From: Mycobacterium sp.
GTDB taxonomy: Bacteria; Actinomycetota; Actinomycetes; RYN-182
Reading direction: 5' to 3'
Assembly (NCBI GenBank): GCA_025965515.1
Contig: JAOPWU010000149.1
Coordinates: forward strand, 430-64,429
Length of the DNA stretch: 64,000 nucleotides
The notes below the pieces were generated by a model. It saw only the letters and a program-made list of their open reading frames with translations. It did not search any database and was not told where the DNA came from. This document shows positions 1-64,000 of this stretch, piece by piece (positions within the stretch are counted from its first letter, which is position 1; every line of letters starts with the position of its first letter). The position numbers and the translations under genes are program-made.

Positions 1-689
1 GCGGGCTCGTCGTTCGGGACCCATCCAGGTGCACCCAGCTGTCAAGCCGGCTCTTCGGAGTTCATCGTGGTGGGGGTGCCCCCCGCGAGCCGCGGCTTCC
101 GATGGCGGAAGGAGCATCCGGAGGCGGTAGTTATCGAAGGTGCGGAAAGCCGTGGGCGAGGCCGTCGAGGCCGAGCGCGCTGACGGTCGCGTCGTCGTCA
201 GCGATCGCATCGGTCACGTAGCAGGTGGCCCGGCGGGTCAGCCGCGAGCGCGGCGCCGCCGGTTCGTGCGTCACGTGAACGTCACCACCGCACACGCGCG
301 CTCGGGGCAGCGCCAGACCCCCGAGTCGATCTCGGCCCGCAGGACAGGCAGACCGGGCACGCCGAACATCACGGCCGCCGTCGGGCAGCCCTCACCGCAG
401 TCCATCTCGTCGAGGCTTCTCGGACAGGTTGCCTGGTCGCTGCCGAGCCCTGAGGGTCTCCACCCCGTTTCAACCCGGACCCGGCTCCCGGCGCGCCGAC
501 ACGGTTACCGACCCTCAGCACGCTCAGCTCCGAAGTCCCGTCAAGCGGTCGAAGCAGGGTCGGACGCCCCGCGATCGCGGGACCGTGATGTCGCGAATGC
601 AGGCGCCAGACGCTCGCCCAAGGGCCGCGCCGAGCAAAACTGCAGTGGAGGTCTTGTGCGCATCCAGTAGCGCATGCAACAGTGCATGC

Positions 690-1760
690 ATGACGAGATT
701 CACACCTCCGGTGGACTCGATCGAGCCGTTTCGGCTCCTCGACACCTCCGGTAACCTGCTCGCCGACACAGCGATGACCCATGCCGCCACCCTCGAAGCG
801 TTCGAGTGGATGACTCTCGCGCGAACCTTCGACGAGAAGGCGACCAGCCTCCAGCGGCAAGGTCGCTTCGGTACGTTCTCATCCGTCCGGGGCCAGGAGG
901 CCTCGGTCGTGGGCGCCGCATCGGCGCTCGACCCGTCCCGGGACTGGATCGCGCCGCAGTACCGCGAACTGCCAGCGATCCTCCGCCACGGCATGCCGCT
1001 AGAGCACTTCGCGCTCTACTTCATGGGACACCCCCGCGGCTGCGTCATCCCCGACAACGTCAACATCCTTCCCATCCAGATCTCCCTGGCCGCCCAACTA
1101 CCGCAGGCCGTCGGTGTCGCCTGGGGTCTTAAGCTGCAGGGCGGTGACGGCGTAGTCACCGCCTTCCTCGGCGACGGCGCCTCATCGGAAGGCGACTTTC
1201 ACGAGTCCCTGAACCTCGCCGGCGTTATCAGGGCCCCGGTCGTCTTCTTCCTCCAGAACAACGGGTGGGCAATTTCCACCCCGCGCGCCAAACAAACGGC
1301 CGCCCGCACCTTCGCCGACCGCGCTGCCGGCTACGGCATTCATGGAGCCTACGTCGACGGTAACGACCTGCTCGCGGTCAACGCCGTCATGAGCGAGGCT
1401 GTCGAGCGGGCCCGGGCGGGGGAGGGACCCACCCTCATCGAGTCCCTCACCTGGCGCGCCGGCGCCCACAACACCGCCGACGACCCGACCAAATACGTCA
1501 CCGACGCCGACCACGAAGCGTGGGCAGGCACCGACCCGATTGTGCGGGTCGAGGCGTACTTGAGGAACGAAGGCGTCCTGGACGACGAAGGCCACGCTCA
1601 ACTCGCTTACCGGTGCGCAGCCGAAGTCGAGCGCGCCCTGGGTGTTGCCCAGGGCACCCCGGCCGCCGGCCCGGAGGCCCTCTTCGACCACGTCTACGCC
1701 GAGCCCTTCGCGCGCTTTCACGAGCAGCGCGAGGCGTGGCTCCAGATGCAGGAGGCCTGA
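690..1760 (+). CDS. 2-oxoacid dehydrogenase E1 component alpha subunit (TPP-dependent; pyruvate/acetoin/branched-chain family)
   Basis: In-frame ATG at residue 88 of ORF 429..1760; FRLLDTSGNLL N-terminus; TPP-binding E1alpha-like sequence (GDGASSEGDFHESLNLA, YGIHGAYVDGND); directly followed by E1beta/E2/E3. Confidence 0.85.
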   Translation: MTRFTPPVDSIEPFRLLDTSGNLLADTAMTHAATLEAFEWMTLARTFDEKATSLQRQGRFGTFSSVRGQEASVVGAASALDPSRDWIAPQYRELPAILRHGMPLEHFALYFMGHPRGCVIPDNVNILPIQISLAAQLPQAVGVAWGLKLQGGDGVVTAFLGDGASSEGDFHESLNLAGVIRAPVVFFLQNNGWAISTPRAKQTAARTFADRAAGYGIHGAYVDGNDLLAVNAVMSEAVERARAGEGPTLIESLTWRAGAHNTADDPTKYVTDADHEAWAGTDPIVRVEAYLRNEGVLDDEGHAQLAYRCAAEVERALGVAQGTPAAGPEALFDHVYAEPFARFHEQREAWLQMQEA

Positions 1761-1763
1761 GCA

Positions 1764-2747
1764 GTGGCCCAGAAGACGATGATCGAGTCCATCCGCGAAA
1801 CCCTCGCCGACGAGATGGCCCGCGACGAGCGCGTCATGGTCATCGGTGAAGACGTTGGCCGGCTCGGCGGCGTGTTCCGCGCTACCGAAGGCTTGCAGGC
1901 CAAGTTCGGCAAGGACCGGGTCGTCGACATGCCGTTGGCCGAAGGCGTCATCGTCGGTGCGGGTCTGGGGCTGGCGATGAGCGGCATGCGGCCCGTCGTC
2001 GAGATCCAGTTCCTTGGCTTCGCCCACCAGGCGTTTCACCAGATCGGCCAGCAGGTCGCCCGGCTCCGATATCGGTCCGCTGGCCGACACTCGGTACCGA
2101 TGGTAATTCGCGCTCCGTTCGGTGGCGGTGTCCGCACCCCCGAACTCCACTCGGACGCGTTCGAGGCGTTGTATGTCCACTGCCCGGGCCTCAAGGTCGT
2201 GGCCCCGTCGACCGCCTACGACGCCAAGGGGCTGCTCACGGCTGCCCTCGACACCGACGACCCAGTACTTTACCTCGAGCCGCTCAAGGGCTACCGACTC
2301 CAGCGCGACGAGGTCCCCGACAAGCGATATGCGCTTCCCATTGGCAAGTCTCAGGTCGTGCGCTCGGGCACTGACGTCACGATCGTCGCATGGTCCGCCG
2401 CCGTGCAGTTGGCGCTGAAGGCAGCCGACGAGCTGGCGGAAAAGGGCATCAACGCCCTCGTCCTCGACCTGCGTTCCTTGGTGCCGCTCGACGTGGAAGG
2501 CGTCGCCGCAGCTGTCTCCGCGACCGGCCGCGCCGTCATCCTTCACGAGGCGCCGCTGACCGGGGGGTTCGGCTCCGAGCTGGCCGCGACAATTCAGCAG
2601 GAGTGCTTCTACGACCTGCTGGCCCCGGTGTACCGCATCACTGCACCCGACACCCCCTACCCTCTGGCCGGCATCGAAGACGCTTACGTACCCAATCAGG
2701 CGCGAGTCGTCCGTGACGTCCAGGCGCTGATGGCGGTCGCACCGTGA
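1764..2747 (+). CDS. 2-oxoacid dehydrogenase E1 component beta subunit (transketolase-like)
   Basis: 327 aa; MAQKTMIESIRETL...VMVIGEDVGRLGGVFRATEGLQ classic E1beta; GTG start 4 nt after E1alpha stop. Confidence 0.9.
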   Translation: MAQKTMIESIRETLADEMARDERVMVIGEDVGRLGGVFRATEGLQAKFGKDRVVDMPLAEGVIVGAGLGLAMSGMRPVVEIQFLGFAHQAFHQIGQQVARLRYRSAGRHSVPMVIRAPFGGGVRTPELHSDAFEALYVHCPGLKVVAPSTAYDAKGLLTAALDTDDPVLYLEPLKGYRLQRDEVPDKRYALPIGKSQVVRSGTDVTIVAWSAAVQLALKAADELAEKGINALVLDLRSLVPLDVEGVAAAVSATGRAVILHEAPLTGGFGSELAATIQQECFYDLLAPVYRITAPDTPYPLAGIEDAYVPNQARVVRDVQALMAVAP

Positions 2748-4018
2748 CCGACCTCGTCGAGTTCCGCATGCCCGATGTCGGCGAAGGCATCGCTGTAGCA
2801 GACGTCCTCCAGTGGTTCGCCGAAGTTGGCGACACCGTCACCGTCGACCAGCCGATGGTGCAGGTCGAAACTGACAAGTCAATCGTCGAGATCCCAGCCC
2901 CGGCCACAGGAACCCTGCTCAGACAGTGCGTCCCGGTCGGGAAGGTCGCCAAGGTGAACGACCTTCTCGCCGTCATCGGCGACCCGGCAACTGTCCCTGC
3001 CGGACCGGCGCTCCCGTCGGGTCCGACTGTGCCCCTCGGCGCAGGAGTGGATGCCGACGTCGCAGCTGGCACCGAGAGTTTCAATGGTTTAGCGAACGGC
3101 GCTACTGCTCCCGCGAGTGCATCGGCAGCGGCCACGCCGCGCCGGCGCCCTATGGCCAGCCCCCGCACGCGCCGGCTTGCTGTCCAGCGTGGCATAGACC
3201 TCACCGCCGTTCTCGGCACCGGCCCGCACGGACGCATCTTGGAAGTCGACCTCGATAACCCGACTTCGGCTAACGGATTCGCTGCCGGGGCTAAGTCTGC
3301 TCCGGATGCCCGTACCGGGGGTGCACGGATCAACGAGGTCGTCGAGCTCCGCGGCCTGCGGCGTTCCATCGCACGGTCCATGACCGAGGCACTGACGATC
3401 CCGCACGTCACGGAGTTTCGAGAGGTTGACGCGACCAATCTGCTCGCCGCCCGTGCCGCGCTCAAGCCAGCATTCGAAGCCAAGGGTGTTCGTTTCTCGG
3501 TCTTCCCCCTGCTCCTCAAGGCAGTCATACGGGCACTAGCCATTCAGCCGTCGCTCAACGCGACCTATGAGGCCGCCACCGAGACCCTCACCAAGCATGC
3601 AGGAGTCCATCTGGGTATGGCGACCGCCACCGACGACGGACTCATCGTTCCGGTCATCCGCGACGCCGACCTGCTCAACCTCACCGAGTTGGCCATCGAA
3701 GTCGAACGCCTTGCCGCGCGTGCCCGGACCCGCACCGCCACCCGCGAAGAGCTCACCAGCGGCTCATTCACAGTCACCAACTTCGGTTCGTTCGGCACCT
3801 GGATCGGCACCCCGATCATCCGGCCCCCGGAGGTTGGCATCGCCGGCTTTGGTCGCATCACTGACAAGGTCATCGCCGTTGAGGGTCATCCGGCGGTCCG
3901 CCCAGTCCTTCCAATCGTGGTCGCCATCGACCACCGCATCAACGACGGTGCCCATCTAGCCGAGTTCGTCAACGCAGTGGCAGACGCGGTTTCCCAGCCG
4001 CTGCTGCTGCTGTCCTAG
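2744..4018 (+). CDS. dihydrolipoamide acyltransferase E2 component
   Basis: N-terminal lipoyl domain (VETDKSIVEIPAP), Ala/Pro linker, E3-binding region, C-terminal catalytic domain with DHRINDGAHLAEF motif; GTGA overlap with E1beta stop. Confidence 0.9.
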   Translation: MTDLVEFRMPDVGEGIAVADVLQWFAEVGDTVTVDQPMVQVETDKSIVEIPAPATGTLLRQCVPVGKVAKVNDLLAVIGDPATVPAGPALPSGPTVPLGAGVDADVAAGTESFNGLANGATAPASASAAATPRRRPMASPRTRRLAVQRGIDLTAVLGTGPHGRILEVDLDNPTSANGFAAGAKSAPDARTGGARINEVVELRGLRRSIARSMTEALTIPHVTEFREVDATNLLAARAALKPAFEAKGVRFSVFPLLLKAVIRALAIQPSLNATYEAATETLTKHAGVHLGMATATDDGLIVPVIRDADLLNLTELAIEVERLAARARTRTATREELTSGSFTVTNFGSFGTWIGTPIIRPPEVGIAGFGRITDKVIAVEGHPAVRPVLPIVVAIDHRINDGAHLAEFVNAVADAVSQPLLLLS

Positions 4019-4032
4019 GAGAACTGAAACCA

Positions 4033-5484
4033 ATGGTCGTTGGAGAGATGCCTGAAGGCGTCGACCTGCTTGTGGTCGGCGGCGGCCCCGGCGGATACGT
4101 CGCCGCCCTCGCCGCAGCCCAGCTAGGGCGCAAGGTCGTCCTCGTCGACGCCGACGGCGAGGACGGACTCGGCGGAATCTGCGTACGCGTCGGCTGCATT
4201 CCGTCCAAGGCGCTTATCGAGCTCTCCTCCCACATTCACGCCCAGCACGCGTGGCACGAACGGGGAGCCCCGACCCCTGCCAATGAAACCGTCGACCTGG
4301 TCAAGTTCCAGGGCTGGAAGCGCGACGTCGTCGGCGGCCTGAACAACGGCGTCCGCGGACTCCTCAACCGCGCCGGCGTCGACGTCCGACGCGGCTGGTT
4401 TCGCTTCACTCGCCCCGACCAGGGGGCCCTGGTCACCGACCCGGACCGGCCGCCCACACACCTGCAGTTCAAGTCATGCATCATCGCGACCGGCTCCCGC
4501 CCACTTGAGCTCAAGCATCTCCCGTTCGACGGCAAGCGCGTCGTGTCTTCCACCGCGATCCTCGACCTGACCGAACTCCCGAAGAAAGTGGCCGTCGTTG
4601 GCGGCGGTTACATCGGCCTCGAACTCGGCACAGCCCTCGCCAAGCTCGGTTCCGCGGTCACCATAGTGGAAGCCCAAGAGTCCCTGCTGCCCACGATGAA
4701 CGTCACCATCGGCAACCTGATCGCCAAGCAACTCGAAAAGTTCGGCGTCGAGGTGATCACGAACTCCAGGGTCACAGGTGACACCGGCACCAAGCTCCAG
4801 GTCCAAACCTCGAACGGGTCACTCGAGCTTGACGTCGACCTGGTCGTTGTTGCCGTCGGACGTGTCCCGAATACGGACGACCTGGGCCTGGAGGCGCTGC
4901 GCGTCACCCCCGGAGCTGACGGCCGGCTCCCAGTCGACACCGACCTCCTCCTGACACCCCGCGTCGCGGCCATCGGTGACATAACCCCCGGCCCTGCGCT
5001 CGCTCACAGGGCCAGTGCCCAGGCTCACGTTGCCGCAGGCGTCCTTTCGGGCCGTCCCGAACGGTTCGACCCGACCACGATCGCGACGGTCGTGTTCAGT
5101 GACCCTGAGGTCGCCCAGGCCGGTTTCACCGCCGCCGGTGCCGCCGAAGCCGGGTACAAACCCGGGATCGCAAGTTTCCCGATCTCAGCCTCCGGTCGCG
5201 CCCGAACGATGGGGGAAAGCATCGGCTTCGCCGAGTACGTCTATGACGAAGACACCGGAATCGTAATCGGCGTCACCATAGTCGGCGCCCACGCCAGTGA
5301 ACTTATCGCTGAGGCCGCCCTCGCCATAGAAATGGCAGCGCATCTCGAGGACATCACCGGAACCATCCACGCCCACCCGACGATGGCCGAAATCCACCAC
5401 GAAGCCGCCTCCGTCGCCATCGGCCGCCCCATCCACGTGCCCGCAGCCAAGCGTCGCGACACCGGCGAAGGAGGAGCAGCGTGA
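4033..5484 (+). CDS. lpdA: dihydrolipoyl dehydrogenase E3
   Basis: VVGGGPGGYVAALAAAQLG FAD site; redox disulfide GGICVRVGCIPSKAL; HAHPTMAE C-terminal motif; AGGAGA RBS upstream of ATG. Confidence 0.9.
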   Translation: MVVGEMPEGVDLLVVGGGPGGYVAALAAAQLGRKVVLVDADGEDGLGGICVRVGCIPSKALIELSSHIHAQHAWHERGAPTPANETVDLVKFQGWKRDVVGGLNNGVRGLLNRAGVDVRRGWFRFTRPDQGALVTDPDRPPTHLQFKSCIIATGSRPLELKHLPFDGKRVVSSTAILDLTELPKKVAVVGGGYIGLELGTALAKLGSAVTIVEAQESLLPTMNVTIGNLIAKQLEKFGVEVITNSRVTGDTGTKLQVQTSNGSLELDVDLVVVAVGRVPNTDDLGLEALRVTPGADGRLPVDTDLLLTPRVAAIGDITPGPALAHRASAQAHVAAGVLSGRPERFDPTTIATVVFSDPEVAQAGFTAAGAAEAGYKPGIASFPISASGRARTMGESIGFAEYVYDEDTGIVIGVTIVGAHASELIAEAALAIEMAAHLEDITGTIHAHPTMAEIHHEAASVAIGRPIHVPAAKRRDTGEGGAA

Positions 5485-6233
5485 TCAATCAGCCCCCGCC
5501 GACTATCCACGCGCCCCTGGGTCAGATCGCCAACGGCTACCCAATTGGAATGCTGTGCGCGCAATGGAACATCCCCTTTGTTCCAGGCGACCTCAACCAC
5601 GCCGCCACTTTTGACTTCCCTATGCGGTACCTCGCAGTCGAGGGGCTCATCGGTGCGGACATCCTGCGCGGAAACGGCGAGAAGTTCACTGACCTCATGG
5701 TCACCGCCGCGCAGCGCCTCGAGATGGAAGGGGTCCGCGCCATCACTTCCAATTGCGGCTTCATGGCCATCTACCAGGAGGTCGTCGCAGAAGCGGTCAA
5801 CGTGCCCGTGTTCCTCTCAAGTCTGCTCCAACTCAACATGGTCACTCGAATGGTCGGCACCAACCGTAAGGTCGGCGTTCTGGCAGCCAACTCTGAGGCC
5901 GTCACGCCTGACCTCCTAGCCCACGTCGGATTCACCGACCTCGACCGCCTGGCCGTCCAGGGCATGGAGAACTACCCGCACTTCCGGGAAGTCATCTTTG
6001 ACGAGATCGGCAGAATGGAACCGGCTCGGTTCGCTTGCGAGGTCGTCGAAGGCGCCCGCCTGCTTCAGAATAACAACCCCGACATCGGTGCCATTGTCGT
6101 CGAGTGCTCGGACCTGCCCGCGTACTCCGCGGCCCTGCGGGAAGCCACCGGTCTTCCTGTCTTCGACTGGGCGTCGCTCATCGACTACATGCACTACGCC
6201 GTCGTCCCCCGTACCTACACCGGAACGTACTAA
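5481..6233 (+). CDS. Asp/Glu/hydantoin racemase superfamily protein (maleate isomerase / arylmalonate decarboxylase-like)
   Basis: 250 aa; two conserved Cys contexts (SNCGFM and VVECSDLP) typical of the family; GTGA overlap with lpd stop. Family assignment from sequence memory only. Confidence 0.55.
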   Translation: MINQPPPTIHAPLGQIANGYPIGMLCAQWNIPFVPGDLNHAATFDFPMRYLAVEGLIGADILRGNGEKFTDLMVTAAQRLEMEGVRAITSNCGFMAIYQEVVAEAVNVPVFLSSLLQLNMVTRMVGTNRKVGVLAANSEAVTPDLLAHVGFTDLDRLAVQGMENYPHFREVIFDEIGRMEPARFACEVVEGARLLQNNNPDIGAIVVECSDLPAYSAALREATGLPVFDWASLIDYMHYAVVPRTYTGTY

Positions 6234-6260
6234 AACACCCGACACAGGAGAAAGCACCTC

Positions 6261-6650
6261 ATGAGCGAGATTCGAATCGTCAACCCGTCCGACTTCGGGC
6301 CGGCTCTGTTCCCCTACTCGCAGGCCACCGTCGCCAACGGCTTCGTGTTCGTTGCCGGCCAGGTCGCCCTCGACGACGACAACAATGTGGTCGCACCCGG
6401 TGACGCCTACGAGCAAACTCTCGTCACCCTCGACCGCGTTGCCCGAATCCTTTCGGAGGTCGGAGGCACCCTTCAAGACATCGTGACCGCCACCGTCTTC
6501 GTCCCCGGGCTGGAGCACTTGCCCGGCTTCAACAAGGCCTGGGAAGAGAAGTTCGGATCCCACCGACCCGCACGCGCGGCCGTCGTCGCCGGTCTCCTGA
6601 TCGACGGCCTCGTCGTCGAGGTCCAGTCCACCGCCATCGCACGCGGCTGA
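6261..6650 (+). CDS. ridA: RidA/YjgF family reactive enamine-imine deaminase
   Basis: 129 aa; PYSQATVANGFVFVAGQVALD...GARPARAAV typical RidA; GGAGAA RBS. Confidence 0.85.
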   Translation: MSEIRIVNPSDFGPALFPYSQATVANGFVFVAGQVALDDDNNVVAPGDAYEQTLVTLDRVARILSEVGGTLQDIVTATVFVPGLEHLPGFNKAWEEKFGSHRPARAAVVAGLLIDGLVVEVQSTAIARG

Positions 6651-6673
6651 CAAATGAATGGAGACAATTAACA

Positions 6674-7942
6674 ATGAAGACAGTTGTCGTCGGTGGAGGC
6701 GTGGTGGGCGTGACCACCGCCTACTATCTCGCCCGTGATGGGCACGAGGTCACCGTCCTGGAGAAGGCGACCGAACTGGGCACGGACGCCACCGGCGGCA
6801 ACGCCGGCCTCATCGCCCCCACTCACTCTTTCGCGTGGGCCTCTCCGCAGGCCCCCATGATGCTCGTGAAGTCTCTGATGGGTCAGGCCACCGCCATCCG
6901 CGTCAAGCTCAGCCTCGACCCGCGGTTCCTTTGGTGGGGCATGCAATTCCTACGTGAGTGCACCACCAAGCGCTCCCGCGCCAACACGGTCGTGAAGCTT
7001 GGACTCGCCCAGTACAGCCAGGCGGAGATGTACCGCCTCGAAGAGGCGGAGTCCCTCGACTATGACGTGGTCAAGAAGGGAGCCGTCTACCTGTACCGGG
7101 ACGAACGGGACCTTGACATCGGGCTGAAGAAGATGTCCCTCCTGTCCGAACACGGCCAGCCGATCAGGCGGCTCAGCCCCGAGGAGCTCGTAGCTCTCGA
7201 CCCGGCCTTCCAGAACACCGCACGAATCGTCAAGGGAGCGATCCATGGAGTCGGTGACGGCAGCGGTAACTCTGAAAAGTTCACCACCGCCCTCGCCGAG
7301 GTCTGCCGCGAAAAGCATGGCGTTCAGTTCGTCAGCGGGGTCACTGCCCAGCGGTTCGTCGCCCAGGGGAACCGCATCACCGCCTTGGTCACGGACCGTG
7401 GTGAGTTCGCCGCAGACCAGTTCATCCTGGCCGCTGGCATCCAAAGCCCAATCCTATCGCGGACAGTCGGACAGAACGTCCCGGTCTACCCGGCCAAGGG
7501 ATTCTCCATCACCGCGCAGGTGAAGGACGACTCCGCTGCGCCGACCGTCGGGGGCGTGGACGAAAAGACTCTGGTCGCCTGGTCGCGCTTTGGCGACACC
7601 CTGCGCATCTCCTCGACTGCAAAGTTCGACGGATACAACCGCGAGTACGCCCCCAGTGACTTCGATAACATCTTCAAGACCGCGGAGGAACTGTTCCCCG
7701 GTGCCGCCGACTGGGACAACGCCCAGATTCGGTCGTGCATGAGACCGATGACTCCCGACGGGCCGCCCATCATCGGCAAGGGTCAGCGCCATACGAACCT
7801 GTACTACAACACCGGGCACGGTCACATGGGCTGGACCATGGCATGCGGGTCCAGCCTCCTGCTCGCCGACGCTATCGCCGGCCGCCGCCCAGCGCTCGAC
7901 ATGACCCCCTTCGTGGTCCGCAGTCGCAGGACGCTGCGATGA
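6674..7942 (+). CDS. FAD-dependent oxidoreductase, D-amino acid dehydrogenase (DadA)-like
   Basis: 422 aa; MKTVVVGGGVVGVTTAYYLARDGHEVTVLE Rossmann FAD motif; DAO-family length and C-terminus. Confidence 0.8.
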   Translation: MKTVVVGGGVVGVTTAYYLARDGHEVTVLEKATELGTDATGGNAGLIAPTHSFAWASPQAPMMLVKSLMGQATAIRVKLSLDPRFLWWGMQFLRECTTKRSRANTVVKLGLAQYSQAEMYRLEEAESLDYDVVKKGAVYLYRDERDLDIGLKKMSLLSEHGQPIRRLSPEELVALDPAFQNTARIVKGAIHGVGDGSGNSEKFTTALAEVCREKHGVQFVSGVTAQRFVAQGNRITALVTDRGEFAADQFILAAGIQSPILSRTVGQNVPVYPAKGFSITAQVKDDSAAPTVGGVDEKTLVAWSRFGDTLRISSTAKFDGYNREYAPSDFDNIFKTAEELFPGAADWDNAQIRSCMRPMTPDGPPIIGKGQRHTNLYYNTGHGHMGWTMACGSSLLLADAIAGRRPALDMTPFVVRSRRTLR

Positions 7943-8694
7943 CGCGACTCGCACTCGTCACGGGCGGCGCCAAAGGCATCGGCCAGGCGATTTCCCGTAA
8001 GCTCGCTGAAGCCGGCTACGAGGTCATCGTCACGGGCCGTGATCAGGCGGCTCTGGAAGCAGAACTTGTTGAACTGACCAACATGGGGTTCAAGGCGCAC
8101 GCGCGACGCATGGACGTCAGTGACTCCGCCTCGGTCAGCGCCGCCTTCGCCGACATCGAAGAGAACATCGGCGCCGTGCTCCTGCTCGTGAACTGCGCCG
8201 GCGTCATCGTCCGAAACGACGCCGAGAAGTACAGCGACGACGACTGGCTCAGGGTCATCGACACCGACCTCAACGGCGTCTTCTGGTGCGCTCGCACCGC
8301 GGCACGCGGAATGCTCGCAGCCGGCCATGGCGTCATCGTGAATGTCGGATCCGTAGCCGCGCTCGCCGGAATCTCGGGCCGCGTCAGTTATACGACCGCC
8401 AAGGCTGGCCTCTCCGGGCTCACCCGCACGCTTGCCCTCGAGTGGGCCAAGCATGGCGTGCGGGTCAACACGATCGCACCCGGCTGGACCATGACCGAGA
8501 TGGTCCGGTCCGGATTCGAGTCGGGGCGTCTTGACGAAGCTGCCCTCATAGGGCGCATCCCAATGGGCCGACTTGCAAGTACCGATGAGATTGCGTCCGT
8601 CGTGCTCTTCTTGGCTTCCGACGCGGCGTCCTACATCACCGGGCAGATACTCCCCGTTGACGGTGGCTTCACCATCAACGGCGACTGCCCCTGA
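7939..8694 (+). CDS. short-chain dehydrogenase/reductase (3-oxoacyl-ACP reductase-like SDR)
   Basis: ATG overlapping dadA-like stop (ATGA); TGGAKGIGQAI glycine motif; NCAG; YTTAKAGLSGLTRTLALE catalytic YxxxK. Confidence 0.85.
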   Translation: MTRLALVTGGAKGIGQAISRKLAEAGYEVIVTGRDQAALEAELVELTNMGFKAHARRMDVSDSASVSAAFADIEENIGAVLLLVNCAGVIVRNDAEKYSDDDWLRVIDTDLNGVFWCARTAARGMLAAGHGVIVNVGSVAALAGISGRVSYTTAKAGLSGLTRTLALEWAKHGVRVNTIAPGWTMTEMVRSGFESGRLDEAALIGRIPMGRLASTDEIASVVLFLASDAASYITGQILPVDGGFTINGDCP

Positions 8695-8771
8695 GAACTC
8701 GGGACCGGGCCCACCGAAACGGACGCACTGAGCAGCGAATGCAAGCAATGCATTCCGACAAAGGAGAACAG

Positions 8772-9941
8772 ATGCACCGTACCCACAGCACGGCCCGAGT
8801 GATGGCCCTTGGGGTCCCGCTCGTGCTGGCGCTCTCGATGTCTGCCTGCGGGTCTGGCAGCAGCGCAACCAAGCAGGCCGGTCTACCGTCGGCGAATCCC
8901 AGTCTCAAGGGAACGATCACCCTCGGAGCCGTCCTGCCGATGACCGGCACCAATGCCACAATCGGGAAGGACCAGCAGCGCGGTATCGACCTCGCCGTCG
9001 CGAAGGTCAACGCTGCCGGTGGTGTGCTAGGGAAGAAGCTCGTCGTCCACACTGAGGACTCCCAGGGGCAGGCCGACTCGGCCATCCAAGCCGCGAAGAA
9101 GCTCGTGAGCGTGGACAAGGTGCCCGCCGTGATTGGTGAGTACTCGTCGGGCATCTCCATTCCGATGGAGCAGTACCTGCAAAGCCAAGGCGTCGTCGGG
9201 GTGAACCCCGGTAGCTCCTCCGTCCAGATGCGCAGTACCGGTTCGCTGCAGTTCTCCACCATCGGTCTCGATGATGTTGCCGGCGCGTTCAGCGCTAATG
9301 CACTGTGGCAGAAGGGCTACAAGTCGATCTCGATCCTGGCCCCAAACAACGCCTACGGGACAGGCATCGTCAGTTCGGTCTCTCAGGCGTTCACTAAGCT
9401 CGGCGGCAAGGTCAACGCCTCCGAGCTCTACACGGAGGGTCAGGCCGACTACCGCCAGGAGCTCGGGCGCCTGCAGAACTCCAAGGCTGACGCCACCGTC
9501 GTGACCACATACGGCAAGGACGGTGCCACGATCGACAAGGAGATCTACGAGCTGAACATGACGGCCAAGCCGGTCTTCGACATCTACCTGTCGGAGGACA
9601 TTCCCGACGCGGATCCCAAGGCTGTCGAGGGACGGGTCGGCATGGACGTCAACGCGATCTCCGCCCAGGGCAAGCCGTATGCCGACTACTACCAGAAGAC
9701 CTATGGCCAGAACTTCATCTCGTCCTTCAACGGTTACACCTACGACGCCGTGACGATGCTCGCCGCCGCGATCAACAAGGCAGATGCAACGGACTCAACG
9801 GCCATCTCGACGGCACTCGTCACGGTATCGCGCACCTATAACGGCGTCACCGGGCCAATCGATTTCGACGCCGATGGTCAGCGGTCCAGCCAGCCTTACG
9901 TCCTTGCCACCGTCAAGAACGGCCAGATCATCCCCCAGTAG
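8772..9941 (+). CDS. branched-chain amino acid ABC transporter substrate-binding lipoprotein (LivJ/LivK family)
   Basis: AAGGAG RBS 6 nt upstream; signal peptide plus lipobox (LALSMSACGSG); periplasmic binding protein type I fold; followed by livHMGF. Confidence 0.8.
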   Translation: MHRTHSTARVMALGVPLVLALSMSACGSGSSATKQAGLPSANPSLKGTITLGAVLPMTGTNATIGKDQQRGIDLAVAKVNAAGGVLGKKLVVHTEDSQGQADSAIQAAKKLVSVDKVPAVIGEYSSGISIPMEQYLQSQGVVGVNPGSSSVQMRSTGSLQFSTIGLDDVAGAFSANALWQKGYKSISILAPNNAYGTGIVSSVSQAFTKLGGKVNASELYTEGQADYRQELGRLQNSKADATVVTTYGKDGATIDKEIYELNMTAKPVFDIYLSEDIPDADPKAVEGRVGMDVNAISAQGKPYADYYQKTYGQNFISSFNGYTYDAVTMLAAAINKADATDSTAISTALVTVSRTYNGVTGPIDFDADGQRSSQPYVLATVKNGQIIPQ

Positions 9942-9975
9942 GAACGCGACTTGCATCGGAGTTGAGGTAGCAACG

Positions 9976-10866
9976 ATGGTTGAAGTACTGTTCGATACCG
10001 CGGTGCGGGGCAGCATCATCGCCCTGCTCGCAGTGGGACTCACCATGGTGCAGGGGACGCTGAAGTTCGCGAACGTGGCGCACGTCGAGTTTGCAACCCT
10101 TGGTGGGTACGCCGCCGTTGCCCTCACGGGGGCGGGGCTGGGCTTGATGGCCAGCTCCGTCCTCGCTGCGGTTATCGTCGCAGCGATCTCGGTACTGCTC
10201 AACCGAGTCCTGTTCCGCCGGCTCCTCAAGTCAGGGCCCATGATCGCTCTCATCGGGTCACTCGCGCTCTCCATCGTGACCAGGGCCCTACTCCAACTCA
10301 CCTACGGATCCAGGCCGCAGTACCTGCCGGTCCCACTCGAGCGTGGGATGAGCTTCCGCGGCGTCCTCATCACGCCAAGCCAGGTGTGGCTGATCATCAT
10401 CTCCGTCGGACTGCTAGCGCTCTTAGTGCTCTTGCTCAAGTTCACGTCGCTCGGGCGCGCCGTCCGCGCTGTTGCCGCAAACCCGGAGCTTGCCGACGTA
10501 TCGGGGATCAACCAGAAGCGCGTGACCGACGTTGTATGGGTGCTCTCGAGTGCTCTTGCCGCCGTCGCGGGAATCCTGTTGGCTATTGGTTCAGCAGTCG
10601 GAATCGAGCTCGGCTTCAACTTACTGCTTCCCGTCTTCGCGGCGGCTATCGTGGGTGGCCTCGGCTCGGTAGGGGGCGCCATAATCGCGGCCTACGTGCT
10701 CGCCTTTGCCGAATCGCTGGTACTCCAAGTCAACTGGGGAGCCGCCCTCGGGGCCTCTTACCACGTCGATGTCAGCTACCGGCCCGCTGTTGGGTTCCTG
10801 CTTCTCGTCGTTATGCTCGCATTCCGCCCGCAGGGCCTCATGGGAAGGGCGGTGCGCCGTGGTTAA
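9976..10866 (+). CDS. livH: branched-chain amino acid ABC transporter permease LivH
   Basis: Internal ATG (residue 65 of ORF 9784..10866); polytopic membrane protein; LivH-like VLSSALAAVAGILLA region. Confidence 0.8.
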   Translation: MVEVLFDTAVRGSIIALLAVGLTMVQGTLKFANVAHVEFATLGGYAAVALTGAGLGLMASSVLAAVIVAAISVLLNRVLFRRLLKSGPMIALIGSLALSIVTRALLQLTYGSRPQYLPVPLERGMSFRGVLITPSQVWLIIISVGLLALLVLLLKFTSLGRAVRAVAANPELADVSGINQKRVTDVVWVLSSALAAVAGILLAIGSAVGIELGFNLLLPVFAAAIVGGLGSVGGAIIAAYVLAFAESLVLQVNWGAALGASYHVDVSYRPAVGFLLLVVMLAFRPQGLMGRAVRRG

Positions 10867-11755
10867 TTACCTGCTCGGGGTCGGCATCCTCGCCGCTGTC
10901 TACTCGATCAACGCGCTAAGCCTGAACCTCCAGGTCGGTATCACTGGCCTTTTGAACTTCGGTCAGGTCGCCTTCGTCGGCATCGGGGCCTACAGCGTCG
11001 CCATCCTCGACCGCCATGGTGTTCCATGGTTTTTAGGCTTTCTCGTAGGCGGGCTCCTGGCTGGCATCGCGGGAGCCCTCGTCGGCCGTCTCGGTCGCAC
11101 GCTCGCCAGTGATTACTGGGCGATCGCCACCTTGGCGCTCGCCGAGCTTGTCCGGCTAGTCGCCCTTAACCAAGACGGGCTCACCGGCGGCGCTCAGGGT
11201 ATCAGCGCAGTGACTGGCGTCTGGACTGATCTTTCTGGCACAACACGCGACGCTGCGACCTTCTTGAGCATCCTCGCGTTGCTCGGCGTCTCCTACCTTG
11301 CCGCTTCCCGGCTGAGGAAGGGCCAGTTCGGGAGGGTCCTGGTGCTCATCCGCGAGAATCCAGATCTCGCCGCCAGCCTCCGCCACGATGTGGTCAGTGC
11401 CAAGACCAGAGTGATGGCTGTGTCCGCGGTCATGGCATCGGTGACCGGCGGTTTCTACGCGATGTACATCTCGTTTATCGGGGCGGGCCAGTTGCTGCCG
11501 TTCGCGACGTTCCTGATCTTCACGATGGTCGTCGTCGGCGGGTTGGCCAACACGACTGGTGCGGTCGTAGGTGCGGTCCTCGTCACCGTCCTCTATGACG
11601 GCACGCGCTTCTTGCCGGACCTGATCAGCATGTCTCCCGACCAGGCCGCTGGAGTACGTATTCTCGTGGTCGGCGTTGTCCTCCTCGGATTCCTGCTACT
11701 GCGAACCGAGGGCCTCGTTCCGGAGAAGGTGAGGGCGGCTCATGCTCGTCGCTAA
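10859..11755 (+). CDS. livM: branched-chain amino acid ABC transporter permease LivM
   Basis: GTG overlapping livH 3' end; hydrophobic polytopic protein with LivM-like NFGQVAFVGIGAY motif. Confidence 0.75.
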   Translation: MVNYLLGVGILAAVYSINALSLNLQVGITGLLNFGQVAFVGIGAYSVAILDRHGVPWFLGFLVGGLLAGIAGALVGRLGRTLASDYWAIATLALAELVRLVALNQDGLTGGAQGISAVTGVWTDLSGTTRDAATFLSILALLGVSYLAASRLRKGQFGRVLVLIRENPDLAASLRHDVVSAKTRVMAVSAVMASVTGGFYAMYISFIGAGQLLPFATFLIFTMVVVGGLANTTGAVVGAVLVTVLYDGTRFLPDLISMSPDQAAGVRILVVGVVLLGFLLLRTEGLVPEKVRAAHARR

Positions 11756-12536
11756 TGGAGTCGAGAAGCACTTTGCCGGCGTCGCGGCATTGGACGGTGC
11801 GTCGATCGAGGTTCGGCCGGGCGAGTCGGTTGGCCTCGTCGGTCCGAACGGTTCGGGTAAAAGTACCTTGCTCAACGTCGTCTCGGGATTCGAGCGTCCT
11901 AACGCTGGTACCGTTACCCTGTTCGGTAAAAACGTCACTGCCAGGGAACCGTGGGACGTCGCGAAGCTCGGTCTAGTGCGGACCTTCCAGCACGCAAAAC
12001 TGCCGACCCGCATGAGCGTCATGGATCTTATGCTCACTGGTGGCCACCTTGCCAAGGGCGAAACCGTCCGTGCCTCCATCTTCGCCCGGAAGGGGGTACG
12101 GGACGAGGAATCCCGCGCGACCGACAAGGCGTGGGACATTCTCGAGAGAATCAAGCTGGACGGACTGGCGAGTCACGCGGGCGGCAAGCTGTCTGGGGGA
12201 CAACAAAAGCTGCTAAGCCTCGGGATGGCGCTCATGGGCGACCCTAAGATCCTGTTGCTCGACGAGCCAACGGCCGGCGTTAACCCGAGCCTGCGAGTCC
12301 AACTCGCAGGGCACCTTCGCAAACTCCAGACCGAGGGCGTCACACTCCTTACAGTTGAGCACGACATGAGATTCGTCGCCGACGTATGCGACCGAGTCTA
12401 CGTCCTTGACCGCGGCCGGATGATCGCCGATTGCTCCCCCTCGGAACTGGCGGAGCACCCCGAAGTGCTTGAGGCCTATCTGGGACGAAGCGGAAGCAAG
12501 GCCGTCGCGGGCCGCGCGGACCGGAAGGACCACTAA
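11742..12536 (+). CDS. livG: branched-chain amino acid ABC transporter ATP-binding protein LivG
   Basis: Walker A GPNGSGKST; signature LSGGQQKLLSLG; Walker B LLLDEP; overlaps livM end. Confidence 0.85.
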   Translation: MLVANGVEKHFAGVAALDGASIEVRPGESVGLVGPNGSGKSTLLNVVSGFERPNAGTVTLFGKNVTAREPWDVAKLGLVRTFQHAKLPTRMSVMDLMLTGGHLAKGETVRASIFARKGVRDEESRATDKAWDILERIKLDGLASHAGGKLSGGQQKLLSLGMALMGDPKILLLDEPTAGVNPSLRVQLAGHLRKLQTEGVTLLTVEHDMRFVADVCDRVYVLDRGRMIADCSPSELAEHPEVLEAYLGRSGSKAVAGRADRKDH

Positions 12537-13255
12537 TGAGCATCGAACTGCGTGGAGTCACCGCGGGCTACGTGAAGGATGTGGCGGTTGTCCGCGACAT
12601 CGACGTGCACGTACCGACCAAGGCCATCTCGACGATCATCGGGCCCAACGGGTCCGGCAAAAGCACCCTCCTTCGCTCGGTCGTCGGGCAGACACCCCAC
12701 ACCAGCGGGTCCATTCTTGTGGACGGCACCGAGGTGACAGGTGTCTCGGCGCATCGAAGGACTATCGAGCACAAGGTGGCCTTCGTACCCCAGGTAGCCA
12801 ATGTGTTCGGTCCCTTGACCATCGTCGAGAACCTTGAGGTCGGAGGTGCCCGGCTTGCACGCAAGCAGAGGCGTCAGCGCATCACTGAGCTGCTCGACAC
12901 TTACCCAGATCTTGCCGCGAAGAGGCGGGTACGCGCGGAATCTTTGTCCGGAGGCCAACGTCAACTGCTCGCGCTGGCCCGAGCACTGATGACCAGTCCA
13001 ACGACGCTGCTGCTCGACGAGCCCTCCGCTGGTCTGTCCCCGGCAATGATGGACTCGATGTTCGACGCCGTGCGGAACACGCGTGACGCGCATGGAGTCA
13101 CCGTGCTTCTCGTGGAGCAGAACGCAGTCCAGTCCCTCGAGATATCCGACTTCGGTGTTGTCCTAGTGGCCGGTGAGCTCGCTATGCACGGGCCGGCGCA
13201 GGACATCCTGTCCGACCCGAGCGTCGGTCGGCTGTACCTCGGCCTCGTTGGCTAA
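12536..13255 (+). CDS. livF: branched-chain amino acid ABC transporter ATP-binding protein LivF
   Basis: Walker A GPNGSGKST; signature LSGGQRQLLALARAL; Walker B LLLDEPS; TAATG overlap with livG. Confidence 0.85.
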   Translation: MSIELRGVTAGYVKDVAVVRDIDVHVPTKAISTIIGPNGSGKSTLLRSVVGQTPHTSGSILVDGTEVTGVSAHRRTIEHKVAFVPQVANVFGPLTIVENLEVGGARLARKQRRQRITELLDTYPDLAAKRRVRAESLSGGQRQLLALARALMTSPTTLLLDEPSAGLSPAMMDSMFDAVRNTRDAHGVTVLLVEQNAVQSLEISDFGVVLVAGELAMHGPAQDILSDPSVGRLYLGLVG

Positions 13256-13804
13256 ACGCTCAAAACCCGCGACGAATCCACCGTCGACCGTCGGACTACC
13301 CCCCGAGGAGCGAGCGAGTCTCCCGCGGAGTGGGGCGCATCTAAGGAGGCACGCGCCTGAGATGCGAATTCTCACGATCAAGGGGAGCGCGCGAGGCTCG
13401 AGGAGGCGGCCCAGTCTCTGTGCGTTGACACTGGTCAGATCGCGAAAGCGCTCGTAAACGACGCATGCGGCGCGTCCTGTTACTCCTCACCAGTGGCATT
13501 GCACGTTTGGACAACAGGAATCCCACGAGCGGTTCGGCGTGCGCCCACGACTACTGCCGGCGGGGGAAGGCCGTCGCGCTCACGGGCCACCCACTCGGAG
13601 GGATCGAACCCTTCGGGCGCACGACGCTCATCCCCACTTACTGTGACCAGGGCTTGCGCGCCTTCTACGTTGTGTACACCCTTGGCGGCAGTCGAACTCG
13701 AGTCGTCGAGCTTGCCCCGCATCTCCTCACGACCCTCGTTGGGGTTGCGGGGTCGACGTTCGCCGCTAGGGCAGCGTAGCGAATCTCCGAGCGTCCCGCG
13801 TCGG

Positions 13805-14443
13805 TCATCGCAACTTTCTGAGGGTGATCTCAAGAGCATCCATCACGTGTTCACGGGCCGCTTTCGCAGCGTCGTCACCGCTCCGCCTCTTAACAGCCTG
13901 AAGTAGTCTCTCATGCTCGGCGACTGCGAGCGCAGCCTCTTCGTGGGAGTACAACTTGGCGATGTTGTAGTTGAAGAAGTGCTCCGAGTTTCGGGAGTTG
14001 ATATTGTGAAGCCGCGGGTTACCGGCGGCGATCATTATTGACTCGTGGAAGGCGTCGTTCAAGTCGACGATGACATCTCGCGGACTCGCCGCGGCCGCCG
14101 TCGTGTGAGCTCCGAGGTTCTCCAGCGCTTCGATCTGGGCATCCGTGGCTCGCTCCGCTGCCAGGCGGGCGGCCATGTCCTCCAGGGCGGCACGGACCTC
14201 GTAGATGTGTCGTACTTCCTCGGGCGAGTGCTCGCGCACCACGAAGCCGCGACCGGTAGCGACGACTAGTCCTTCGCTGGCGAGCAACTGCAGCGCCTCA
14301 CGAATCGGCGTCCGGGAGATCTCCAGCTTCTGGGCCAGGTCATGGGCGACTAGATGCACGTTCGGCCGGAAGCGGCCCTCGATGATGTCGTTCCTGATCC
14401 TGCGGTGCGCTTCCTCGGTGAGGGAGACGGCTGTATCTGTCAT
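13805..14443 (-). CDS. GntR family transcriptional regulator (FadR subfamily, FCD domain)
   Basis: Start at Met 24 of ORF 13805..14512; N-terminal wHTH (LAQKLEISRTPIREALQLLASEGLV) and C-terminal FCD ligand domain; divergent from the downstream flavin oxidoreductase. Confidence 0.8.
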   Translation of the reverse strand: MTDTAVSLTEEAHRRIRNDIIEGRFRPNVHLVAHDLAQKLEISRTPIREALQLLASEGLVVATGRGFVVREHSPEEVRHIYEVRAALEDMAARLAAERATDAQIEALENLGAHTTAAAASPRDVIVDLNDAFHESIMIAAGNPRLHNINSRNSEHFFNYNIAKLYSHEEAALAVAEHERLLQAVKRRSGDDAAKAAREHVMDALEITLRKLR

Positions 14444-14571
14444 CGGCGTGGTCGCCTTTCGGGGGATACTTGCGGTGTTCCCTGCCACACGATACCGTAC
14501 GCCAGTCTGCATGCAGCAGTGTATGCACTAGCCGTCACCGCGGTTCGTCGGGCGATCGAGAGGTGGGAACG
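14444..14571. promoter_or_regulatory. divergent promoter/operator region with palindromes CTGCATGCAG and AGTGnnnnCACT
   Basis: Perfect 10-bp palindrome and an adjacent inverted repeat lie between the GntR gene and the divergent oxidoreductase; FadR-type regulators bind short GT...AC palindromes. Confidence 0.3.
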
Positions 14572-16563
14572 ATGGACGAGCGCCATGCCGAATACCCAAT
14601 CCTGTTCTCACCGCTTCAGGTCGGTCCGCTGAACTTGAAGAACCGGATCGTTAACTCAGCGCATCAGACGGGGTTCGCCCGTGGCGGCGCCTATACTGAG
14701 CAACTCATCGAGTACCACCGAGAGCGGGCTTCTGGCGGCGCGGCGCTGATAGTGTCGCAAGCTACCTCGGTAACGGGTGACTACCTAGACCTGTACAACG
14801 CCAACGACAGTGTCGTCCCGGCCTACAGGGCCGTTGCCGACGCCGTTGGAGAGTTCGGCGCGCTCTACAGCGCAGAACTGTACCACCCGGGCAGTCAGGG
14901 GGAGTACACCGGTCGCGGCGCGGACGTCTTCGTCGGGCCGTCCAGCGCTCCCGCCAGTTACCTTGGCGGCCGCTGGCGTGTTACCCATGAGCTGACGGAA
15001 GCTGAAATCCTAACGATCGTCGACTCCTTCGCCGCCGCCGCCCGGCGGTGCCGCGAGGGCGGCGTGGCCGGCATCGAGCTGCATTTTGCGCACGGCAACC
15101 TGGTTGAGCAGTTTATGTCCCCGAGGACCAACCACCGCACCGACGGGTGGGGGGGTGAACTTGAGAACCGGCTTCGAGTTGCCGAGCTCATCGGACGTGC
15201 CGTCCGTGAAGCCGCAGGTCCCGACATGGCCGTCGGTGCCCGCATGACCGCCGCCGGCCTTGACAAAGGTGAACCAAGTGACTTGGACATGGCCGAGGTC
15301 ATTGGCACGATCGGCACCTGGGGGATTCTTGACTACGTGAGCTTAACCATGGGCCACTACTCCGACGCCCTCAACACCGCCCGCAACATCCCAAACATGA
15401 CGTTCGCCCCTGGGCTGTGGGGAAAGTATGGCCGCCAGATCAAAAGCGTCCTCGACGTCCCCGTCTTCATGGTCGGCCGTGTCAACCACCCGCGCATCGC
15501 CGAAGACTTGCTCGAGATGGGGGCCTGCGACGCGGTCGTCATGGCCCGCGCGCTCATCGCCGACCCGCACTTGCCCGAGAAGGCCCGGACCGGCCGCACC
15601 GACCGAATCCGTCCGTGCATTGGGGCGATGAACTGCATGGACAGCCTAGAGAAGGGCCATGGCATTCGCTGCATTCATAATCCCCGCGTCGGTCATGAGC
15701 TCGACATGCGTGAAGAGGTCGAGCGCGGTGACGGCGGCAAGCGTGTCCTGGTCATCGGGGGTGGGCCCGCCGGCCTTGAGTCGGCTCGTGTAGCAGCCAT
15801 CCGCGGCCACGATGTCACCCTGTTCGAGTCCGCGAGCAAGGTCGGCGGTCAGGCGTTGACCGCTTCCAAGACCCCTGGCCGCGGGGAACTATCTTCGCTC
15901 GTTGCGTGGCTGGAGCAGGAATGCACTGAGGCGGGCGTCGACATACGTACTGGTCAGGAAGCCACCCCGGAAACTATCGCGGCCGCCAGCCCGGATCTGA
16001 TCGTCGTCGCGACCGGCTCCGGCTATCCAGCCAGCCCCGTACCCGACGCCGACTTCAAGGCCGCAGACATTGAGAAGTTGCACGCGAACGTCCGTGTTGT
16101 CGGCATTGACGCGGCTCTCGCAGGCGAGGTCACCGGCCGCGTGGCCATCTACGACGCGGTCGCCGACTGGCCAGGCTTCAACGCCGCCCGGGTCCTTGCC
16201 GAGAAGGGCTGTCAGGTCCGGTATCTGACGCCCGAGCAGTACCCCGGATCCGCGCTCGAGGTCACCAACTGGCGCCTCGAATACCAAGCCCTCAGCGAGC
16301 GGGGCGTGGAGTTCATTCCCGTGACGCAAGTAGTCGGCTCCGAGCCAGGCGCGCTCCTGGTGCGCCGCGGATACGTCCCTGAGACTCAGACGCTCGCCGA
16401 CATTGAGACACTCGTGTGGATCGGCGCCCCGACCCCGCGGTCCCAACTGCATGACTCGCTGGCGGCGGTCGAAGCGACGGTCATCACCGTCGGCGACGCC
16501 TACGCGCCGCGGAGCATTGAGCAGGCCATCCTCGACGCCCGTCTGTCCCTGCACAACATCTGA
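14572..16563 (+). CDS. NADH:flavin oxidoreductase, OYE-like TIM barrel fused to FAD/NAD(P)-binding domain (2,4-dienoyl-CoA reductase / trimethylamine dehydrogenase family)
   Basis: Start at Met 35 (GAGG RBS); N-terminal Old Yellow Enzyme fold (FSPLQVGPLNLKNRIV...HFAHGNLVEQF); C-terminal GGGPAGLE Rossmann motifs. Confidence 0.8.
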   Translation: MDERHAEYPILFSPLQVGPLNLKNRIVNSAHQTGFARGGAYTEQLIEYHRERASGGAALIVSQATSVTGDYLDLYNANDSVVPAYRAVADAVGEFGALYSAELYHPGSQGEYTGRGADVFVGPSSAPASYLGGRWRVTHELTEAEILTIVDSFAAAARRCREGGVAGIELHFAHGNLVEQFMSPRTNHRTDGWGGELENRLRVAELIGRAVREAAGPDMAVGARMTAAGLDKGEPSDLDMAEVIGTIGTWGILDYVSLTMGHYSDALNTARNIPNMTFAPGLWGKYGRQIKSVLDVPVFMVGRVNHPRIAEDLLEMGACDAVVMARALIADPHLPEKARTGRTDRIRPCIGAMNCMDSLEKGHGIRCIHNPRVGHELDMREEVERGDGGKRVLVIGGGPAGLESARVAAIRGHDVTLFESASKVGGQALTASKTPGRGELSSLVAWLEQECTEAGVDIRTGQEATPETIAAASPDLIVVATGSGYPASPVPDADFKAADIEKLHANVRVVGIDAALAGEVTGRVAIYDAVADWPGFNAARVLAEKGCQVRYLTPEQYPGSALEVTNWRLEYQALSERGVEFIPVTQVVGSEPGALLVRRGYVPETQTLADIETLVWIGAPTPRSQLHDSLAAVEATVITVGDAYAPRSIEQAILDARLSLHNI

Positions 16564-16603
16564 CCGACACCGCTGCAAAACCGCCGCCAACGAGAGGTCA
16601 CCT

Positions 16604-17842
16604 GTGTCCGCCTACCACTGGCCCGACCGCGTCGAAGACCTCCGCGTCCGCACCCGTGAGTTTATCCGCGACGTCGTCATCCCACGGGAACCCGTGCCGG
16701 GGGAGCGGATGGGCGCCCAGACCCGCGCCGAGCTCCAGCAAGCCGCCAAGGACGCAGGCGTATTCGCCCCACACGTACCGACCGAGTTCGGCGGACAGGG
16801 CCTGGAACTCGGGTGGTGGTCGCCAGTATTGCAGGAAGCCGGCTACTCCCCGATCGGCCCCAGCGCTCTGAACTGCATGGCGCCGGACGAAGGCAACATG
16901 CACATGCTTAATATGATAGCCACGCCCGAACAGAAGCAGCAGTTCCTCGTGCCACTCGCCTCGGGCCACGTCCGGTCGTGCTTCGGGATGACTGAGCCAC
17001 ACCCCGGTGCCGGCTCTGATCCGGACGCGCTGCGGACTATCGCGACCCGGAACGACAACGGTTGGGTCATCGAAGGCCATAAGAGGTTCATCAGTGGCGC
17101 CATCGGCGCCGCATTCTGCATCGTTATGGCCCGCACCGAAGCCACCGACGACGCGCCTGCGGGCGCGACGATGTTCCTGGTCCCGATGGACACCGCCGGC
17201 GTCAGGATCGGTGAACCCATCCACACCATCGACCGCTACATCGACGGCGGCCACCCCCACCTGTACTTCGACGCCGTCCAAGTACCCGAGGACGCCGTCC
17301 TCGGCGAGGTCGGTCGTGGCTTCCGTTACGCGCAGGTGCGGCTTGGCCCGGCGCGCCTCACCCACTGCATGCGATGGCTAGGACTCGCGCGTCGATCGCT
17401 CGACATCGCTCTCGACCGGGCCGACACCCGCAGCCTGTTCGGTAGGCCGCTGCGCGAGCTCGGCCTCGCCCAGAACCTCATCGCCGAGTCCGTCATCGAC
17501 ATCGAGACCGCGGACGCCATCATCGCCAAGGCAGCTGCGCTGCTGGAGTCCGATCCAAAGCGTGGCTCCGCGATGTCGTCGGTCGCCAAGGTGTACTGCT
17601 CCGAATCGATTTACCGCGTCATCGACCGCGCCGTGCAACTCTGCGGCGGCGACGGCGTCTCCGACGGCCTGCCGCTTGCGCAGTACCTCAACGACGTACG
17701 CCCTTTTCGCATCTACGACGGACCGAACGAGACCCACAAGTGGGCGATTGCCCGCCGCGCCAGCGCTGCGCGCTCCCGCTCGATCGACAGGGGAGCCCTA
17801 CCCATGGGCGAGGCAATCGTCCGAGCCGACGAGCGCGGGTGA
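16604..17842 (+). CDS. acyl-CoA dehydrogenase
   Basis: GTG with GAGAGG RBS; ACAD N/M/C domains (GMTEPHPGAGSDP; C-terminal QLCGGDGVSDGLPLAQYLNDVRPFRIYDGPNE). Confidence 0.85.
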   Translation: MSAYHWPDRVEDLRVRTREFIRDVVIPREPVPGERMGAQTRAELQQAAKDAGVFAPHVPTEFGGQGLELGWWSPVLQEAGYSPIGPSALNCMAPDEGNMHMLNMIATPEQKQQFLVPLASGHVRSCFGMTEPHPGAGSDPDALRTIATRNDNGWVIEGHKRFISGAIGAAFCIVMARTEATDDAPAGATMFLVPMDTAGVRIGEPIHTIDRYIDGGHPHLYFDAVQVPEDAVLGEVGRGFRYAQVRLGPARLTHCMRWLGLARRSLDIALDRADTRSLFGRPLRELGLAQNLIAESVIDIETADAIIAKAAALLESDPKRGSAMSSVAKVYCSESIYRVIDRAVQLCGGDGVSDGLPLAQYLNDVRPFRIYDGPNETHKWAIARRASAARSRSIDRGALPMGEAIVRADERG

Positions 17843-18927
17843 TGCAGACCCAGCCGGACGGCCACGAGGTCGTCAGAAGCTTCGCTGAGGCCACGAGCTT
17901 ACAACTGGCTCCGCTTCTCGTCCTCGACCACCTAACCGATTACCTCGACCGCAAGGGGCTCGGACGTGGTGGCCTAGCGTGGCAGCGCATCGGCGACGGC
18001 CAGTCCAACATCACCTACCGCATCGCCCGCGGCCAGGACTCCTTCGTTCTTCGCCGTGGGCCCCGCCCGCCGCACCCGCCCTCGACCCACGACATGGTTC
18101 GAGAGGCGAGGACCCAAAGAGTCCTGCGCGCCCAAGGGGTGGCGGCTCCCGAGATCCTCGACATCTGCGAGGACACCAGCGTGCTAGGCGTGCCGTTCTA
18201 TGTCATGAGCTGGCTCGACGGCGTGGTCCTCACGCAGAGCGCTCCCGACGCACTCAACACTCCCGAGGAGCGCTGCCGCACGAGCGTCGAACTGGTCCGC
18301 GCACTTGCCAACCTGCATGCCGTCGACGTTTCCCGCGGCCCAGCCTCCAAACTGGGCAGACCGACCGGCTACCTCGAGCGCCAGATCGACCGGTTCAGCC
18401 AACTCTGGGAGCTCAACGCCACCAGAGACCTCCCAGGCATATCCGAGGTTGCGACGTGGCTGAACAGCAACCGGCCCGAGAGCCAGACCGTGTCTGTCGT
18501 CCACGGTGACTACCGTCTTGGCAACATCATGTTCAAGAGCAGTGCGCCGGCTGGTGTGCTGGCAATCCTCGACTGGGAGCTCGCGACGCTCGGTGACCCA
18601 CTCGCGGATGTCGGTTACCTCACCGCCACCTACACCGATCCTGGCAGCCCCCCCATCCCACTCAATCTCAGCCCAGTAACGGCCCAACCCGGATATCTGC
18701 GTAGCGAAGACCTCATCCGTGTCTATCAAGATCACAGTGATCTCGATCTGAGCGGGCTCGTCTGGTATCAAACCCTCGCACTGTGGAAGGCCGCAATCTT
18801 CTGCGAAGCTATCCACGCGCGTTGGATCAACGGGGAACGGCCGGGTGACACTACTTTCGGACCGTCCCTTGCGGCGGGCGTACCGGCATTGCTGCACGCT
18901 GCACAGACCTACCAGCGCCGCCTCTAG
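17842..18927 (+). CDS. phosphotransferase family protein (APH/choline-kinase-like fold, ACAD-associated)
   Basis: GTGATG stop-start overlap with ACAD; Brenner motif HGDYRLGNIMF; DWELATLGDPLADVGY (DxE/D motif). Confidence 0.75.
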   Translation: MQTQPDGHEVVRSFAEATSLQLAPLLVLDHLTDYLDRKGLGRGGLAWQRIGDGQSNITYRIARGQDSFVLRRGPRPPHPPSTHDMVREARTQRVLRAQGVAAPEILDICEDTSVLGVPFYVMSWLDGVVLTQSAPDALNTPEERCRTSVELVRALANLHAVDVSRGPASKLGRPTGYLERQIDRFSQLWELNATRDLPGISEVATWLNSNRPESQTVSVVHGDYRLGNIMFKSSAPAGVLAILDWELATLGDPLADVGYLTATYTDPGSPPIPLNLSPVTAQPGYLRSEDLIRVYQDHSDLDLSGLVWYQTLALWKAAIFCEAIHARWINGERPGDTTFGPSLAAGVPALLHAAQTYQRRL

Positions 18928-19171
18928 AAGGCGGGGCCGGGACCCGTTAGCGATGGGCGAGTTCTACGGCGAATCCGCGTGTCGTCGCCCTGGGCCCAGT
19001 TCTCAGCTGTCGCCGACACCGGCGGGCGGAGGATGTCAGCGTCTCTGTGCAAGCGCGTGACCGGTTGATGTATGTCAGGCCCTGGTCGAGGCGGCCGGGG
19101 AGCATGAAATGGCATTCGTTGGAGGCACCTTCCAGCTGAAGTTGGATCGTCCTCGTGATCGTTGACCGCAT

Positions 19172-19560
19172 ATGTCGGCGAGCCGTGACTTCCTTGCACC
19201 CAGGCCGAGGTGCCGTGCCTCAGAGTTCCTGGCAGGACCCGTGGCTTGCTGGTTTGACCTGAGGAGTCCGATCGTCAAATGGCGAGTCCGCCTGTGTTCG
19301 TGCTGTCGATCGTGGACGACGAGGCCCGTCGCCGAGGCGGCGCGGCGGGCGACCCGTGAGGCTCAGCTGGAAGCCGAGGTCACCGAGCTGATCCAGGCTC
19401 TGGGTGAGGCTGCGGCCGGCCCGCGAGCGTGTCCGTGACGTCGCGCTCCGGCGCGCGCTGGCCCACCCGTCGCGGGGACACCGCAAAGTCTGGGCGATGT
19501 GCCGCCTGGGCGGGTACCGGCTCTCTCCCAGACCACCGCGATGCGGCTCCTGCGGGACGC
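19172..19560 (+). pseudogene. decayed IS3-family transposase remnant (OrfA C-terminal zipper-like segment plus frameshifted OrfB N-terminus; no DDE domain)
   Basis: Frame 1 ends ...REAQLEAEVTELIQALGEAAAG; frame 2 gives RDVALRRALAHPSRGHRKVWAMCRLGGYRLS, resembling the IS3 OrfB N-terminal consensus (..AIHRESRGTYGSPRIHAELR..G.RVSRKRVARLM); sits in an 850-bp gene-poor stretch. Confidence 0.3.
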
Positions 19561-19784
19561 AGGCTGCTGCTGCAGGCCAGCTAGCACCGCGAAACGCCGA
19601 GCGGCGCAACCCGTCCCGCGACGTCCACCTCGGCCTGGCCGACCCCCTCATTCCCAACTTCCCCGAGAGCACAAATCTGCCGACTGCTCCACGCCGGACA
19701 CAACGGCCAACGCGGCCGACGAAGGGATCCTGATTACGCCGAAGGCCGAAGGCCGCTAACATCGGCCAACATGAGCCGACCACC

Positions 19785-20648
19785 GTGCGCGAGTCTCTCC
19801 CCATTGGGTATGCATTGATCCGAAGCCCGGGTCACGTCGTTGTTCTCGGCAACAGCCGGTTGTCTATGGCCTGCCAGGAGCTGGCGCTGCCTGCGTTGAT
19901 CCTACGCAACCCGACTGTGGCACCTCAAGGGATTGTTCACGTTTATGTGCCCCGGGAGCCCACGGTGGCCTTCAGCGCCCGAGACCTACGCTCTCCGGGG
20001 ATCGGGGACGCCGTTAGCGTCGCCCGCGAACGGGGCTTCCGACCGGTGGTGCGGTCCCCCGGCGGCCGGATGATCGCATACGATTCCGGGGCTGTCGTGA
20101 TTGATCGCGTAACTCGTACCGCAGGCCTTGAGGTTCCTGGAAGGCCAACGTTCGCGTGCACCGCGCTCGCGAACGTCAGTGTCCTCCAGCGGCTCGGTGT
20201 CGCCGACGTCCGCGTGGGAAAGGTGGATGGCGAGTACTGTCCGGGCGAGTTCAGCGTGAATGTTGCCGGCGCTGTGAAGGTTGTCGGGTCCGCCCAGCGC
20301 ATAGTGAGCGGAGGAGCGTTGCTCAGCACAGTGGTGCAGGTCGACCTCACCGACGAGGTGCGTTCGACGATTGATGCTGTCTCTGCAGCACTCGGTTACA
20401 ACCTTCGAGTGTCGTCGATCGGCGGCCTCCGACAGTTCGTGCCCGCGCTGAGTCCAGAGGCCGTCGCGGAAGCATTCGTCCAAGACTGCCGGAGCCGTCA
20501 TGAGATGTCGAACGGTCAGTTGCCCGAGGAGTTGGTTGAGCACGCGCTTACCGCTCGACTAGACCCGCAAAGCCAGGGGCCGTTTCACGTTGACGACTGG
20601 GTTCGCGCGACCTCGCTGCCGGGCCTTCGATTCTGGACACGCGATTGA
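19785..20648 (+). CDS. lipoate-protein ligase A family protein (BPL_LplA_LipB catalytic domain only)
   Basis: RSPGGRMIAYDSGAV matches LplA RSSGGGAVFHDLGN; KVVGSAQR matches LplA KISGSAQR; no C-terminal accessory domain. Confidence 0.6.
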   Translation: MRESLPIGYALIRSPGHVVVLGNSRLSMACQELALPALILRNPTVAPQGIVHVYVPREPTVAFSARDLRSPGIGDAVSVARERGFRPVVRSPGGRMIAYDSGAVVIDRVTRTAGLEVPGRPTFACTALANVSVLQRLGVADVRVGKVDGEYCPGEFSVNVAGAVKVVGSAQRIVSGGALLSTVVQVDLTDEVRSTIDAVSAALGYNLRVSSIGGLRQFVPALSPEAVAEAFVQDCRSRHEMSNGQLPEELVEHALTARLDPQSQGPFHVDDWVRATSLPGLRFWTRD

Positions 20649-20873
20649 TGGTCACGCGGCTGTTGGCGGGCGTAGCGGCCGCGAGAGTGTTCTTGACGCG
20701 GGTCCTGGCGGCGCGTTGACGACTTGCTCTGCGGCCGACATGATGATCACTAAGATCTGGAACAGTGCAGCTGTTGGCCTACCAGGATGCAACTACGTGA
20801 GCACCCCACAGACCAACGACGAACGCCCTCGCCCCTCTTGGGGCGGGGGCCTTCGTCGTTGTACGGCGTCTTC

Positions 20874-21395
20874 TCACACCCCGGTCGCGCCGTCGATGCG
20901 CTCCCGGATCAGGTCCGCGTGGCCGGCATGGCGGGCGTACTCGCCGATCATGTGGCTGTAGATCCACCGGAGCGTGACGTGGGTGCCCATGAACGGGCTG
21001 ATCTCGTCGAGGCCGCGCGCGGCGCCGTTGGCCCGCGCCTGCGCAACCTCCTCCTCCCAGGTGGCCCGGGCGCTGGCGAAGGTCACGCCGGCCGAGAGCT
21101 CGAAGCCGCCGTCCGGGCCGTTGGGGTCGGCGGCCGGGTCGTAGATCGGCGTGACCTGCTCACCCAGCAGGACACGGCGGAACCAGTTCCGCTCCACCTC
21201 GGCCATGTGCTGCAGGAGCCCGAGCAGCGTCAGGGGCGACGGCGACACCGAGGTCGTCCGCAGCTGCTCGTCGGTGAGGCCCTCGCACTTCATGACCAGC
21301 GTCGTCCGGTAGAAGTCGAGCCAGCTCTCCAGGGTCGTGCGCTCGTCGGCCTGGAGCGGGGGCATGGCGCGGTCGGTGGTCGTCATGCTCACCAT
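20874..21395 (-). CDS. DinB_2/DUF664 family protein (mycothiol-dependent enzyme-like four-helix bundle)
   Basis: 173 aa from MVSMTTTDRAMPPL; conserved WLDFYRTTLVMKCEGLTDEQL...IGEYARHAGHADLIRERIDG. Confidence 0.7.
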   Translation of the reverse strand: MVSMTTTDRAMPPLQADERTTLESWLDFYRTTLVMKCEGLTDEQLRTTSVSPSPLTLLGLLQHMAEVERNWFRRVLLGEQVTPIYDPAADPNGPDGGFELSAGVTFASARATWEEEVAQARANGAARGLDEISPFMGTHVTLRWIYSHMIGEYARHAGHADLIRERIDGATGV

Positions 21396-21533
21396 GCTGA
21401 CATCCGGGGCCGTCAGCCCCGGTCCAGTCGACCTAGAAGTCGGTGGCGCGCGGGTCCAGGAACGCGGGGATATCTGACGACGAGACCGGCCGCGCGCGGG
21501 CGCGGTCGGCACGACGACACGAAGGAACCGACG

Positions 21534-21935
21534 ATGGAGATCCTCACCCAGCAGCCGAGCACCAAGGGCCCGGCGGCGATGTTCACCGGCGACGTCTGGT
21601 TCGACGTCATCGCCAAGGGCAAGGAGCCCTCCCGCCTGCGGGCCAACATGGTGCGCTTCGCGCCCGGTGCCCGCACGGCCTGGCACTGCCACGCCGTCGG
21701 CCAGACGCTGCACGTCACCGAGGGGGTCGGCCTCGTCCAGTCCCGGGGCGGCGAGGTCGTCGTCATGCGCCCCGGGGGCATCGTCTACACGCCGCCGGGC
21801 GAATGGCACTGGCACGGCGCGGACCCCGACCACTTCATGTGCCACCTGGCCCTGTGGGAGGGACCCGGCGAGGGCAACGGCCCCGAGTCCGAGTGGGGCG
21901 ACGTCGTCACCGAGCAGGAGTACCGCGCCCGCTGA
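21534..21935 (+). CDS. cupin domain protein
   Basis: 133 aa; two cupin His motifs (WHCHAVGQTLHVTEG and PPGEWHWHGA). Confidence 0.7.
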   Translation: MEILTQQPSTKGPAAMFTGDVWFDVIAKGKEPSRLRANMVRFAPGARTAWHCHAVGQTLHVTEGVGLVQSRGGEVVVMRPGGIVYTPPGEWHWHGADPDHFMCHLALWEGPGEGNGPESEWGDVVTEQEYRAR

Positions 21936-21950
21936 GGCCCGGCCGGCCCC

Positions 21951-22583
21951 TCAGCCCTCCGTCAGCAGCGTCCTTCCGAGCGGCTCGCCCGCCAGCCGGC
22001 CGTCGGGCACCACCCGCCCGCACAGGTGCAGGACGAGGTCCTCGGCCGAACCCCGCAGCGGCGGCCCCGAACCGTACGACCAGTCGAGGTCGGTCGCCGA
22101 CAGGGCCCGGCCGCTGATGTCGGTGCCGAAGTGGGCGTGCCCGCCACCCCCGGTCAGCTGGTCCAGGACGATCTGGACGGTCGCGTCGGGGGAGCGGCGA
22201 TGCTCGCCGAGCGGCACGGTGATGTCGAGCCCGTGGACGACGACGTGGTTGAGCGCCCCGTGCGCCCCGCCGCCCGGCGGCTGCCACGCGTGCAGCACCT
22301 CGCTGCGCAGGTTCTTCACCAGGTCGTCGGTCGGCAGCTGCCCATCCCGGGCGGCGATCCGGTTGGACAGCCGGGTGAAGTCGAACCCGTCATCGCGGAG
22401 CTCGGCCATGAACGCCGCCTCCTCGTAGCGGGCCGGCATGGTCACGTGGGCCACGACCTCCCGCACGCGCCACTCGGTGCAGAGCGACGGGGTGTCCCAC
22501 CGCTCCGGCAGCAGCCCGTCCAGCAGCTCGGCGAGGGCCAGGTAGTCGGCCGCCACGAGCGCCTGTAGGTCTTCCTCGGTCAC
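21951..22583 (-). CDS. maleylpyruvate isomerase N-terminal domain family protein (TIGR03083-like, mycothiol-dependent)
   Basis: GTG start (VTEEDLQALV); DinB-like helical N-terminus with conserved His (REVVAHVT). Confidence 0.6.
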   Translation of the reverse strand: MTEEDLQALVAADYLALAELLDGLLPERWDTPSLCTEWRVREVVAHVTMPARYEEAAFMAELRDDGFDFTRLSNRIAARDGQLPTDDLVKNLRSEVLHAWQPPGGGAHGALNHVVVHGLDITVPLGEHRRSPDATVQIVLDQLTGGGGHAHFGTDISGRALSATDLDWSYGSGPPLRGSAEDLVLHLCGRVVPDGRLAGEPLGRTLLTEG

Positions 22584-22695
22584 CGTCGTCGTCTCCCTCG
22601 GGTCAGCGGTCCGACACTCCCGGAACCGACGATCGCTCCGGCCGCAACTCATCGGCTGCGCCCCCATCCTGGACGCCGCCGGCTGACGCGACCGG

Positions 22696-23697
22696 CTACG
22701 CCCGGTGCCGCACGCCCTCGGGCGCGAAGCTGGCCAGCCGCGGCCCCCGCACCGGCGCGTCGCCCAGCGCCGCGTCGACCGCCGCCAGCACGTCCGGCGT
22801 CAGCTCGATGCCCGAGGCCTTGGCGTTCGCGTACACCTGCTCGGGCCGCGAGGCGCCGACGATGGCCGAGGCCACCTCGTCGCGGCGCAGCACCCAGGCC
22901 AGGGCCAGCTCGGTCAGCGTCAGCCCCGCGCCCTCGGCGATGGGGCGCAGCCGCTCCACCGCCGCCACCGTCGCGTCGTTCAGCACCAGGCCCATCGCGC
23001 CGCTCATGGACTCACTCGCTGCGCGGGAGTCGGCCGGGTACGGCTCGCCGGGCCGGTACTTGCCGGTGAGCACGCCCTGCGCCAGCGGCGACCAGACGAT
23101 CTGCGAGATCCCGTTCGCCTGGCACAGCTCGAGGAGCTCCGCCTCGGGTGCCTGCCAGAGCATCGAGTACTGCGGCTGCGACGAGACGAACAGGTCGGGC
23201 CCGGCGATGTCGATCGCCGCCCGGATCTGCTCCGCCGTCCACTCGCTGAAGCCGAGGTAGCGCGCCTTGCCGTCCTGCACGACCTGCTGCAGCGCCTCGA
23301 CGATCTCCTCGATCGGGGTGTCCACGTCGAACCGGTGCGCCTGGTACAGGTCGACGTGGTCGGTGCGCAGCCGCCGCAGGGAGGCGTCGATCTGCTTCGC
23401 GATCTGCGGGGCCGACAGGCCGTGGTCCGCGGGGTCGTCGGACATCGGGCCCCACACCTTGGTCGCGAGGACGTAGGAGTCGCGCGGGTGGGTTGCGAGG
23501 ATCTCGCCCCAGGCTTCCTCGGCGGCGCCGCGGCCGTACACGTTCGCGGTGTCGAAGAACGTGATCCCGGCGTCGAACGCGGCCTCGGTGCAGGCGCGGG
23601 TCTGATCGGCCGCCACGCCGCCGGAGTACGTGAGCCAGGACCCGAGCGAGATCTCGGAGACCACCAGGTCCGAACTGCCGAGCTTCCGGTAACGCAT
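22696..23697 (-). CDS. aldo/keto reductase
   Basis: 333 aa; MRYRKLGSSDLVVSEISLGSWLTYSGG; FFDTANVYGRGAAEE; catalytic tetrad context. Confidence 0.85.
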   Translation of the reverse strand: MRYRKLGSSDLVVSEISLGSWLTYSGGVAADQTRACTEAAFDAGITFFDTANVYGRGAAEEAWGEILATHPRDSYVLATKVWGPMSDDPADHGLSAPQIAKQIDASLRRLRTDHVDLYQAHRFDVDTPIEEIVEALQQVVQDGKARYLGFSEWTAEQIRAAIDIAGPDLFVSSQPQYSMLWQAPEAELLELCQANGISQIVWSPLAQGVLTGKYRPGEPYPADSRAASESMSGAMGLVLNDATVAAVERLRPIAEGAGLTLTELALAWVLRRDEVASAIVGASRPEQVYANAKASGIELTPDVLAAVDAALGDAPVRGPRLASFAPEGVRHRA

Positions 23698-23724
23698 ATC
23701 GAGCCTTCCGTTCGATGGGTCCGG

Positions 23725-25470
23725 TCAGGCCGTGACCGGGGTCGACCGCACCTCCACGATCGGCAGCCGGAGCGCCGCGGGCGCGTCGGCCGGCACCACA
23801 GGGTGCGCCGGCGGGACGGGCGCCAGGCGCTCGTACCCCGTGCCGAGCGGCGGACGCGCGTCCGTCTCGCCCTTGTTCGGCCAGAGCGACATGGCGCGCT
23901 CCGCCTGCGCCGTGATGGTCAGCGACGGGTTCACGCCCAGGTTCGCCGAGATCGCGGAGCCGTCGACGATGTGCATCCCGGGGTTGCCGTAGACCCGGTG
24001 GTAGGCGTCGACGACGCCCGTGGCGGGGGAGTCGCCGATCGCGCAGCCCCCGAGGAAGTGCGCGGTCATGGGGATGTCGACGATCTCGCCGATGCTGTTC
24101 ACGGGGAAGCCGTCGATCGCCTTCGCCATCCGGCGCTGCGCCTCGTCCGCGGCCGGGATCCACGTCGGGTTCGGCGTCCCGTGGCCCTGCTTGCTGGTGA
24201 CCTTGAAGCGGCCGAAGCGGGTCTTCGTCGGGTACAGCGTCAGCGAGTTGTCGTGCGTCTGCATGACGAGGGCGATCACGCCGCGCTCGGACCAGTGGTT
24301 CAGCCCCGCGTACAGCGAGAGCAGCTGCCCCGGGTGCCGCGCGACCTGGCCCAGCCACGTCTTCCAGCGCTTCCGGTCCGTGCCGCCCTTGGTCGCGATG
24401 GTCGAGAGCAGCCCCATGGCGTTGGACCCCTTGCCGTAGCGGCAGGGCTCGATGTGCGTCCGCTCGTCGGGGTGGATGGAGCTGGTGATCGCCACGCCGT
24501 GCGTGAAGTCGTGCTCCTTGCGGGAGCGCAGCTTGGTCACCGCCCCGCCGAGGGACTCGCTGTTCGTGCGGGTCAGGAAGCCCAGCCGGTCCGACAGTGC
24601 GGGCAGCGCGCCCGTGGTCTTCATGCGGTGCAGCAGCTGCTGCGTGCCCCAGCCGCCGGCGGCGAGCACGACCTCGTCGGCGGTGAAGGTGTGGCGGGTG
24701 CGGCGGCCGACCCAGGCGCCGGTGCGGACCGTGGTGACCTCGTAGCCGCCTCCGGTGCGGGGGCGGATGCGGGTCACCGTCGTCAGCGGGTGCACGACGG
24801 CGCCGGCCTTCTCCGCGAGGTAGAGGTAGTTCTTCACGAGGGTGTTCTTCGCGTTGTGCCGGCAGCCGGTCATGCACGAGCCGCACTCGATGCAGCCGGT
24901 GCGCTCGGGGCCCACCCCGCCGAAGTACGGGTCCGGCACGGTGGTGCCGGGCTCCTTCGTGGCGCCGCGGCCGAAGAACACGCCGACCGGGGTGGGGGTC
25001 CAGCTGTCCGCCACGCCCATCTCGCCGGCCACCTGCTGCAGCACCCGGTCCGAGGCGGTCACCGTCGGCTGGCGGACAACGCCGAGCATCCGCTTGGCCT
25101 GCGCGTAGTGGGGGGCCAGCTCGGCCCGCCAGTCCGTGATGCCGGCCCACTGCTGATCGTCGTAGAAGGCGTCCGACTTGGGCTCGTAGAGCGTGTTCGC
25201 GTACACCAGCGAGCCGCCCCCGACGCCGGCGCCGGCCAGCACCAGCACGTCCGGCAGCGCGTGGATGCGCTGGATGCCGTAGCAGCCGAGCTTGGGCGCC
25301 CAGATGAACTTCCGCGCGTCCCAGCTGGTGGTCGCGAACTCGTCGTCGCGGAACCGCCGGCCCGCCTCGAGGACGCCGACGCGGTAGCCCTTCTCGGTCA
25401 GCCGCAGCGCGGTGACGGAGCCGCCGAAGCCGCTGCCGATGACGAGGACGTCGTAATGCGTTGTGCTCAT
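23725..25470 (-). CDS. GMC family oxidoreductase (cholesterol oxidase/ChoD-like)
   Basis: 581 aa; YDVLVIGSGFGGSVTALRLTEKGYRVGVLEAG FAD motif; GMC C-terminal substrate domain. Confidence 0.85.
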   Translation of the reverse strand: MSTTHYDVLVIGSGFGGSVTALRLTEKGYRVGVLEAGRRFRDDEFATTSWDARKFIWAPKLGCYGIQRIHALPDVLVLAGAGVGGGSLVYANTLYEPKSDAFYDDQQWAGITDWRAELAPHYAQAKRMLGVVRQPTVTASDRVLQQVAGEMGVADSWTPTPVGVFFGRGATKEPGTTVPDPYFGGVGPERTGCIECGSCMTGCRHNAKNTLVKNYLYLAEKAGAVVHPLTTVTRIRPRTGGGYEVTTVRTGAWVGRRTRHTFTADEVVLAAGGWGTQQLLHRMKTTGALPALSDRLGFLTRTNSESLGGAVTKLRSRKEHDFTHGVAITSSIHPDERTHIEPCRYGKGSNAMGLLSTIATKGGTDRKRWKTWLGQVARHPGQLLSLYAGLNHWSERGVIALVMQTHDNSLTLYPTKTRFGRFKVTSKQGHGTPNPTWIPAADEAQRRMAKAIDGFPVNSIGEIVDIPMTAHFLGGCAIGDSPATGVVDAYHRVYGNPGMHIVDGSAISANLGVNPSLTITAQAERAMSLWPNKGETDARPPLGTGYERLAPVPPAHPVVPADAPAALRLPIVEVRSTPVTA

Positions 25471-25532
25471 GCGGGTCCGTTCCGTTCCGACCGGTGGTCA
25501 CACCAGCGTAGGACACCGACATGACCGCCCGG

Positions 25533-26435
25533 TCACGACCGTCGGTACGCGTACACCCGGGTGGTGATGACGCAGGGCGCCGGCGGCACCACCTCGACCC
25601 GCAGCTCCCCGTCCGGTGCGACGTCGATCCCCTCCGTCTCGAACGTCCCCGTGCACAGGCTGTGCTGGGGGAGCGGGCCCAGCGCGGTGACGGCGCCGGC
25701 TGCGTCCGGCCCCAGCGGCTGGGCCAGGTCCACCTGCAGCAGCGGCTTCGCGACGCCGAACAGGTCGGTGCCCGGGTCGTCGCTCGAGCACAGCAGCTGC
25801 CGGTCGGTGACGAAGTCGCAGCCCTGCACGTTGCGGACCGTGCGGTCGAGCGTGATGACACCGGCGAGCGGGAGCGGCTGCGAGACCGGCTGCGGGGTGC
25901 CCGGCGCCGGCAGCCGGAAGACGAGCAGCCGCCGCATGGCGAGCCACTCGCCGGAGACCAGCCACCGCCCGTCGGGGCTCACGGCAGCGAAGGAGTTGTT
26001 GTAGAGCTCGGGTGGCGAGAGCGGCGCCAGTGGGTGCACGAAGTCGTACTGCTGCCCCGTCGGGGCGGTGACCTCGTAGAGCTTGCTGCTGGCGCCGGCG
26101 GGCCCCTGGTACGCGTCGACGACGTAGCCGCCGCGGGCCCCGGGGTCGCCGATGTGCTGCCAGCCCTGGAGCAGCAGCGGCAGCGGGATGGTCCCGCTGC
26201 CGCGGTAGACGGTCGTCGGCCCGACCGACGTCGTCACGGTGGCCAGCCCCTGGTTGCTGGTCAGCGAGTCGCGGACGTAGGAGCCCGTCGGGTGCCAGGG
26301 GCCCAGCGAGCCCGGGGCCGGGCCGGGCAGCAGCGCGGCGCGCGCCGGGGGAGCCGTGGTCAGCACCAGCGCCGCCACCACAGCCAGGATCGGAAGGACA
26401 GTGCTCCCGGCCGCCCTCAGTCGACAGCTCCGCAT
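25533..26435 (-). CDS. secreted hypothetical protein
   Basis: N-terminal signal peptide (LPILAVVAALVLTTAPPARA); no recognisable family. Confidence 0.5.
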   Translation of the reverse strand: MRSCRLRAAGSTVLPILAVVAALVLTTAPPARAALLPGPAPGSLGPWHPTGSYVRDSLTSNQGLATVTTSVGPTTVYRGSGTIPLPLLLQGWQHIGDPGARGGYVVDAYQGPAGASSKLYEVTAPTGQQYDFVHPLAPLSPPELYNNSFAAVSPDGRWLVSGEWLAMRRLLVFRLPAPGTPQPVSQPLPLAGVITLDRTVRNVQGCDFVTDRQLLCSSDDPGTDLFGVAKPLLQVDLAQPLGPDAAGAVTALGPLPQHSLCTGTFETEGIDVAPDGELRVEVVPPAPCVITTRVYAYRRS

Positions 26436-26567
26436 CGCGCCCTCCCGTTGCTCCGGTGCAGGGCGCAGCCTCCTGCGGCGGGACCGGCAAGGGAAGGGTC
26501 AGGCGCAGGAACGTTGGCCGAAGGGCCGGCGACCGTCGAGCCCGCTGGGGGACGCGGCCGCGTGGGC

Positions 26568-28421
26568 TCACGTCAGCTGGACGGCCACCCCCGTCTCGAG
26601 CCAGCGCGACAGGCCGAGCACCAGCTCCACGGCGCCCCGGGCGGCCGGGTCGTCCGCCCCCTCCTGGCTGTGGGCGAGCGCGCGGGCGGCGGGCAGGTCG
26701 AGCAGCGCGAGTACCGGCGCATCCGCCCGCGCGAGGACCGACGCCAGCTCGCGGCGCAGCGCCAGGGCGTACCCCGGGTCCTGCGTCGACGGGTAGGGGC
26801 TCTTCCGCCGCGCGGAAATCGACGCCGGCAGGTCGCCCATCGTTGCGGCCCGCAGCAGGCTCTTCTCGCGGCCGTCGAAGGTCTTCATCGCCCAGGGCGT
26901 GTTGAAGACGTACTGCACGAGCCGGTCGTCGCAGAACGGCACGCGTACCTCGAGCCCGCTGGCCATACTCATCCGGTCCTTGCGATCCAGCAGGATCTGC
27001 ACGAAGCGGGTGAGGTGCAGGTAGCAGACCTCCCGCATCCGGCGCTCCCGGGCGTCCGCGCCGGGCACGTGCGGCACCTCCGCCAGCGCGGCGCGGTAGC
27101 TGGCCTCCCGGTGCCCGGCCAGGTCGAGGTCGCGGACGAGGCCCGGGTCGAGGAGCGAGGTGTGGCCGAACGGGCCCCCTCCCATCGCCTGGGTGGCGGC
27201 CACCCACGGGAAGGTGTCCGCGGCGACGGCGGCCGGGTCGTGGAACCACCGGTAGCCGCCGAACACCTCGTCGGCGGACTCGCCGGACAGCGCGACCGTC
27301 GAGTGGCCGCGGATCTCCTTGAACAGGAGGTAGAGCGACGTGAACATCTCGCTCATGAGCGGGGCGTCGTTCGCCCGGACCACGGCGTCGTGCGCGGCCG
27401 GGTCCATGAGGTCGTCGTTGGACAGCACGATGTCGCTGTGGTCGGCGCCGACGTGCTTGGCGAGCTCGTGCACGTACGGGGTGTCCGGGCTGTCGCGCAT
27501 CGCGTCCGCGACGAAGTTGTCCTCGTAGCCCTCGAAGTCGACGGCGAAGCTGCGGACCGGGCCGCCGCCCTGCTCCCGCAGCGCCGCCGCGGCCAGGGCC
27601 GTCACTGCGGAGCTGTCGAGCCCCCCGGACAGCAGGGTGCAGAGCGGCACGTCGGAGATGAGTTGCCGGCGCACGATGTCCCCGAGCAGGTCGCGCACGG
27701 TGGCGATGGTGGTGGGCAGATCGTCGGTGTGCTCACGGGCCGCCAGCTGCCAGTAGCGGCGCTTCGTCAGGCCCTCGGGCCGGACGGTCACGATCTGGCC
27801 GGGCCGCACCTCGGCGAGGCTCCGGTACACCGACCGCTCGGGGTTCTTGGTCATGGCGAGCTGCTCGCGCAGCCCCGCCAGGCCGACGACCTGGTCGCCC
27901 TCGGGGTGCGCGTGGATGGCCTTGGGCTCGGAGCCGAACAGCACCCCGCCCGCCGTCGGCTGGTAGAAGAGCGGCTTGATACCCATCCGGTCGCGGACCA
28001 GGTGCAGCTGCTGGCGCCGCTCGTCCCAGACGGCGAACGCGAACATCCCGTTCAGGTGGCCGGCGAGCTCGGCCCCCCACTGCAGGTACGCGTGCAGCAC
28101 GGTCTCCGTGTCGCTCTCGGTGCGCCAGGTGTGGCCGAGGGCGGAGAGCTCGACCCGCAGCTCGAGGTGGTTGTAGACCTCACCGCTGTAGACGATGGCG
28201 GCGACCAGGTCGCCGTGGTCGTCCGTGACGGACATCGGCTGGTGGCCGCCGGGCAGGTCGATGATCGCGAGCCGGCGGTGGCCCAGCGCGGCGTGCGCCG
28301 CGAGCTGCACCCCGCCCTCGTCCGGTCCGCGGCAGGCCATCGTGGCTGTCATCGCCTCGGTGGCGGCCTGCTCGCGCCGGACGTCGCGCGTGAAGTCCAC
28401 CCAGCCTGCGATTCCGCACAT
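26568..28421 (-). CDS. asnB: asparagine synthetase (glutamine-hydrolyzing) AsnB
   Basis: Start MCGIAGW (Cys2 nucleophile) with AAGGAGG RBS; SGGLDSS PP-loop motif; about 617 aa. Confidence 0.9.
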   Translation of the reverse strand: MCGIAGWVDFTRDVRREQAATEAMTATMACRGPDEGGVQLAAHAALGHRRLAIIDLPGGHQPMSVTDDHGDLVAAIVYSGEVYNHLELRVELSALGHTWRTESDTETVLHAYLQWGAELAGHLNGMFAFAVWDERRQQLHLVRDRMGIKPLFYQPTAGGVLFGSEPKAIHAHPEGDQVVGLAGLREQLAMTKNPERSVYRSLAEVRPGQIVTVRPEGLTKRRYWQLAAREHTDDLPTTIATVRDLLGDIVRRQLISDVPLCTLLSGGLDSSAVTALAAAALREQGGGPVRSFAVDFEGYEDNFVADAMRDSPDTPYVHELAKHVGADHSDIVLSNDDLMDPAAHDAVVRANDAPLMSEMFTSLYLLFKEIRGHSTVALSGESADEVFGGYRWFHDPAAVAADTFPWVAATQAMGGGPFGHTSLLDPGLVRDLDLAGHREASYRAALAEVPHVPGADARERRMREVCYLHLTRFVQILLDRKDRMSMASGLEVRVPFCDDRLVQYVFNTPWAMKTFDGREKSLLRAATMGDLPASISARRKSPYPSTQDPGYALALRRELASVLARADAPVLALLDLPAARALAHSQEGADDPAARGAVELVLGLSRWLETGVAVQLT

Positions 28422-28527
28422 GCCACACCTCCTTGTGTGCGCCGGCCGGCATGACCGGCGCCACAGAGCCTTCCCTTCGTGGAGGGAACCGGTTGGCAAT
28501 GGCACCGAAATGTGCACGTGATGTGGG

Positions 28528-29331
28528 TCACTCTTCGGCGTGCCCGCGGGCCAGCAGCGCCCGGGTCGCGGCGATCCGCAGGGCAGGGGAGCGGCCCAGC
28601 GCCCGCGTGGCCGCCGCGGGATCGCCCGCCAGCCCGGCCGGGAGCGCGCCGGTCGCCGCGAGCAGGCCGACGGCCGTCCGCTGGCTGTCGAAGGGCACCG
28701 GCCCGGCGTCCCGACCCCGCACCACCCCGTGGCGGGACACGTACAGCCCCGCGGTACCCGGCACCGGCCCGAGACACGTGGTCAGCTGCGCACCGGGGAA
28801 CGGCCGGCGGACGTAGTTCGGCTCCGTGGCGTCCACCGCGGCCAGCTGCTGCCGGTCGAGCCAGAGGACGACGACCGCCGCGCGGGCACCGGGGCGCGGC
28901 AGCGCAGCCGCCGGCACGAAACCGGGTCGGCTGACGTGCGCGGAGTACCCGACGAACAGGCCCTCCGCCTCTGCGGGCAGCGCCGGCAGCGTGGCGGAGG
29001 CGCCGGCCCTCGCCAGCTTCGCCGCCAGCACGCCGGGACAGGCGTTGCTGCCGTACGCGATCACGGGGCGGCGCAGCTCCAGCGGGACGGCGCCCCAACG
29101 CCGCAGCACCGCCGCGAGGCGCACCCGGGCCGCCGCAGCCGCCACCGGCAGCCGCACCAGGGAGGAGCCGAGCAGGACCGCCGGGAAGGGCAGCACGGGA
29201 CCGGGGTAGCGCTCCGGCTCGGCCGCCAGGTCGGCGTCGAGACCAAGCTCCGCGCACCCGCGGCGGGGCGCTTCCGTCACGGCCTTTCCCGGGTGCGGGC
29301 TGATCGCAGAAAAGCAGGGTGGCGACCGCAT
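28528..29331 (-). CDS. gamma-glutamylcyclotransferase (AIG2/GGCT-like) family protein
   Basis: IAYGSNACPGVLAAKLARAG resembles actinobacterial GGCT YGSN motif; stop 107 nt upstream of the asnB start on the same strand; competing plus-strand frame is R/G-rich nonsense. Start uncertain. Confidence 0.4.
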   Translation of the reverse strand: MRSPPCFSAISPHPGKAVTEAPRRGCAELGLDADLAAEPERYPGPVLPFPAVLLGSSLVRLPVAAAAARVRLAAVLRRWGAVPLELRRPVIAYGSNACPGVLAAKLARAGASATLPALPAEAEGLFVGYSAHVSRPGFVPAAALPRPGARAAVVVLWLDRQQLAAVDATEPNYVRRPFPGAQLTTCLGPVPGTAGLYVSRHGVVRGRDAGPVPFDSQRTAVGLLAATGALPAGLAGDPAAATRALGRSPALRIAATRALLARGHAEE

Positions 29332-29400
29332 GCCGCCAGGCACCGGCGGGGTAGACAACCGGACACGTTCGGCCCACCGTCGCACCCCTGGGAGCCTGCC

Positions 29401-30354
29401 GTGGCGATCCACCTCCCCGCGCTCACCCTGCCACACGGCCGGCTGGCGTCCGACCACCTCGTGCAGGGCCTCGGCGTCGCGAGCCTGGGCCTGGGGATCC
29501 CACCACTGCTCGCGCCCGGGCGATTCGGCAAGGCGCTGGGTATCGGGGACGAGCCCCGGCACCGCGCCACGGCGGCCGTCGTCGGGGTGCGCGAGCTGGT
29601 GGCCGCAGCGGGACTGCTCGGGCTCGCCAGCCCGGCCTTCCTGTGGGCGCGCGTCGGCGGCGACGCGATGGACCTCGCGCTGCTCGGGCGGGGCATCAAG
29701 CACCACGACGGCAAGGGGCTGTGGCGCACCGTCGCGGCCACCGCGGCCGTCGTGGGCATCACGGGGCTGGACGCGTACGCCGCCGCAACCCGCTCGCGCG
29801 GCGCCGCGACCGTCGTCCTGCACGCCACCACCACGATCCGGAAGTCGCCGCAGGAGGTCTACGACCGGTGGCGCCGGCTCGAGGACCTTCCGGCGTTCAT
29901 GGCGCACGTGGACCAGGTCACCGTCACGGGACCGACGACCAGCCACTGGAAGGCCACCGCCCCGTTCGGCCGCACCGTCGAGTGGGACGCCGAGATCACC
30001 GAGGACCTGCCGGGGCACCGCATCGTCTGGCGGTCCGTCCAGGGGTCGGCCATCGAGCTCTTCGGCGACGTCCGGTTCACCTCCGCACCGGGCCACCGCG
30101 GCACCGAGATCCACGCGACGATGCGGTACGCGATGCCCGCCGGGAAGCTGGGCGAGGCCGTGGCCCGCTACTTCGGCGAGGAGCCGCACCAGCAGCTCGA
30201 CGACGACCTACGGCGCTTCAAGCAGGTCGTGGAGACGGGGGAGGTGGTCCGCTCCGACGGCGCGCCGGGGGGCAAGCGCGCCCGCCACGAGTTCCCGCAG
30301 CACCCCGCGCGACCGCTGAGCAACGAGGAGCTGGCCCGGGAACTGCACGCCTGA
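29401..30354 (+). CDS. SRPBCC (polyketide cyclase/dehydrase-like) family protein with hydrophobic N-terminal extension
   Basis: GTG start; C-terminal Bet v1-like domain (ATTTIRKSPQEVYDRWRRLEDLPAFMAHV...IVWRSVQGS); divergent from the GGCT-like gene. Confidence 0.65.
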   Translation: MAIHLPALTLPHGRLASDHLVQGLGVASLGLGIPPLLAPGRFGKALGIGDEPRHRATAAVVGVRELVAAAGLLGLASPAFLWARVGGDAMDLALLGRGIKHHDGKGLWRTVAATAAVVGITGLDAYAAATRSRGAATVVLHATTTIRKSPQEVYDRWRRLEDLPAFMAHVDQVTVTGPTTSHWKATAPFGRTVEWDAEITEDLPGHRIVWRSVQGSAIELFGDVRFTSAPGHRGTEIHATMRYAMPAGKLGEAVARYFGEEPHQQLDDDLRRFKQVVETGEVVRSDGAPGGKRARHEFPQHPARPLSNEELARELHA

Positions 30355-30461
30355 CGTTCACCCAGCCCGTCGCGGGGTGACGAGCTCAAGGGTCCGCCCC
30401 GGACGCCGATGGTGTGCAGGAGGGCAGACCCTCGGCGCGACGGAAGAAGTGAGGCGTCCCT

Positions 30462-32645
30462 GTGCATGCCTCGGGCAGCAGGGACACCGCCGCCGCCGAG
30501 TACGAGCGGCTGGCGGAGCTCGCCACGTTCGGCGACGACGTCGCCGAGCCCACCCCGGCCTGCGACCGGTTGGTGCGGGCAGCCGCGGAGGCCGCCGGAG
30601 TGCCGATGGCGATCCTCAACGTCATGGGCGCGGACCGGCAGCTGTTCAAGGCCCGCGTCGGCCTGGACGAGACGGCTGCGCCCCGTGACCTGGCGTTCTG
30701 TGACCACGTCGTCCGGAGCGACGCGGAGCTCGTCGTCCCCGACACCGCGGCCGACCCCCGCTTCGTGGACCACCCGAGCGTGGTGGGGCCACCCGGCGTC
30801 CGGTTCTATGCCGGCTTCCCGCTGCGTACCCCGGCAGGGGCCGTGCTCGGCACGTTGTGCGTGCTCGACGTGCGCCCGCGGGAGCTGACCGACGGGCAGC
30901 GCCTGGTCCTGCGCGTCCTCGCCGAGCAGGCCGTCGCGCAGCTGGTGCTCCGGCGGCAGGTGGTCGAGATCCGGGCGGCGGTAGGGGCGGCGGCGCATGC
31001 CAGTCGCGAGCTGCAGCACGCCCGCGACCACGCCCACGACATCATTCGGACGAGCGCGGACGCCTATCTCAGCCTCGACGAGGCAGGGCGGGTCCAGGAA
31101 TGGAACCCTGCCGCGACGGCCATCCTCGGGTACCCCGCGGCGGATGCGCTCGGCGAGACCGTGGACCTCGTCCTGTTCCCGGAGCAGGCCACCGAGTTCC
31201 GGGCGGGAGTGGCCGCGTTCCTGGAGGGTGGTCAGCAGCCCCTCGGCGGTCGCCGCCTCGAGACGTGGGCCCGGGCCGCCGACGGCCGCCGCCTCCCCAT
31301 CGAGGCGACGATCTGGCCGATGCGCGTGGAGTCGGTCTGGCGCTTCAACATCCTGCTGCGGGACACGACGGAGCGGGCTGCTGCCGCGACAGCGCTGCAG
31401 CGCGCCCACCGTGAGCTCGCCGAGGCCCTCGACGCGATGCGACGCTGCATCGTGCTCCTCGACGTGGAGCGGGACGGCACCGGCGCCCCGCGGACGCTGC
31501 GGGTTCGGTGGGCGAACCGACACCTGCTGGGCATGGTCGGCCTCGACCTGGCCGACGTGGTCGGACTGCCGCTCGGTGACCTGATGCCGCTCGTCACCGG
31601 CGACCACGGGGACCGCTTCCTCGAGGTGGCGCGGACCGGGGTGCCGTTCCAGCTGGTCGACCAGTGGTACACCGGCTCGCACGGCGCCGGCAGCTGGCGC
31701 TACACGGTGACGCCGTGGAACGACGGCCTGATGCTGGAGGCGCAGGACGTCACGGACCGGCGCGCCGCGCTGGCCGCGCTGCGGGCGTCGGAGCAGCGGC
31801 TGCGGCAGACGCAGGCGCTGGCCGGGCTCGCCTCCTGGGACTGGGACCTGGTCACTCGGGAGCAGACCTGGTCGCCGTTGGTGGCGACGCTGCTGGGCGT
31901 CGATGCGGACGTCGTCCCGACCATGGAGCTCTGGCGGAAGCTGATCCACCCGTCCGACCAGCCGGCCACGGTGCGGGCCTGGCGGGCGCTCCTCGCGGAC
32001 GGCGGGTCTGCGCGGCTCGAGTTCCGGGTGTGCCGCCCGGACGACTCCATCGCCCACGTGCGCTGCTGGGTCACCGTGACGCAGGACCCGGACAACGGCC
32101 GCCCGCTGCGCGCCTGGGGGATCTGCCAGGACATCACGGCCAGCCGGACGCGGGAGGCGCACCTGCGCGACGAGGCGTTGACGGACCCGCTGACGGGGTT
32201 GCGGAACCGGCGGGGCTGGCAGAAGGACGCCGGCGACCTGCTGGACCGCGGCCGCGCGCAGGGCATCCCCGTCGCGGTCGCCGTCCTGGACCTCGACCAC
32301 TTCAAGCAGCTGAACGACACCCGCGGCCACGTCGCCGGCGACGAGCTGCTGCGGGGCTGCGGCGAGGCGTGGCGGCAGCTGCTGCGCCGCGGCGACGTGC
32401 TCGCCCGCGTCGGCGGCGAGGAGTTCGCCCTGCTGCTGTCCGGCTGCGACCTCGACCGCGGCCGGCACGTCGTGGACGAGCTGCGCTCCGCGGTGCCGGC
32501 CGGTGCCACGGCGAGCGCCGGCGTAGCCCTGGTAGGGGCGACGGAGTCGTTGAAGCACGCGTTGGCCCGTGCGGACTCGGCGCTGTTCCTGGCCAAGCGC
32601 GAGGGGCGGAACCGCACCCGCACCGCGGCCGCGGCGGGGGACTGA
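30462..32645 (+). CDS. sensor diguanylate cyclase with GAF, tandem PAS and GGDEF domains
   Basis: 727 aa; GAF (ILNVMGADRQLF...FYAGFPL); PAS repeats; GGDEF domain with RGHVAGDELL and GGEEF active-site motif. Confidence 0.85.
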   Translation: MHASGSRDTAAAEYERLAELATFGDDVAEPTPACDRLVRAAAEAAGVPMAILNVMGADRQLFKARVGLDETAAPRDLAFCDHVVRSDAELVVPDTAADPRFVDHPSVVGPPGVRFYAGFPLRTPAGAVLGTLCVLDVRPRELTDGQRLVLRVLAEQAVAQLVLRRQVVEIRAAVGAAAHASRELQHARDHAHDIIRTSADAYLSLDEAGRVQEWNPAATAILGYPAADALGETVDLVLFPEQATEFRAGVAAFLEGGQQPLGGRRLETWARAADGRRLPIEATIWPMRVESVWRFNILLRDTTERAAAATALQRAHRELAEALDAMRRCIVLLDVERDGTGAPRTLRVRWANRHLLGMVGLDLADVVGLPLGDLMPLVTGDHGDRFLEVARTGVPFQLVDQWYTGSHGAGSWRYTVTPWNDGLMLEAQDVTDRRAALAALRASEQRLRQTQALAGLASWDWDLVTREQTWSPLVATLLGVDADVVPTMELWRKLIHPSDQPATVRAWRALLADGGSARLEFRVCRPDDSIAHVRCWVTVTQDPDNGRPLRAWGICQDITASRTREAHLRDEALTDPLTGLRNRRGWQKDAGDLLDRGRAQGIPVAVAVLDLDHFKQLNDTRGHVAGDELLRGCGEAWRQLLRRGDVLARVGGEEFALLLSGCDLDRGRHVVDELRSAVPAGATASAGVALVGATESLKHALARADSALFLAKREGRNRTRTAAAAGD

Positions 32646-32748
32646 CAGCCGACCGACGCCCGGCGACCCGGTGTGCCGAGCCGAATCGCCGGCACCGTTC
32701 AGACGCACTCGTGGGATTCCGATACGTCCGGTATCCGCGGCACCGCGG

Positions 32749-33942
32749 ATGCCGTCTCATCGTGGAGGTTTGTCGGCCGTGGTCGCTCCCCGGATCGTGG
32801 TCGCCGTCGACGACGGCTCGCTCCCCGCTGCACTGCGCTGCGTGCTCGGTGGCTACCGCAGTAGCTGGGACCTCCGCTGCGGCACGGCCGCCGACGTGCC
32901 CGGCTGGCTGGCCGAGGCGCCGGCGGACGTGTTCGTCACGGACGGCGACACCGGCCTGGCGCTGTTGCGCGAGGTCCGTAGCTTGCACCCCGCCACCACC
33001 TGCCTGGTCCTGGTCGACGCGTGCGACGAGGCCGCGCTGCCGGGGCTCGCCGGGCTGGCGCACCAGGTGCTGGCGCGGCCGTGCGACGGCCTGACGCTGT
33101 TCGGTGTCATCAACGGCGTGCTCGACGTCCGGCGGTTGCTGGACGACGACCGGCTCCGCTCGCTGCTGGGTGAGGTGGAATCGCTCCCGAAGCCCCCTTC
33201 GTTGCACGCCGAGATCCTCGCGGTCACGGCCCGGGAGGACGCCTCCCTGACGGAGGTGGCCGCGGTCATCGCCGGTGACCTCTCGCTGTCGGCGGACATC
33301 CTGCGGCTGGTCAACTCGCCGTTCTTCGGACAGCGGGGGACCGTGAGTTCCGTCGAGCGGGCCGCCGTGCTGCTGGGTGTCGACACGCTCCACGCGCTCG
33401 CGCTGGCAGGCAAGCTGTTCGCCACGGACGCCCCGCTGCCGCGCGGGCTGGACGCGGCCGCGGTGCGCGCCCGGGCCGAGCGCTCCGGCGCCTTCGCCCG
33501 CGCCATCGCCCGGGCGGAGGAGTGGCCGAGCGGCCTCGCCGGCGCCGCGTTCCTGGCCGCCATGTTGCACGACGTCGGGCTGCTGGCGCTCGCCGCCGCC
33601 GACCCGGTCGCCTTCGAGCTGTTCACGAAGTTCGAGCTGCCGGGGCTCGCGCCGTACGAGCGGGAGCGGGCGGCCTTCGGCTGCTCGGTGGCCGACGTGA
33701 GCGGCTACCTGCTCGGCCTCTGGGGGTTCGACGCGGAGGCCGTGCGGGCGCTCGTCGACCAGCCGCCGGTGGGCGCCGACCTGGTGGGGCCGTCGGTCGC
33801 CCACGCCGTCGCGTACGCCCGCCACCTGGCCGGGGGCGGGGAGCCCGAGCGGGACCGGCCGGGCCGGGACGCCGACGGCGCGGCGCGGGCGCGCCGCTGG
33901 GAGGACGCCGCCATGGGCGCCCTCGCCATCACGCTGCCGTAG
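32749..33942 (+). CDS. HDOD domain signalling protein with N-terminal receiver-like domain
   Basis: N-terminal CheY-like fold region (IVVAVDDG...VFVTDGDTGL); C-terminal HDOD (ILRLVNSPFFGQRGTVSSVERAAVLLG...MLHDVGLLAL). Confidence 0.7.
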   Translation: MPSHRGGLSAVVAPRIVVAVDDGSLPAALRCVLGGYRSSWDLRCGTAADVPGWLAEAPADVFVTDGDTGLALLREVRSLHPATTCLVLVDACDEAALPGLAGLAHQVLARPCDGLTLFGVINGVLDVRRLLDDDRLRSLLGEVESLPKPPSLHAEILAVTAREDASLTEVAAVIAGDLSLSADILRLVNSPFFGQRGTVSSVERAAVLLGVDTLHALALAGKLFATDAPLPRGLDAAAVRARAERSGAFARAIARAEEWPSGLAGAAFLAAMLHDVGLLALAAADPVAFELFTKFELPGLAPYERERAAFGCSVADVSGYLLGLWGFDAEAVRALVDQPPVGADLVGPSVAHAVAYARHLAGGGEPERDRPGRDADGAARARRWEDAAMGALAITLP

Positions 33943-33963
33943 CCGCGGGGGGACACTGGAGGG

Positions 33964-34827
33964 GTGCATCCCCTTGCCGTCACCGCCCCCGGGAGCGCGG
34001 ACCTCGAGCAGCTGGTCGCGCTGGTCCGGGGCGGTGACGTCCTGGTGCTGTCGGGCGCGGGACTGTCCACCGAGTCCGGGATTCCCGACTACCGCGGACC
34101 GACGGGCGCCGCGACCCGCGACCACACGCCGATGACCTACCAGGCGTTCGTCCGGGACCCGGTGGCCCGGCACCGCTATTGGGCGCGCTCCTACCTGGGG
34201 TGGCCGCGGATGGCGCAGGCGCGCCCCAACGACGGGCACCGCGCGGTGACGGGGTTGCAGCGGGCCGGGCTGCTGCGGGGGATCATCACGCAGAACGTGG
34301 ACGGCCTGCAGCAGGAGGCCGGCGCCGCCGACGTGGTGGAGCTGCATGGCGGGCTGGACCGGGTCGCGTGCCTGGGCTGCGGTGCAGTGCTCGGGCGGCG
34401 GCTGGTGGAGGACCTGCTGCGGGCTGCGAACCCCGCGTTCGAGGTGGCGGTGGACGAGGTGAACCCCGACGGGGACGTCACCCTGCCGGACGAGGCGCTG
34501 GACGGCTTCGTGATGGTCCCGTGCCCGGTCTGCGGGGACGGGCCCCTCAAGCCGGACGTGGTGTTCTTCGGGGAATCGGTGCCGCCCGAGCGGGTGGCGC
34601 GCTGCTACGGGCTGCTCGAGGGCGCCCGGTCGCTCCTGGTGCTGGGGTCCTCGCTGGCGGTGTTCTCCGGGTACCGGTTCGCCCTGCGGGCCTCGAAGGT
34701 CGGCATCCCCGTGGCGCTGGTCAACCAGGGACCGACGCGGGCGGACGCGCTGGCGGCCCTGCACCTGGACGCGCCCCTGGGGGCCGCGCTGCCCGCGGTC
34801 GTCGCCGCGGTGGCGGCGTCGGGGTAG
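33964..34827 (+). CDS. NAD-dependent protein deacylase, Sir2 family (sirtuin)
   Basis: GAGLSTESGIPDYRG; QNVDGLQQEAG; Zn ribbon CLGCG...CPVCGDG; VVFFGE. Confidence 0.85.
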   Translation: MHPLAVTAPGSADLEQLVALVRGGDVLVLSGAGLSTESGIPDYRGPTGAATRDHTPMTYQAFVRDPVARHRYWARSYLGWPRMAQARPNDGHRAVTGLQRAGLLRGIITQNVDGLQQEAGAADVVELHGGLDRVACLGCGAVLGRRLVEDLLRAANPAFEVAVDEVNPDGDVTLPDEALDGFVMVPCPVCGDGPLKPDVVFFGESVPPERVARCYGLLEGARSLLVLGSSLAVFSGYRFALRASKVGIPVALVNQGPTRADALAALHLDAPLGAALPAVVAAVAASG

Positions 34828-34915
34828 GCCGGGCCGCGTTCGGGGAACAGCTGTAGATCACAGCCGGTTGTACGCTCCGCATACTTATTTGCTGTCCAGC
34901 AATAATCCAGGAGCG

Positions 34916-36373
34916 ATGGTGGACCTGTCCCGGCGCCAGCGGCTGCTCGTGCTCGGCACCTGCTGCATGAGCCTGTTCATCGTGGGGCTCGACAACACCA
35001 TCGTGAACGTCGCGCTGCCGTCCATCGGCCACGAGCTGCACGCGCCGACGTCCGGGCTGCAGTGGACCATCGACGCCTACACGCTGGTCCTCGCCAGCCT
35101 CCTCATGCTCTCCGGCTCGACGGCGGACCGGCTCGGGCGCAAGCGGACCTTCATCGCCGGGCTGCTGTTGTTCTCCCTCGGCTCCCTGCTCTGCAGCCTG
35201 GCGCCCAGCCTGGGGTGGCTGGTCGCGTTCCGCGCCCTGCAGGCCATCGGTGGCTCGATGCTCAACCCCGTCGCGATGTCGATCATCGTCAACACGTTCA
35301 CCGACCCGCGGGAGCGCGCCCGCGCCATCGGCGTCTGGGGCGCGGTCATCGGCTTCAGCATGGCGCTCGGCCCCGTGATCGGCGGTGTGCTGGTCGAGGG
35401 GGTCGGCTGGCGTTCGGTCTTCTGGATCAACCTGCCCGTTGGGGCCCTGGCGATCGTGCTGACCCTGCGCTTCGTCCAGGAGTCGCGGGCGCCGCGGGCC
35501 CGGCGGCTGGACCCGGTCGGCCAGGTGCTCATCATCGCGTTCCTGGCGTCGCTCACCTACGCGATCATCGAGGGCGCCCGGCTCGGCTGGGCCAGCCCCA
35601 CGATCCTCGGTCTCTTCGTGGTCGCGGCCCTCGCGCTGGCCGGCACCGTCGGCTACGAGCTGCGCCGCCCCGAACCGCTGCTCGACGTCCGGCTGTTCCG
35701 CTCCCCGCCGTTCGCCGGGGCGACCCTGATCGCCGTCTGCGCGTTCGCGTCCCTCGGCGGCTTCCTCTTCCTCAACACGCTGTACCTGCAGGACGTCCGC
35801 GGCTTCTCCGCGCTCCATGCCGGCCTCTACACGCTGCCGATGGCCGCGATGACCGTCGTCTGGCCGCCCGTGTCCGGCTACCTGGTGGGGCAGCGGGGGC
35901 CGCGGATCTCGCTGTTCATCGCCGGCGTCGCCCTGACGGGCGCGAGCGTCCTGCTGCTGGGGCTGACCAGCACCACCTCGACCGGGCGGCTGCTGCTGAC
36001 CTACCTGCTCTTCGGGTTCGGGTTCGGCTGGGTGAACGCTCCCATCACCAACGCGGCGGTCTCCGGGCTGCCGAAGGAGCAGGCGGGCGTGGCCTCCGCC
36101 GTCGCCTCCACCAGCCGCCAGGTCGGCCAGTCGCTCGGGGTCGCGGTCATCGGCGTGGCCGCCACCGCGGCCGTCCACGGCAGCTTCCAGAGCGGGTTCG
36201 CCGCCGCTACGCACGTCGGCTGGTTCATCACGCTCGGGCTCGGCATCGCCATCCTGATCCTCGGACAGGTGACGACCGGGCGGCGGCAGGACGCGACCGG
36301 TGTCACGGCGGTCGAGGCGGCCCAGCTCCGGGCGCCGGTGGCAGACGGCAACGCGAGCGTCACGGCGCGCTAA
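34916..36373 (+). CDS. MFS transporter, DHA2 (EmrB/QacA, 14-TMS) drug-efflux family
   Basis: GVALPSIGHEL; GSTADRLGRKRTF motif A; about 14 hydrophobic segments; GGAG RBS. Confidence 0.8.
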   Translation: MVDLSRRQRLLVLGTCCMSLFIVGLDNTIVNVALPSIGHELHAPTSGLQWTIDAYTLVLASLLMLSGSTADRLGRKRTFIAGLLLFSLGSLLCSLAPSLGWLVAFRALQAIGGSMLNPVAMSIIVNTFTDPRERARAIGVWGAVIGFSMALGPVIGGVLVEGVGWRSVFWINLPVGALAIVLTLRFVQESRAPRARRLDPVGQVLIIAFLASLTYAIIEGARLGWASPTILGLFVVAALALAGTVGYELRRPEPLLDVRLFRSPPFAGATLIAVCAFASLGGFLFLNTLYLQDVRGFSALHAGLYTLPMAAMTVVWPPVSGYLVGQRGPRISLFIAGVALTGASVLLLGLTSTTSTGRLLLTYLLFGFGFGWVNAPITNAAVSGLPKEQAGVASAVASTSRQVGQSLGVAVIGVAATAAVHGSFQSGFAAATHVGWFITLGLGIAILILGQVTTGRRQDATGVTAVEAAQLRAPVADGNASVTAR

Positions 36374-36487
36374 CGCGGACGCAGCACGGCGGTCGGATCC
36401 TCCCAGCAGGTCCGATCTACCCCGCGGCACCTTCGGTGTCCGCGAACGGCGCGGGCCGTCCCGTCCCCGCGCCCCGGAGGTAGCCCC

Positions 36488-37519
36488 GTGACCGTCACCG
36501 CCCCCGCCCCCGTTCGCACCAGTGCGGACAGCTTCAGCGTGCCCGTCGTCGACCTCGCGAACGACCCGCCCGAGGCGCTGGCCGACGCGCTCGTCACCGC
36601 CTCCTGCGCCTTCGTCGTCAACCACGGCGTCGACCCGCAGCTGCGCCGCGCCATGGTGCGCGTCTCGAAGGCCTTCATGGACCGCCCGCGGGAGCGCAAG
36701 GAGCCGTTCCGCTGGGACGGCACCGGCCTGTGGCGCGGCTGGCAGCCGGTCTACGAGGGCTCGCCCGAGCTCACCGGCCAGCGGCTGCCCGACCTCGTGC
36801 AGCGGTTCGAGATCCAGCTGCAGGGGCGGCGGACCGACGACCCGGTCGACCTGGCGGCGCTCGCCGAGAGCTTCGCGCTGTGGCCCGACGACCCCGCGTT
36901 CGCCGCCGCCTGGACGCGCTACTACAGCGCCTGCGGTCAGCTCGCCGGCCGCCTGTTCGCCGACATCGCGGCGCGGCTGGACCTGCCCGCCGAGGACCTG
37001 CCGGCCTGGACCGACGAGCACTTCGCGAACCTGATCAGCAACGACTACCTGGCGCAGGAGACCCCGCCGGCGCCCGGGCAGGTGCGCACCCGCCCGCACA
37101 CCGACCGCGGCGGGCTGACCCTGCTGTGGGCGGACGACGCGCCCGGCGGGCTGGAGGTCCTGCTCACGAACGGCACGGACTGGATCCCGGTGCAGATCCC
37201 GGAGGACGCGTTCCTCGTCCAGGCCGGGGACCTGCTCGGCCGCTGGACCAACCGCCGGATCCGGCCGAACGTCCACCAGGTGGTCAACCCGCCCGTCGGG
37301 CTGGGGGCCGCCAGCCGGCGCATGGCCATCGTCTACTTCCACTACCCGCGGCTCGACGCGGTGGTGGCGCCCGCGCCGTCCTGCATCGACCCCGCCGCGC
37401 GGCGGACCCCGCCGCCGCCGGTGACGGCCCGCGACCACATCTTCCGGCGGCAGGAGCAGTTCAAGACCTACGACGCGGACGGCGTCGACGAGCTGCTGGC
37501 GGAGGCCGCGGCAGGCTGA
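36488..37519 (+). CDS. 2OG-Fe(II) oxygenase (isopenicillin N synthase-like) family protein
   Basis: 343 aa; HTDRGGLTLLWADD...H...R facial triad context; N-terminal DIOX_N region. Confidence 0.8.
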   Translation: MTVTAPAPVRTSADSFSVPVVDLANDPPEALADALVTASCAFVVNHGVDPQLRRAMVRVSKAFMDRPRERKEPFRWDGTGLWRGWQPVYEGSPELTGQRLPDLVQRFEIQLQGRRTDDPVDLAALAESFALWPDDPAFAAAWTRYYSACGQLAGRLFADIAARLDLPAEDLPAWTDEHFANLISNDYLAQETPPAPGQVRTRPHTDRGGLTLLWADDAPGGLEVLLTNGTDWIPVQIPEDAFLVQAGDLLGRWTNRRIRPNVHQVVNPPVGLGAASRRMAIVYFHYPRLDAVVAPAPSCIDPAARRTPPPPVTARDHIFRRQEQFKTYDADGVDELLAEAAAG

Positions 37520-37572
37520 GCGGGAGCCCCGCGGGCCGGGCGTGGGTCCCGGCCCGCGGGCAGAATGCCGCC

Positions 37573-38208
37573 ATGCGGATCACCAAGTACGGCCACGCCT
37601 GTCTGCTCGTCGAGGAGTCCGACGCCCGGCTGCTGTTCGACCCCGGCTCCTTCTCCGCCGGGTTCGAGGGACTCGAGGGGCTGACGGGGGTGCTCATCAC
37701 CCACCAGCACGCCGACCACGTCGACCGTGACCGGCTGCGGCCGCTGCTGGACGCCAACCCCGAGGCGCGGCTGTTCGCCGACACGGGTACGGCCGCGTCA
37801 CTGACGGAGGCGGGCTTCGAGGTCACCACCGTCCGCCCGGGGGACCGGCTGGACCTGGGCGTCGACGTGACCGCGCACGGCGGCAGCCACGCGACCATCC
37901 ACCCCGACATCCCGGTGATCCCCAACGTCGGGTACCGCGTGGCGGAGCGCTTCTACCACCCGGGCGACGCGCTGTCGGTCATCGCCGACGTCGAGGGGAT
38001 CGAGGTGCTCGGCCTGCCGACCGCGGCGCCGTGGATGGCGATCGCGGACGCGATCAACCACCTGCGGCTGGTCCACCCGGGCACGGCCGTGCCCATCCAC
38101 GAGGCAGTGAGCTCCGTCCCGCCCATGTACTACGGCATGTTCACGAACTTCGCCCCGCCGGGGACCACGGTGCAGGTGCTCGACGGCGGGGAGCCCGCGA
38201 GCTTCTGA
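37573..38208 (+). CDS. MBL-fold metallo-hydrolase
   Basis: 211 aa; ITHQHADHV metal-binding motif. Confidence 0.8.
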   Translation: MRITKYGHACLLVEESDARLLFDPGSFSAGFEGLEGLTGVLITHQHADHVDRDRLRPLLDANPEARLFADTGTAASLTEAGFEVTTVRPGDRLDLGVDVTAHGGSHATIHPDIPVIPNVGYRVAERFYHPGDALSVIADVEGIEVLGLPTAAPWMAIADAINHLRLVHPGTAVPIHEAVSSVPPMYYGMFTNFAPPGTTVQVLDGGEPASF

Positions 38209-38216
38209 ACCCGGGT

Positions 38217-39017
38217 CTAGCCACGGCAGAGCACCTCACCGTGCAGGACCGCGAACCAGCCGTCCGGGGCGGCGGCCCAGCTCCGCCAGCCCGCGGCCAG
38301 CGCGGCCAGGTCGGCATCGGTGGCCAGCCCCGCTGCGCGGGCCTGCTCGGCGAACGACGAGCCCGTCATCCGGTCCGCCCACGATCCGCCCCAGGCCGCC
38401 CGCTCCTCCGGTGTCGCGTAGCACCAGGCGGATGCCGACGGCGTCACGTCGGCGAACCCCGCCTGGTGCGCCCAGGACAGCAGGCGGCGCCCCGCGTCCG
38501 GCTCGCCCCCGGCGCGCCGGGCCAGGGTCCGGTACAGCTCGAGCCAGCGGTCCAGCTCGGGGACGTGCGGGAACCAGGTGAAGGCCGCGTAGTCGGCGTC
38601 GCGGGCCGCCACCAGGCCACCGGGCGCCAGCGCAGCGCGCATCGCCCGCAGCCCAGCCACCGGGTCCGCCAGGTGCTGCAGCACCTGGTGGGCGTGCACG
38701 ATGTCGAAGCGCCGCGGGTCCTCGCCCAGCCGGTAGACGTCGCCGGTCTCGAACGTCACCGGGACGCCCGTCGCGGCCGCCCCCGCGCGGGCCGCGTCCA
38801 GCACGCCCGCGGCGGCGTCGGTCCCCACGACCGTGCCCGGCGCCACCTGCCGTGCGAGGTCCACGGTGATGCTGCCTGGCCCGCAGCCGACGTCCAGCAG
38901 CGACATCCCCGGGCGCAGGTGCGGCAGCAGGTAGGCGGCGGAGTTCGCCGCGGTGCGGCGGGCGTGGCTCGCCACCACGCTGGTGGCGTGGCCGTGGACG
39001 TACATATCGGGGCTCAT
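38217..39017 (-). CDS. class I SAM-dependent methyltransferase
   Basis: LLDVGCGPGSIT motif I; Methyltransf_11/25-like. Confidence 0.8.
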   Translation of the reverse strand: MSPDMYVHGHATSVVASHARRTAANSAAYLLPHLRPGMSLLDVGCGPGSITVDLARQVAPGTVVGTDAAAGVLDAARAGAAATGVPVTFETGDVYRLGEDPRRFDIVHAHQVLQHLADPVAGLRAMRAALAPGGLVAARDADYAAFTWFPHVPELDRWLELYRTLARRAGGEPDAGRRLLSWAHQAGFADVTPSASAWCYATPEERAAWGGSWADRMTGSSFAEQARAAGLATDADLAALAAGWRSWAAAPDGWFAVLHGEVLCRG

Positions 39018-39068
39018 CCGGCGATTCCATCGTTCGCCGCGGGGCGGCGCAACTGGATAGCCGGGGTG

Positions 39069-39884
39069 TCAGCTGACGGATGCGCCGATCAGGTGCCCCA
39101 CGGCGTAGGTGACGCCGGCGGCGAGCAGCCCCAGGACCAGCTGGCGCGCCCCGCCGAACGCGGCGCCCCGCCCGGTGAACCGGGAGGTCACGGCGCCGGC
39201 CGCGAACAGCGACACGGCCGCGACGCCCAGCGCGGGCCACAGGGTGCTGATGCCGAAGAAGTAGGTCAGCAGCGGCAGCAGCGCGCCGACCGCGAAGAAG
39301 ACGAAGCTGCTGCTCGCCGCGAGCCACGGGCTCGGCAGCTCGTCGGGGTTGATGTCCAGCTCCTCGCGGGCGTGCACGCGCAGCCGCTCCGCGGGGTCGG
39401 CGGACAGCTGCTGGGCGACGCGCAGCGCGGTCGCCGGGTCGACGCCCCGGCGCTCGTAGGCCTGGGCGAGCTCCGTCAGCTCCGCCTCGGGGTGCCGCTC
39501 GAGCTCCAGCTGCTCGATGCGGACCTCCGCGGCGATCGACTCGTTCTGGCTCTGCACGCTGACGTACTCGCCCGTCGCCATGGAGAAGGCCCCGGCGACC
39601 AGGCCCGCGACGCCCGTCAGCACCACCGTGTGGCCGCTCGCGCCGCTGCCGCCGATCCCCGCGATCAGGCTCATGTTCGTCACGAGCCCGTCCATCGCGC
39701 CGAAGACGGCCGGCCGCAGGCGACCGCCCGACACGTCGCGGTGCGCGTGGTGGTGCGGGTGCTCGGGCAGGTGGTGGGCGTGGTGCCCCGCCTGCGCGGC
39801 GGCAGGCGCGGGGGGTGCGGATTCGGTCACCGTCGTACTGTGACGGAACGGCGGAACCCTGTCGCCGGGGAGGGGGCTGGCCAT
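39069..39884 (-). CDS. VIT1/CCC1 family iron/manganese transporter with His-rich N-terminus
   Basis: 271 aa; AVFGAMDGLVTNMSLIAGIGG; C-terminal TM helices; HHAHHLPEHPHHHAH N-terminal segment. Confidence 0.8.
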   Translation of the reverse strand: MASPLPGDRVPPFRHSTTVTESAPPAPAAAQAGHHAHHLPEHPHHHAHRDVSGGRLRPAVFGAMDGLVTNMSLIAGIGGSGASGHTVVLTGVAGLVAGAFSMATGEYVSVQSQNESIAAEVRIEQLELERHPEAELTELAQAYERRGVDPATALRVAQQLSADPAERLRVHAREELDINPDELPSPWLAASSSFVFFAVGALLPLLTYFFGISTLWPALGVAAVSLFAAGAVTSRFTGRGAAFGGARQLVLGLLAAGVTYAVGHLIGASVS

Positions 39885-40431
39885 GGTGTCCGGGTTCCCG
39901 GAACCGGACGCTCGCACCCGTACGGGTGCCCTCAGCGCGCCACCCGCCCGGCGCCCCCCGGCCGGTGGCCGCCTGCTGCGGCGGGCGGGCGCGGCGGCGC
40001 TCGCCGGAGCGGCCGTGACGCTCGCCGTCGAGGCCCTCCTGCCCGGCGGGCACCGCGCGGCGCCCACCCGCTCGGCCGCCCAGCCGACGGACCCCGTCCA
40101 CCAGCTCGTCGTGCAGGTCGCGGGGCCGTCGCGCTGGGTGCTGGGCGCGCCCGTCGACATCGGCTACGGCGTCGTCCAGGTGCGCGCGCAGGTGGGGGAC
40201 CGCCGGCTGCTCGACGTCGCCGCGGTGCGGCTGCCGATGGCCGACGAGAACAGCCGCCGGCTCTCGGGCGCGTCCGCTCCGGCCCTGCGGGCGCAGGCGC
40301 TCGCCCGCCAGGGAGGCCCGCTGGACGCGGTCTCGGGCGCCTCCTACACGGCCGAGGCGTACGCCCGGTCCCTGCAGGCCGCGCTGGACGTCGCGCTGCA
40401 CGGGGGGACGGCGGCGCCGCAGGTCTTGTGA
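39883..40431 (+). CDS. Tat-signal FMN-binding domain protein
   Basis: RRPPAGGRLLRRAGAAALAGAAV twin-arginine-like signal; C-terminal VSGASYTAEAYARSLQAAL resembles the FMN_bind motif; start codon overlaps the divergent VIT1 start. Confidence 0.45.
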   Translation: MVSGFPEPDARTRTGALSAPPARRPPAGGRLLRRAGAAALAGAAVTLAVEALLPGGHRAAPTRSAAQPTDPVHQLVVQVAGPSRWVLGAPVDIGYGVVQVRAQVGDRRLLDVAAVRLPMADENSRRLSGASAPALRAQALARQGGPLDAVSGASYTAEAYARSLQAALDVALHGGTAAPQVL

Positions 40432-40451
40432 GCGGGCGGCAGGATGGCCGC

Positions 40452-41717
40452 ATGCGCACCGACCTCGCTACCGGATCCGGCCCCGTGGACGTCCTCGTGG
40501 TGGGCGGCGGCCCGGCCGGGCTGTCGGCCGCCGCCTCGGCCGCGAAGGCGGGCGCCCGGGTGCAGGTGCTCGAGCGCGGCGCCGGCATCGGCGTGCCGGT
40601 CCGCACCAGCGGCGGCAGCTTCACCCGGCCGTTGCGGGCGCTCGGGCTGCCCTCCTCCTGCTGGCACCCCGTCACGGCCATCCGGATCGCGGGGCCGCAC
40701 CGCGACGTCGTGTTCCGGTACCGGCGGGCACTCGGCTGCGTGATCGACGTGCGGGCGCTCTACCAGTGGCTGGCCTCGCGCGCGGGGGACGCCGGCGCGG
40801 CCCTGGCGCTGCGGAGCACGGTGACCGGTCCGCTGCTGGACGGGGACCGGGTGGCCGGGGTCCGGCTGCGCGACGGCTCGGAGCGGGAGGCGCGGTGGGT
40901 CGTCGACGCCAGCGGGCAGGCGGGCCTGCTGGCGCGCGCCGCCGGGCTGCGGACGGCGACCGACGAGCGGCGGGCGCTGGGCCTGGAGGCCGAGGTCTAC
41001 GCCCCCCGGTACGACCAGCGGGAGGCGCTGCTCGTGGTCGGCGACGCCGTGGCGCCCGGCGGGTACGGCTGGGCCTTCCCGGTCGGGAACGGCCGGGTGC
41101 GGCTGGGGGTCGGCGTGGTGCGGCCGGACAGCGACGCGGAGCTGCCGCCGCTGCTGGCGGGGCTCGTGGAGCGGGTCCCCGCGCTGCGGGAGGCCTGCGC
41201 CGGGGCGGTGCCGCTGGAGGAACACGCCGGCGTCATGCCGGCGCTGCCGTTCGGCTCGGTGCCGTTCACGGCGCCCGGGCTGCTCGTGGCCGGCGACGCG
41301 GCCGGCCAGGGCTCGACGCTCATCGGGGAGGGCATCCGGTACGCCATCGCGGCCGGACGGCTCGCCGGGTCGGTCGCGGCGGATGCGGTGGCCGCGGGCC
41401 CGCAGGGGGAGCGGCTCGCCGTCGCGCGGTACGAGCGGGAGTGGCGGGCGGAGCAGGGCACCGGGATGCGCGTCGCGTGGGAGGTGCACCAGCGCGTCTG
41501 CCGCTACACGGACGACGACTGGGTGCGGGTGGTCGACCTGGTGGCGCGGCTGAGCCCCGGCCAGGTCGCCCGGGCGCTCGCGGGGGAGCTGGACGGCCGG
41601 TTCGCCGCCAGCCTGCTGCTGACCCGGCCCCACGTGGTCCTGGGTGCCGGGCGGTCGCTGCTCCGTTCGTCGGCACCGTTCCTGGGCCGTTCGGGTGGCG
41701 CGTCGGCGAAATCGTGA
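40452..41717 (+). CDS. FAD-dependent oxidoreductase, geranylgeranyl reductase family
   Basis: 421 aa; VDVLVVGGGPAGLSAAASAAKAGARVQVLER; GDAAGQ motif. Confidence 0.75.
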   Translation: MRTDLATGSGPVDVLVVGGGPAGLSAAASAAKAGARVQVLERGAGIGVPVRTSGGSFTRPLRALGLPSSCWHPVTAIRIAGPHRDVVFRYRRALGCVIDVRALYQWLASRAGDAGAALALRSTVTGPLLDGDRVAGVRLRDGSEREARWVVDASGQAGLLARAAGLRTATDERRALGLEAEVYAPRYDQREALLVVGDAVAPGGYGWAFPVGNGRVRLGVGVVRPDSDAELPPLLAGLVERVPALREACAGAVPLEEHAGVMPALPFGSVPFTAPGLLVAGDAAGQGSTLIGEGIRYAIAAGRLAGSVAADAVAAGPQGERLAVARYEREWRAEQGTGMRVAWEVHQRVCRYTDDDWVRVVDLVARLSPGQVARALAGELDGRFAASLLLTRPHVVLGAGRSLLRSSAPFLGRSGGASAKS

Positions 41718-41899
41718 GATGTCTCACTCTTCTTGCGGCGGGCCCCCCCGCGGCCTGCGGAAACGGTCTTGCCGGGGTGCGCCACCCGGCCACCTGATGG
41801 CCACCGGGGCGTCACGCTGTGGGCACGCTGTGCGTTCGTCCTTGTACCGTCTGCTCTCGCCGCCCACCGGGTGGTCACGACCCGCGATCGCCGAACCCT

Positions 41900-42060
41900 G
41901 CCCCGCGGGCCCCCGTGACGAGCCGTCCCCAGGGCAGGGGCGGGGGAACCACACGCACCGGTCCCCCCGGAGCACCGGGGCCCGTGGTGTCACCGCGGAC
42001 CCCTTGGGGTGAAGTCGCGCGAGCGACGGGGCTATCTCCAGCCCCAACCCGACAGCTCAC
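41900..42060 (+). promoter_or_regulatory. candidate ydaO-type (cyclic-di-AMP) riboswitch in 5' leader of NlpC/P60 gene
   Basis: 370-nt leader; pseudo-symmetric halves GCGGGGGAACCACAC ... GGGGTGAAGTCGCGCGAGCGACGGGGCTATCTCCAGCCCCAACCCGACAG matching the remembered ydaO elements (GGGGUGAAUC, ACGGGG, ACCCGA); ydaO commonly precedes rpf/NlpC-P60 genes in Actinobacteria. Confidence 0.45.
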
Positions 42061-42090
42061 CTCGTAGGCGTGCGGAGAAGAACCCTTCCC

Positions 42091-42861
42091 ATGTCGTCTG
42101 CTCACCCGCAGCTCAGCCATGCCTCCTTCCGCCCCGTGCGCCTGCTCGCGGCCACCGCCGCCACCGGTGCCACCCTCGTCGGCGGTGCCGTGCTCGCCGC
42201 TCCGGCGAACGCGGCCGTCACCCCGGTCTCGGCCGTCTCCGGCGTCGCGGACGTCTCCTCCTCCTCCGCCGTGTCGGTCGCCTCCTCGTACGTCGGCGTC
42301 CGCTACGTGTACGGCGGGGCCAGCCCGTCCGGCTTCGACTGCTCCGGGTTCACCCAGTACGTGTTCAGCCAGCTCGGCATCAACCTGCCCCGCACGGCCG
42401 CCGCCCAGTACGGCGCGGTGTCGCACGTCTCGCAGGGTGCCAAGCAGCCCGGTGACCTGCTGTTCTTCTCGGACGGTGGCGGCATCTACCACGTCGCGAT
42501 CTACGCGGGCGGCGACAGCATGTACGACGCCCCGCACAGCGGCACCACCGTCGGCCTGCGCGGTATCTGGAGCGGCAGTTACCTCGTCGGCCGTGTCGGC
42601 GGCGTCGGCTCGGCGCCCGTCGCGCTGAGCAGCACCGACACCCAGGCGTCGACGTCCGGCATCGCCGTCGGCGGGGGCCTGCTGTCCTTCGGTTCCACCG
42701 GCTCGTCCGTCTCGGCCGTCCAGTCGAAGCTGGGCGACGTCGCGGTCGACGGCGTCTTCGGGCAGCAGACCCGTGGCGCGGTCATCACGTTCCAGCAGGA
42801 CCACGGTCTGCTCGTCGACGGCATCGTCGGGCCGCAGACCCGCGGCGCGCTGGGGCTCTAG
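42091..42861 (+). CDS. NlpC/P60 peptidoglycan endopeptidase with C-terminal peptidoglycan-binding domain (RipA/Rpf-interacting-like)
   Basis: Signal peptide; catalytic YVYGGASPSGFDCSGFTQYVF (Cys) and H in YHVAIYAGG; C-terminal PG_binding_1 (GVFGQQTRGAVITFQQDHGLLVDGIVGPQT). Confidence 0.85.
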   Translation: MSSAHPQLSHASFRPVRLLAATAATGATLVGGAVLAAPANAAVTPVSAVSGVADVSSSSAVSVASSYVGVRYVYGGASPSGFDCSGFTQYVFSQLGINLPRTAAAQYGAVSHVSQGAKQPGDLLFFSDGGGIYHVAIYAGGDSMYDAPHSGTTVGLRGIWSGSYLVGRVGGVGSAPVALSSTDTQASTSGIAVGGGLLSFGSTGSSVSAVQSKLGDVAVDGVFGQQTRGAVITFQQDHGLLVDGIVGPQTRGALGL

Positions 42862-42897
42862 TCCCCCAGCACCGCTCCGGACCCGTGCCGGACACCG

Positions 42898-42930
42898 CAG
42901 CAGGCCGGTCCCGCAGGGGGCCGGCCTGCT
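42898..42930 (+). terminator. stem-loop downstream of NlpC/P60 gene
   Basis: GCAGGCCGG-(12 nt)-CCGGCCTGC perfect 9-bp stem; no U-tract (common in high-GC actinobacteria). Confidence 0.35.
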
Positions 42931-43085
42931 GCCGTCCGGACCCGCAACACGGTCGGAACCAGCCCGACGCCGGCCCGCAACGACCGGCGTCCTCGATGGA
43001 ACGGACGCCGGCCGCGGATCGTCCGCTCCGGTGACGGGCGTCGCGCGGCCGTTCGACCGGCGAGCGAAGGGGTACTCGACCAACC

Positions 43086-44879
43086 ATGTGTGGCCTGAGC
43101 GGAGAGATACGGCTGGACGGCAGGCGGGCCGACGTGCTCGCCGTCGAGCGGATGGCGAGCACCATGGACGACCGCGGCCCCGATGGTGCGGGCAGCTGGT
43201 CCCAGGGGCCGGTCGCGCTCGGGCACCGGCGGCTGCAGGTGATCGACCTCTCCGCCGCCAGCGCCCAGCCCATGGTCGACGGCGTCACCGGCCTCGCCGG
43301 CGTCTTCAACGGCTGCATCTACAACTACCCGGAGCTCCGGAAGGAGCTCGCCGGGCTCGGTCACACCTTCACCTCGCACGGCGACACCGAGGTGATCTTC
43401 AAGGCCTACCGGCAGTGGGGCCTGGACTTCGTCTCCCACCTCAAGGGCATGTTCGCGGTCTGCCTCGTCGAGCGGGACTCCGGCCGGGTGGTCCTGGCCC
43501 GCGACCGGCTCGGCATCAAGCCGCTGTACTACTCGGAGGCCCCGGGCCGGATCCGCTTCGCGAGCACCATGCCCGCGCTGCTGGCGGGCGGCGAGGTCGA
43601 CACCACCGTCGATCCGGTCGCGCTGCACCACTACCTGACCTTCCACAGCGTCGTGCCGGCGCCGCTCACCATCCTCAAGGGGATCCGGAAGCTGCCGCCC
43701 GCCACCGTGCGGGTCGTCGAGCCCGACGGCCGCATCACCGACACCACGTACTGGGCGTCGGACTTCTCCCGCCACCCGTCCCGCGCCGACTGGTCGCCCC
43801 GCGACTGGGAGGACGCCGTCGAGGAGAGCCTCACCGCGGCCGTGCGGCGCCGCATGGTCTCGGACGTCCCGGTGGGTGTGCTGCTGTCGGGCGGCCTCGA
43901 CTCGAGCCTCGTGGTGGCGCTGCTGGCCCGGGAGGGCCAGCAGGACCTCGCCACGTTCTCGATCGGCTTCGACTCCGTCGGCGGCCGGGAGGGCGACGAG
44001 TTCCGCTACTCCGACCGCATCGCCGCCGAGTTCGGCACCGACCACCACCAGCTCCGCGTGCCCAGCACGGACATGCTGCTGGCGCTCGAGGACGCCGTCG
44101 CCGCGATGAGCGAGCCGATGGTCAGCCACGACGCCGTCGCATTCCACCTGCTGTCCGCGGAGGTCGCGAAGAACGTCAAGGTCGTGCAGTCCGGGCAGGG
44201 CGCCGACGAGGTCTTCGGCGGCTACCACTGGTACCCGCCGCTCGCGGGCGTGTCCCGCGAACAGGCCCTCGAGGTGTACAGCCGGGCGTTCTTCGACCGC
44301 GACCACGCCGGCGTGAACAGCATCGTCACGCCGCGGTACGCCGTCGACCACGACGTGAGCCGGCAGTTCGTCGCCGACCACTTCAACGAGCCGGGCGCCG
44401 AGACGGCGGTGGACGCCGCGCTGCGGCTCGACACGAACGTGATGCTCGTCGACGACCCGGTGAAGCGCGTCGACAACATGACCATGGCGCACGGCCTGGA
44501 GGCCCGGGTCCCGTTCCTCGACCACGAGCTGGTGGAGCTGGCGGCGCAGTGCCCGCCGGAGCTCAAGCTCGCGAACGACGGCAAGGGCGTGCTCAAGGAG
44601 ATCGGGTACCGGCTGTTGCCGCGGGAGGTCATCGACCGCCCGAAGGGCTACTTCCCGGTCCCGGGGATCACGCACCTGGAGGGGAAGGTGCTGGACCGCG
44701 TCATCGACGCACTGCACGCGCCGGTGGCCCGCGAGCGCGGCCTGTTCCGCGACGCCTACGTCGACCCGCTGCTCGCGGATCCCAACCGGGAACTCACCCC
44801 CCTGCGCGGCAATAAGCTGTGGCAGCTCGGCCTGCTGGAGATGTGGCTGCAGGCGCACGGCATCCCGGCGGGAGGCTGA
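43086..44879 (+). CDS. asnO: N-acetylglutaminylglutamine amidotransferase (asparagine synthase-like class II GATase)
   Basis: MCGLSGE N-terminus (Cys2); SGGLDSS PP-loop; immediately followed by ngg and the NAGGN-system M42 peptidase. Confidence 0.85.
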   Translation: MCGLSGEIRLDGRRADVLAVERMASTMDDRGPDGAGSWSQGPVALGHRRLQVIDLSAASAQPMVDGVTGLAGVFNGCIYNYPELRKELAGLGHTFTSHGDTEVIFKAYRQWGLDFVSHLKGMFAVCLVERDSGRVVLARDRLGIKPLYYSEAPGRIRFASTMPALLAGGEVDTTVDPVALHHYLTFHSVVPAPLTILKGIRKLPPATVRVVEPDGRITDTTYWASDFSRHPSRADWSPRDWEDAVEESLTAAVRRRMVSDVPVGVLLSGGLDSSLVVALLAREGQQDLATFSIGFDSVGGREGDEFRYSDRIAAEFGTDHHQLRVPSTDMLLALEDAVAAMSEPMVSHDAVAFHLLSAEVAKNVKVVQSGQGADEVFGGYHWYPPLAGVSREQALEVYSRAFFDRDHAGVNSIVTPRYAVDHDVSRQFVADHFNEPGAETAVDAALRLDTNVMLVDDPVKRVDNMTMAHGLEARVPFLDHELVELAAQCPPELKLANDGKGVLKEIGYRLLPREVIDRPKGYFPVPGITHLEGKVLDRVIDALHAPVARERGLFRDAYVDPLLADPNRELTPLRGNKLWQLGLLEMWLQAHGIPAGG

Positions 44880-44881
44880 CC

Positions 44882-46708
44882 GTGGCGGCACCCAGCACGA
44901 CGCGACCCGGCGCGACGCAGCCCGGCACGACGCGGTCCCGCGAGCAGACGGGCCCGGGTGGTGACCCGGTGTTGCACGACGCGGCCGACGCCGACCCGAT
45001 CTCGGTCGAGCACAAGGGCGTCGTCGTCGACTGCGGCTGGGGGCGGCTGGTCTTCGGCCAGACCTTCCCGAGCGGCGACGACGCGGCCGAGGTGCTGCGC
45101 GCCGAGGCACCCGGCTCCCGGGACATCTGCCTGTACCTGCCGGACCCGCACGTGCTCGTGGCGCGCCGCTACGGCGAGCTGTTCCTCGACCCGTCGTACA
45201 CGTACCGGCTGGACCTGACGCGGCCGCTGCCGGAGCGGAACGGGCGGCTCGCACCCCCGGCCGGGCTGACCATCCGCCCGCTGCGCGACGCGAAGGACGC
45301 GGAGACCGTCAACTCGATCTACGCGCGCAACCGCATGGTGACGTCGCCGGTGGAGACCATCGTCGCGAACGCCACCACGCCGGTGTTCGAGCACCTCGTC
45401 GCAGAGGCGAGCGACGGGGCGGTCGTCGGCACCATCACGGGTGTCGACCACGTCGCGGCGTTCGGCGACCCGGAGGCCGGCACCAGCCTGTGGTGCCTCA
45501 CGGTCGACAACCAGTACGCGCCGCCCGGCACCGGCATGGCGCTGACCCTGGACCTCGCCGAGCGGTTCGCCGAGCGGGGCCGCCGCCGGCTGGACCTGTC
45601 CGTTCTGGCGGACAACGCGGGCGCCATCCGGCTCTACGAGAAGCTCGGGTTCGAGCGGGCCCCCGTCTTCTGCGTGAAGCGCAAGAACAGCATCAACGAG
45701 CCACTGTTCGCCCCGTCACCCGAGGGCTACGACGCCCTCAACCCGTATGCGCGCATCGTGGCGGACGAGGCACGGCGGCGGGGCATCGACGTGGAGGTGC
45801 TCGACGCGGAGTGGGGCGAGCTGCGGCTCACCCACGGCGGCCGCAGCATCGTCACGCGGGAGTCGCTGTCGGAGCTGACGTCCGCCGTGGCGATGAGCCG
45901 CTGCGACGACAAGCGCATCACCCGGCGGCTGTTCGAGCGGGCCGGGCTCGCGGTCCCCGCCGGCCGGCTGGCGGACGGCGGCGACGGCGACCGGGCCTTC
46001 CTCGCCGAGCACGGCAGCGTGGTCGTGAAGCCGGCCCGCGGTGAGCAGGGCCACGGCATCACCGTCGGCATCACGGACCCCGCGGACCTGGAGCCCGCGG
46101 TCGCGGCCGCGCGCCGGTTCTCCGACGACGTGCTGGTGGAGCAGTTCTTCGAGGGGGAGGACCTCCGCGTCATCGTCATCGACCACGAGGTCGTCGCGGC
46201 GGCGCTGCGCCGCCCCGCGGAGATCGTCGGCGACGGGGAGACGGACATCCGCACGCTGGTGGAGCGGCAGAGCCGCCGCCGGGCCGCGGCGACCGGCGGC
46301 GAGTCCCGCATCCCGCTCGACGAGGCCACCGAGGCCACCCTCCGCGCGCAGGGCAGGAGCTGGGACGACGTGCTGCCCGCGGGGGAGCACCTGCGGGTGC
46401 GGCGGACCGCGAACCTGCACACCGGCGGCACGATCCACGACGTCACGCCGCAGCTGCACGCCACGCTGGCGGAGGCCTGCGTGACGGCCTCGCGGGCGCT
46501 GGACATCCCGGTGACGGGGCTCGACCTGCTCGTGGTCGCCCCCGACAGGCCCGACCACGTGTTCGTGGAGGCGAACGAGCGGCCGGGGCTCGCGAACCAC
46601 GAGCCGCAGCCAACGGCCGAGAAGTTCATCGATCTGCTGTTCCCGGCGACGCGCGCCGTCCCGCGGGGGTGGCGCGCGGCGGGGGTCCCGGCGGACCGGA
46701 CACCCTGA
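44882..46708 (+). CDS. ngg: N-acetylglutaminylglutamine synthetase (GNAT acetyltransferase fused to ATP-grasp/cyanophycin-synthetase-like domain)
   Basis: GTG with GGAGG RBS, 2 nt after asnO stop; N-terminal GNAT (LADNAGAIRLYEKLGFE); C-terminal ATP-grasp (VVKPARGEQGHGITVGI...NLHTGGTIHDVT). Confidence 0.85.
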   Translation: MAAPSTTRPGATQPGTTRSREQTGPGGDPVLHDAADADPISVEHKGVVVDCGWGRLVFGQTFPSGDDAAEVLRAEAPGSRDICLYLPDPHVLVARRYGELFLDPSYTYRLDLTRPLPERNGRLAPPAGLTIRPLRDAKDAETVNSIYARNRMVTSPVETIVANATTPVFEHLVAEASDGAVVGTITGVDHVAAFGDPEAGTSLWCLTVDNQYAPPGTGMALTLDLAERFAERGRRRLDLSVLADNAGAIRLYEKLGFERAPVFCVKRKNSINEPLFAPSPEGYDALNPYARIVADEARRRGIDVEVLDAEWGELRLTHGGRSIVTRESLSELTSAVAMSRCDDKRITRRLFERAGLAVPAGRLADGGDGDRAFLAEHGSVVVKPARGEQGHGITVGITDPADLEPAVAAARRFSDDVLVEQFFEGEDLRVIVIDHEVVAAALRRPAEIVGDGETDIRTLVERQSRRRAAATGGESRIPLDEATEATLRAQGRSWDDVLPAGEHLRVRRTANLHTGGTIHDVTPQLHATLAEACVTASRALDIPVTGLDLLVVAPDRPDHVFVEANERPGLANHEPQPTAEKFIDLLFPATRAVPRGWRAAGVPADRTP

Positions 46709-46724
46709 CCTTCGCGAGTCGGGC

Positions 46725-47978
46725 ATGAGGCGCGCAGAGCCCCGGTACTGTGAAGATGTGACTGCCGTGGATCTCCCCGCTCAGCAGCACGGAGAGTCCA
46801 TCGCGGTCCCCGTTGAGATCGACATGGCCTACGTGCAGCGCGTCCTGCTCGAGCTGCTGCACATCCCCAGCCCCACCGGGCGCACCGACCACGTGCAGCA
46901 GTACGTCGGCGAGGAGCTGTCCCGCCTCGGCATGCAGGTCGTGATGAACCGGCGCGGCGCGATCAACGCGGTCCTCCCGGGTAGCCGCGACGGCGTGGAC
47001 CGCGCGGTCGTCGTCCACACCGACACGATCGGGTGCATCGTCAAGCGGCTCAAGGACAACGGGCGGCTCGAGGTGCGCTCCGTCGGCACGCACAGCGCCC
47101 GGTTCGCCGAGGGCGCCCGCGTGCGGATCTTCACCGACGACCTGGAAACGGTCTACTCCGGCACGGTGCTCCCGCTGAAGGCGAGCGGGCACAAGTACGA
47201 CACCCAGGTCGACACCCAGGGCGTCAGCTGGGAGCAGGTCGAGGTCCGCGTCGACGAGAAGGTGCACGACGACGCCGGGCTGCGGGAGCTGGGCATCGAC
47301 GTCGGGGACTTCGTGGCGCTGCTCAGCGAGCCGGACATCACCCCGACCGGGTACGTCAACGCGCGGCACCTCGACGACAAGGCCGGCGTGGCCGCGGCCC
47401 TCGGCGCGTTCAAGGCCGTCCTCGAGGCGGGCCTCGTCCCCCCCGTCAACGCGCACCTCCTCGTCACGTGCACCGAGGAGGTCGGGCACGGGGCGAGCGC
47501 GGGGATCGACAGCAACGTCGCGGAGATCGTCAGCCTCGACACGGCGGTCGTCGCTCCCGGGCAGCAATCCCGCGAGGACGCGGTCACCGTCGGGATGGGC
47601 GACGGCGTCGGGCCGTTCGACTACCACCTCACGCGGTACCTGACGGGCCTCGCGCGCGCCAACGGGCTGCCGCACACGCGGGACGTCTTCGACTTCTACC
47701 GGTCCGACCTGGCTGCGGCGCTCGAAGCGGGCGCCGACACCCGGGTCGCGCTGCTCGGGTTCGGCGTCGACGCGACGCACGGCTACGAGCGGACCCACCT
47801 CGACGGGCTCAACGCCCTCGCGCAGCTCGTCGCGCTCTACATCCAGTCGGACCTGGTGTTCCCGGAGTGGGACGCCACCGCCGAGGGCCGGCTGGCCGAC
47901 TTCCCGTCGCTGGCCGTGCAGCCCGCCGACGAGGAGGGGCCCCGCGAGGGCCCCATCGGCGACGTGTGGGACGACTGA
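46725..47978 (+). CDS. osmoprotectant NAGGN system M42 family peptidase
   Basis: 417 aa M42/FrvX-like aminopeptidase fold (AVVVHTDTIGCIV...LVTCTEEVGHGASAG); conserved third gene of asnO-ngg loci. Confidence 0.8.
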   Translation: MRRAEPRYCEDVTAVDLPAQQHGESIAVPVEIDMAYVQRVLLELLHIPSPTGRTDHVQQYVGEELSRLGMQVVMNRRGAINAVLPGSRDGVDRAVVVHTDTIGCIVKRLKDNGRLEVRSVGTHSARFAEGARVRIFTDDLETVYSGTVLPLKASGHKYDTQVDTQGVSWEQVEVRVDEKVHDDAGLRELGIDVGDFVALLSEPDITPTGYVNARHLDDKAGVAAALGAFKAVLEAGLVPPVNAHLLVTCTEEVGHGASAGIDSNVAEIVSLDTAVVAPGQQSREDAVTVGMGDGVGPFDYHLTRYLTGLARANGLPHTRDVFDFYRSDLAAALEAGADTRVALLGFGVDATHGYERTHLDGLNALAQLVALYIQSDLVFPEWDATAEGRLADFPSLAVQPADEEGPREGPIGDVWDD

Positions 47979-47985
47979 CGCCGGG

Positions 47986-48279
47986 TCAGCGGTAGGCGCG
48001 CCGGTGGTGGGGCCGGGCCAGCGCCAGCACTGCCACGTCGACCGCCACCGCGATGGCCGCCCCCCAGGCGACCCCCCGGGGGTCGGGCGTCGCCGCGGCC
48101 GTGTGCAGCCAGGCGAGCACCTCGGCGCGGGGCGTCGGGGAGACCGCCGCCCACATCGCCACCGGCAGCGCGGGCAACAGCACGAACGCCGCGCCGCCCC
48201 GACAGACCAGGCGCACCAGGTGGGGCATCAGCAGGATCACCGCGGCGGTCGCCACCAGGGTCCACTCCAGCGTCGTCAT
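47986..48279 (-). CDS. small hypothetical membrane protein
   Basis: 97 aa; two hydrophobic helices; high GC3; convergent with M42 peptidase. Confidence 0.35.
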   Translation of the reverse strand: MTTLEWTLVATAAVILLMPHLVRLVCRGGAAFVLLPALPVAMWAAVSPTPRAEVLAWLHTAAATPDPRGVAWGAAIAVAVDVAVLALARPHHRRAYR

Positions 48280-48377
48280 GGCCTGCCTCCCGTTTCCCGC
48301 GATCTCGTCCCCCCTTCAACGAGGGGCAGGGGTGGCGGGGGACGACCCGATCGGGTGATCCAGTCGAGCCCGGTGGG

Positions 48378-48986
48378 TCAGCGGTATTCGGGCCCCGCGA
48401 AGGTGGTCGCGGCCCGGCGCAGCACGGCCGCGCCGGCGCGGGCCTTCGCCGCCTGGCCCACGAGCGCGGGCGCCTCGTCGCTCGCCGGGTCGGCGAGCTG
48501 CTCGCGCCCCGCCGCGACGATGCCCAGGAACGCGGCGGCGCGGTCGGCGGCCGCGGCGAGCCGACCGCCGTACGCCAGCAGCAGGAGCGTCTCCCCGAAG
48601 CCGGCGAGATCGTCCGGTGTCGGGGTGTCCGGCAGCCCCGCCACCACCTCCGAGACCTGCTCGGCGTGGCGGCCCGTCTCGTACAGCAACCGGGCCTCGG
48701 CCGACCGGAAGTGCAGCCACGTCCGCAGCACGTGCAGCGTGAGCAGCACGTCCGGGAGGCTGCCGCTCTCGCTGCCGGACCAGGCCTCCGTCAGCTCGAC
48801 GACGCCCAGTTCGTCCGCACGGCGCAGCGCCAGTGCGGGGTCGTCGCGGCCCACGGTGAGCAGCGCCCGGGCGATGTCCTCCGCCAACTCGGCGCGGCGG
48901 CCGGGGGAGGAGTCCGGCGCGGGAGAGGCGGGGGGCTGCTGCGGCAGGCTCGCCGGGCGGCGGAAGCGGGCGGCGTCGTCGGTCAT
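48378..48986 (-). CDS. hypothetical protein
   Basis: 202 aa ORF with native-looking codon usage; no recognisable family. Confidence 0.45.
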   Translation of the reverse strand: MTDDAARFRRPASLPQQPPASPAPDSSPGRRAELAEDIARALLTVGRDDPALALRRADELGVVELTEAWSGSESGSLPDVLLTLHVLRTWLHFRSAEARLLYETGRHAEQVSEVVAGLPDTPTPDDLAGFGETLLLLAYGGRLAAAADRAAAFLGIVAAGREQLADPASDEAPALVGQAAKARAGAAVLRRAATTFAGPEYR

Positions 48987-49325
48987 CCCTGCGAGTGTCC
49001 CCCGAGGAGGCCCGACGACGCGCCATCGGCGGATTTCCCGGCTGGAGCCCCGGCAGGGGGAACACGGCGGGGCCCGAGAGGGGTTAGCCTGGACCAGCAG
49101 GGCCGGGCCGCATCACGGCCCCCGGGCTCACACCTTGTCGCTACGAGCGACGCCACGCCGAGAGGCGCCTGGCGGTCCGGTCCTGCACCTACGGTCCCGC
49201 TGCCCGCCCACCGGGCTGTCCGCCCGGAGGGTGTCCTGACCAGCCTGCGCGACGAGCCTGCGGGCCTGGGTCGGCCGGCGGCGGTCGCGCAGGAAAATTT
49301 CGAGCAGACGCGGTACGCCTGGCGC

Positions 49326-50753
49326 GTGCTGTCGGTGACGAGCCTCGGTGTCCTGCTCACCGGCGTGAACACGTCCTCGCTGGACGTGGCGCTGCCGAGC
49401 GTCGCCCGGCACTTCGACGCCTCACCGACCGCGGCCTCGTGGACGCTGCTGTCCTACATGCTCGTCATGACGATCCTGATCCTGGCGTTCGGCCGGCTGG
49501 CGGACATGGTCGGCCGGCGGCGGCTCTACCTGCTGGGGCTGGGCGTGCTGACGCTCGCCAGCCTCGGGTGCGCACTGAGCCCCACCGTCGGCTGGCTCAT
49601 CGGCTTCCGCGCGCTGCAGGCCGTCGGCGCGGCCGCCATCATCACCAACACGACGGCCCAGCTGACCGACGCGTTCCCCGCCCGGCTGCTCACGACGGGG
49701 CTCAGCCTGAACGTCGCGATCGCCGCGGCTGCGCAGGTGGTGGGCCCGGTCGTCGGCGGCATCACGGCCGGCGCGTGGGGCTGGCGCTGGGTCTTCGCCA
49801 TCAACGTGCCCATCGGCCTGGCCGGCCTCGCCTGGGCGTCGGTGACCCTGCGCCGGACGGCGGCCCCCCCACGCACCGAGCGGTTCGACCTGGGCGGTGC
49901 GCTGCTGTCGTTCGTGGTGCTGGGCGGCATCACGGTGGCGCTGTCGTTCGGTGGCGCCCACGGCTGGACGGATCCGCGGGTGCTGACGGCAGCGGCCGCC
50001 AGTCTGGTGTCCCTGCCGCTGTTCCTCCTCCTGCAGCGCCGCCGGCGTGACCCCCTGGTGGACCTGGCCCTGTTCGCCGATCGGGAGCGGGCGGCCGCCT
50101 ACCTCTCCACGTTCCTGCTGGCCATCGCCCGGTTCGCCGTGGTGCTGCTCGCAGCGCTCTTCCTGCAGGCGGTCCAGGGGCTCGACCCCGCCGGCGCGGG
50201 CGTGCGGGTGCTGCCCGTCGCCGCCGGGCTGTCGATCGCGAGCCCGGTCGCGGGCCGGCTCGCCGCTCGGTTCCCGGCCCGCACCGTCTCCTCCGCCGGG
50301 ATGCTCATCACCGCCGCCGGCCTGGCCGCGCTCGCCGTGCTGGTCAGCCCCCACGTGGGGTATCCGGCGCTCGCCGTGGCGCTGCTGGCGGTGGGCGTCG
50401 GCAGCGGCATCTTCATGACGCCGAACACCGCCTCCATCATGCGGAGCGTGCGGCCCGACCAGCGGGGCGTCGCGAACGGGGTGCGGTCGATGCTGCAGAA
50501 CACGGGCTATGCCGTGAGCACCGCGCTGTCGCTCGCACTGGTCACCCGGCCGCTGTCGCCGGACCAGCAGCGCGCGGCCTACGCGGGGACGCTGGCGCGA
50601 CTGCCGGGCGGCGACCTCGCCGCCTTCATCGGCGGCTACCGCGTCGCGTTCATCGTGCTGCTGAGTCTCTGCCTCGTCGGCGCGGTGGCCAGCCTGGCCC
50701 GGGGGAGTTCTCCCCCGCTGAGCCACCCCGAGCGTGCCGCTGACCTGGGATGA
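49326..50753 (+). CDS. MFS transporter (DHA-type, 12-14 TMS)
   Basis: GTG at residue 221 of ORF 48666..50753 (start uncertain); FGRLADMVGRRRLY motif A; multiple TM helices. Confidence 0.7.
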   Translation: MLSVTSLGVLLTGVNTSSLDVALPSVARHFDASPTAASWTLLSYMLVMTILILAFGRLADMVGRRRLYLLGLGVLTLASLGCALSPTVGWLIGFRALQAVGAAAIITNTTAQLTDAFPARLLTTGLSLNVAIAAAAQVVGPVVGGITAGAWGWRWVFAINVPIGLAGLAWASVTLRRTAAPPRTERFDLGGALLSFVVLGGITVALSFGGAHGWTDPRVLTAAAASLVSLPLFLLLQRRRRDPLVDLALFADRERAAAYLSTFLLAIARFAVVLLAALFLQAVQGLDPAGAGVRVLPVAAGLSIASPVAGRLAARFPARTVSSAGMLITAAGLAALAVLVSPHVGYPALAVALLAVGVGSGIFMTPNTASIMRSVRPDQRGVANGVRSMLQNTGYAVSTALSLALVTRPLSPDQQRAAYAGTLARLPGGDLAAFIGGYRVAFIVLLSLCLVGAVASLARGSSPPLSHPERAADLG

Positions 50754-53529
50754 CCGCACTGACTACCCTGGAGCCGTGAAGGCTCGCACCGAGCGGGAGC
50801 GCCAACGCGAGACGATCGCCGAGGCGCTCACCGACGCGGGCCGGGTGCTGGCCGAGACGGAGCGGTTGCGGGTGGCCGGGGCGCCGCTGCTGGGGACCAG
50901 CGCGGCGCAGTCCCACGCCGACCGCCGGGAGCGCCTGGCGGACCGGCTCACCCGGCTGACGGCCGAGCGCGACCAGGCGGACCGCGACCTCGCGGCCCAG
51001 CAGGCCATCCTCGAGCTGGTGCTGGACAGGCTCCTGCCCTCCCCGTACGCCTCGGTGGCCTGGAACGACCCCCACTGGGAGGAGTGGCAGCCGCCCGAGG
51101 ACCTGCCGGACGCCGTCCGCCTCGGCACCCTGCGGCTGGACACGGCGAGCGGCGCGGTCCCCACGGTCGCCGTCTGCCCGGTCCTCGAGCACCCCACCGT
51201 GATCCTGGCGGAGGAGACGGGGTCCCTGGAGGCCGCCACCACGGCGCTGCAGGTGCTGACGGCCCGGCTCATCGCGTCCTGCCCGCCGGGGACGCTGCGG
51301 GTGTCCCTCGCCGACCTCGCCGCGTTCGGGTCGCGGCTCGGGGCCGTCGGCGGCACCGCCGCGCCGCTGCGGGTGGGGCCCACGGCGACCTCGCCGGTCC
51401 AGCTGCGCGCGATGCTGGATGAGATCGGGACGCACATGGTGCGGCTCAACACGTCCGGGGCGCTCGCGGCGGGCCCCTTGACGGACCAGGTGCGCCAGCA
51501 CCTGCCGGGCCACGAACCGCTGCGGCTCGTCGTCGCCGCCGGGCTGCCCGCCGACCTGCCGACCGACCTGTGGCGGCAGCTGGGGGCCATCGCCCGCAAC
51601 GGGCCCGCCTGCGGCGTCCACCTCGTCGTCCTGCCGGAGGTGTACGCCCGGGAGGACCGCGACAAGCTGCTGACGTTGCTCGGGGAGCACGCCGTGGTGC
51701 TGCGGGCCGCGGACGGGGAGCTGCGGCTGTCGACCTACGACGACACGCTGGGCTCGATCACCCCGTACCGGCTGTTCTCCGACGCCGCTCCGGGCCCGGT
51801 GCAGCGGGCGCTGCTCGCCGAGTCGCTGCCGCGGGCGAGCGTCGGCACGCTGCAGGCCCCCGCGCTGCTCGACATGCTCACCGACGCCCCGGAGCGCAGC
51901 TCGCGCGACGGCCTGGCGATCCCCGCGGGGCTCACCGCGGACGGCGAGATCTGGTCGCTGTTCGTCAACGACGCGGCGCCGCACGGCCTGCTCGCCGGTC
52001 AGAGCGGCTCGGGCAAGAGCACGCTGCTGCACGGCCTGGTGCAGAGCGCCAGCACGCTGTACGCCCCCGACGAGTTGCAGCTCGTGATGCTCGACCTCAA
52101 GCAGGGCGTGGAGTTCGCGGAGTACCTGCAGGACGCCACGACTCCCGAGCTGCCGCACATCCGGCTGCTCGGCATCGATGTGGATGCGTACCAGGCGCTC
52201 GAGGTGCTGCGCTGGCTCGTCGCGGAGAACAGCCGCCGGCAGCGGCTGTTCCTCGCCGCCGGCGAGCGCAGCTCCACGGCCGTCCGCAACATCTACGAGT
52301 ACCGGCGCCTCACCGGGGAGCCGCTGCCGCGGCTGCTCGCCGTCATCGACGAGTTCCAGCAGCTCTTCGCCCCCGACGTCTCCGAGGAGGCGTGGACGCA
52401 CCTGCAGACCATCGCGAAGCTGGGGCGCAGCCAGGGCATGCACCTGCTGCTCGCCACGCAGGGGCTCACGGGCATGGCGGGTGGCATCCGGGAACGCGAG
52501 CCCGTGTTCGCGCAGCTGGCGACGCGCATGGCCCTGCGGTGCCGGCCCGCGGACGCCGTCGAGGTGCTGGGGCCCGGCCGGTCCGGCTCGGTGGCCGAGC
52601 TGCGGCGGCAGGGCGAGATGATCGTGGCCGCCGCCGGCGGCGCGATGAGCGAGGACCAGCGGGTCCGGGTTGCGTTCATGGACCCGCAACAGCGGCGCCG
52701 GCTGCGCACCGAGCGGGCGCTCGCGCTGCCGCCCGCCCCGCCGGTCGACACCGTGCGGGTGATCCGCGGCGACCAGCGCGTCCAGCTCTCCGGGATGCGG
52801 GTGCTCGGGGCGGTCGGTCCCGAGGCCGTGCCGCTCGGCATGACGTGCGTGCTGCGGGAACCCGTGGCGCGGGTGGACCTGCGCCCCCGCCGGGGCCGCG
52901 GGGTCGCGCTGGTGGCGCGCTCGGCGCCGCTCGCCACGGCCGCGCTGGCGACGCCGGCCGCCGTGCTGGCCGCGGGTGACGACGGCCGGCCCGTCGTGAT
53001 CGTCGACGAGGACGGCCGGCACCTGGCGGAGCTGGAGGGGCTCCTGGAGTGGCTGGGCCCCCGCGGCCGGGTGCTGGACGACCTGCCGGCCGACGCGGCG
53101 GGCGCGGCCGCGCTGGCGGCGGCGCTGCCCGAGCCGTCGATCGTGATCCTCCTCGACGTCCGGCACCCGGATCAGTTCGGGCCCGGCACGCTGGCGGAGC
53201 TGGCGAGCGGCAAGGAGGGGCACACGGTCCTCACGTGGCTGCGGCCCGAGGCCTGGCACCAGTGCGCACGGGTGCTGCGCGACATGCAGGTCCGGCTCGG
53301 CCGCGACATGCCCGTGACCGAGCTCTCCGCGACCCTCGGCGCGCGGCCGCCGCACCCCGCGCCCGACGGCTACCTGTGGTGGACGGACCTCGGCTCCGGC
53401 CGGCCGCCGCGGCTCGTGCGGCCGGCCGTCGCGCCGACCGCCGGGTCGCTCGAGGCCGACCTCGGTATCGCCGGGGGCCGTCGGGTCATCTCGCTCGACC
53501 CCGCGTCCCCGCGCCCGGTGGCGCCCTGA
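50734..53529 (+). CDS. FtsK/SpoIIIE family P-loop ATPase (EccC/EssC-like), no predicted TM segment; one intact and flanking degenerate FtsK-like domains
   Basis: Walker A GQSGSGKSTLLHGLV; Walker B LLAVIDEFQQL; HLLLATQ; upstream region (VLEHPTVILAEETGS...HLVVLPE) looks like a degenerate FtsK domain; start at GTG 50734 or GTG 50776. Confidence 0.8.
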   Translation: MPLTWDDRTDYPGAVKARTERERQRETIAEALTDAGRVLAETERLRVAGAPLLGTSAAQSHADRRERLADRLTRLTAERDQADRDLAAQQAILELVLDRLLPSPYASVAWNDPHWEEWQPPEDLPDAVRLGTLRLDTASGAVPTVAVCPVLEHPTVILAEETGSLEAATTALQVLTARLIASCPPGTLRVSLADLAAFGSRLGAVGGTAAPLRVGPTATSPVQLRAMLDEIGTHMVRLNTSGALAAGPLTDQVRQHLPGHEPLRLVVAAGLPADLPTDLWRQLGAIARNGPACGVHLVVLPEVYAREDRDKLLTLLGEHAVVLRAADGELRLSTYDDTLGSITPYRLFSDAAPGPVQRALLAESLPRASVGTLQAPALLDMLTDAPERSSRDGLAIPAGLTADGEIWSLFVNDAAPHGLLAGQSGSGKSTLLHGLVQSASTLYAPDELQLVMLDLKQGVEFAEYLQDATTPELPHIRLLGIDVDAYQALEVLRWLVAENSRRQRLFLAAGERSSTAVRNIYEYRRLTGEPLPRLLAVIDEFQQLFAPDVSEEAWTHLQTIAKLGRSQGMHLLLATQGLTGMAGGIREREPVFAQLATRMALRCRPADAVEVLGPGRSGSVAELRRQGEMIVAAAGGAMSEDQRVRVAFMDPQQRRRLRTERALALPPAPPVDTVRVIRGDQRVQLSGMRVLGAVGPEAVPLGMTCVLREPVARVDLRPRRGRGVALVARSAPLATAALATPAAVLAAGDDGRPVVIVDEDGRHLAELEGLLEWLGPRGRVLDDLPADAAGAAALAAALPEPSIVILLDVRHPDQFGPGTLAELASGKEGHTVLTWLRPEAWHQCARVLRDMQVRLGRDMPVTELSATLGARPPHPAPDGYLWWTDLGSGRPPRLVRPAVAPTAGSLEADLGIAGGRRVISLDPASPRPVAP

Positions 53530-54233
53530 TGACCGCCGAACTGGACCGCTACCTGCGCGAGATGCACGACCTCGCGGAGGCGGCCCGGTACCGCCAGGAG
53601 GCGGACGACGAGACGTGGCAGGCCACGCTCGACGTCCACGCGGCCGTCGTGGCGGGGCCGGACCGGCCCGTCGTCGTGGTCCAGCTCGACCGGGCGGCGG
53701 ACGAGCTGCGCGGGGTGCGGGACGAGGTCTGCCGGATCGCCGGGCTGCCGCGGCCGCTGGTGACGGAGGACCCGGACGCGCCGGGGCTGCCGGGGCCCGA
53801 GGCGGGGGTGGCGCAGTGGTCCGAGCGCCTGACGCAGCAGACCCTCGCGCTCGACCGCGCCCGCGGCCGGCTGCAGGAGCTGGCCGTCGCCTGGCGGATG
53901 GACGAGCGGGACCGTGAACGCTGGGAGGGCAGGCTCGGGCTGCTGCTGGCCCGGCTGGCCGGCCTGCTGGGGCCGGCCCTGCTGGTGCCCCTGCTCCTCG
54001 ACCTGCTCCCCGGGGTCAGCCGGGGCCAGAGCTGGCTGAGCCTGGTCCTGTCCGTGCTGCTGGCGGTCGCCGCGGGGGCGGGGGTGTGGCTCCGCGCCGC
54101 CAACCGGCGGGAGTTCTGCGACCGCGCCCTGGCGCTGACCGACCCCATGGTCAAGCTGCCGCACGCGGCCATCTTGTCCCGGCTTGCTTTGGGATTCGCG
54201 CTTTGGGGGATCCCGTGGCTGGTGGTGCGCTGA
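53529..54233 (+). CDS. membrane protein translationally coupled to the FtsK-like ATPase
   Basis: TGATG overlap with upstream stop; 234 aa; N-terminal soluble helical part then 2-3 TM helices (LLLARLAGLLGPALLVPLLLDLL, SLVLSVLLAVAAGAGVWL, LALGFALWGIPWLVV). Confidence 0.55.
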   Translation: MTAELDRYLREMHDLAEAARYRQEADDETWQATLDVHAAVVAGPDRPVVVVQLDRAADELRGVRDEVCRIAGLPRPLVTEDPDAPGLPGPEAGVAQWSERLTQQTLALDRARGRLQELAVAWRMDERDRERWEGRLGLLLARLAGLLGPALLVPLLLDLLPGVSRGQSWLSLVLSVLLAVAAGAGVWLRAANRREFCDRALALTDPMVKLPHAAILSRLALGFALWGIPWLVVR

Positions 54234-54319
54234 GGGGGAGGTCACGGGTTTCGCACGGCCCGATCATTCACACCCCGGTACTGATTCACTACGGGCAGTT
54301 GCACGGAAGCGGAGGAACC

Positions 54320-54577
54320 ATGGCGATCGACGTCACGAGGCAATCGATCAGCAAGGCGCTCGAGGACGTCACCGAGGCCAAGAAGACGTTCAGCACCGCG
54401 CTCGAAACGGTCGAGGACACGGTCAAGAGCCTCGAGAGCGAGATCTCGGGCAGCGAGAACGACAACGCGAACGAATCGATCTCGCTCGCGAAGAACGCCT
54501 TGGACTCCGCCGAGGAGGTCCTCGCGAAGCTGACCCAGAGCGCGGAGTCGCTGGAGCAGTACCTCCAGGTCCTCTAG
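54320..54577 (+). CDS. small (85 aa) all-helical protein, WXG100/EsxA-like size and architecture but no WXG motif
   Basis: GGAGGAACC RBS directly before ATG; predicted helix-loop-helix; high GC3 codon usage. Confidence 0.6.
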   Translation: MAIDVTRQSISKALEDVTEAKKTFSTALETVEDTVKSLESEISGSENDNANESISLAKNALDSAEEVLAKLTQSAESLEQYLQVL

Positions 54578-54625
54578 CGCCCCCGCCGCCCTGCGGTCTG
54601 CGGCCGCGGCGATTAGGTTGCAGGT

Positions 54626-55609
54626 ATGGACTCTCGCATCCTCGGTACCCGTTCCCCCCTGACCGTCTCCGCCATCGGCCTAGGCTGCATGGGCATGTCG
54701 GAGTTCTACGGCGCCGGCTCGGATGCCGAGTCGACGGCGGTGCTGCAGCTCGCGGTCGAGCTGGGCGTCACGTTCTTCGACACCGCGGACATGTACGGCC
54801 CGTTCCGCAACGAGGAGCTCGTCGGCGCGGCCCTGCGGCCCTACCGCGACAAGGTCGTGATCGCGACGAAGTTCGGCAACCAGCGCGGCGAGGACGGCAG
54901 CTTCCTGGGCGTCAACGGCCGCCCGGAGTACGTGCACAGCGCGTGCGACGCGTCGCTGCGGCGGCTCGGCATCGACACCATCGACCTGTACTACCAGCAC
55001 CGCGTCGACCCGACCGTGCCCATCGAGGACACCGTCGGCGCCATGGCGGAGCTCGTGGCGGCGGGCAAGGTGCGCCACCTCGGCCTGTCCGAGGCGGCCC
55101 CCGAGACCATCCGCCGGGCCGCCGCCGTCCACCCGATCACCGCGCTGCAGACGGAGTACAGCCTGTGGTCGCGCGACCCGGAGGACGAGCTGCTCGCTAC
55201 CGTGCGGGAGCTCGGCATCGGCTTCGTGGCCTACAGCCCCATCGGCCGCGGGTTCCTCTCCGGCGAGATCCGCAGCATCGACGACCTGGCGCCGGACGAC
55301 TTCCGCCGCCGGAACCCCCGGTTCACCGGCGAGAACTTCCAGCGCAACCTCGACCTCGTGGACACCGTCCGGCGGCTCGCGGAGGCCAAGGGGTGCACCC
55401 CCGCGCAGCTCGCGCTGGCCTGGCTGCTGGCGCAGGGCGACGACATCGTGCCCATCCCCGGCACGAAGCGGGAGAAGTACCTGCGGGAGAACGTCGCCGC
55501 CGCGGACATCACCCTCACCCCGGAGGAGCTGGCGGCCATCGACGCCGCCGCACCGCGCGGTGCCGCCGCGGGCGACCGGTACCCGGACATGAGCGGCGTC
55601 GGGCGCTAG
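54626..55609 (+). CDS. aldo/keto reductase
   Basis: 327 aa; [13 protein letters not shown]; [18 protein letters not shown]; HLGLSEA; typical AKR. Confidence 0.9.
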
Positions 55610-57123
55610 TCCGCGGGGCGGTACACCGCCAACCGTGAGGGGGCGACGTGCAGTCGCAGGTCGCGGGGCGCGTCGCCGATCTCGCCGTCGCGGGCGAGCC
55701 GCGGGTGCCCGTTGCTCTCCTCGAGGACGAGGTCGAGCGACCCTCGCAGCCGCTGCTCGTACACCCGTGACCGGCCGAGCCGGCCGGTCAGGACGGCGAG
55801 CGCCAGGCGCGTGCGGGCGAGGCGCACGTCGGCGCGCACCAGCCGGACGTCGATGACGTCGTCGTCGAGCCGCGGCCGCCAGGACGGGGCGAAGCCGGCC
55901 GGCCGGTAGGGGCCGTTGCCGGCGAACAGCAGCCACAGCAACCGCGGCTCGCCGTCGAGCCGCACCGCGATGGGGTGGCCGTGCCGCAGCACGCCCGGCA
56001 GCGCCGCGGCGAGGGCGGGCCACTTGCCGAGCCGGTCCTCGCGCCGTTCCCGCCCCGCCACCAGCTCGGGGTAGACCCCGACGCTGAGCGTGTTCAGGAA
56101 GACCAGCTCCTGCTCCGGGTCGACGGCGTCGTCGGCGGCGCGGCCGACGGTGCAGGCGGCGGCGGTGCCCTCCCGCACCGCCCGCGCCACGTCCTCGACG
56201 CCGGTGATGCAGAGTTCGGCGGCGAAGTGGTTGAGGGTTCCGGCGGGCACGACCACCAGCGGCAGCCCCGCCCGCAGCGCGACCGCCGCCGCTGCGTTCA
56301 CGCTGCCGTCGCCGCCCGCGATGCCCAGGACGCGCGCCTCCCGGGCCGCCTCGCGCAGGGCCGGCCGCAGGTCGCCCTCGACCAGCCGGGCCTCCGCCTT
56401 CGGCAGCTCGGCGAGCAGCGCGTCGACCATCGCCCGGGCACTGCCGTCACCGCTGTCGGCGTTGCCGACGACGATCAGCCCCTCGCCGTCGGGGAGCGCC
56501 GGGACGGTCGCCCGCGCCGCCGCGGCCCGTTCGCCGTGCGGCCGCGCCGGCCACCGCGACCGCACGAAGAGGGCGCAGCCGACCCCGAGCGCCAGACCCG
56601 CCGCGACGTCACCCGGGTAGTGGACGCCGACGTGGACGCGGCCGTAGGCGACGCCCGCCACGACCGGTGCGAGCGCCAGGCCCAGCGCCGGCCGCTCCAG
56701 CGCGACGCCGAGGGTGAAGGCCGCGGCCGACGCGGCGTGCCCGCTGGGGAAGCTGGACGAGGAGGGCACCCGGCGGAGCTGCCGGAGCTGCGGCACCCCG
56801 GCCACGCCCGGCCGGTCGCGGCGGGCCGTGAGCTTCCCGGGCAGGTTGGCCGCGAAGCTCGCGACGCCGAGGCTGACCAGGCCCCGCGTCGCGGCGCGGC
56901 GCTGCCCCGCGGCGGCGAGCGCAGCGGCGGTCACGGCCCAGAGCCCCGCGTGGTTCGCGCTGGTGGTGAGCGGCGGCAGGACGGCGTCGAACAGCGGGCT
57001 CTCGCGCCGGGCCGCGGCGGCGAACAGGGTCCGGTCCGTCCGGTCCAGCCGGTCGACGAGCCGCCGGGCGGGGGAACGGCGGTGGGGGACGAGGGGCGCG
57101 AGGGGCCGGCGGCGAGCGATCAC
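55606..57123 (-). CDS. bifunctional PAP2 phosphatase / diacylglycerol kinase catalytic-domain fusion protein
   Basis: N-terminal PAP2 motifs ([20 protein letters not shown]); C-terminal DAGK_cat (IAGGDGSVN). Confidence 0.8.
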
Positions 57124-57471
57124 CGCCGGGAGCTACCCGAGCGGGCGGTGGCCGAGACCCGCCGTGCGGGTGACGCAGCGTGCCGCCCCGGACGTGATGG
57201 TGGCGTGCGCCGATGCAGGCGGGACGGCGGCCATGCCCGCGGGCCGCCGGACCGGTTTCGCCGCGCGGTCGCTTCCACGGTTGATGGACCCGGCGCGACG
57301 GACCCGTCATCCGTGGAGTTGCACTGCCACCGCATGACCGAAGACGGGCGGGGCGCGGCTTGCCAGGCTCGTCGCAGCTCCCTTGGAGGAGCTATCGCAC
57401 CGAGCAACACGCACCGCTCACGCCGGGTGGCGATCCGCCACCCCGGTCATCAACCCAGGAAGGAGACACGC

Positions 57472-57636
57472 ATGTCGCACGAAGCCACAGGCGTCGCCGA
57501 GTCCGAGCTGCTGACGATCGAGGACCTAAGCATCGAGGAGCTCGACGACGTGGCCGCGGCCGACTGTGCCGGAACGGCCAGCACGGCAAGCACCCCCGTC
57601 AGTACGGCCGCCTGCATCGGCTGCGCCAGCTTCTAG
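57472..57636 (+). CDS. RiPP precursor peptide A (54 aa; double-Gly-type leader plus Cys/Ser/Thr-rich core)
   Basis: AGGAGA RBS; MSHEATGVAESELLTIEDLSIEELDDVAAA-DCAGTASTASTPVSTAACIGCASF; clustered with C39-ABC, P450 and TOMM docking protein. Confidence 0.6.
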   Translation: MSHEATGVAESELLTIEDLSIEELDDVAAADCAGTASTASTPVSTAACIGCASF

Positions 57637-57678
57637 ACCCGTCGAGCTCGCCGGACGAACTCCTGAAAGGACGCACTC

Positions 57679-57843
57679 ATGACGCACGACACCACACCCG
57701 AGCAGCACGTCGACGGCCTCGAGATGGACGAACTGGCGATCGAGGAGCTGACCGAGCTGAGCGGCGCTGCCAGTGCCAGCACGGCCGGGACCGTCAGCAC
57801 CCCCGCAACCGTCGGCACGGCCGCGTGCCTCAGCTGCTTCTGA
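57679..57843 (+). CDS. RiPP precursor peptide B (54 aa; paralogue of A)
   Basis: GAAAGGA RBS; MTHDTTPEQHVDGLEMDELAIEELTELSGA-ASASTAGTVSTPATVGTAACLSCF; same length and shared IEEL leader and STP / AAC..C..F core features. Confidence 0.6.
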   Translation: MTHDTTPEQHVDGLEMDELAIEELTELSGAASASTAGTVSTPATVGTAACLSCF

Positions 57844-57945
57844 TCCCGAGGACGCCCAGCACGGCCGCGTGACACGGCGGCCGTCGGCGCCCTGGCCGCG
57901 CGTCGGGCGCCGGCGGCCACCGCTCGTGACGACAGGGAGGACCCC

Positions 57946-59208
57946 GTGGACGATCTCGCCGCTTCGGCGGTCCGCTTCATCACGGATCCGCACTCGCAAC
58001 AGGTGGGTGACCTGACCATGTTCGCCCGACTGGCCGTGGAGAAGCCGGTGCTGAAGGCCGGCCCGGTGTGGATCGTGTCCCGGCACGACCTGGTCTGCGC
58101 CCTGGCTCGGCACCCGGCCTGTGTCGTCCGTCTTCCGGACCGCTGGCGCCACGCCCCACCACTGAACCCGTCCGTCTCCCGGCTCCTCGAGGGACTCCTC
58201 CCTGTCCTGCCGACCCCCGATCACCGTCGGCTCCGACGCCTGCTCGCCGGGCAGTTCAGCGCGCGGTCCGTAGAACGGCTGCGGGGGGCGGTCGTGCGCA
58301 TCGTCACCGAACTGCTCGCAGGACCGCTGCGCCGAGGCTCGTGCGATTTCGTGAAGGACGTCTGTCTACCCCTGCCCGTCTACACGACCGCGGCCCTGCT
58401 CGGATTGCCGGACGCGGACCGAGGCCAGCTGCTGGCCTGGGCCCAGGCGGTCAACGGCATGGTCCTCGCCGAAGTGACCGGCCGCGTCGGCGGAGCTGGC
58501 GGGGGGCCTCGGAATCCGGGCGTGGACCGCCTCGGCGAACTGGTGGCGTACATCGAGGAACTCGTACGGCGCAGGACCGCGGACCCGGGCGACGACCTGA
58601 TCTCCCGGTTGGCGGCGGAAACAGCCACCGAGGACGGGCACCTTGACCACGACGAGTTGGTCTCCACGGTGCTGCTGCTGTTGATGACGGGTATCGATAC
58701 GGTCGGTAGCGGCTTGGCCAACGTGGTGACCGTGCTGGGGCGCAACAGAGAGGCCTGGGCCCTGGTCGTGGCGGACCCGTCGCGAGCAGGCGCGGCATAC
58801 CAGGAAGCGCTGCGGCTCCTCCCGCCGCTGCCCGTCATGAGCCGCATCACCGAGGCGGATGTCGAGGTCGCCGGACTCACCATCCCCGCTGCCAGCACCG
58901 TGCTGTTGGTCTACGGCGCGGCCAACCTGGACCCCCGAGTCTTCCCGGAGCCCTGCAGTTTCGACCTCGCCCGGCTGCCGACCGGTCAGCTTGCCTTCGG
59001 GCACGGTCCGCACCACTGTCTGGGTGCGAGCCTGGCAGTGCTCCAGGGGGAGGTGGTGCTCGCGGCGCTGGCCCGCTCGGCCCCGTGGTTCCACGTGGGA
59101 GCCGGTCCACGCCGCCGCCGCGACGAACTGGCGTTCCACTCGCCCGCCGAGCTGCCGTTGTGGCTGCGGGCCGAGCCTCCCGGATGCCGTCGACAGGTGT
59201 CCGCATGA
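57946..59208 (+). CDS. cytochrome P450
   Basis: 420 aa; heme-binding FGHGPHHCLGASLA; ExxR (EALR); GTG start with GGGAGG RBS. Confidence 0.85.
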   Translation: MDDLAASAVRFITDPHSQQVGDLTMFARLAVEKPVLKAGPVWIVSRHDLVCALARHPACVVRLPDRWRHAPPLNPSVSRLLEGLLPVLPTPDHRRLRRLLAGQFSARSVERLRGAVVRIVTELLAGPLRRGSCDFVKDVCLPLPVYTTAALLGLPDADRGQLLAWAQAVNGMVLAEVTGRVGGAGGGPRNPGVDRLGELVAYIEELVRRRTADPGDDLISRLAAETATEDGHLDHDELVSTVLLLLMTGIDTVGSGLANVVTVLGRNREAWALVVADPSRAGAAYQEALRLLPPLPVMSRITEADVEVAGLTIPAASTVLLVYGAANLDPRVFPEPCSFDLARLPTGQLAFGHGPHHCLGASLAVLQGEVVLAALARSAPWFHVGAGPRRRRDELAFHSPAELPLWLRAEPPGCRRQVSA

Positions 59209-62200
59209 GGCTGCCTGCGGCGGTGCCGTCGCGAGCAGGCACGGCGACGCCGATCGTCCGTCAGGTCGAGGACGCCGACTGCGGGCCCACCTGCCTCAGC
59301 ATCCTCCTGGCACACCACGGCATCCACGTCCCGTCCGCCACGGTGCGCGCACAGTGTGGGGCGTCCCGCGACGGGTCGACCGCGGCGGACCTTACGCGCG
59401 TGGGCCGGCTCCACGGGGTGGAGATCCGTGGCATCCGTCTGACGGGGGTCGCCGCGGGGCGCGATGACAGCCTCGCAGCAGTGCTGTCGACGGTGCGACG
59501 GCTGCCACTGCCCGCGATCGCGCTGCTCGGCGATAGCCACTTCGTCGTCCTGGAAGCCGTCCGACGGGGCGACCGGGTAGAGCTCAACGATCCCGCCCGT
59601 GGTCGCACCGCCCTCTCGGGACCAGATTTTGTGGCCGCGTTCAGCGGTGTCCTGCTCACGGCCACGGCCACGGCCGCCACCGCCACCGGACTGCAGGGCC
59701 ACACCCCGAGGCGCCACCAGGGCGAGTGGGTGCGCGTCTGCGCGGGCTGGCTCGCGCCCGTGCGCGGTCCGGTCGTGCTGTCGGCCGGTATGGCGTTGGG
59801 CGTGGGCTGCTGTGCAGCGGGCTGCCTCGCCGTCCTGCAGCAGGTCGCCCGCGCGCGGACCGACGGACGCAGCGGCACCGCGGCTGTCGTGCCTGCAGCC
59901 GCTTTGCTGCTCACCCTGCTCGCCGCGTCGCTCGGGTACGCACGACGGCGCCTTGTCACCAGCAGCACCGCGCGCCTGGCTGCTGGGCGCTCGCGGGAGC
60001 TGCTCGACCGGCTGCTGCTGCTGCCGGCCTCCTTCACGGATCGACGCTCCGCGGCGACCCTGCTGGTGCAGGTCCGCTTTGCCGGAACGGCGGGGACCCT
60101 GCTCGCCCTCAAGGTTGCAGCGCTGGTTGGCGCGGTGGCGTTCCTGGTGCCCGTGGTGGTTCTGGTCGGGGTCGTGGCACCGACCCTGCTGGTCGTGGCG
60201 GGGGTGGGGGGCGGTGCCGCGTGGTTGCTTCGGCGCACGGGGGACCGCCGGACGGCGGCCCCGTCGCGGCTCGTCGCGGGAGACCTCGCCCGGCGCTCCG
60301 CGACGGCACGCGTGGCGCTCGCCCGGGGGATCACCCTGCACGCGGACGGATCGGCGGACGACCTGCGCGCCGAGTTGGCCGAGGAGGGCCGACGCGATGT
60401 CCGCACCCGCCGCGAGCTGGCAGTGGGACAGGGTCCGTGGCGGGCGGCCGCTGCGGCGGTGGAGGTCGTCACGCTCGCCGCAGCGGGGTCCCAGGTCGTG
60501 GCCGGGGAGGCCCCCACGATCGGCTTGATCCTGGCCGTCCCGCTGCTGCTGGTGCACGTCCGCGAGGTGGGCGGCCTGCTAGGGGAATTGCCGGACTTCA
60601 CCGCCCGGCTGGAGGTGCTGGACGACATATGCGGCGCCGAGCCCGAGCCGCAGCCCGGCCGGGGACCCGGCGCACCGGACGACGGCAGGCTGCGCGGACG
60701 GGTCGAGCTGCTCGGTCTCACATTCGGATACAGCTCCCGCCGCACCCTGGTCGGCCCGGTCAGCAGCCGCATCGAACCGGGTCGTCGTGCGGTCGTTGTG
60801 GCGCCTCCCGGCGGCGGCGGCTCGACCCTCGTACGGCTGCTGCTCGGGGCCTTGCGGCCGACGGCAGGAGCGGTATTGCTGGACGGCGTCCCGGTGCACG
60901 AGGTCCCCCGGGCTGTGCTGCGACGTTCGGTCGGTTACGTCGCGCAACGGCCCGCGTTCTTCCCGGCGACGGTGCACGAGAACGTCACCATGTTCGACAC
61001 CTCGGTCCGACCGGAGCAGGTACAGGCGACATTGCGGGCGGTCGGCCTCGCGGACGTCGTCGATCGTCGCGGTGGCGCGCTCGTGGCCCGGGTCGCGCCC
61101 GGCGCAGCCAACTTCTCGGAAGGGGAGCGTCGGCTCCTCGCCCTGGCGCGCGCGCTGGTGCGGGACCCCTCCCTCCTGCTGCTGGACGAGCCGGTCGGCA
61201 CGTCCGACGGGGCCCTGGCCCGACGGATCGACGGACTGCTGCGTTCCCGCCGGGTCACCACCGTCCTTGTGACCCGGCGACCCGACCTCATCGGGCCGGA
61301 TGACACCGCCCTTGTCCTGCGCGACGGGCGGTTCGTCCCGTCCGCGGACCGCGGGCCCGGCTGGGACGGCGTGCCCAGCGCCCCGTCACGAGCGCTGCAC
61401 GGTGAGCCCGGCGGACGGCCGTCGATCGCCGCGCCCGAGGTGCCCGAGGTGGTCGGCGGCGACCCCGTTCCTGGCGTGGCGGCGGGGGCAGCGGCGTCGT
61501 GGGAAGGGTGTCGCCGCCGCGTGGCAGCTCGCGGCGCCGTCGCCCTTGCCATGACGGGCGTCGTCGGCGCCCTGGTCTGTGCCCTGCCGGTGGCTGCCGC
61601 CGAGACGGCCCGCACTGCCGGACCCGCCGTGCTCGCGGTGGTCGCCGGGGCAGCCATCGCCCTGACGGGCTTACTCCGGGTCCGCGGGTCCGCGGCCGAG
61701 GCGATTGAGGCGGCGCTGCAGCAGGTCGTGGAGCCGGCGATCTGGGCGCGGCTGCTGGCCCCGCGTGCGCGCCGGTGGCTCCTGTCGGCGCCGGACGCGC
61801 TGGTCCGCACCGGTAGCTGCATCTCCCGCTTGCGGTCGCTGACTGCCCCGGCCGCACTGGACGCGGCGGACGGCGCGGCGGTCCTGCTGATCGCCGTCCT
61901 GGCGTTGGTGGCGACGCATCAGGACGCTGGTCTCGCTGGGGCGACCGTGGTGGTCCTGCTCGTGGGGGCATCGGTGGTCGTCGCCGCCCGGGCCCCGTCC
62001 CTCCCAGACGGGGCGGATGCGGCCGAAGCCCTGCTCCGGGCCGTGCCCGGCGGGCTCGACGAGATCCACCTCGGGATCGCCGAGGAGGCGGTCGCGGCTC
62101 GCGTCACCGGCCCGGTGTGCGCTGGGACAGCAGCGCGGGGGACGTCCGCGGCCCACAGCGAAGCCCTGCTGGGCGCATTCGCGGCGTCGCTCTTCCCGGC

Positions 62201-63221
62201 GCTCGTGACAGCTGTTGCCGCTGCGGTGTGGTGGCGGTCGACACCGGCTTCCGGTCTCCTCACCGGATGCCTGCTGCTGGCGCCGGTCCTATTGGTGGTG
62301 GCCCGGTGTGACGCCGTGGTGCGATCCGTCGGCATCGTCGGCCGTGGTCTGGTGCGTGAGGCCCGCGACGTGGTCGCGTCCGCAGCGCCGCCCACCGCCC
62401 CGGCGATGGCTGTGTCGGGCCCGCAGGCCCGTCGGGTCGGCGGGGCGCCGGGGACGGCCGTCGACCTCTGCGGCGTCTCGCTGCGCTACGCGACCCCCGG
62501 ACTGGCTGCGCCAGGGCTCCCCGCCGTGGCTGAGGTGACGCTGACGGTGGCCCCCGGCGAGTTCGTCGTGCTGGTGGGCGCGTCGGGGGCAGGTGCCTCC
62601 TCCCTCCTCCGGCTCCTGGCAGGTCTGGAGGAACCGGACAGCGGGATCGTGCTGCACGACGGGACGCCGCTTACCGCGCCGGGCGTTTCTTCGGTCCGCC
62701 CCGGCACCGCCCTGCTCGTGCAGGACGCCGACGTGCCACGGGGAACCGTCCGATCGGTGCTCCTCGGCCACGGCGGCTCGGCGGCACCTCAGGACGCAGT
62801 TGCCTGGGCGCTGCTGCGTGCGGTCGGTCTCGAGGACGAGATCCGGGGACTGCCCATGGGTCTGGCGACCGTGGTCCCCAGCGGGTCAGGGGGTTTCGCC
62901 GCCGGACAGCTGCGGCGGTTGGCACTGGCCCGGGCGCTGCGACGTGGCACGCGACTGCTGCTGCTGGACCAGCCGGTCGCGCCCGCCGATCCGGACATCG
63001 GCCGGCTGGCCACCGTGCTGCGCGACCGGCGGGGCACGACGCGCGTCGTCGCCACGGCGGCCCCCGAGCTCGCGTGGGCCGCTGATCGGGTCGTGGTGCT
63101 GTCCGGGGGGAGGGTCGCCCAGGAGGGACGCCCGGATCACCTCCTGCGGACCGGAGGTCCCTGCGGCCGGCTGTTCCCGGATGACCTGTGCCTCACCCGC
63201 CCGCGTTTCCGACAGACCTGA
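59205..63221 (+). CDS. C39 peptidase-domain fused double ABC transporter (two TMD-NBD halves), both NBDs with degenerate Walker A/H-loop
   Basis: ATGA overlap with P450 stop; N-terminal C39 (EDADCGPTCLSILLAHHG); two ABC signature/Walker B regions (FSEGERRLLALARAL + LLLLDEPVG; GGFAAGQLRRLALARAL + LLLLDQPVA); Walker A positions read APPGGGGSTL and GASGAGASSL with no Lys. Confidence 0.8.
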   Translation: MRLPAAVPSRAGTATPIVRQVEDADCGPTCLSILLAHHGIHVPSATVRAQCGASRDGSTAADLTRVGRLHGVEIRGIRLTGVAAGRDDSLAAVLSTVRRLPLPAIALLGDSHFVVLEAVRRGDRVELNDPARGRTALSGPDFVAAFSGVLLTATATAATATGLQGHTPRRHQGEWVRVCAGWLAPVRGPVVLSAGMALGVGCCAAGCLAVLQQVARARTDGRSGTAAVVPAAALLLTLLAASLGYARRRLVTSSTARLAAGRSRELLDRLLLLPASFTDRRSAATLLVQVRFAGTAGTLLALKVAALVGAVAFLVPVVVLVGVVAPTLLVVAGVGGGAAWLLRRTGDRRTAAPSRLVAGDLARRSATARVALARGITLHADGSADDLRAELAEEGRRDVRTRRELAVGQGPWRAAAAAVEVVTLAAAGSQVVAGEAPTIGLILAVPLLLVHVREVGGLLGELPDFTARLEVLDDICGAEPEPQPGRGPGAPDDGRLRGRVELLGLTFGYSSRRTLVGPVSSRIEPGRRAVVVAPPGGGGSTLVRLLLGALRPTAGAVLLDGVPVHEVPRAVLRRSVGYVAQRPAFFPATVHENVTMFDTSVRPEQVQATLRAVGLADVVDRRGGALVARVAPGAANFSEGERRLLALARALVRDPSLLLLDEPVGTSDGALARRIDGLLRSRRVTTVLVTRRPDLIGPDDTALVLRDGRFVPSADRGPGWDGVPSAPSRALHGEPGGRPSIAAPEVPEVVGGDPVPGVAAGAAASWEGCRRRVAARGAVALAMTGVVGALVCALPVAAAETARTAGPAVLAVVAGAAIALTGLLRVRGSAAEAIEAALQQVVEPAIWARLLAPRARRWLLSAPDALVRTGSCISRLRSLTAPAALDAADGAAVLLIAVLALVATHQDAGLAGATVVVLLVGASVVVAARAPSLPDGADAAEALLRAVPGGLDEIHLGIAEEAVAARVTGPVCAGTAARGTSAAHSEALLGAFAASLFPALVTAVAAAVWWRSTPASGLLTGCLLLAPVLLVVARCDAVVRSVGIVGRGLVREARDVVASAAPPTAPAMAVSGPQARRVGGAPGTAVDLCGVSLRYATPGLAAPGLPAVAEVTLTVAPGEFVVLVGASGAGASSLLRLLAGLEEPDSGIVLHDGTPLTAPGVSSVRPGTALLVQDADVPRGTVRSVLLGHGGSAAPQDAVAWALLRAVGLEDEIRGLPMGLATVVPSGSGGFAAGQLRRLALARALRRGTRLLLLDQPVAPADPDIGRLATVLRDRRGTTRVVATAAPELAWAADRVVVLSGGRVAQEGRPDHLLRTGGPCGRLFPDDLCLTRPRFRQT

Positions 63222-63230
63222 GAGGGACCC

Positions 63231-64000
63231 ATGGGCAAAGTCGTTCGCTTCAAGCGCAGCTCTCGCGCAGACGTCGTGGCCGGCGACGGCGTGTACCTGA
63301 CGTCCGAGCGGTCGGGCCAGTACCGGCTGCAGGGTCGCCTCGTCGAGCGGCTGGCGCCGCTGCTCGACGGCGCCCGCAGCCGGGCGGAGGTCGCCGCGGC
63401 CCTGGCCGCCGAGTACCCGGCGGCCCGCGTCGATGCGGTCCTGGACACGCTCGTCGAGGCGGGGCACGTCGTGGACGTTGCGGCCGAGGTAGACCACCGT
63501 GCGGCTGGCTTCTGGGAGATGCACGGCCTGGGCGGCGACGCGGCGCTGAGTGCGGTGGGGGTCGGCTCAGTGGAGTTGGTCCGGCTGGGGGACGTGGACA
63601 CCGTTGGCTTTCGGGAGGCCGCGCAGGAGGCCGGTCTGAGTGTGCGTGGCGCCACCGGTGATCCTGCCGCGCTGACGGTCGTCCTCGTGGACGACTACCT
63701 CAACCCCGAATTGCAAGCCTTCAACGAGCGGGCGCTCGGCGCGGGCCGTGCCTGGCTCCTCGCGAAGCCGATCGGCGGGATGGTCTGGGCGGGCCCGGTC
63801 TTCGAGCCTGGCCGCACCGCGTGCTGGTTCTGCCTGGCTGCACGGCTGAGCTCCAACCAGATGGTCATGACCTACCTGAAGCAGCGGAACGGGTTGGCCT
63901 CGCCGCCGGTCACCGCCCTGGCCGATCTGCCCGCGACGCGAGCGATCGGCGCCCGGCTCGCGGCGTTGCAGGCCGCGTCGTGGTTCGCCGGTGCGCTGGA
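63231..64000 (+). CDS. TOMM-type cyclodehydratase docking/scaffold (E1-like, leader-peptide-binding) protein, 5' portion (truncated by window end)
   Basis: GAGAGGG RBS; N-terminus DGVYLTSERSGQYRLQGRLVERLAPLLDGARSRAEVAAALA matches the remembered TIGR03882 bacteriocin cyclodehydratase domain start (...vfLlserg..vlrGrly..l.plLDGtrt..ei...l). Confidence 0.6.
   Translation, partial: MGKVVRFKRSSRADVVAGDGVYLTSERSGQYRLQGRLVERLAPLLDGARSRAEVAAALAAEYPAARVDAVLDTLVEAGHVVDVAAEVDHRAAGFWEMHGLGGDAALSAVGVGSVELVRLGDVDTVGFREAAQEAGLSVRGATGDPAALTVVLVDDYLNPELQAFNERALGAGRAWLLAKPIGGMVWAGPVFEPGRTACWFCLAARLSSNQMVMTYLKQRNGLASPPVTALADLPATRAIGARLAALQAASWFAGAL

What the first reader, a model, noticed from the sequence alone, without database searches (positions are those of the whole stretch)
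57472..57843. Paralogous precursor pair with double-Gly-type leaders and identical-length 24-aa cores
Leaders contain LSIEELDDVAAA and LAIEELTELSGA, which fit the C39 double-glycine cleavage consensus (ELxx(V/L)xG(A/G)). Predicted cores are DCAGTASTASTPVSTAACIGCASF and ASASTAGTVSTPATVGTAACLSCF. Both are 24 aa, rich in Ser, Thr and Cys, and share a central STP and a C-terminal AAC-x-x-C..F. This suggests a two-component product or tandem-duplicated variants. The leaders (about 30 aa) are far shorter than NHLP/Nif11 leaders usually paired with such C39-ABC fusions.
Basis: seen in the sequence. Interest (0 to 1): 0.7.

Follow-up and report, generated by a model that had tools for sequence, protein, structure and literature searches.

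The report
Twin goadsporin-type precursor peptide genes
Two adjacent 54-codon genes encode the starting peptides of an uncharacterised goadsporin-like natural product (azole rings plus dehydro-amino acids); their 30-residue leaders are built to be cut off by the neighbouring protease-exporter, so this is a real, conserved gene pair of a broadly familiar kind.

Summary
Window 57472-57636 (A1) and 57679-57843 (A2) are two real, paralogous 54-aa genes. Each has a 30-aa leader ending in a double-glycine-type site and a 24-aa Ser/Thr/Cys-rich core.

They open an operon: A1, A2, P450, C39-peptidase/ABC exporter, RRE-YcaO heterocyclase (cut by the window end). In a 99.5%-identical contig and in relatives it continues with a SagB/ThcOx dehydrogenase, a GodF-like split-LanB glutamylase, one elimination-domain protein, an ABC-2 transporter and a two-component regulator.

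The A1/A2 pair, P450 and C39-ABC recur in seven loci, four of them from named genera. A1 and A2 are separate orthologue groups under purifying selection.

The goadsporin precursor GodA aligns in register (IEEL at -10 to -7, GA at -2/-1). Its experimentally known leader/core boundary falls exactly on the predicted cut. No pyridine synthase is present, so NCBI's label 'thiocillin family RiPP' overstates: these are goadsporin-type linear azole/dehydro-amino-acid peptides, not thiopeptides.

The short leader is normal for this family, and the equal core length is incidental (21-25 aa in relatives). What is new is a conserved twin-precursor, P450-containing variant with no known product.

The parts
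57472..57636 (+). A1 precursor gene (54 aa). Leader is residues 1-30, ending LSIEELDDVAAA. Core is DCAGTASTASTPVSTAACIGCASF.
   Evidence: ORF and RBS. NF033482 33.8 bits against a cut-off of 25. A1-type orthologues in 6 other loci. dN/dS 0.07-0.23 against orthologues.
57679..57843 (+). A2 precursor gene (54 aa). Leader is residues 1-30, ending LAIEELTELSGA. Core is ASASTAGTVSTPATVGTAACLSCF.
   Evidence: ORF and RBS. NF033482 26.0 bits against a cut-off of 25. The exact protein was called on 11 contigs. Aligns with GodA, E 6e-5. dN/dS 0.10-0.37.
57875..57922 (+). GC-rich stem-loop (18-nt arms, 89% complementary) between A2 and the P450 gene. Probably a leaky terminator or mRNA-stabilising hairpin that sets the precursor:enzyme ratio.
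   Evidence: Inverted repeat. All 6 loci examined have a 12-18-bp hairpin at this position with unrelated sequences. Fold z-scores are -2.5 to -7.5 in the five relatives but not significant in the window (z -0.77 at 81% GC). There is no T-tract. The function is inferred.
57946..59208 (+). Cytochrome P450 (420 aa); tailoring enzyme, substrate position unknown.
   Evidence: PF00067 E 1e-20. Closest solved structures are generic CYP107-type hydroxylases. It directly follows A2 in all seven loci.
59205..63221 (+). C39 peptidase-ABC exporter, here one 1338-aa polypeptide (C39-TMD-NBD-TMD-NBD). ATGA overlap with the P450 stop codon.
   Evidence: PF03412 E 1e-23 and two ABC_tran domains. Resembles TIGR03796 plus TIGR03797 but below both cut-offs. 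The C39 domain is closest to LahT150 (6mpz, E 7e-16), with the Gln, Cys, His and Asp positions occupied. Start and stop read directly.
63231..64000 (+). N-terminal 256 aa (winged-helix/PqqD-like RRE and start of the E1-like domain) of a 765-aa fused YcaO heterocyclase; truncated by the window end.
   Evidence: PF21084/PF05402 weak hits. The full-length protein in L001 (99.5% identical DNA) has PF02624 E 1e-99, TIGR03604 and TIGR03882. It matches LynD, TruD and MusD at E 1e-173 to 1e-189.

Best explanation
A1 and A2 are the two structural genes of a goadsporin-type RiPP operon. The product would be a linear peptide carrying azoles and dehydro-amino acids.

Proposed pathway:
1. Both peptides are translated with a 30-residue acidic, helical leader containing (I/V)(E/D)(D/E)L-x-(I/V)EEL-x-(D/E)-(V/L)-x-(G/A)-A.
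2. The leader recruits the RRE of the fused E1-like/YcaO heterocyclase. This enzyme converts Cys and some Ser/Thr of the core to azolines.
3. The SagB/ThcOx-type FMN dehydrogenase oxidises the azolines to azoles.
4. A GodF-like glutamyl-tRNA-dependent glutamylase and a GodG-like elimination protein convert remaining Ser/Thr to Dha/Dhb. By analogy with goadsporin these are chiefly the Ser of the recurrent S-T dipeptides that precede an azole.
5. The P450 adds an oxidative modification at an unknown position.
6. The C39-ABC exporter cuts after Ala-Ala-Ala (A1) and Ser-Gly-Ala (A2) during export. This releases two different 24-residue products.
7. In relatives, a downstream ABC-2 transporter and a HisKA_3/LuxR pair probably give immunity and regulation.

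What is shown: the genes, their homologies, the conserved synteny, purifying selection, and the alignment to the experimentally defined GodA boundary.

What is inferred: every chemical step, which residues are modified, the order of steps, and the activity of the products.
For: Precursors
- NF033482 above cut-off.
- A family of 33 representatives at 50% identity, most ending the leader in an EEL-type motif followed by xG(G/A), many with an STP-containing S/T/C/G/A core.
- GodA (30-aa leader, 19-aa core) aligns with IEEL at -10..-7 and GA at -2/-1.
- GodA's best six-frame match in the whole 64-kb window is A2 (E 0.002), then A1.

Enzymes
- The C39 domain has Gln/Cys/His/Asp in place.
- The YcaO fusion is LynD-like.
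- The dehydrogenase matches TIGR03605 at E 2e-49.
- The LanB_N family profile hits PDB 9jhq 'Goadsporin biosynthetic protein' at E 1e-170, against thiomuracin TbtB at 1e-36. The fragment from the window's own species hits 9jhq at 1.6e-19.
- The single PF14028 protein matches the elimination domains of MibB and NisB.

Synteny and selection
- A1-A2-P450-C39ABC(-ABC)-YcaO-dehydrogenase-LanB_N is seen in the Mycobacterium-labelled MAG, Amycolatopsis (two species), Rhodococcus, Kitasatospora and two metagenome contigs.
- A1 and A2 form separate orthologue groups: 59-83% identity within a type, 44-50% between types.
- dN/dS is well below 1.
Against: - No product has been observed for any member, so all chemistry is by analogy.
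- The window itself ends inside the YcaO gene. The dehydrogenase and LanB_N are seen only in a 99.5%-identical contig (L001). The elimination protein, ABC-2 transporter and regulators are seen only in relatives.
- Pfam does not detect Lant_dehydr_N in some family members at E<0.01. The assignment rests on the PDB profile hit.
- A1 has Ala at -2, which is unusual for C39 substrates.
- GodA itself scores only 10 bits on NF033482, so precursor homology to GodA is weak (38% over 34 residues).
- The goadsporin acetyltransferase GodH was not seen in these clusters. The Ffh-type immunity gene GodI, as I recall it from the goadsporin literature, was also not seen. The end product and target are therefore likely to differ.
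Confidence: 0.8

Rival explanations
1. They are thiopeptide precursors, as the NCBI label 'thiocillin family RiPP' implies. Two Dha residues would be joined by a [4+2] pyridine synthase, which also ejects the leader. The GA/AA site would then not be a protease site.
For: Both peptides pass the NF033482 cut-off. The cluster has the azole and split-LanB machinery that thiopeptides also use. The PF14028 protein matches TIGR03891, 'thiopeptide-type bacteriocin biosynthesis protein'.
Against: - Thiopeptide clusters need two PF14028-type proteins, an eliminase and a pyridine synthase. The three complete relatives have only one.
- That one protein's profile matches the elimination domains of MibB and NisB best. 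Its only other PF14028-type hit is weak: TsrE at E 0.0095.
- Without an eliminase no Dha would form.
- The LanB_N is far closer to the goadsporin enzyme than to TbtB (1e-170 against 1e-36).
- A catalytically intact C39 exporter is conserved.
- The leader aligns with GodA's at its known cleavage site.
Confidence: 0.06
2. They are lanthipeptide-like precursors. Dha/Dhb made by the split LanB would be attacked by the core Cys residues to give thioether rings, with the YcaO playing a minor role.
For: The cores carry 2-3 Cys together with many Ser/Thr. LanB-type dehydration genes are present. The leader is of the double-Gly type used by class II lanthipeptides. One family member gives a weak lacticin-481-family hit, E 0.004 and below cut-off.
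Against: No LanC or other cyclase domain was found in any of the clusters. A full LynD-type heterocyclase plus azoline dehydrogenase is conserved, and such enzymes typically act on Cys first. Some orthologues have lost core Cys residues, for example Kitasatospora A1 with no Cys, yet keep the Ser/Thr pattern.
Confidence: 0.05
3. The two ORFs are chance reading frames in GC-rich DNA, or untranslated remnants.
For: High-GC DNA produces many long spurious ORFs; 21 ORFs overlap this 1.3-kb stretch. There is no expression data.
Against: - RBS and codon-position GC pattern.
- Conservation as a pair in seven loci, four of them from named genera, with synonymous changes dominating: 10-15 synonymous against 3.5-6.5 nonsynonymous differences between the window and Amycolatopsis sp. 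NBC_01480.
- Curated HMM hits.
- Fixed position at the head of a RiPP operon.
Confidence: 0.01

Closest known systems
Goadsporin (god cluster, Streptomyces sp. TP-A0584: GodA, GodB, GodD, GodE, GodF, GodG)
   Same: - 30-aa leader with IEEL at -10..-7 and GA at -2/-1, then a small S/T/C-rich uncharged core.
- ABC transporter with an N-terminal peptidase domain, presumed to remove the leader.
- Fused heterocyclase, FMN dehydrogenase, and a split LanB (GodF-like, E 1e-170 to PDB 9jhq).
- No pyridine synthase.
   Different: - Two conserved paralogous precursors instead of one.
- 21-25-aa cores with an invariant STP and TAAC, unrelated in detail to ATVSTILCSGGTLSSAGCV.
- A conserved P450.
- No GodH-type acetyltransferase in the conserved block, and no Ffh-type immunity gene. 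An ABC-2 transporter plus a HisKA_3/LuxR pair stand there instead.
- The exporter is a heterodimeric pair, or a fusion in the window.
Thiocillin-type thiopeptide precursors (NCBIfam NF033482)
   Same: The curated HMM is matched above its cut-off. Relatives are already named 'thiocillin family RiPP' in GenBank. Azole plus Dha chemistry is shared.
   Different: There is no second PF14028 ([4+2]) enzyme. The cores are longer. A C39 exporter is present for leader removal.
Double-glycine leader / PCAT systems (LahT, PCAT1, ComA; NHLP/Nif11 with NHLM_micro_ABC1/2)
   Same: Hydrophobic residues at -4, -7 and -12, Glu at -8 and small residues at -2/-1. The C39 domain is closest to LahT150 with catalytic residues conserved (recognition rule from PMC10885120). 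The ABC pair resembles TIGR03796/TIGR03797.
   Different: ABC scores are far below those equivalog cut-offs (422 against 853, and 265 against 709). The leaders are 30 aa and unrelated to NHLP/Nif11 domains. A1 uses Ala-Ala at -2/-1.
Cyanobactin heterocyclases LynD/TruD/PatD
   Same: The YcaO fusion (RRE, E1-like and YcaO domains, 765 aa) aligns end to end at E 1e-173 to 1e-189.
   Different: There are no PatA/PatG proteases or macrocyclisation. The precursor architecture is different.
Dehydrazoles (carnazolamide; PMC10676384)
   Same: Linear peptides that combine azoles with Ser dehydration; dehydration occurs next to azoles.
   Different: Dehydrazoles use a LanM-type DUF4135 dehydratase. This system uses a tRNA-dependent split LanB.
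Two-peptide lantibiotics (lacticin 3147, haloduracin), recalled from general knowledge
   Same: Two divergent precursors encoded side by side with double-Gly leaders and one C39-ABC exporter.
   Different: Those use LanM enzymes, usually one per peptide, and thioether rings. Here a single enzyme set would serve both peptides. Synergy is untested.

Membership tests
Goadsporin-type linear azole/dehydro-amino-acid peptide (LAP with split LanB) | Short precursor with a ~30-aa leader homologous to GodA's and a Ser/Thr/Cys-rich core | tested here: met
   GodA against A2: BLASTP E 6e-5, same register, same leader length. Cores are 38-48% S+T+C, as in GodA at 47%.
Goadsporin-type linear azole/dehydro-amino-acid peptide (LAP with split LanB) | Fused E1-like/YcaO cyclodehydratase plus FMN azoline dehydrogenase | tested here: met
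   The window holds the N-terminal 256 aa. The full proteins in L001 (99.5% identical DNA) match TIGR03604, TIGR03882 and TIGR03605, and LynD at E 3e-189.
Goadsporin-type linear azole/dehydro-amino-acid peptide (LAP with split LanB) | Split LanB: a stand-alone glutamylation protein (GodF-like) and a stand-alone elimination protein (GodG-like) | tested here: met
   GodF-like: family profile against PDB 9jhq, E 1e-170; L001 fragment, E 1.6e-19. Elimination protein: one PF14028 gene in L016, L017 and L019. Its profile matches the MibB and NisB elimination domains. The elimination gene was not visible for the window's own genome.
Goadsporin-type linear azole/dehydro-amino-acid peptide (LAP with split LanB) | ABC transporter with an N-terminal peptidase domain for leader removal (GodB-like) | tested here: met
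   PF03412 plus ABC_tran at window 59205-63221. Catalytic Gln/Cys/His/Asp are aligned to LahT150 and PCAT1. GodB description from PMC5303826.
Goadsporin-type linear azole/dehydro-amino-acid peptide (LAP with split LanB) | N-terminal acetylation (GodH GNAT) and Ffh-type self-resistance (GodI) | tested here: not met
   No GNAT or SRP54-family gene lies in the conserved block of L016, L017 or L019. These are tailoring and immunity features of goadsporin itself, not of the scaffold chemistry. The role of GodI is from my recollection of the goadsporin literature.
Goadsporin-type linear azole/dehydro-amino-acid peptide (LAP with split LanB) | Mature product actually contains azoles and Dha/Dhb and is linear | not testable with these tools
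   Needs MS/NMR of the product.
Thiopeptide | Dedicated [4+2] pyridine/dehydropiperidine synthase (a second PF14028-type protein) giving a six-membered N-heterocycle | tested here: not met
   Only one PF14028 gene is present per cluster in three complete relatives. It resembles elimination domains. Downstream DNA of the window's own genome could not be fetched.
Thiopeptide | Precursor matches the curated thiocillin-family HMM NF033482 | tested here: met
   33.8 and 26.0 bits against a cut-off of 25. The match covers both leader and core.
Double-glycine (C39/PCAT) leader peptide | Hydrophobic residues at -4, -7 and -12, Glu at -8, Gly-Gly/Gly-Ala/Gly-Ser at -2/-1 | tested here: met
   A2 fits fully: L-12, E-8, L-7, L-4, G-2, A-1. 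A1 fits except Ala at -2; its orthologue in L019 has Gly-Gly there. Most of the 33 family representatives have G(G/A).
Double-glycine (C39/PCAT) leader peptide | Cognate C39 peptidase domain with catalytic Cys/His and an oxyanion Gln | tested here: met
   Alignment to 6mpz and 4ry2 shows Q..DCG, HFVV and NDP conserved. A C39-ABC lies next to the pair in all seven loci.
Double-glycine (C39/PCAT) leader peptide | Actual cleavage at the predicted bond | not testable with these tools
   Supported only by alignment to GodA, whose boundary is known from the natural product.
NHLP / Nif11 leader RiPPs | Long (~70-90 aa) nitrile-hydratase-like or Nif11-like leader domain | tested here: not met
   The leaders are 30 aa. 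There are no NHLP or Nif11 hits in NCBIfam. The ABC proteins score below the NHLM_micro_ABC1/2 cut-offs.
Class I lanthipeptide | LanC-type cyclase accompanying LanB | tested here: not met
   No LanC-like domain was found in the gene tables of L016, L017 or L019.

The most novel reading that the evidence does not exclude
The conserved A1/A2 pair encodes an obligate two-peptide azole/dehydro-amino-acid antibiotic. Two different goadsporin-like peptides would be matured by one enzyme set, oxidised by a dedicated P450, and would act only together, by analogy with two-peptide lantibiotics. To my knowledge this would be the first two-component member of the linear azole-containing peptides. Its immunity genes (ABC-2 transporter plus a two-component regulator rather than an Ffh paralogue) suggest a target different from goadsporin's.
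Probability: 0.25. Interest if true: 0.6.

Novelty: new variant of a known kind. Interest (0 to 1): 0.4.

Why it matters
Goadsporin is, as far as I know, the main characterised RiPP that combines azoles with tRNA-dependent Ser dehydration in a linear peptide. It is also a tool compound for waking silent metabolism in streptomycetes.

This locus belongs to a small family, about 33 precursor clusters at 50% identity. The family is spread over Amycolatopsis, Rhodococcus, Kitasatospora and uncultured soil actinobacteria. It keeps the goadsporin enzyme core but always carries two diverged precursors and a P450, and no product is known.

It gives a concrete target for heterologous expression. It offers a natural test of how one heterocyclase/dehydratase set handles two cores. 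It also shows that the database label 'thiocillin family RiPP' should not be read as 'thiopeptide'.

It does not overturn any principle of RiPP biosynthesis.

Tried and rejected
- Two scans of genome contigs with LanB_N fragments confirmed no relative. The downstream part of the window's own cluster therefore could not be fetched.
- Exact-sequence look-ups of P0010 and P0014 found nothing.
- A single-sequence PDB search with the 261-aa PF14028 protein gave only noise. A three-sequence profile was needed.
- Pfam and NCBIfam gave no hit for several LanB_N homologues.
- The sigma-70 promoter and T-tract terminator scan of 57050-58050 found nothing.
- The fold z-score of the window's own A2-P450 spacer is not significant. 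The hairpin claim rests on positional conservation in relatives.
- Literature searches for this cluster, for 'thiocillin family RiPP' and for Amycolatopsis benzoatilytica RiPPs found no description. One search was wasted on 'GodF' matching 'Godfrey'.
- Dehydrazoles were considered and rejected because they use a LanM-type dehydratase.
- Upstream genes (PAP2-DAGK, aldo-keto reductase) were rejected as cluster members because relatives have unrelated genes there.
- The P450 comparison with solved structures gave only generic CYP107-type hydroxylases and says nothing about its substrate residue.

Full report
**1. Observation**

- A1 (57472-57636): MSHEATGVAESELLTIEDLSIEELDDVAAADCAGTASTASTPVSTAACIGCASF
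- A2 (57679-57843): MTHDTTPEQHVDGLEMDELAIEELTELSGAASASTAGTVSTPATVGTAACLSCF

Each starts with ATG 6-8 nt after a purine-rich Shine-Dalgarno-like element. GC by codon position is 0.60/0.56/0.87 for A1 and 0.62/0.56/0.89 for A2, the pattern expected of genuine genes in this 72-78% GC DNA. They are 43-46% identical (BLASTP E 3e-11). There is no third copy in the window.

With the cut placed after AAA or SGA, both leaders are 30 aa and both cores are 24 aa. The leaders carry L(-12), E(-8), L(-7), V/L(-4) and small residues at -2/-1. A review read (PMC10885120) gives hydrophobic residues at -4, -7 and -12 as the LahT recognition rule.

**2. Not chance, and translated**

A profile of A1 plus A2 found a small family. 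It includes proteins already named 'thiocillin family RiPP' in Amycolatopsis benzoatilytica and a Rhodococcus MAG, and an exact copy of A1 from a MAG labelled Mycobacterium sp..

Both window peptides pass the curated cut-off of NCBIfam NF033482: 33.8 and 26.0 bits against 25.

An exhaustive profile search of 1.84 billion cluster representatives found 33 family representatives. Most end the leader in an EEL-type motif followed by xG(G/A), and many have an S/T/C/G/A-rich core with a central STP.

Over the gap-free IEEL..TAAC stretch, dN/dS ranges from 0.0 to 0.56 between orthologues, and from 0.07 to 0.37 for every comparison involving the window. The window and Amycolatopsis sp. NBC_01480 differ by 10-15 synonymous against 3.5-6.5 nonsynonymous changes.

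**3. Surroundings in the window**

Downstream, on the same strand:
- a P450 (57946-59208);
- a C39-peptidase/ABC protein with two nucleotide-binding domains (59205-63221, ATGA overlap with the P450 stop);
- from 63231, the winged-helix/PqqD-like N-terminus of a protein cut by the window end.

Contig L001 (GCA_025965665.1) is 99.5% identical to the window over 11.1 kb. It shows that the truncated gene is a 765-aa RRE/E1-like/YcaO fusion. That gene is followed by a 522-aa ThcOx/SagB dehydrogenase and an 847-aa protein.

The YcaO fusion aligns end to end with the cyanobactin heterocyclases LynD, TruD and MusD (E 1e-173 to 1e-189).

The C39 domain is closest to LahT150 (6mpz, E 7e-16). In the alignments to LahT150 and PCAT1, the oxyanion Gln, the Cys of DCG, the His of HFVV and the Asp of NDP are all present.

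**4. Relatives**

The order A1-A2-P450-C39ABC(-second ABC)-YcaO-dehydrogenase-LanB_N recurs in:
- Kitasatospora sp. NPDC056531 (L011);
- A. benzoatilytica (L014);
- a Rhodococcus MAG (L015/L016);
- Amycolatopsis sp. NBC_01480 (L017);
- a JGI soil contig (L019).

A more distant ENA contig (L021) shows A1-A2-P450-C39ABC before it ends.

Where the contig continues (L016, L017, L019), the block goes on with:
- one 261-294-aa PF14028 protein;
- an ABC-2 ATPase and permease;
- a HisKA_3 kinase;
- a LuxR-type regulator in the kinase-adjacent position (a response regulator in L016 and L017; in L019 the nearby LuxR-family gene lies on the opposite strand);
- in two of them, a small conserved 48-51-aa ORF.

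Genes upstream of A1 differ in every genome, so A1 marks the left edge of the cluster.

Each cluster has exactly one A1-type and one A2-type peptide. Identity is 59-83% within a type and 44-50% between types. The duplication is therefore old and both copies are retained.

Core lengths are 21-25 aa, so the equal length in the window is incidental. In L019 the A1 orthologue reads EELDEVSGG|DQCAGT, with a canonical Gly-Gly at the column where the window has Ala-Ala.

**5. Which RiPP class**

The 780-860-aa proteins after the dehydrogenase are weak or silent in Pfam. A profile of six of them hits PDB 9jhq, 'Goadsporin biosynthetic protein', at E 1.2e-170. The next hit is the thiomuracin glutamylase TbtB at 1e-36. 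The fragment from the window's own species hits 9jhq at 1.6e-19.

Only one PF14028 protein is present per cluster. Its profile best matches the elimination domains of MibB, another full-length LanB, and NisB. Its only other PF14028-type hit is weak: TsrE at E 0.0095. A split LanB cannot make Dha without an eliminase, and no second PF14028 gene exists, so there is no pyridine synthase. The thiopeptide reading suggested by the NCBIfam name therefore fails its defining test, at least in the relatives.

The goadsporin paper (PMC5303826) describes the same gene logic:
- GodA with a 30-aa leader and a 19-aa core;
- GodB, an ABC transporter with an N-terminal peptidase domain presumed to remove the leader;
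- GodD/GodE for azoles;
- GodF/GodG as a split LanB.

Its supplement gives GodA as MENVQTLAIDDIENIDAEVTIEELSSTNGA|ATVSTILCSGGTLSSAGCV. GodA aligns with A2 in register: EVTIEELSSTNGA|ATVST against ELAIEELTELSGA|ASAST (E 6e-5). In a six-frame search of the whole window, GodA's best hit is A2 and its second best is A1.

The GodA boundary is fixed by the structure of the natural product. This is the strongest available support for the predicted cut sites and 24-aa cores.

**6. Mechanism (inferred by homology)**

1. The leader recruits the heterocyclase RRE.
2. Cys and some Ser/Thr become azolines, then azoles.
3. The GodF-like and GodG-like pair dehydrates remaining Ser/Thr. In goadsporin, Dha forms at a Ser immediately preceding an azole (S4-T5 and S14-S15). 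The window cores are rich in exactly such S-T dipeptides (AST-AST-P, VST), so Dha-methyloxazole units are the likeliest outcome.
4. The P450 (generic CYP107-like) adds an unknown oxidation.
5. The C39-ABC cuts and exports.

A GC-rich hairpin lies between A2 and the P450 gene in all six loci examined. The sequences are unrelated and the fold is significant in the five relatives. This is the arrangement expected of a leaky terminator or stabiliser that keeps precursor mRNA in excess. In the window (57875-57922) the stem is present but not distinguishable from shuffles at 81% GC.

**7. Differences from goadsporin**

- Twin precursors.
- A conserved P450.
- No GNAT acetyltransferase in the block, and no Ffh-type resistance gene (the role of GodI is from my recollection of the literature).
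- An ABC-2 transporter with a two-component regulator in their place.
- A heterodimeric exporter, fused into one 1338-aa chain in the window's species.

These differences point to a different final structure and probably a different target. Whether the two peptides act together cannot be decided computationally.

**8. Novelty**

I found no paper describing this cluster family or a product. The precursor family is nevertheless already captured by a curated NCBI model, and every enzyme has a well-understood homologue.

I rate it a new variant of a known kind. It is a sound genome-mining lead but not a surprise to a RiPP specialist. The supposedly odd short leader is the family norm.

Noticed in passing
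window 59205-63221: The C39-ABC exporter is a single 1338-aa polypeptide with two ABC_tran domains in the window; the 99.5%-identical L001 and L002 carry the same fusion as a 1341-aa gene. In Amycolatopsis, Rhodococcus, Kitasatospora and L019 the same function is split into two adjacent genes, most of them overlapping (C39-ABC of 654-729 aa plus a second ABC of 494-673 aa). This looks like a gene fusion of a heterodimeric PCAT.
   Followed up: partly
L016 16909-17064; L017 16847-16993: A small ORF (51 and 48 aa) directly after the response regulator is conserved between the Rhodococcus and Amycolatopsis clusters. The shared motif is PL..VIG(T/S)(Q/K)G.GGW(I/F)G followed by a basic tail. It has no family hit. 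It could be a signalling or immunity peptide of the cluster.
   Followed up: partly
window 57472-64000 versus 50722-57132: Cluster genes have third-position GC of 0.82-0.89, whereas flanking genes (FtsK-like, aldo-keto reductase, PAP2-DAGK) have 0.97. The cluster has unrelated neighbours in every genus, and an integrase fragment lies beside it in Kitasatospora (L011 8648-9160). Together these suggest horizontal transfer.
   Followed up: partly
window 1-~20000: The first ~20 kb is markedly less GC-rich (63-68% against 72-79%). Its first ~18 kb carries a same-strand catabolic block: 2-oxoacid dehydrogenase E1alpha, E1beta, E2 and E3, a DAO-type oxidase, a branched-chain amino-acid ABC importer, an Old-Yellow-Enzyme-type reductase and an acyl-CoA dehydrogenase. 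It is possibly an acquired island.
   Followed up: partly
window 43086-47978: Asparagine synthase (597 aa), a GNAT/ATP-grasp (RimK-like) fusion (629 aa) and an M42 aminopeptidase lie in a row on the + strand. This may be a small amino-acid-ligase pathway. It is unrelated to the RiPP cluster, because it is not conserved next to the cluster in relatives.
   Followed up: no
window 55606-57123 (-): A fusion of a PAP2 phosphatase domain with a diacylglycerol-kinase catalytic domain (505 aa) is divergently oriented from A1. The 348-nt spacer between them should hold the precursor promoter, but no sigma-70 consensus was found.
   Followed up: partly
P0001 / L001 source records: The exact A1 protein is deposited as 'MAG: Mycobacterium sp. 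JWM48_1974'. The local GC content (72-79%) is well above what I would expect for Mycobacterium, so the taxonomic label of that MAG is doubtful.
   Followed up: no
NCBIfam NF033482 / NF033629: The model named 'thiocillin family RiPP' captures these non-thiopeptide precursors above its cut-off, yet scores the characterised relative GodA at only 10 bits. All family members also hit 'RiPP_CPAC' (NF033629) well below its cut-off. Automatic annotation of this family will therefore be misleading about product class.
   Followed up: yes

Follow-up and report, generated by a model that had tools for sequence, protein, structure and literature searches.

The 64,000-nucleotide stretch of Mycobacterium sp. 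DNA analyzed here (the window) carries a gene for a fused peptidase-containing ABC transporter (PCAT), in which a C39 peptidase domain with all its catalytic residues is joined to two ABC halves, and neither of the two ATP sites retains the canonical catalytic residues. On balance, and with due reserve, we regard the protein as probably a pseudo-ATPase PCAT that is kept as a membrane-bound leader peptidase and scaffold, and not as an ATP-driven pump. The initial annotation had already placed a C39 peptidase and two ABC halves on one chain and had described both nucleotide-binding sites as catalytically degenerate; profile and orthologue alignments upheld both points.

The gene occupies a single unbroken open reading frame of the forward strand (59085..63221). 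The ATG at 59205, which overlaps the stop codon of the preceding cytochrome P450 gene as ATGA, is also used in independent gene calls for three other assemblies and, judging from this, is almost certainly the true start, which gives a protein of 1338 aa. The length of 1378 aa reported at first had been counted from the upstream GTG at 59085, even though the accompanying coordinates began at 59205. Positions of the gene, its motifs and its neighbors are collected in Table 1.

Table 1. Features of the fused PCAT gene and of its surroundings (coordinates are those of the window; residue numbers refer to the 1338-aa protein).
Feature	Coordinates	Strand	Remarks
Precursor peptide A1	57472..57636	+	54 aa; leader ends in ...LSIEELDDVAAA; Ser/Thr/Cys-rich core DCAGTASTASTPVSTAACIGCASF
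Precursor peptide A2	57679..57843	+	54 aa; leader ...LAIEELTELSG; core AASASTAGTVSTPATVGTAACLSCF
Cytochrome P450	57946..59208	+	420 aa; stop overlaps transporter start (ATGA)
Fused PCAT	59205..63221	+	1338 aa; C39 - TMD1 - NBD1 - linker - TMD2 - NBD2
C39 peptidase domain	59250..59669	+	catalytic Gln20, Cys26, His112 and Asp129 all present
NBD1 Walker A, APPGGGGST	60801..60827	+	Lys position is Gly539 (GGC 60819-60821, within a (GGC)4 run)
NBD1 signature, FSEGE	61113..61127	+	completes second ATP site; orthologues FSGGE
NBD1 Walker B, LLLLDEP	61173..61193	+	Glu kept
NBD1 H-loop region, VLVTRRPD	61263..61286	+	His position is Arg
Linker between halves	61335..61520	+	about 62 aa, Pro/Gly/Ala-rich; AF2 pLDDT <32; stop/start overlap here in orthologues
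NBD2 Walker A, GASGAGASS	62577..62603	+	Lys position is Ala1131 (GCC 62595-62597)
NBD2 signature, FAAGQ	62895..62909	+	completes first, clade-wide degenerate ATP site
NBD2 Walker B, LLLLDQP	62955..62975	+	Gln1256 in place of catalytic Glu
NBD2 H-loop region, VVATAAPE	63045..63068	+	His position is Ala1285; orthologues VVVTHSP
YcaO cyclodehydratase gene, N-terminal part	63231..64000	+	cut by the window end

Pfam searches assigned to the protein a Peptidase_C39 domain (1.2e-23; PF03412, 83.8 bits vs. a cut-off of 22) and two ABC_tran domains (4.3e-46), the ABC fold (PF00005) scoring 157 bits over two stretches of the chain. The protein is 30–35% identical to the NBDs of ABCB1, Ste6 and BSEP. The transmembrane profile PF00664 reached only 16.5 bits, below its cut-off of 28; a full-length phmmer alignment of residues 57–754 to residues 15–705 of PCAT1 spans this region. 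AF2 models of the two halves show about six long helices each, with pLDDT near 50; their mean pLDDT (53 and 51.5, from shallow alignments of 5 and 8 sequences) is too low for a fold search, for P-loop geometry or for statements at the level of the fold.

The register of the Walker A motifs was set by HMMER alignments to ABCB1, Ste6 and BSEP, and that of the H-loops by orthologue alignment. Gly and Ala fall exactly on the Walker A Lys positions of NBD1 and NBD2, Arg and Ala on the H-loop His positions, and the second Walker B indeed reads DQ where DE is expected, so that these losses, as annotated initially, all stood; no Lys or His that might have been misplaced by eye came to light. The view that the signature motifs are recognizable as such needed refinement: FSEGE and FAAGQ both depart from LSGGQ. 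With each signature assigned to the site that it completes, the first ATP site reads G / DE / R with FAAGQ and the second A / DQ / A with FSEGE, and neither combines the Walker A Lys, Walker B Glu, H-loop His and LSGGQ of a canonical hydrolyzing site. Several elements that contact nucleotide persist in both NBDs: glycines and Ser/Thr of the P-loop, Tyr of the A-loop (FGYSS and LRYAT), Gln of the Q-loop and Asp of Walker B. Inspection of the alignment revealed no compensating basic residue within or beside either P-loop relative to the orthologues.

Such a pattern might be produced by sequencing or assembly errors, by mis-registered motifs or by the composition of a Lys-poor, high-GC genome, and it is true that the sequence comes from metagenome-assembled genomes and that the protein family is Lys-poor in general. 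We consider this explanation effectively refuted. The same degenerate residues are present in four independent assemblies (two NCBI MAGs, one JGI metagenome and one Logan assembly; 99% identical), all of which keep the 4 kb frame intact. The GC content by codon position is constant over the full length of the gene, which leaves no signature of a frameshift, and at both Lys positions the codon differs from AAG in all three nucleotides; hence, the Lys losses are not single-base errors and are old rather than recent noise. A frameshift or sequencing error, named at the outset as what could overturn the claim, was on these grounds ruled out. The register is moreover fixed by solved structures and by orthologues of 42–44% identity with matching flanks. 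As for composition, the protein does contain exactly one Lys, located in TMD1, as had been pointed out, but this is not a special feature since the orthologous halves contain 1–5 Lys each, and we dropped it as an argument. What is informative is which Lys stays: equally Lys-poor orthologues keep precisely the one in Walker A. In addition, an ABC-2 ATPase encoded 8 kb downstream in the same cluster is fully canonical (GTNGAGKTT, LSGGE, LDEP, TTH), which, together with the agreement of the four assemblies, shows that neither genome composition nor assembly explains the losses.

The question of whether orthologues share the degeneracy received a divided answer. In three clusters with the same gene order (L001, L081 and L086), the two halves, ABC1 and ABC2, are encoded by separate genes. 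No ABC1 orthologue of the close clade has the H-loop His, and at the Walker A Lys position the residue varies (K, S, R, K, A, A). All have FxxSQ or FAAGQ as the ABC2 signature; thus, the first site, composed of the ABC1 Walker A and H-loop and the ABC2 signature, is degenerate across the clade. In contrast, the Walker A Lys is kept by all 13 ABC2 orthologues, two of which (P0062 and P0199) have no other Lys anywhere in the protein. Several ABC2 halves (P0045, P0080, P0082, P0197, P0198 and P0201) have Asp at the Walker B Glu position and Arg or Tyr at that of the H-loop His, with the Lys kept. The degeneracy was rightly called unusual only in part: a degenerate first site is common to the clade and nothing out of the ordinary in heterodimeric exporters, whereas loss of the second, combined with the fusion, is unusual.

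The protein is, as far as sequence comparison can tell, a single-chain PCAT derived from a heterodimer, and the fusion and the loss of both sites appear only in this lineage. Its ancestral state would have comprised two genes, one for an ABC1 with the C39 domain and an already degenerate site and one for an ABC2 with the consensus hydrolytic site. In this lineage, the two genes would have been joined, after which every catalytic element of the consensus site would have been lost, the Walker A Lys and the H-loop His being replaced by Ala, the Walker B Glu by Gln and the Gly of the partner signature by Glu, and the degenerate site would in addition have lost its Walker A Lys (to Gly). Word-index protein searches and an exhaustive HMMER search found no relatives of less than 99% and more than about 44% identity, and thus none by which the fusion and the double loss might be dated.

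Comparison with known systems places the protein between several types of exporters. It shares the N-terminal C39 Cys/His/Asp, a putative exporter-type TMD and the C-terminal NBD with PCAT1 of Clostridium thermocellum (4RY2, 4S0F) and the homodimeric PCATs ComA, LagD and CvaB, and, like PCATs of the PCAT1 type, it has substrates with double-glycine-type leaders encoded nearby. Yet PCAT1 is homodimeric and both of its ATP sites are canonical, whereas here a single chain with unlike halves carries one C39 domain and no canonical site. The best NCBIfam matches are the NHLP-family bacteriocin exporters NHLM_micro_ABC1 and NHLM_micro_ABC2 (TIGR03796, 5.3e-126; TIGR03797, 4.9e-78), found on the halves in the right order, although both score below, and at less than half of, the curated cut-offs (421.6 vs. 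853.3 and 263.3 vs. 709.4). These are likewise two-subunit PCATs with C39 on the first subunit only, linked to YcaO-type RiPP clusters. They differ in being encoded by two separate genes, where we observed one in-frame ORF in four assemblies, and in an N-terminal part of about 170 residues of the ABC2 profile that is missing here (the match begins at profile position 178); canonical GxxGxGKST and AHRLS motifs are seen in typical NHLM members (P0002, P0004 and the two halves of P0003). One degenerate site, as seen clade-wide for the first site here, is also found in the heterodimeric exporters TM287/288, TmrAB, TAP1/2 and the ABCC family. The Walker A Lys of degenerate sites is replaced by Cys in Pdr5 and by Arg in ABCG5/G8 (PMC7756269). 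All of these proteins nevertheless keep one canonical hydrolytic site to power their transport, while the fused PCAT lost the second site too. The same review of degenerate sites (PMC7756269) describes no ABC protein with both Lys gone and both signatures non-canonical, and our literature search found no paper joining PCATs, degenerate sites and Walker A. Transporters of the HlyB type offer the mirror image of the present case. HlyB has a C39-like domain without the Cys, i.e., a dead protease, and a live ATPase; in such type 1 secretion transporters one catalytic module of a C39-plus-ABC fusion has likewise turned structural, whereas here the protease looks live and the ATPase sites dead.

The best solved relative of the C39 domain is LahT150 (6mpz, 2.1e-16), and Q20, C26, H112 and D129 of the fused PCAT align to the catalytic positions of LahT and PCAT1, with C21, H99 and the DP motif as counterparts in the latter. 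LahT150, the double-glycine protease domain of the lanthipeptide AMS transporter LahT (6MPZ), acts in isolation as a leader peptidase that needs no ATP, and we propose the same activity for the fused PCAT. The former is a fragment, however, engineered from a transporter whose NBDs are normal, whereas the latter keeps its full body and its ATP sites are degenerate by nature. Candidate substrates are the two short precursors encoded 1.4–1.7 kb upstream, whose leaders of about 30 aa fit double-glycine-type motifs (LxxEELxxVxGG) and whose orthologues have GG at the same leader position. Precursor A1 is identical in two loci (L083 and L079); in its orthologues from L080, L081 and L001 the corresponding position is GG or AA, and the A2 orthologue in L001 reads EVGG followed by AASAST.

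Beyond the window end, the cluster was read from a MAG contig with a 99%-identical locus (L083), where the whole cluster lies at 4588-19430 and YcaO is followed by genes for a ThcOx/nitroreductase, a split LanB-type dehydratase, the ABC-2 ATPase and permease, and a histidine kinase. The P450 gene is found at the same place in L001, L080, L081 and L086. By gene content, the cluster is of a goadsporin-like azole/dehydroalanine peptide type, with two precursors, P450, YcaO, azoline dehydrogenase and split LanB. This typing relies on what we take to be the layout of the goadsporin cluster: YcaO, azoline dehydrogenase and split LanB lie by Ser/Thr/Cys-rich precursors in L083, L081 and L086, and a second Lant_dehydr_C-like (pyridine synthase) gene is absent from the cluster in these three loci. 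For this cluster type, our literature search found only general genome-mining papers.

PCAT1 cuts its substrate while inward-facing and free of ATP, and its protease is inhibited once ATP is bound (PMC6959990). The fused PCAT would be unable to hydrolyze ATP and would probably bind it poorly, so that it would stay inward-facing and protease-competent, as a membrane-anchored peptidase that cuts the double-glycine-type leaders of the two modified precursors. Its NBDs would persist as structural pseudo-enzyme domains, and the mature peptides would be exported most likely via the downstream canonical ABC-2 transporter, or else by slow passage through the PCAT cavity. The role as scaffold or protease, suggested already from the first reading of the sequence, is thus favored by the intact C39 residues, the double-glycine-type leaders and the second, canonical exporter; the protease-only role, the loss of ATPase activity and the identity of the product exporter are inferred. 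The presence of a second exporter alone is no proof of a division of labor, because the ABC-2 transporter also occurs in orthologous clusters with an apparently working consensus site, and it could serve as an immunity pump.

Other ABC proteins can keep a weak binding of ATP when their Walker A Lys is mutated to Ala, which leaves room for nucleotide-dependent gating. The fused PCAT might accordingly be a non-hydrolytic, nucleotide-responsive conduit whose Lys-less P-loops bind ATP at the concentrations found in the cell, with a passive pathway gated either by the reversible closing of the NBDs or by thermal alternation; direction would come from irreversible leader cleavage and an outward concentration gradient, resembling a CFTR-style use of the scaffold without active pumping. 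The residues retained in both NBDs and the conservation that the NBDs still show point this way, as does the E-to-Q change in NBD2, the exact change that experimenters use to trap ATP-bound dimers (engineered structures of this kind are among the matches), and the ABC2 orthologues with altered Walker B Glu and H-loop His but an intact Lys suggest that the clade has a tolerance of very slow or absent hydrolysis. We nonetheless find this reading unlikely: both Walker A Lys, on which the binding of phosphate depends most directly, are lost, both signatures are non-canonical, and this combination is the one that the review of degenerate sites lacks. It strikes us as very unlikely that an ABC exporter scaffold here transports a modified peptide, or at least releases it, without hydrolyzing ATP, with direction set by C39 cleavage and the gradient and with nucleotide as a gate only. 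Since the Walker B Glu and the H-loop His are missing from several ABC2 halves as well, the P450/YcaO-associated PCAT clade could be sliding from pumps to protease-coupled facilitators, and the fused PCAT could be the end point of this slide.

The gene might instead be a decaying relic, made dispensable by the ABC-2 transporter or by another protease or exporter and drifting toward a pseudogene, with its protease function lost as well. Every PCAT domain, C39 included, is 4–9 identity points more diverged here than between two other lineages. This extra divergence of the whole PCAT is compatible with general relaxation too. Between the near-identical strains, 30 of the 37 coding substitutions and a 9-nt indel are located in the fused-PCAT gene, and long frames survive by chance at 73% GC, where many spurious ORFs of 500 aa are seen. 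Such decay seems to us improbable. A frame of 4 kb is intact in four assemblies, the sole indel between strains does not shift it, C39 keeps all its catalytic residues, and the ATGA coupling to the P450 gene is maintained. Old as the loss of Lys is, NBD1 and NBD2 have kept about 50% identity to orthologues (47–53%, vs. 54–58% between two ATP-competent lineages), and for other cluster proteins the three lineages are about equidistant. The excess of divergence extends to synonymous sites, which points to recombination or mutation and not to relaxed constraint. Although a pN/pS of about 0.45 is not low, the gene shows signs of purifying selection: its pN/pS of 0.44–0.47 is significantly below neutrality (p = 0.02–0.03) and not different from that of the flanking biosynthetic genes (Fisher p = 1.0), in tests whose power is low as they draw on about 30 substitutions among strains that are 99% identical.

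ABC exporters with one degenerate site are common, and the accepted view holds that the remaining canonical site powers their cycle (PMC7756269). A natural exporter-type ABC protein that has neither site and yet is kept intact would challenge this view. If it is a pseudo-ATPase leader peptidase and scaffold, the fused PCAT would represent a natural experiment, i.e., an ABC scaffold without its motor, that separates leader cleavage from transport in PCATs, and it would show that the passage from ATPase to pseudo-enzyme is permitted by redundancy with a second exporter. Genome-mining pipelines label the fused-PCAT gene as the exporter of the cluster; if its product is only a leader peptidase, heterologous production of the peptide would also require the ABC-2 genes.

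We found that both nucleotide-binding domains (NBDs) of the fused peptidase-containing ABC transporter (PCAT) lack the Walker A lysine, as the initial annotation had read them. HMMER alignment to solved ABCB1, Ste6, plant ABCB1 and BSEP sets the register unambiguously: in NBD1, APPGGGGST lies over G-x-S-G-x-G-K-S-T with Gly at the Lys position, while in NBD2, GASGAGASS lies over GASGCGKST with Ala there. The other losses noted at the outset, those of the H-loop His (Arg in NBD1, Ala in NBD2) and of an intact second Walker B (DQ, versus DE in NBD1), hold in the orthologue alignments from which H-loop, Walker B and signature residues were assigned. The signature motifs are FSEGE in NBD1 and FAAGQ in NBD2, and both domains keep the Q-loop Gln, A-loop Tyr and Walker B Asp. 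The whole protein indeed has a single lysine, located in TMD1. The NBD1 Lys-position codon sits in a perfect (GGC)4 run, and the same P-loop is two residues shorter, by deletion, in orthologue P0042; triplet slippage, beyond point mutation alone, may be involved in the NBD1 Lys loss.

The reading frame is uninterrupted in an ORF scan of the window, and constant GC per codon position over all 4 kb (GC1 ~0.81, GC2 ~0.59, GC3 ~0.85) rules out a hidden frameshift. Since the P450 stop overlaps the ATG that gene calls on three other assemblies use as the start, the protein is 1338 aa long; the 1378 aa first given matches a count from an upstream GTG. Pfam detects one C39 peptidase and two ABC_tran domains, and the best NCBIfam matches are NHLM_micro_ABC1 (residues 55–751) and NHLM_micro_ABC2 (849–1359; 1378-aa numbering), both below half of the family cut-offs. 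AF2 models of the two halves are of low confidence (pLDDT 53 and 51.5). The protein is identical to MCW2745427.1, encoded in a MAG that bears the label Mycobacterium sp.; three more copies, 99% identical, come from a second MAG, from a JGI metagenome and from a Logan assembly. The same motif residues across all four assemblies make it very improbable that an artefact explains the losses; the Logan strain carries an A533G polymorphism that brings back the first Walker A Gly. Nor is composition a general remover of catalytic lysines, because the cluster also encodes, 8 kb further downstream (contig L083, a 99%-identical locus), an ABC-2-type ATPase with canonical motifs (GTNGAGKTT, LSGGE, LDEP, TTH).

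Searched exhaustively with HMMER, 1.84 billion representatives yielded no relatives between 99% and ~44% identity. In the nearest ones, ABC1 and ABC2 are separate genes, located in clusters of the same type (L001, from an Amycolatopsis MAG, L081, L086 and L080). Site 1, formed by NBD1 with the NBD2 signature, is degenerate clade-wide, since no close orthologue has the ABC1 H-loop His (A, R, D, N, R, R instead), the ABC1 Lys position varies (K, S, R, K, A, A) and the ABC2 signature completing the site is non-canonical in all orthologues; this pattern is found in many heterodimeric exporters (PMC7756269). For site 2, the ABC2 Walker A Lys is kept in 13/13 orthologues, the Walker B Glu in eight of the 13 (Asp in the rest) and the H-loop His in seven (Arg or Tyr in the rest). 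In P0062 (597 aa) and P0199 (Streptacidiphilus jiangxiensis; 668 aa), this Lys is the only lysine of the protein, which points to strong selection on it. Written as Walker A/Walker B/H-loop, ABC1 then ABC2, the pairs read K/DE/A and K/DE/H in L001, R/DE/D and K/DE/H in L081, A/DE/R and K/DD/Y in L086, and G/DE/R and A/DQ/A in the window protein, which is thus the apparent end point of a trend across orthologues. No other member of the close P450-linked clade is fused, and none other lacks the ABC2 Lys; the window protein also bears an additional G-to-E change in the signature serving site 2. Fused NHLM-type relatives exist at ~30% identity, and those inspected have canonical motifs. Consensus sites that look catalytically weakened (Walker B Asp-Asp, H-loop Arg/Tyr) but keep the Lys occur in L086, P0080, P0082, P0197, P0198 and P0201, the L086 one alongside an ABC1 half without the Lys; the clade as a whole seems prone to eroding its ATPase residues.

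That the transporter is a decaying relic is unlikely. By identity, the window lineage, L081 and L001 are about equidistant in their P450, YcaO and LanB parts, whereas in the PCAT domains the window lineage falls 4–9 points below the L081–L001 pair (C39, 52–53% versus 62%; NBD1, 47–50% versus 54.5%; NBD2, 51–53% versus 58%), so that the whole PCAT is apparently modestly accelerated, as opposed to free NBD decay. Among 99%-identical strains pN/pS is 0.44–0.47 (16 nonsynonymous and 15 synonymous changes; p = 0.02–0.03 versus neutrality, at low power), indistinguishable from the 0.28 of flanking biosynthetic genes (Fisher p = 1.0, again at low power), and the single indel is in-frame. Together with the three-step codon changes, these data favour a probably retained protein over a fresh pseudogene. 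Compared with the flanking P450, YcaO, ThcOx and LanB genes, divergence in the transporter is ~5-fold higher at synonymous (1.2% versus 0.23%) and ~8-fold higher at nonsynonymous sites (0.54% versus 0.07%) despite similar pN/pS; a patch of recombination, or a consensus built from mixed strains, may be the cause.

The closest solved relative of the C39 domain is LahT150 (6mpz, 2.1e-16), and its oxyanion Gln, Cys, His and Asp all align with their LahT and PCAT1 counterparts. PCAT1 binds and cleaves substrate in the ATP-free inward-facing state, and its protease is disengaged and inhibited upon ATP binding (PMC6959990), so a PCAT without NBD closure is expected to stay protease-competent. The scaffold/protease role suggested initially is the most likely reading, and the sequences lean, if modestly, towards a pseudo-ATPase PCAT: a leader peptidase and scaffold anchored in the membrane, with NBDs serving structurally, while the peptide would be exported through the co-encoded canonical ABC-2 transporter, or slowly and passively. 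A real caveat is that ABC-2 genes are also present in orthologous clusters whose site 2 looks working. Another is that P-loops lacking the Lys may retain weak ATP binding. A non-hydrolytic, possibly ATP-gated conduit is an alternative we regard as doubtful beside the pseudo-ATPase reading.

Upstream of the transporter lie two precursors of 54 aa each with Ser/Thr/Cys-rich cores. One leader terminates in LSIEELDDVAAA, the other in LAIEELTELSG; at the same leader position orthologous precursors carry GG, i.e., a double-glycine-type site. The L083 gene order is P450, fused transporter, YcaO, ThcOx/nitroreductase, a LanB-N-like protein (847 aa), a Lant_dehydr_C protein, ABC-2 ATPase and permease, and a histidine kinase. 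By comparison with the goadsporin layout, these genes form a goadsporin-like azole/dehydroalanine peptide cluster to which a P450 and a PCAT are added. The PAP2/diacylglycerol-kinase gene adjoins the cluster in L083 too, and was not seen in L081 or L086. The FtsK/SpoIIIE-family ATPase might be a sign of a mobile or conjugative element. The low-GC part of the window encodes branched-chain keto-acid dehydrogenase E1/E2/E3, a Liv-type binding protein and permease, an acyl-CoA dehydrogenase and an APH-type kinase. The high-GC part may have been acquired as an island, or the contig, which belongs to the MAG with the Mycobacterium sp. label, may be chimeric. In L084, no C39-bearing ABC1 gene was called ahead of the ABC2-type half P0080.

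Coordinates of the features discussed, in the window and in compared loci
Feature	Locus	Positions	Strand	Remarks
Low-GC part	window	1–21000		63–68% GC
High-GC part	window	21000–64000		72–78% GC
FtsK/SpoIIIE-family ATPase	window	50722–53529		935 aa; 4 kb upstream of cluster
PAP2 phosphatase fused to diacylglycerol-kinase catalytic domain	window	55606–57132	-	directly upstream of precursors, divergent
Open transporter frame	window	59085–63221	+	
Transporter from ATG 59205	window	59205–63221	+	strain comparison
P450 stop	window	59206–59208		TGA
(GGC)4 run	window	60810–60821		
NBD1 Lys-position codon	window	60819–60821	+	GGC; 3/3 bases differ from AAG
NBD2 Lys-position codon	window	62595–62597	+	GCC; 3/3 bases differ from AAG
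Transporter	L079	2643–6668		strain comparison
Transporter	L083	6321–10346		strain comparison
P0062	L081	12067–13860		
Pair with weakened-looking site 2	L086	736–4481		
P0080 directly upstream of YcaO, ThcOx, LanB	L084 (GCA_035946955.1)	8332–12118		
Candidate precursor	L084	9332–9475		MVNDIEDLAIENLGETVGANTASTGG...

The window protein works like, and descends from, NHLM-type two-subunit PCATs; compared with the NHLM equivalogs, it scores below cut-offs and is fused. Unlike PCATs and asymmetric heterodimeric exporters, it lacks the defining hydrolytic site. HlyB, with its dead protease and live ATPase, is the mirror case. Pdr5 and ABCG5/G8 are precedents for a replaced Walker A Lys in a degenerate site, but they always keep one canonical site (PMC7756269). 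In the literature searched, no PCAT with two degenerate sites is described. Known so far by sequence alone from one uncultured lineage, the doubly degenerate fused PCAT comes as a surprise to ABC specialists and can be tested directly.
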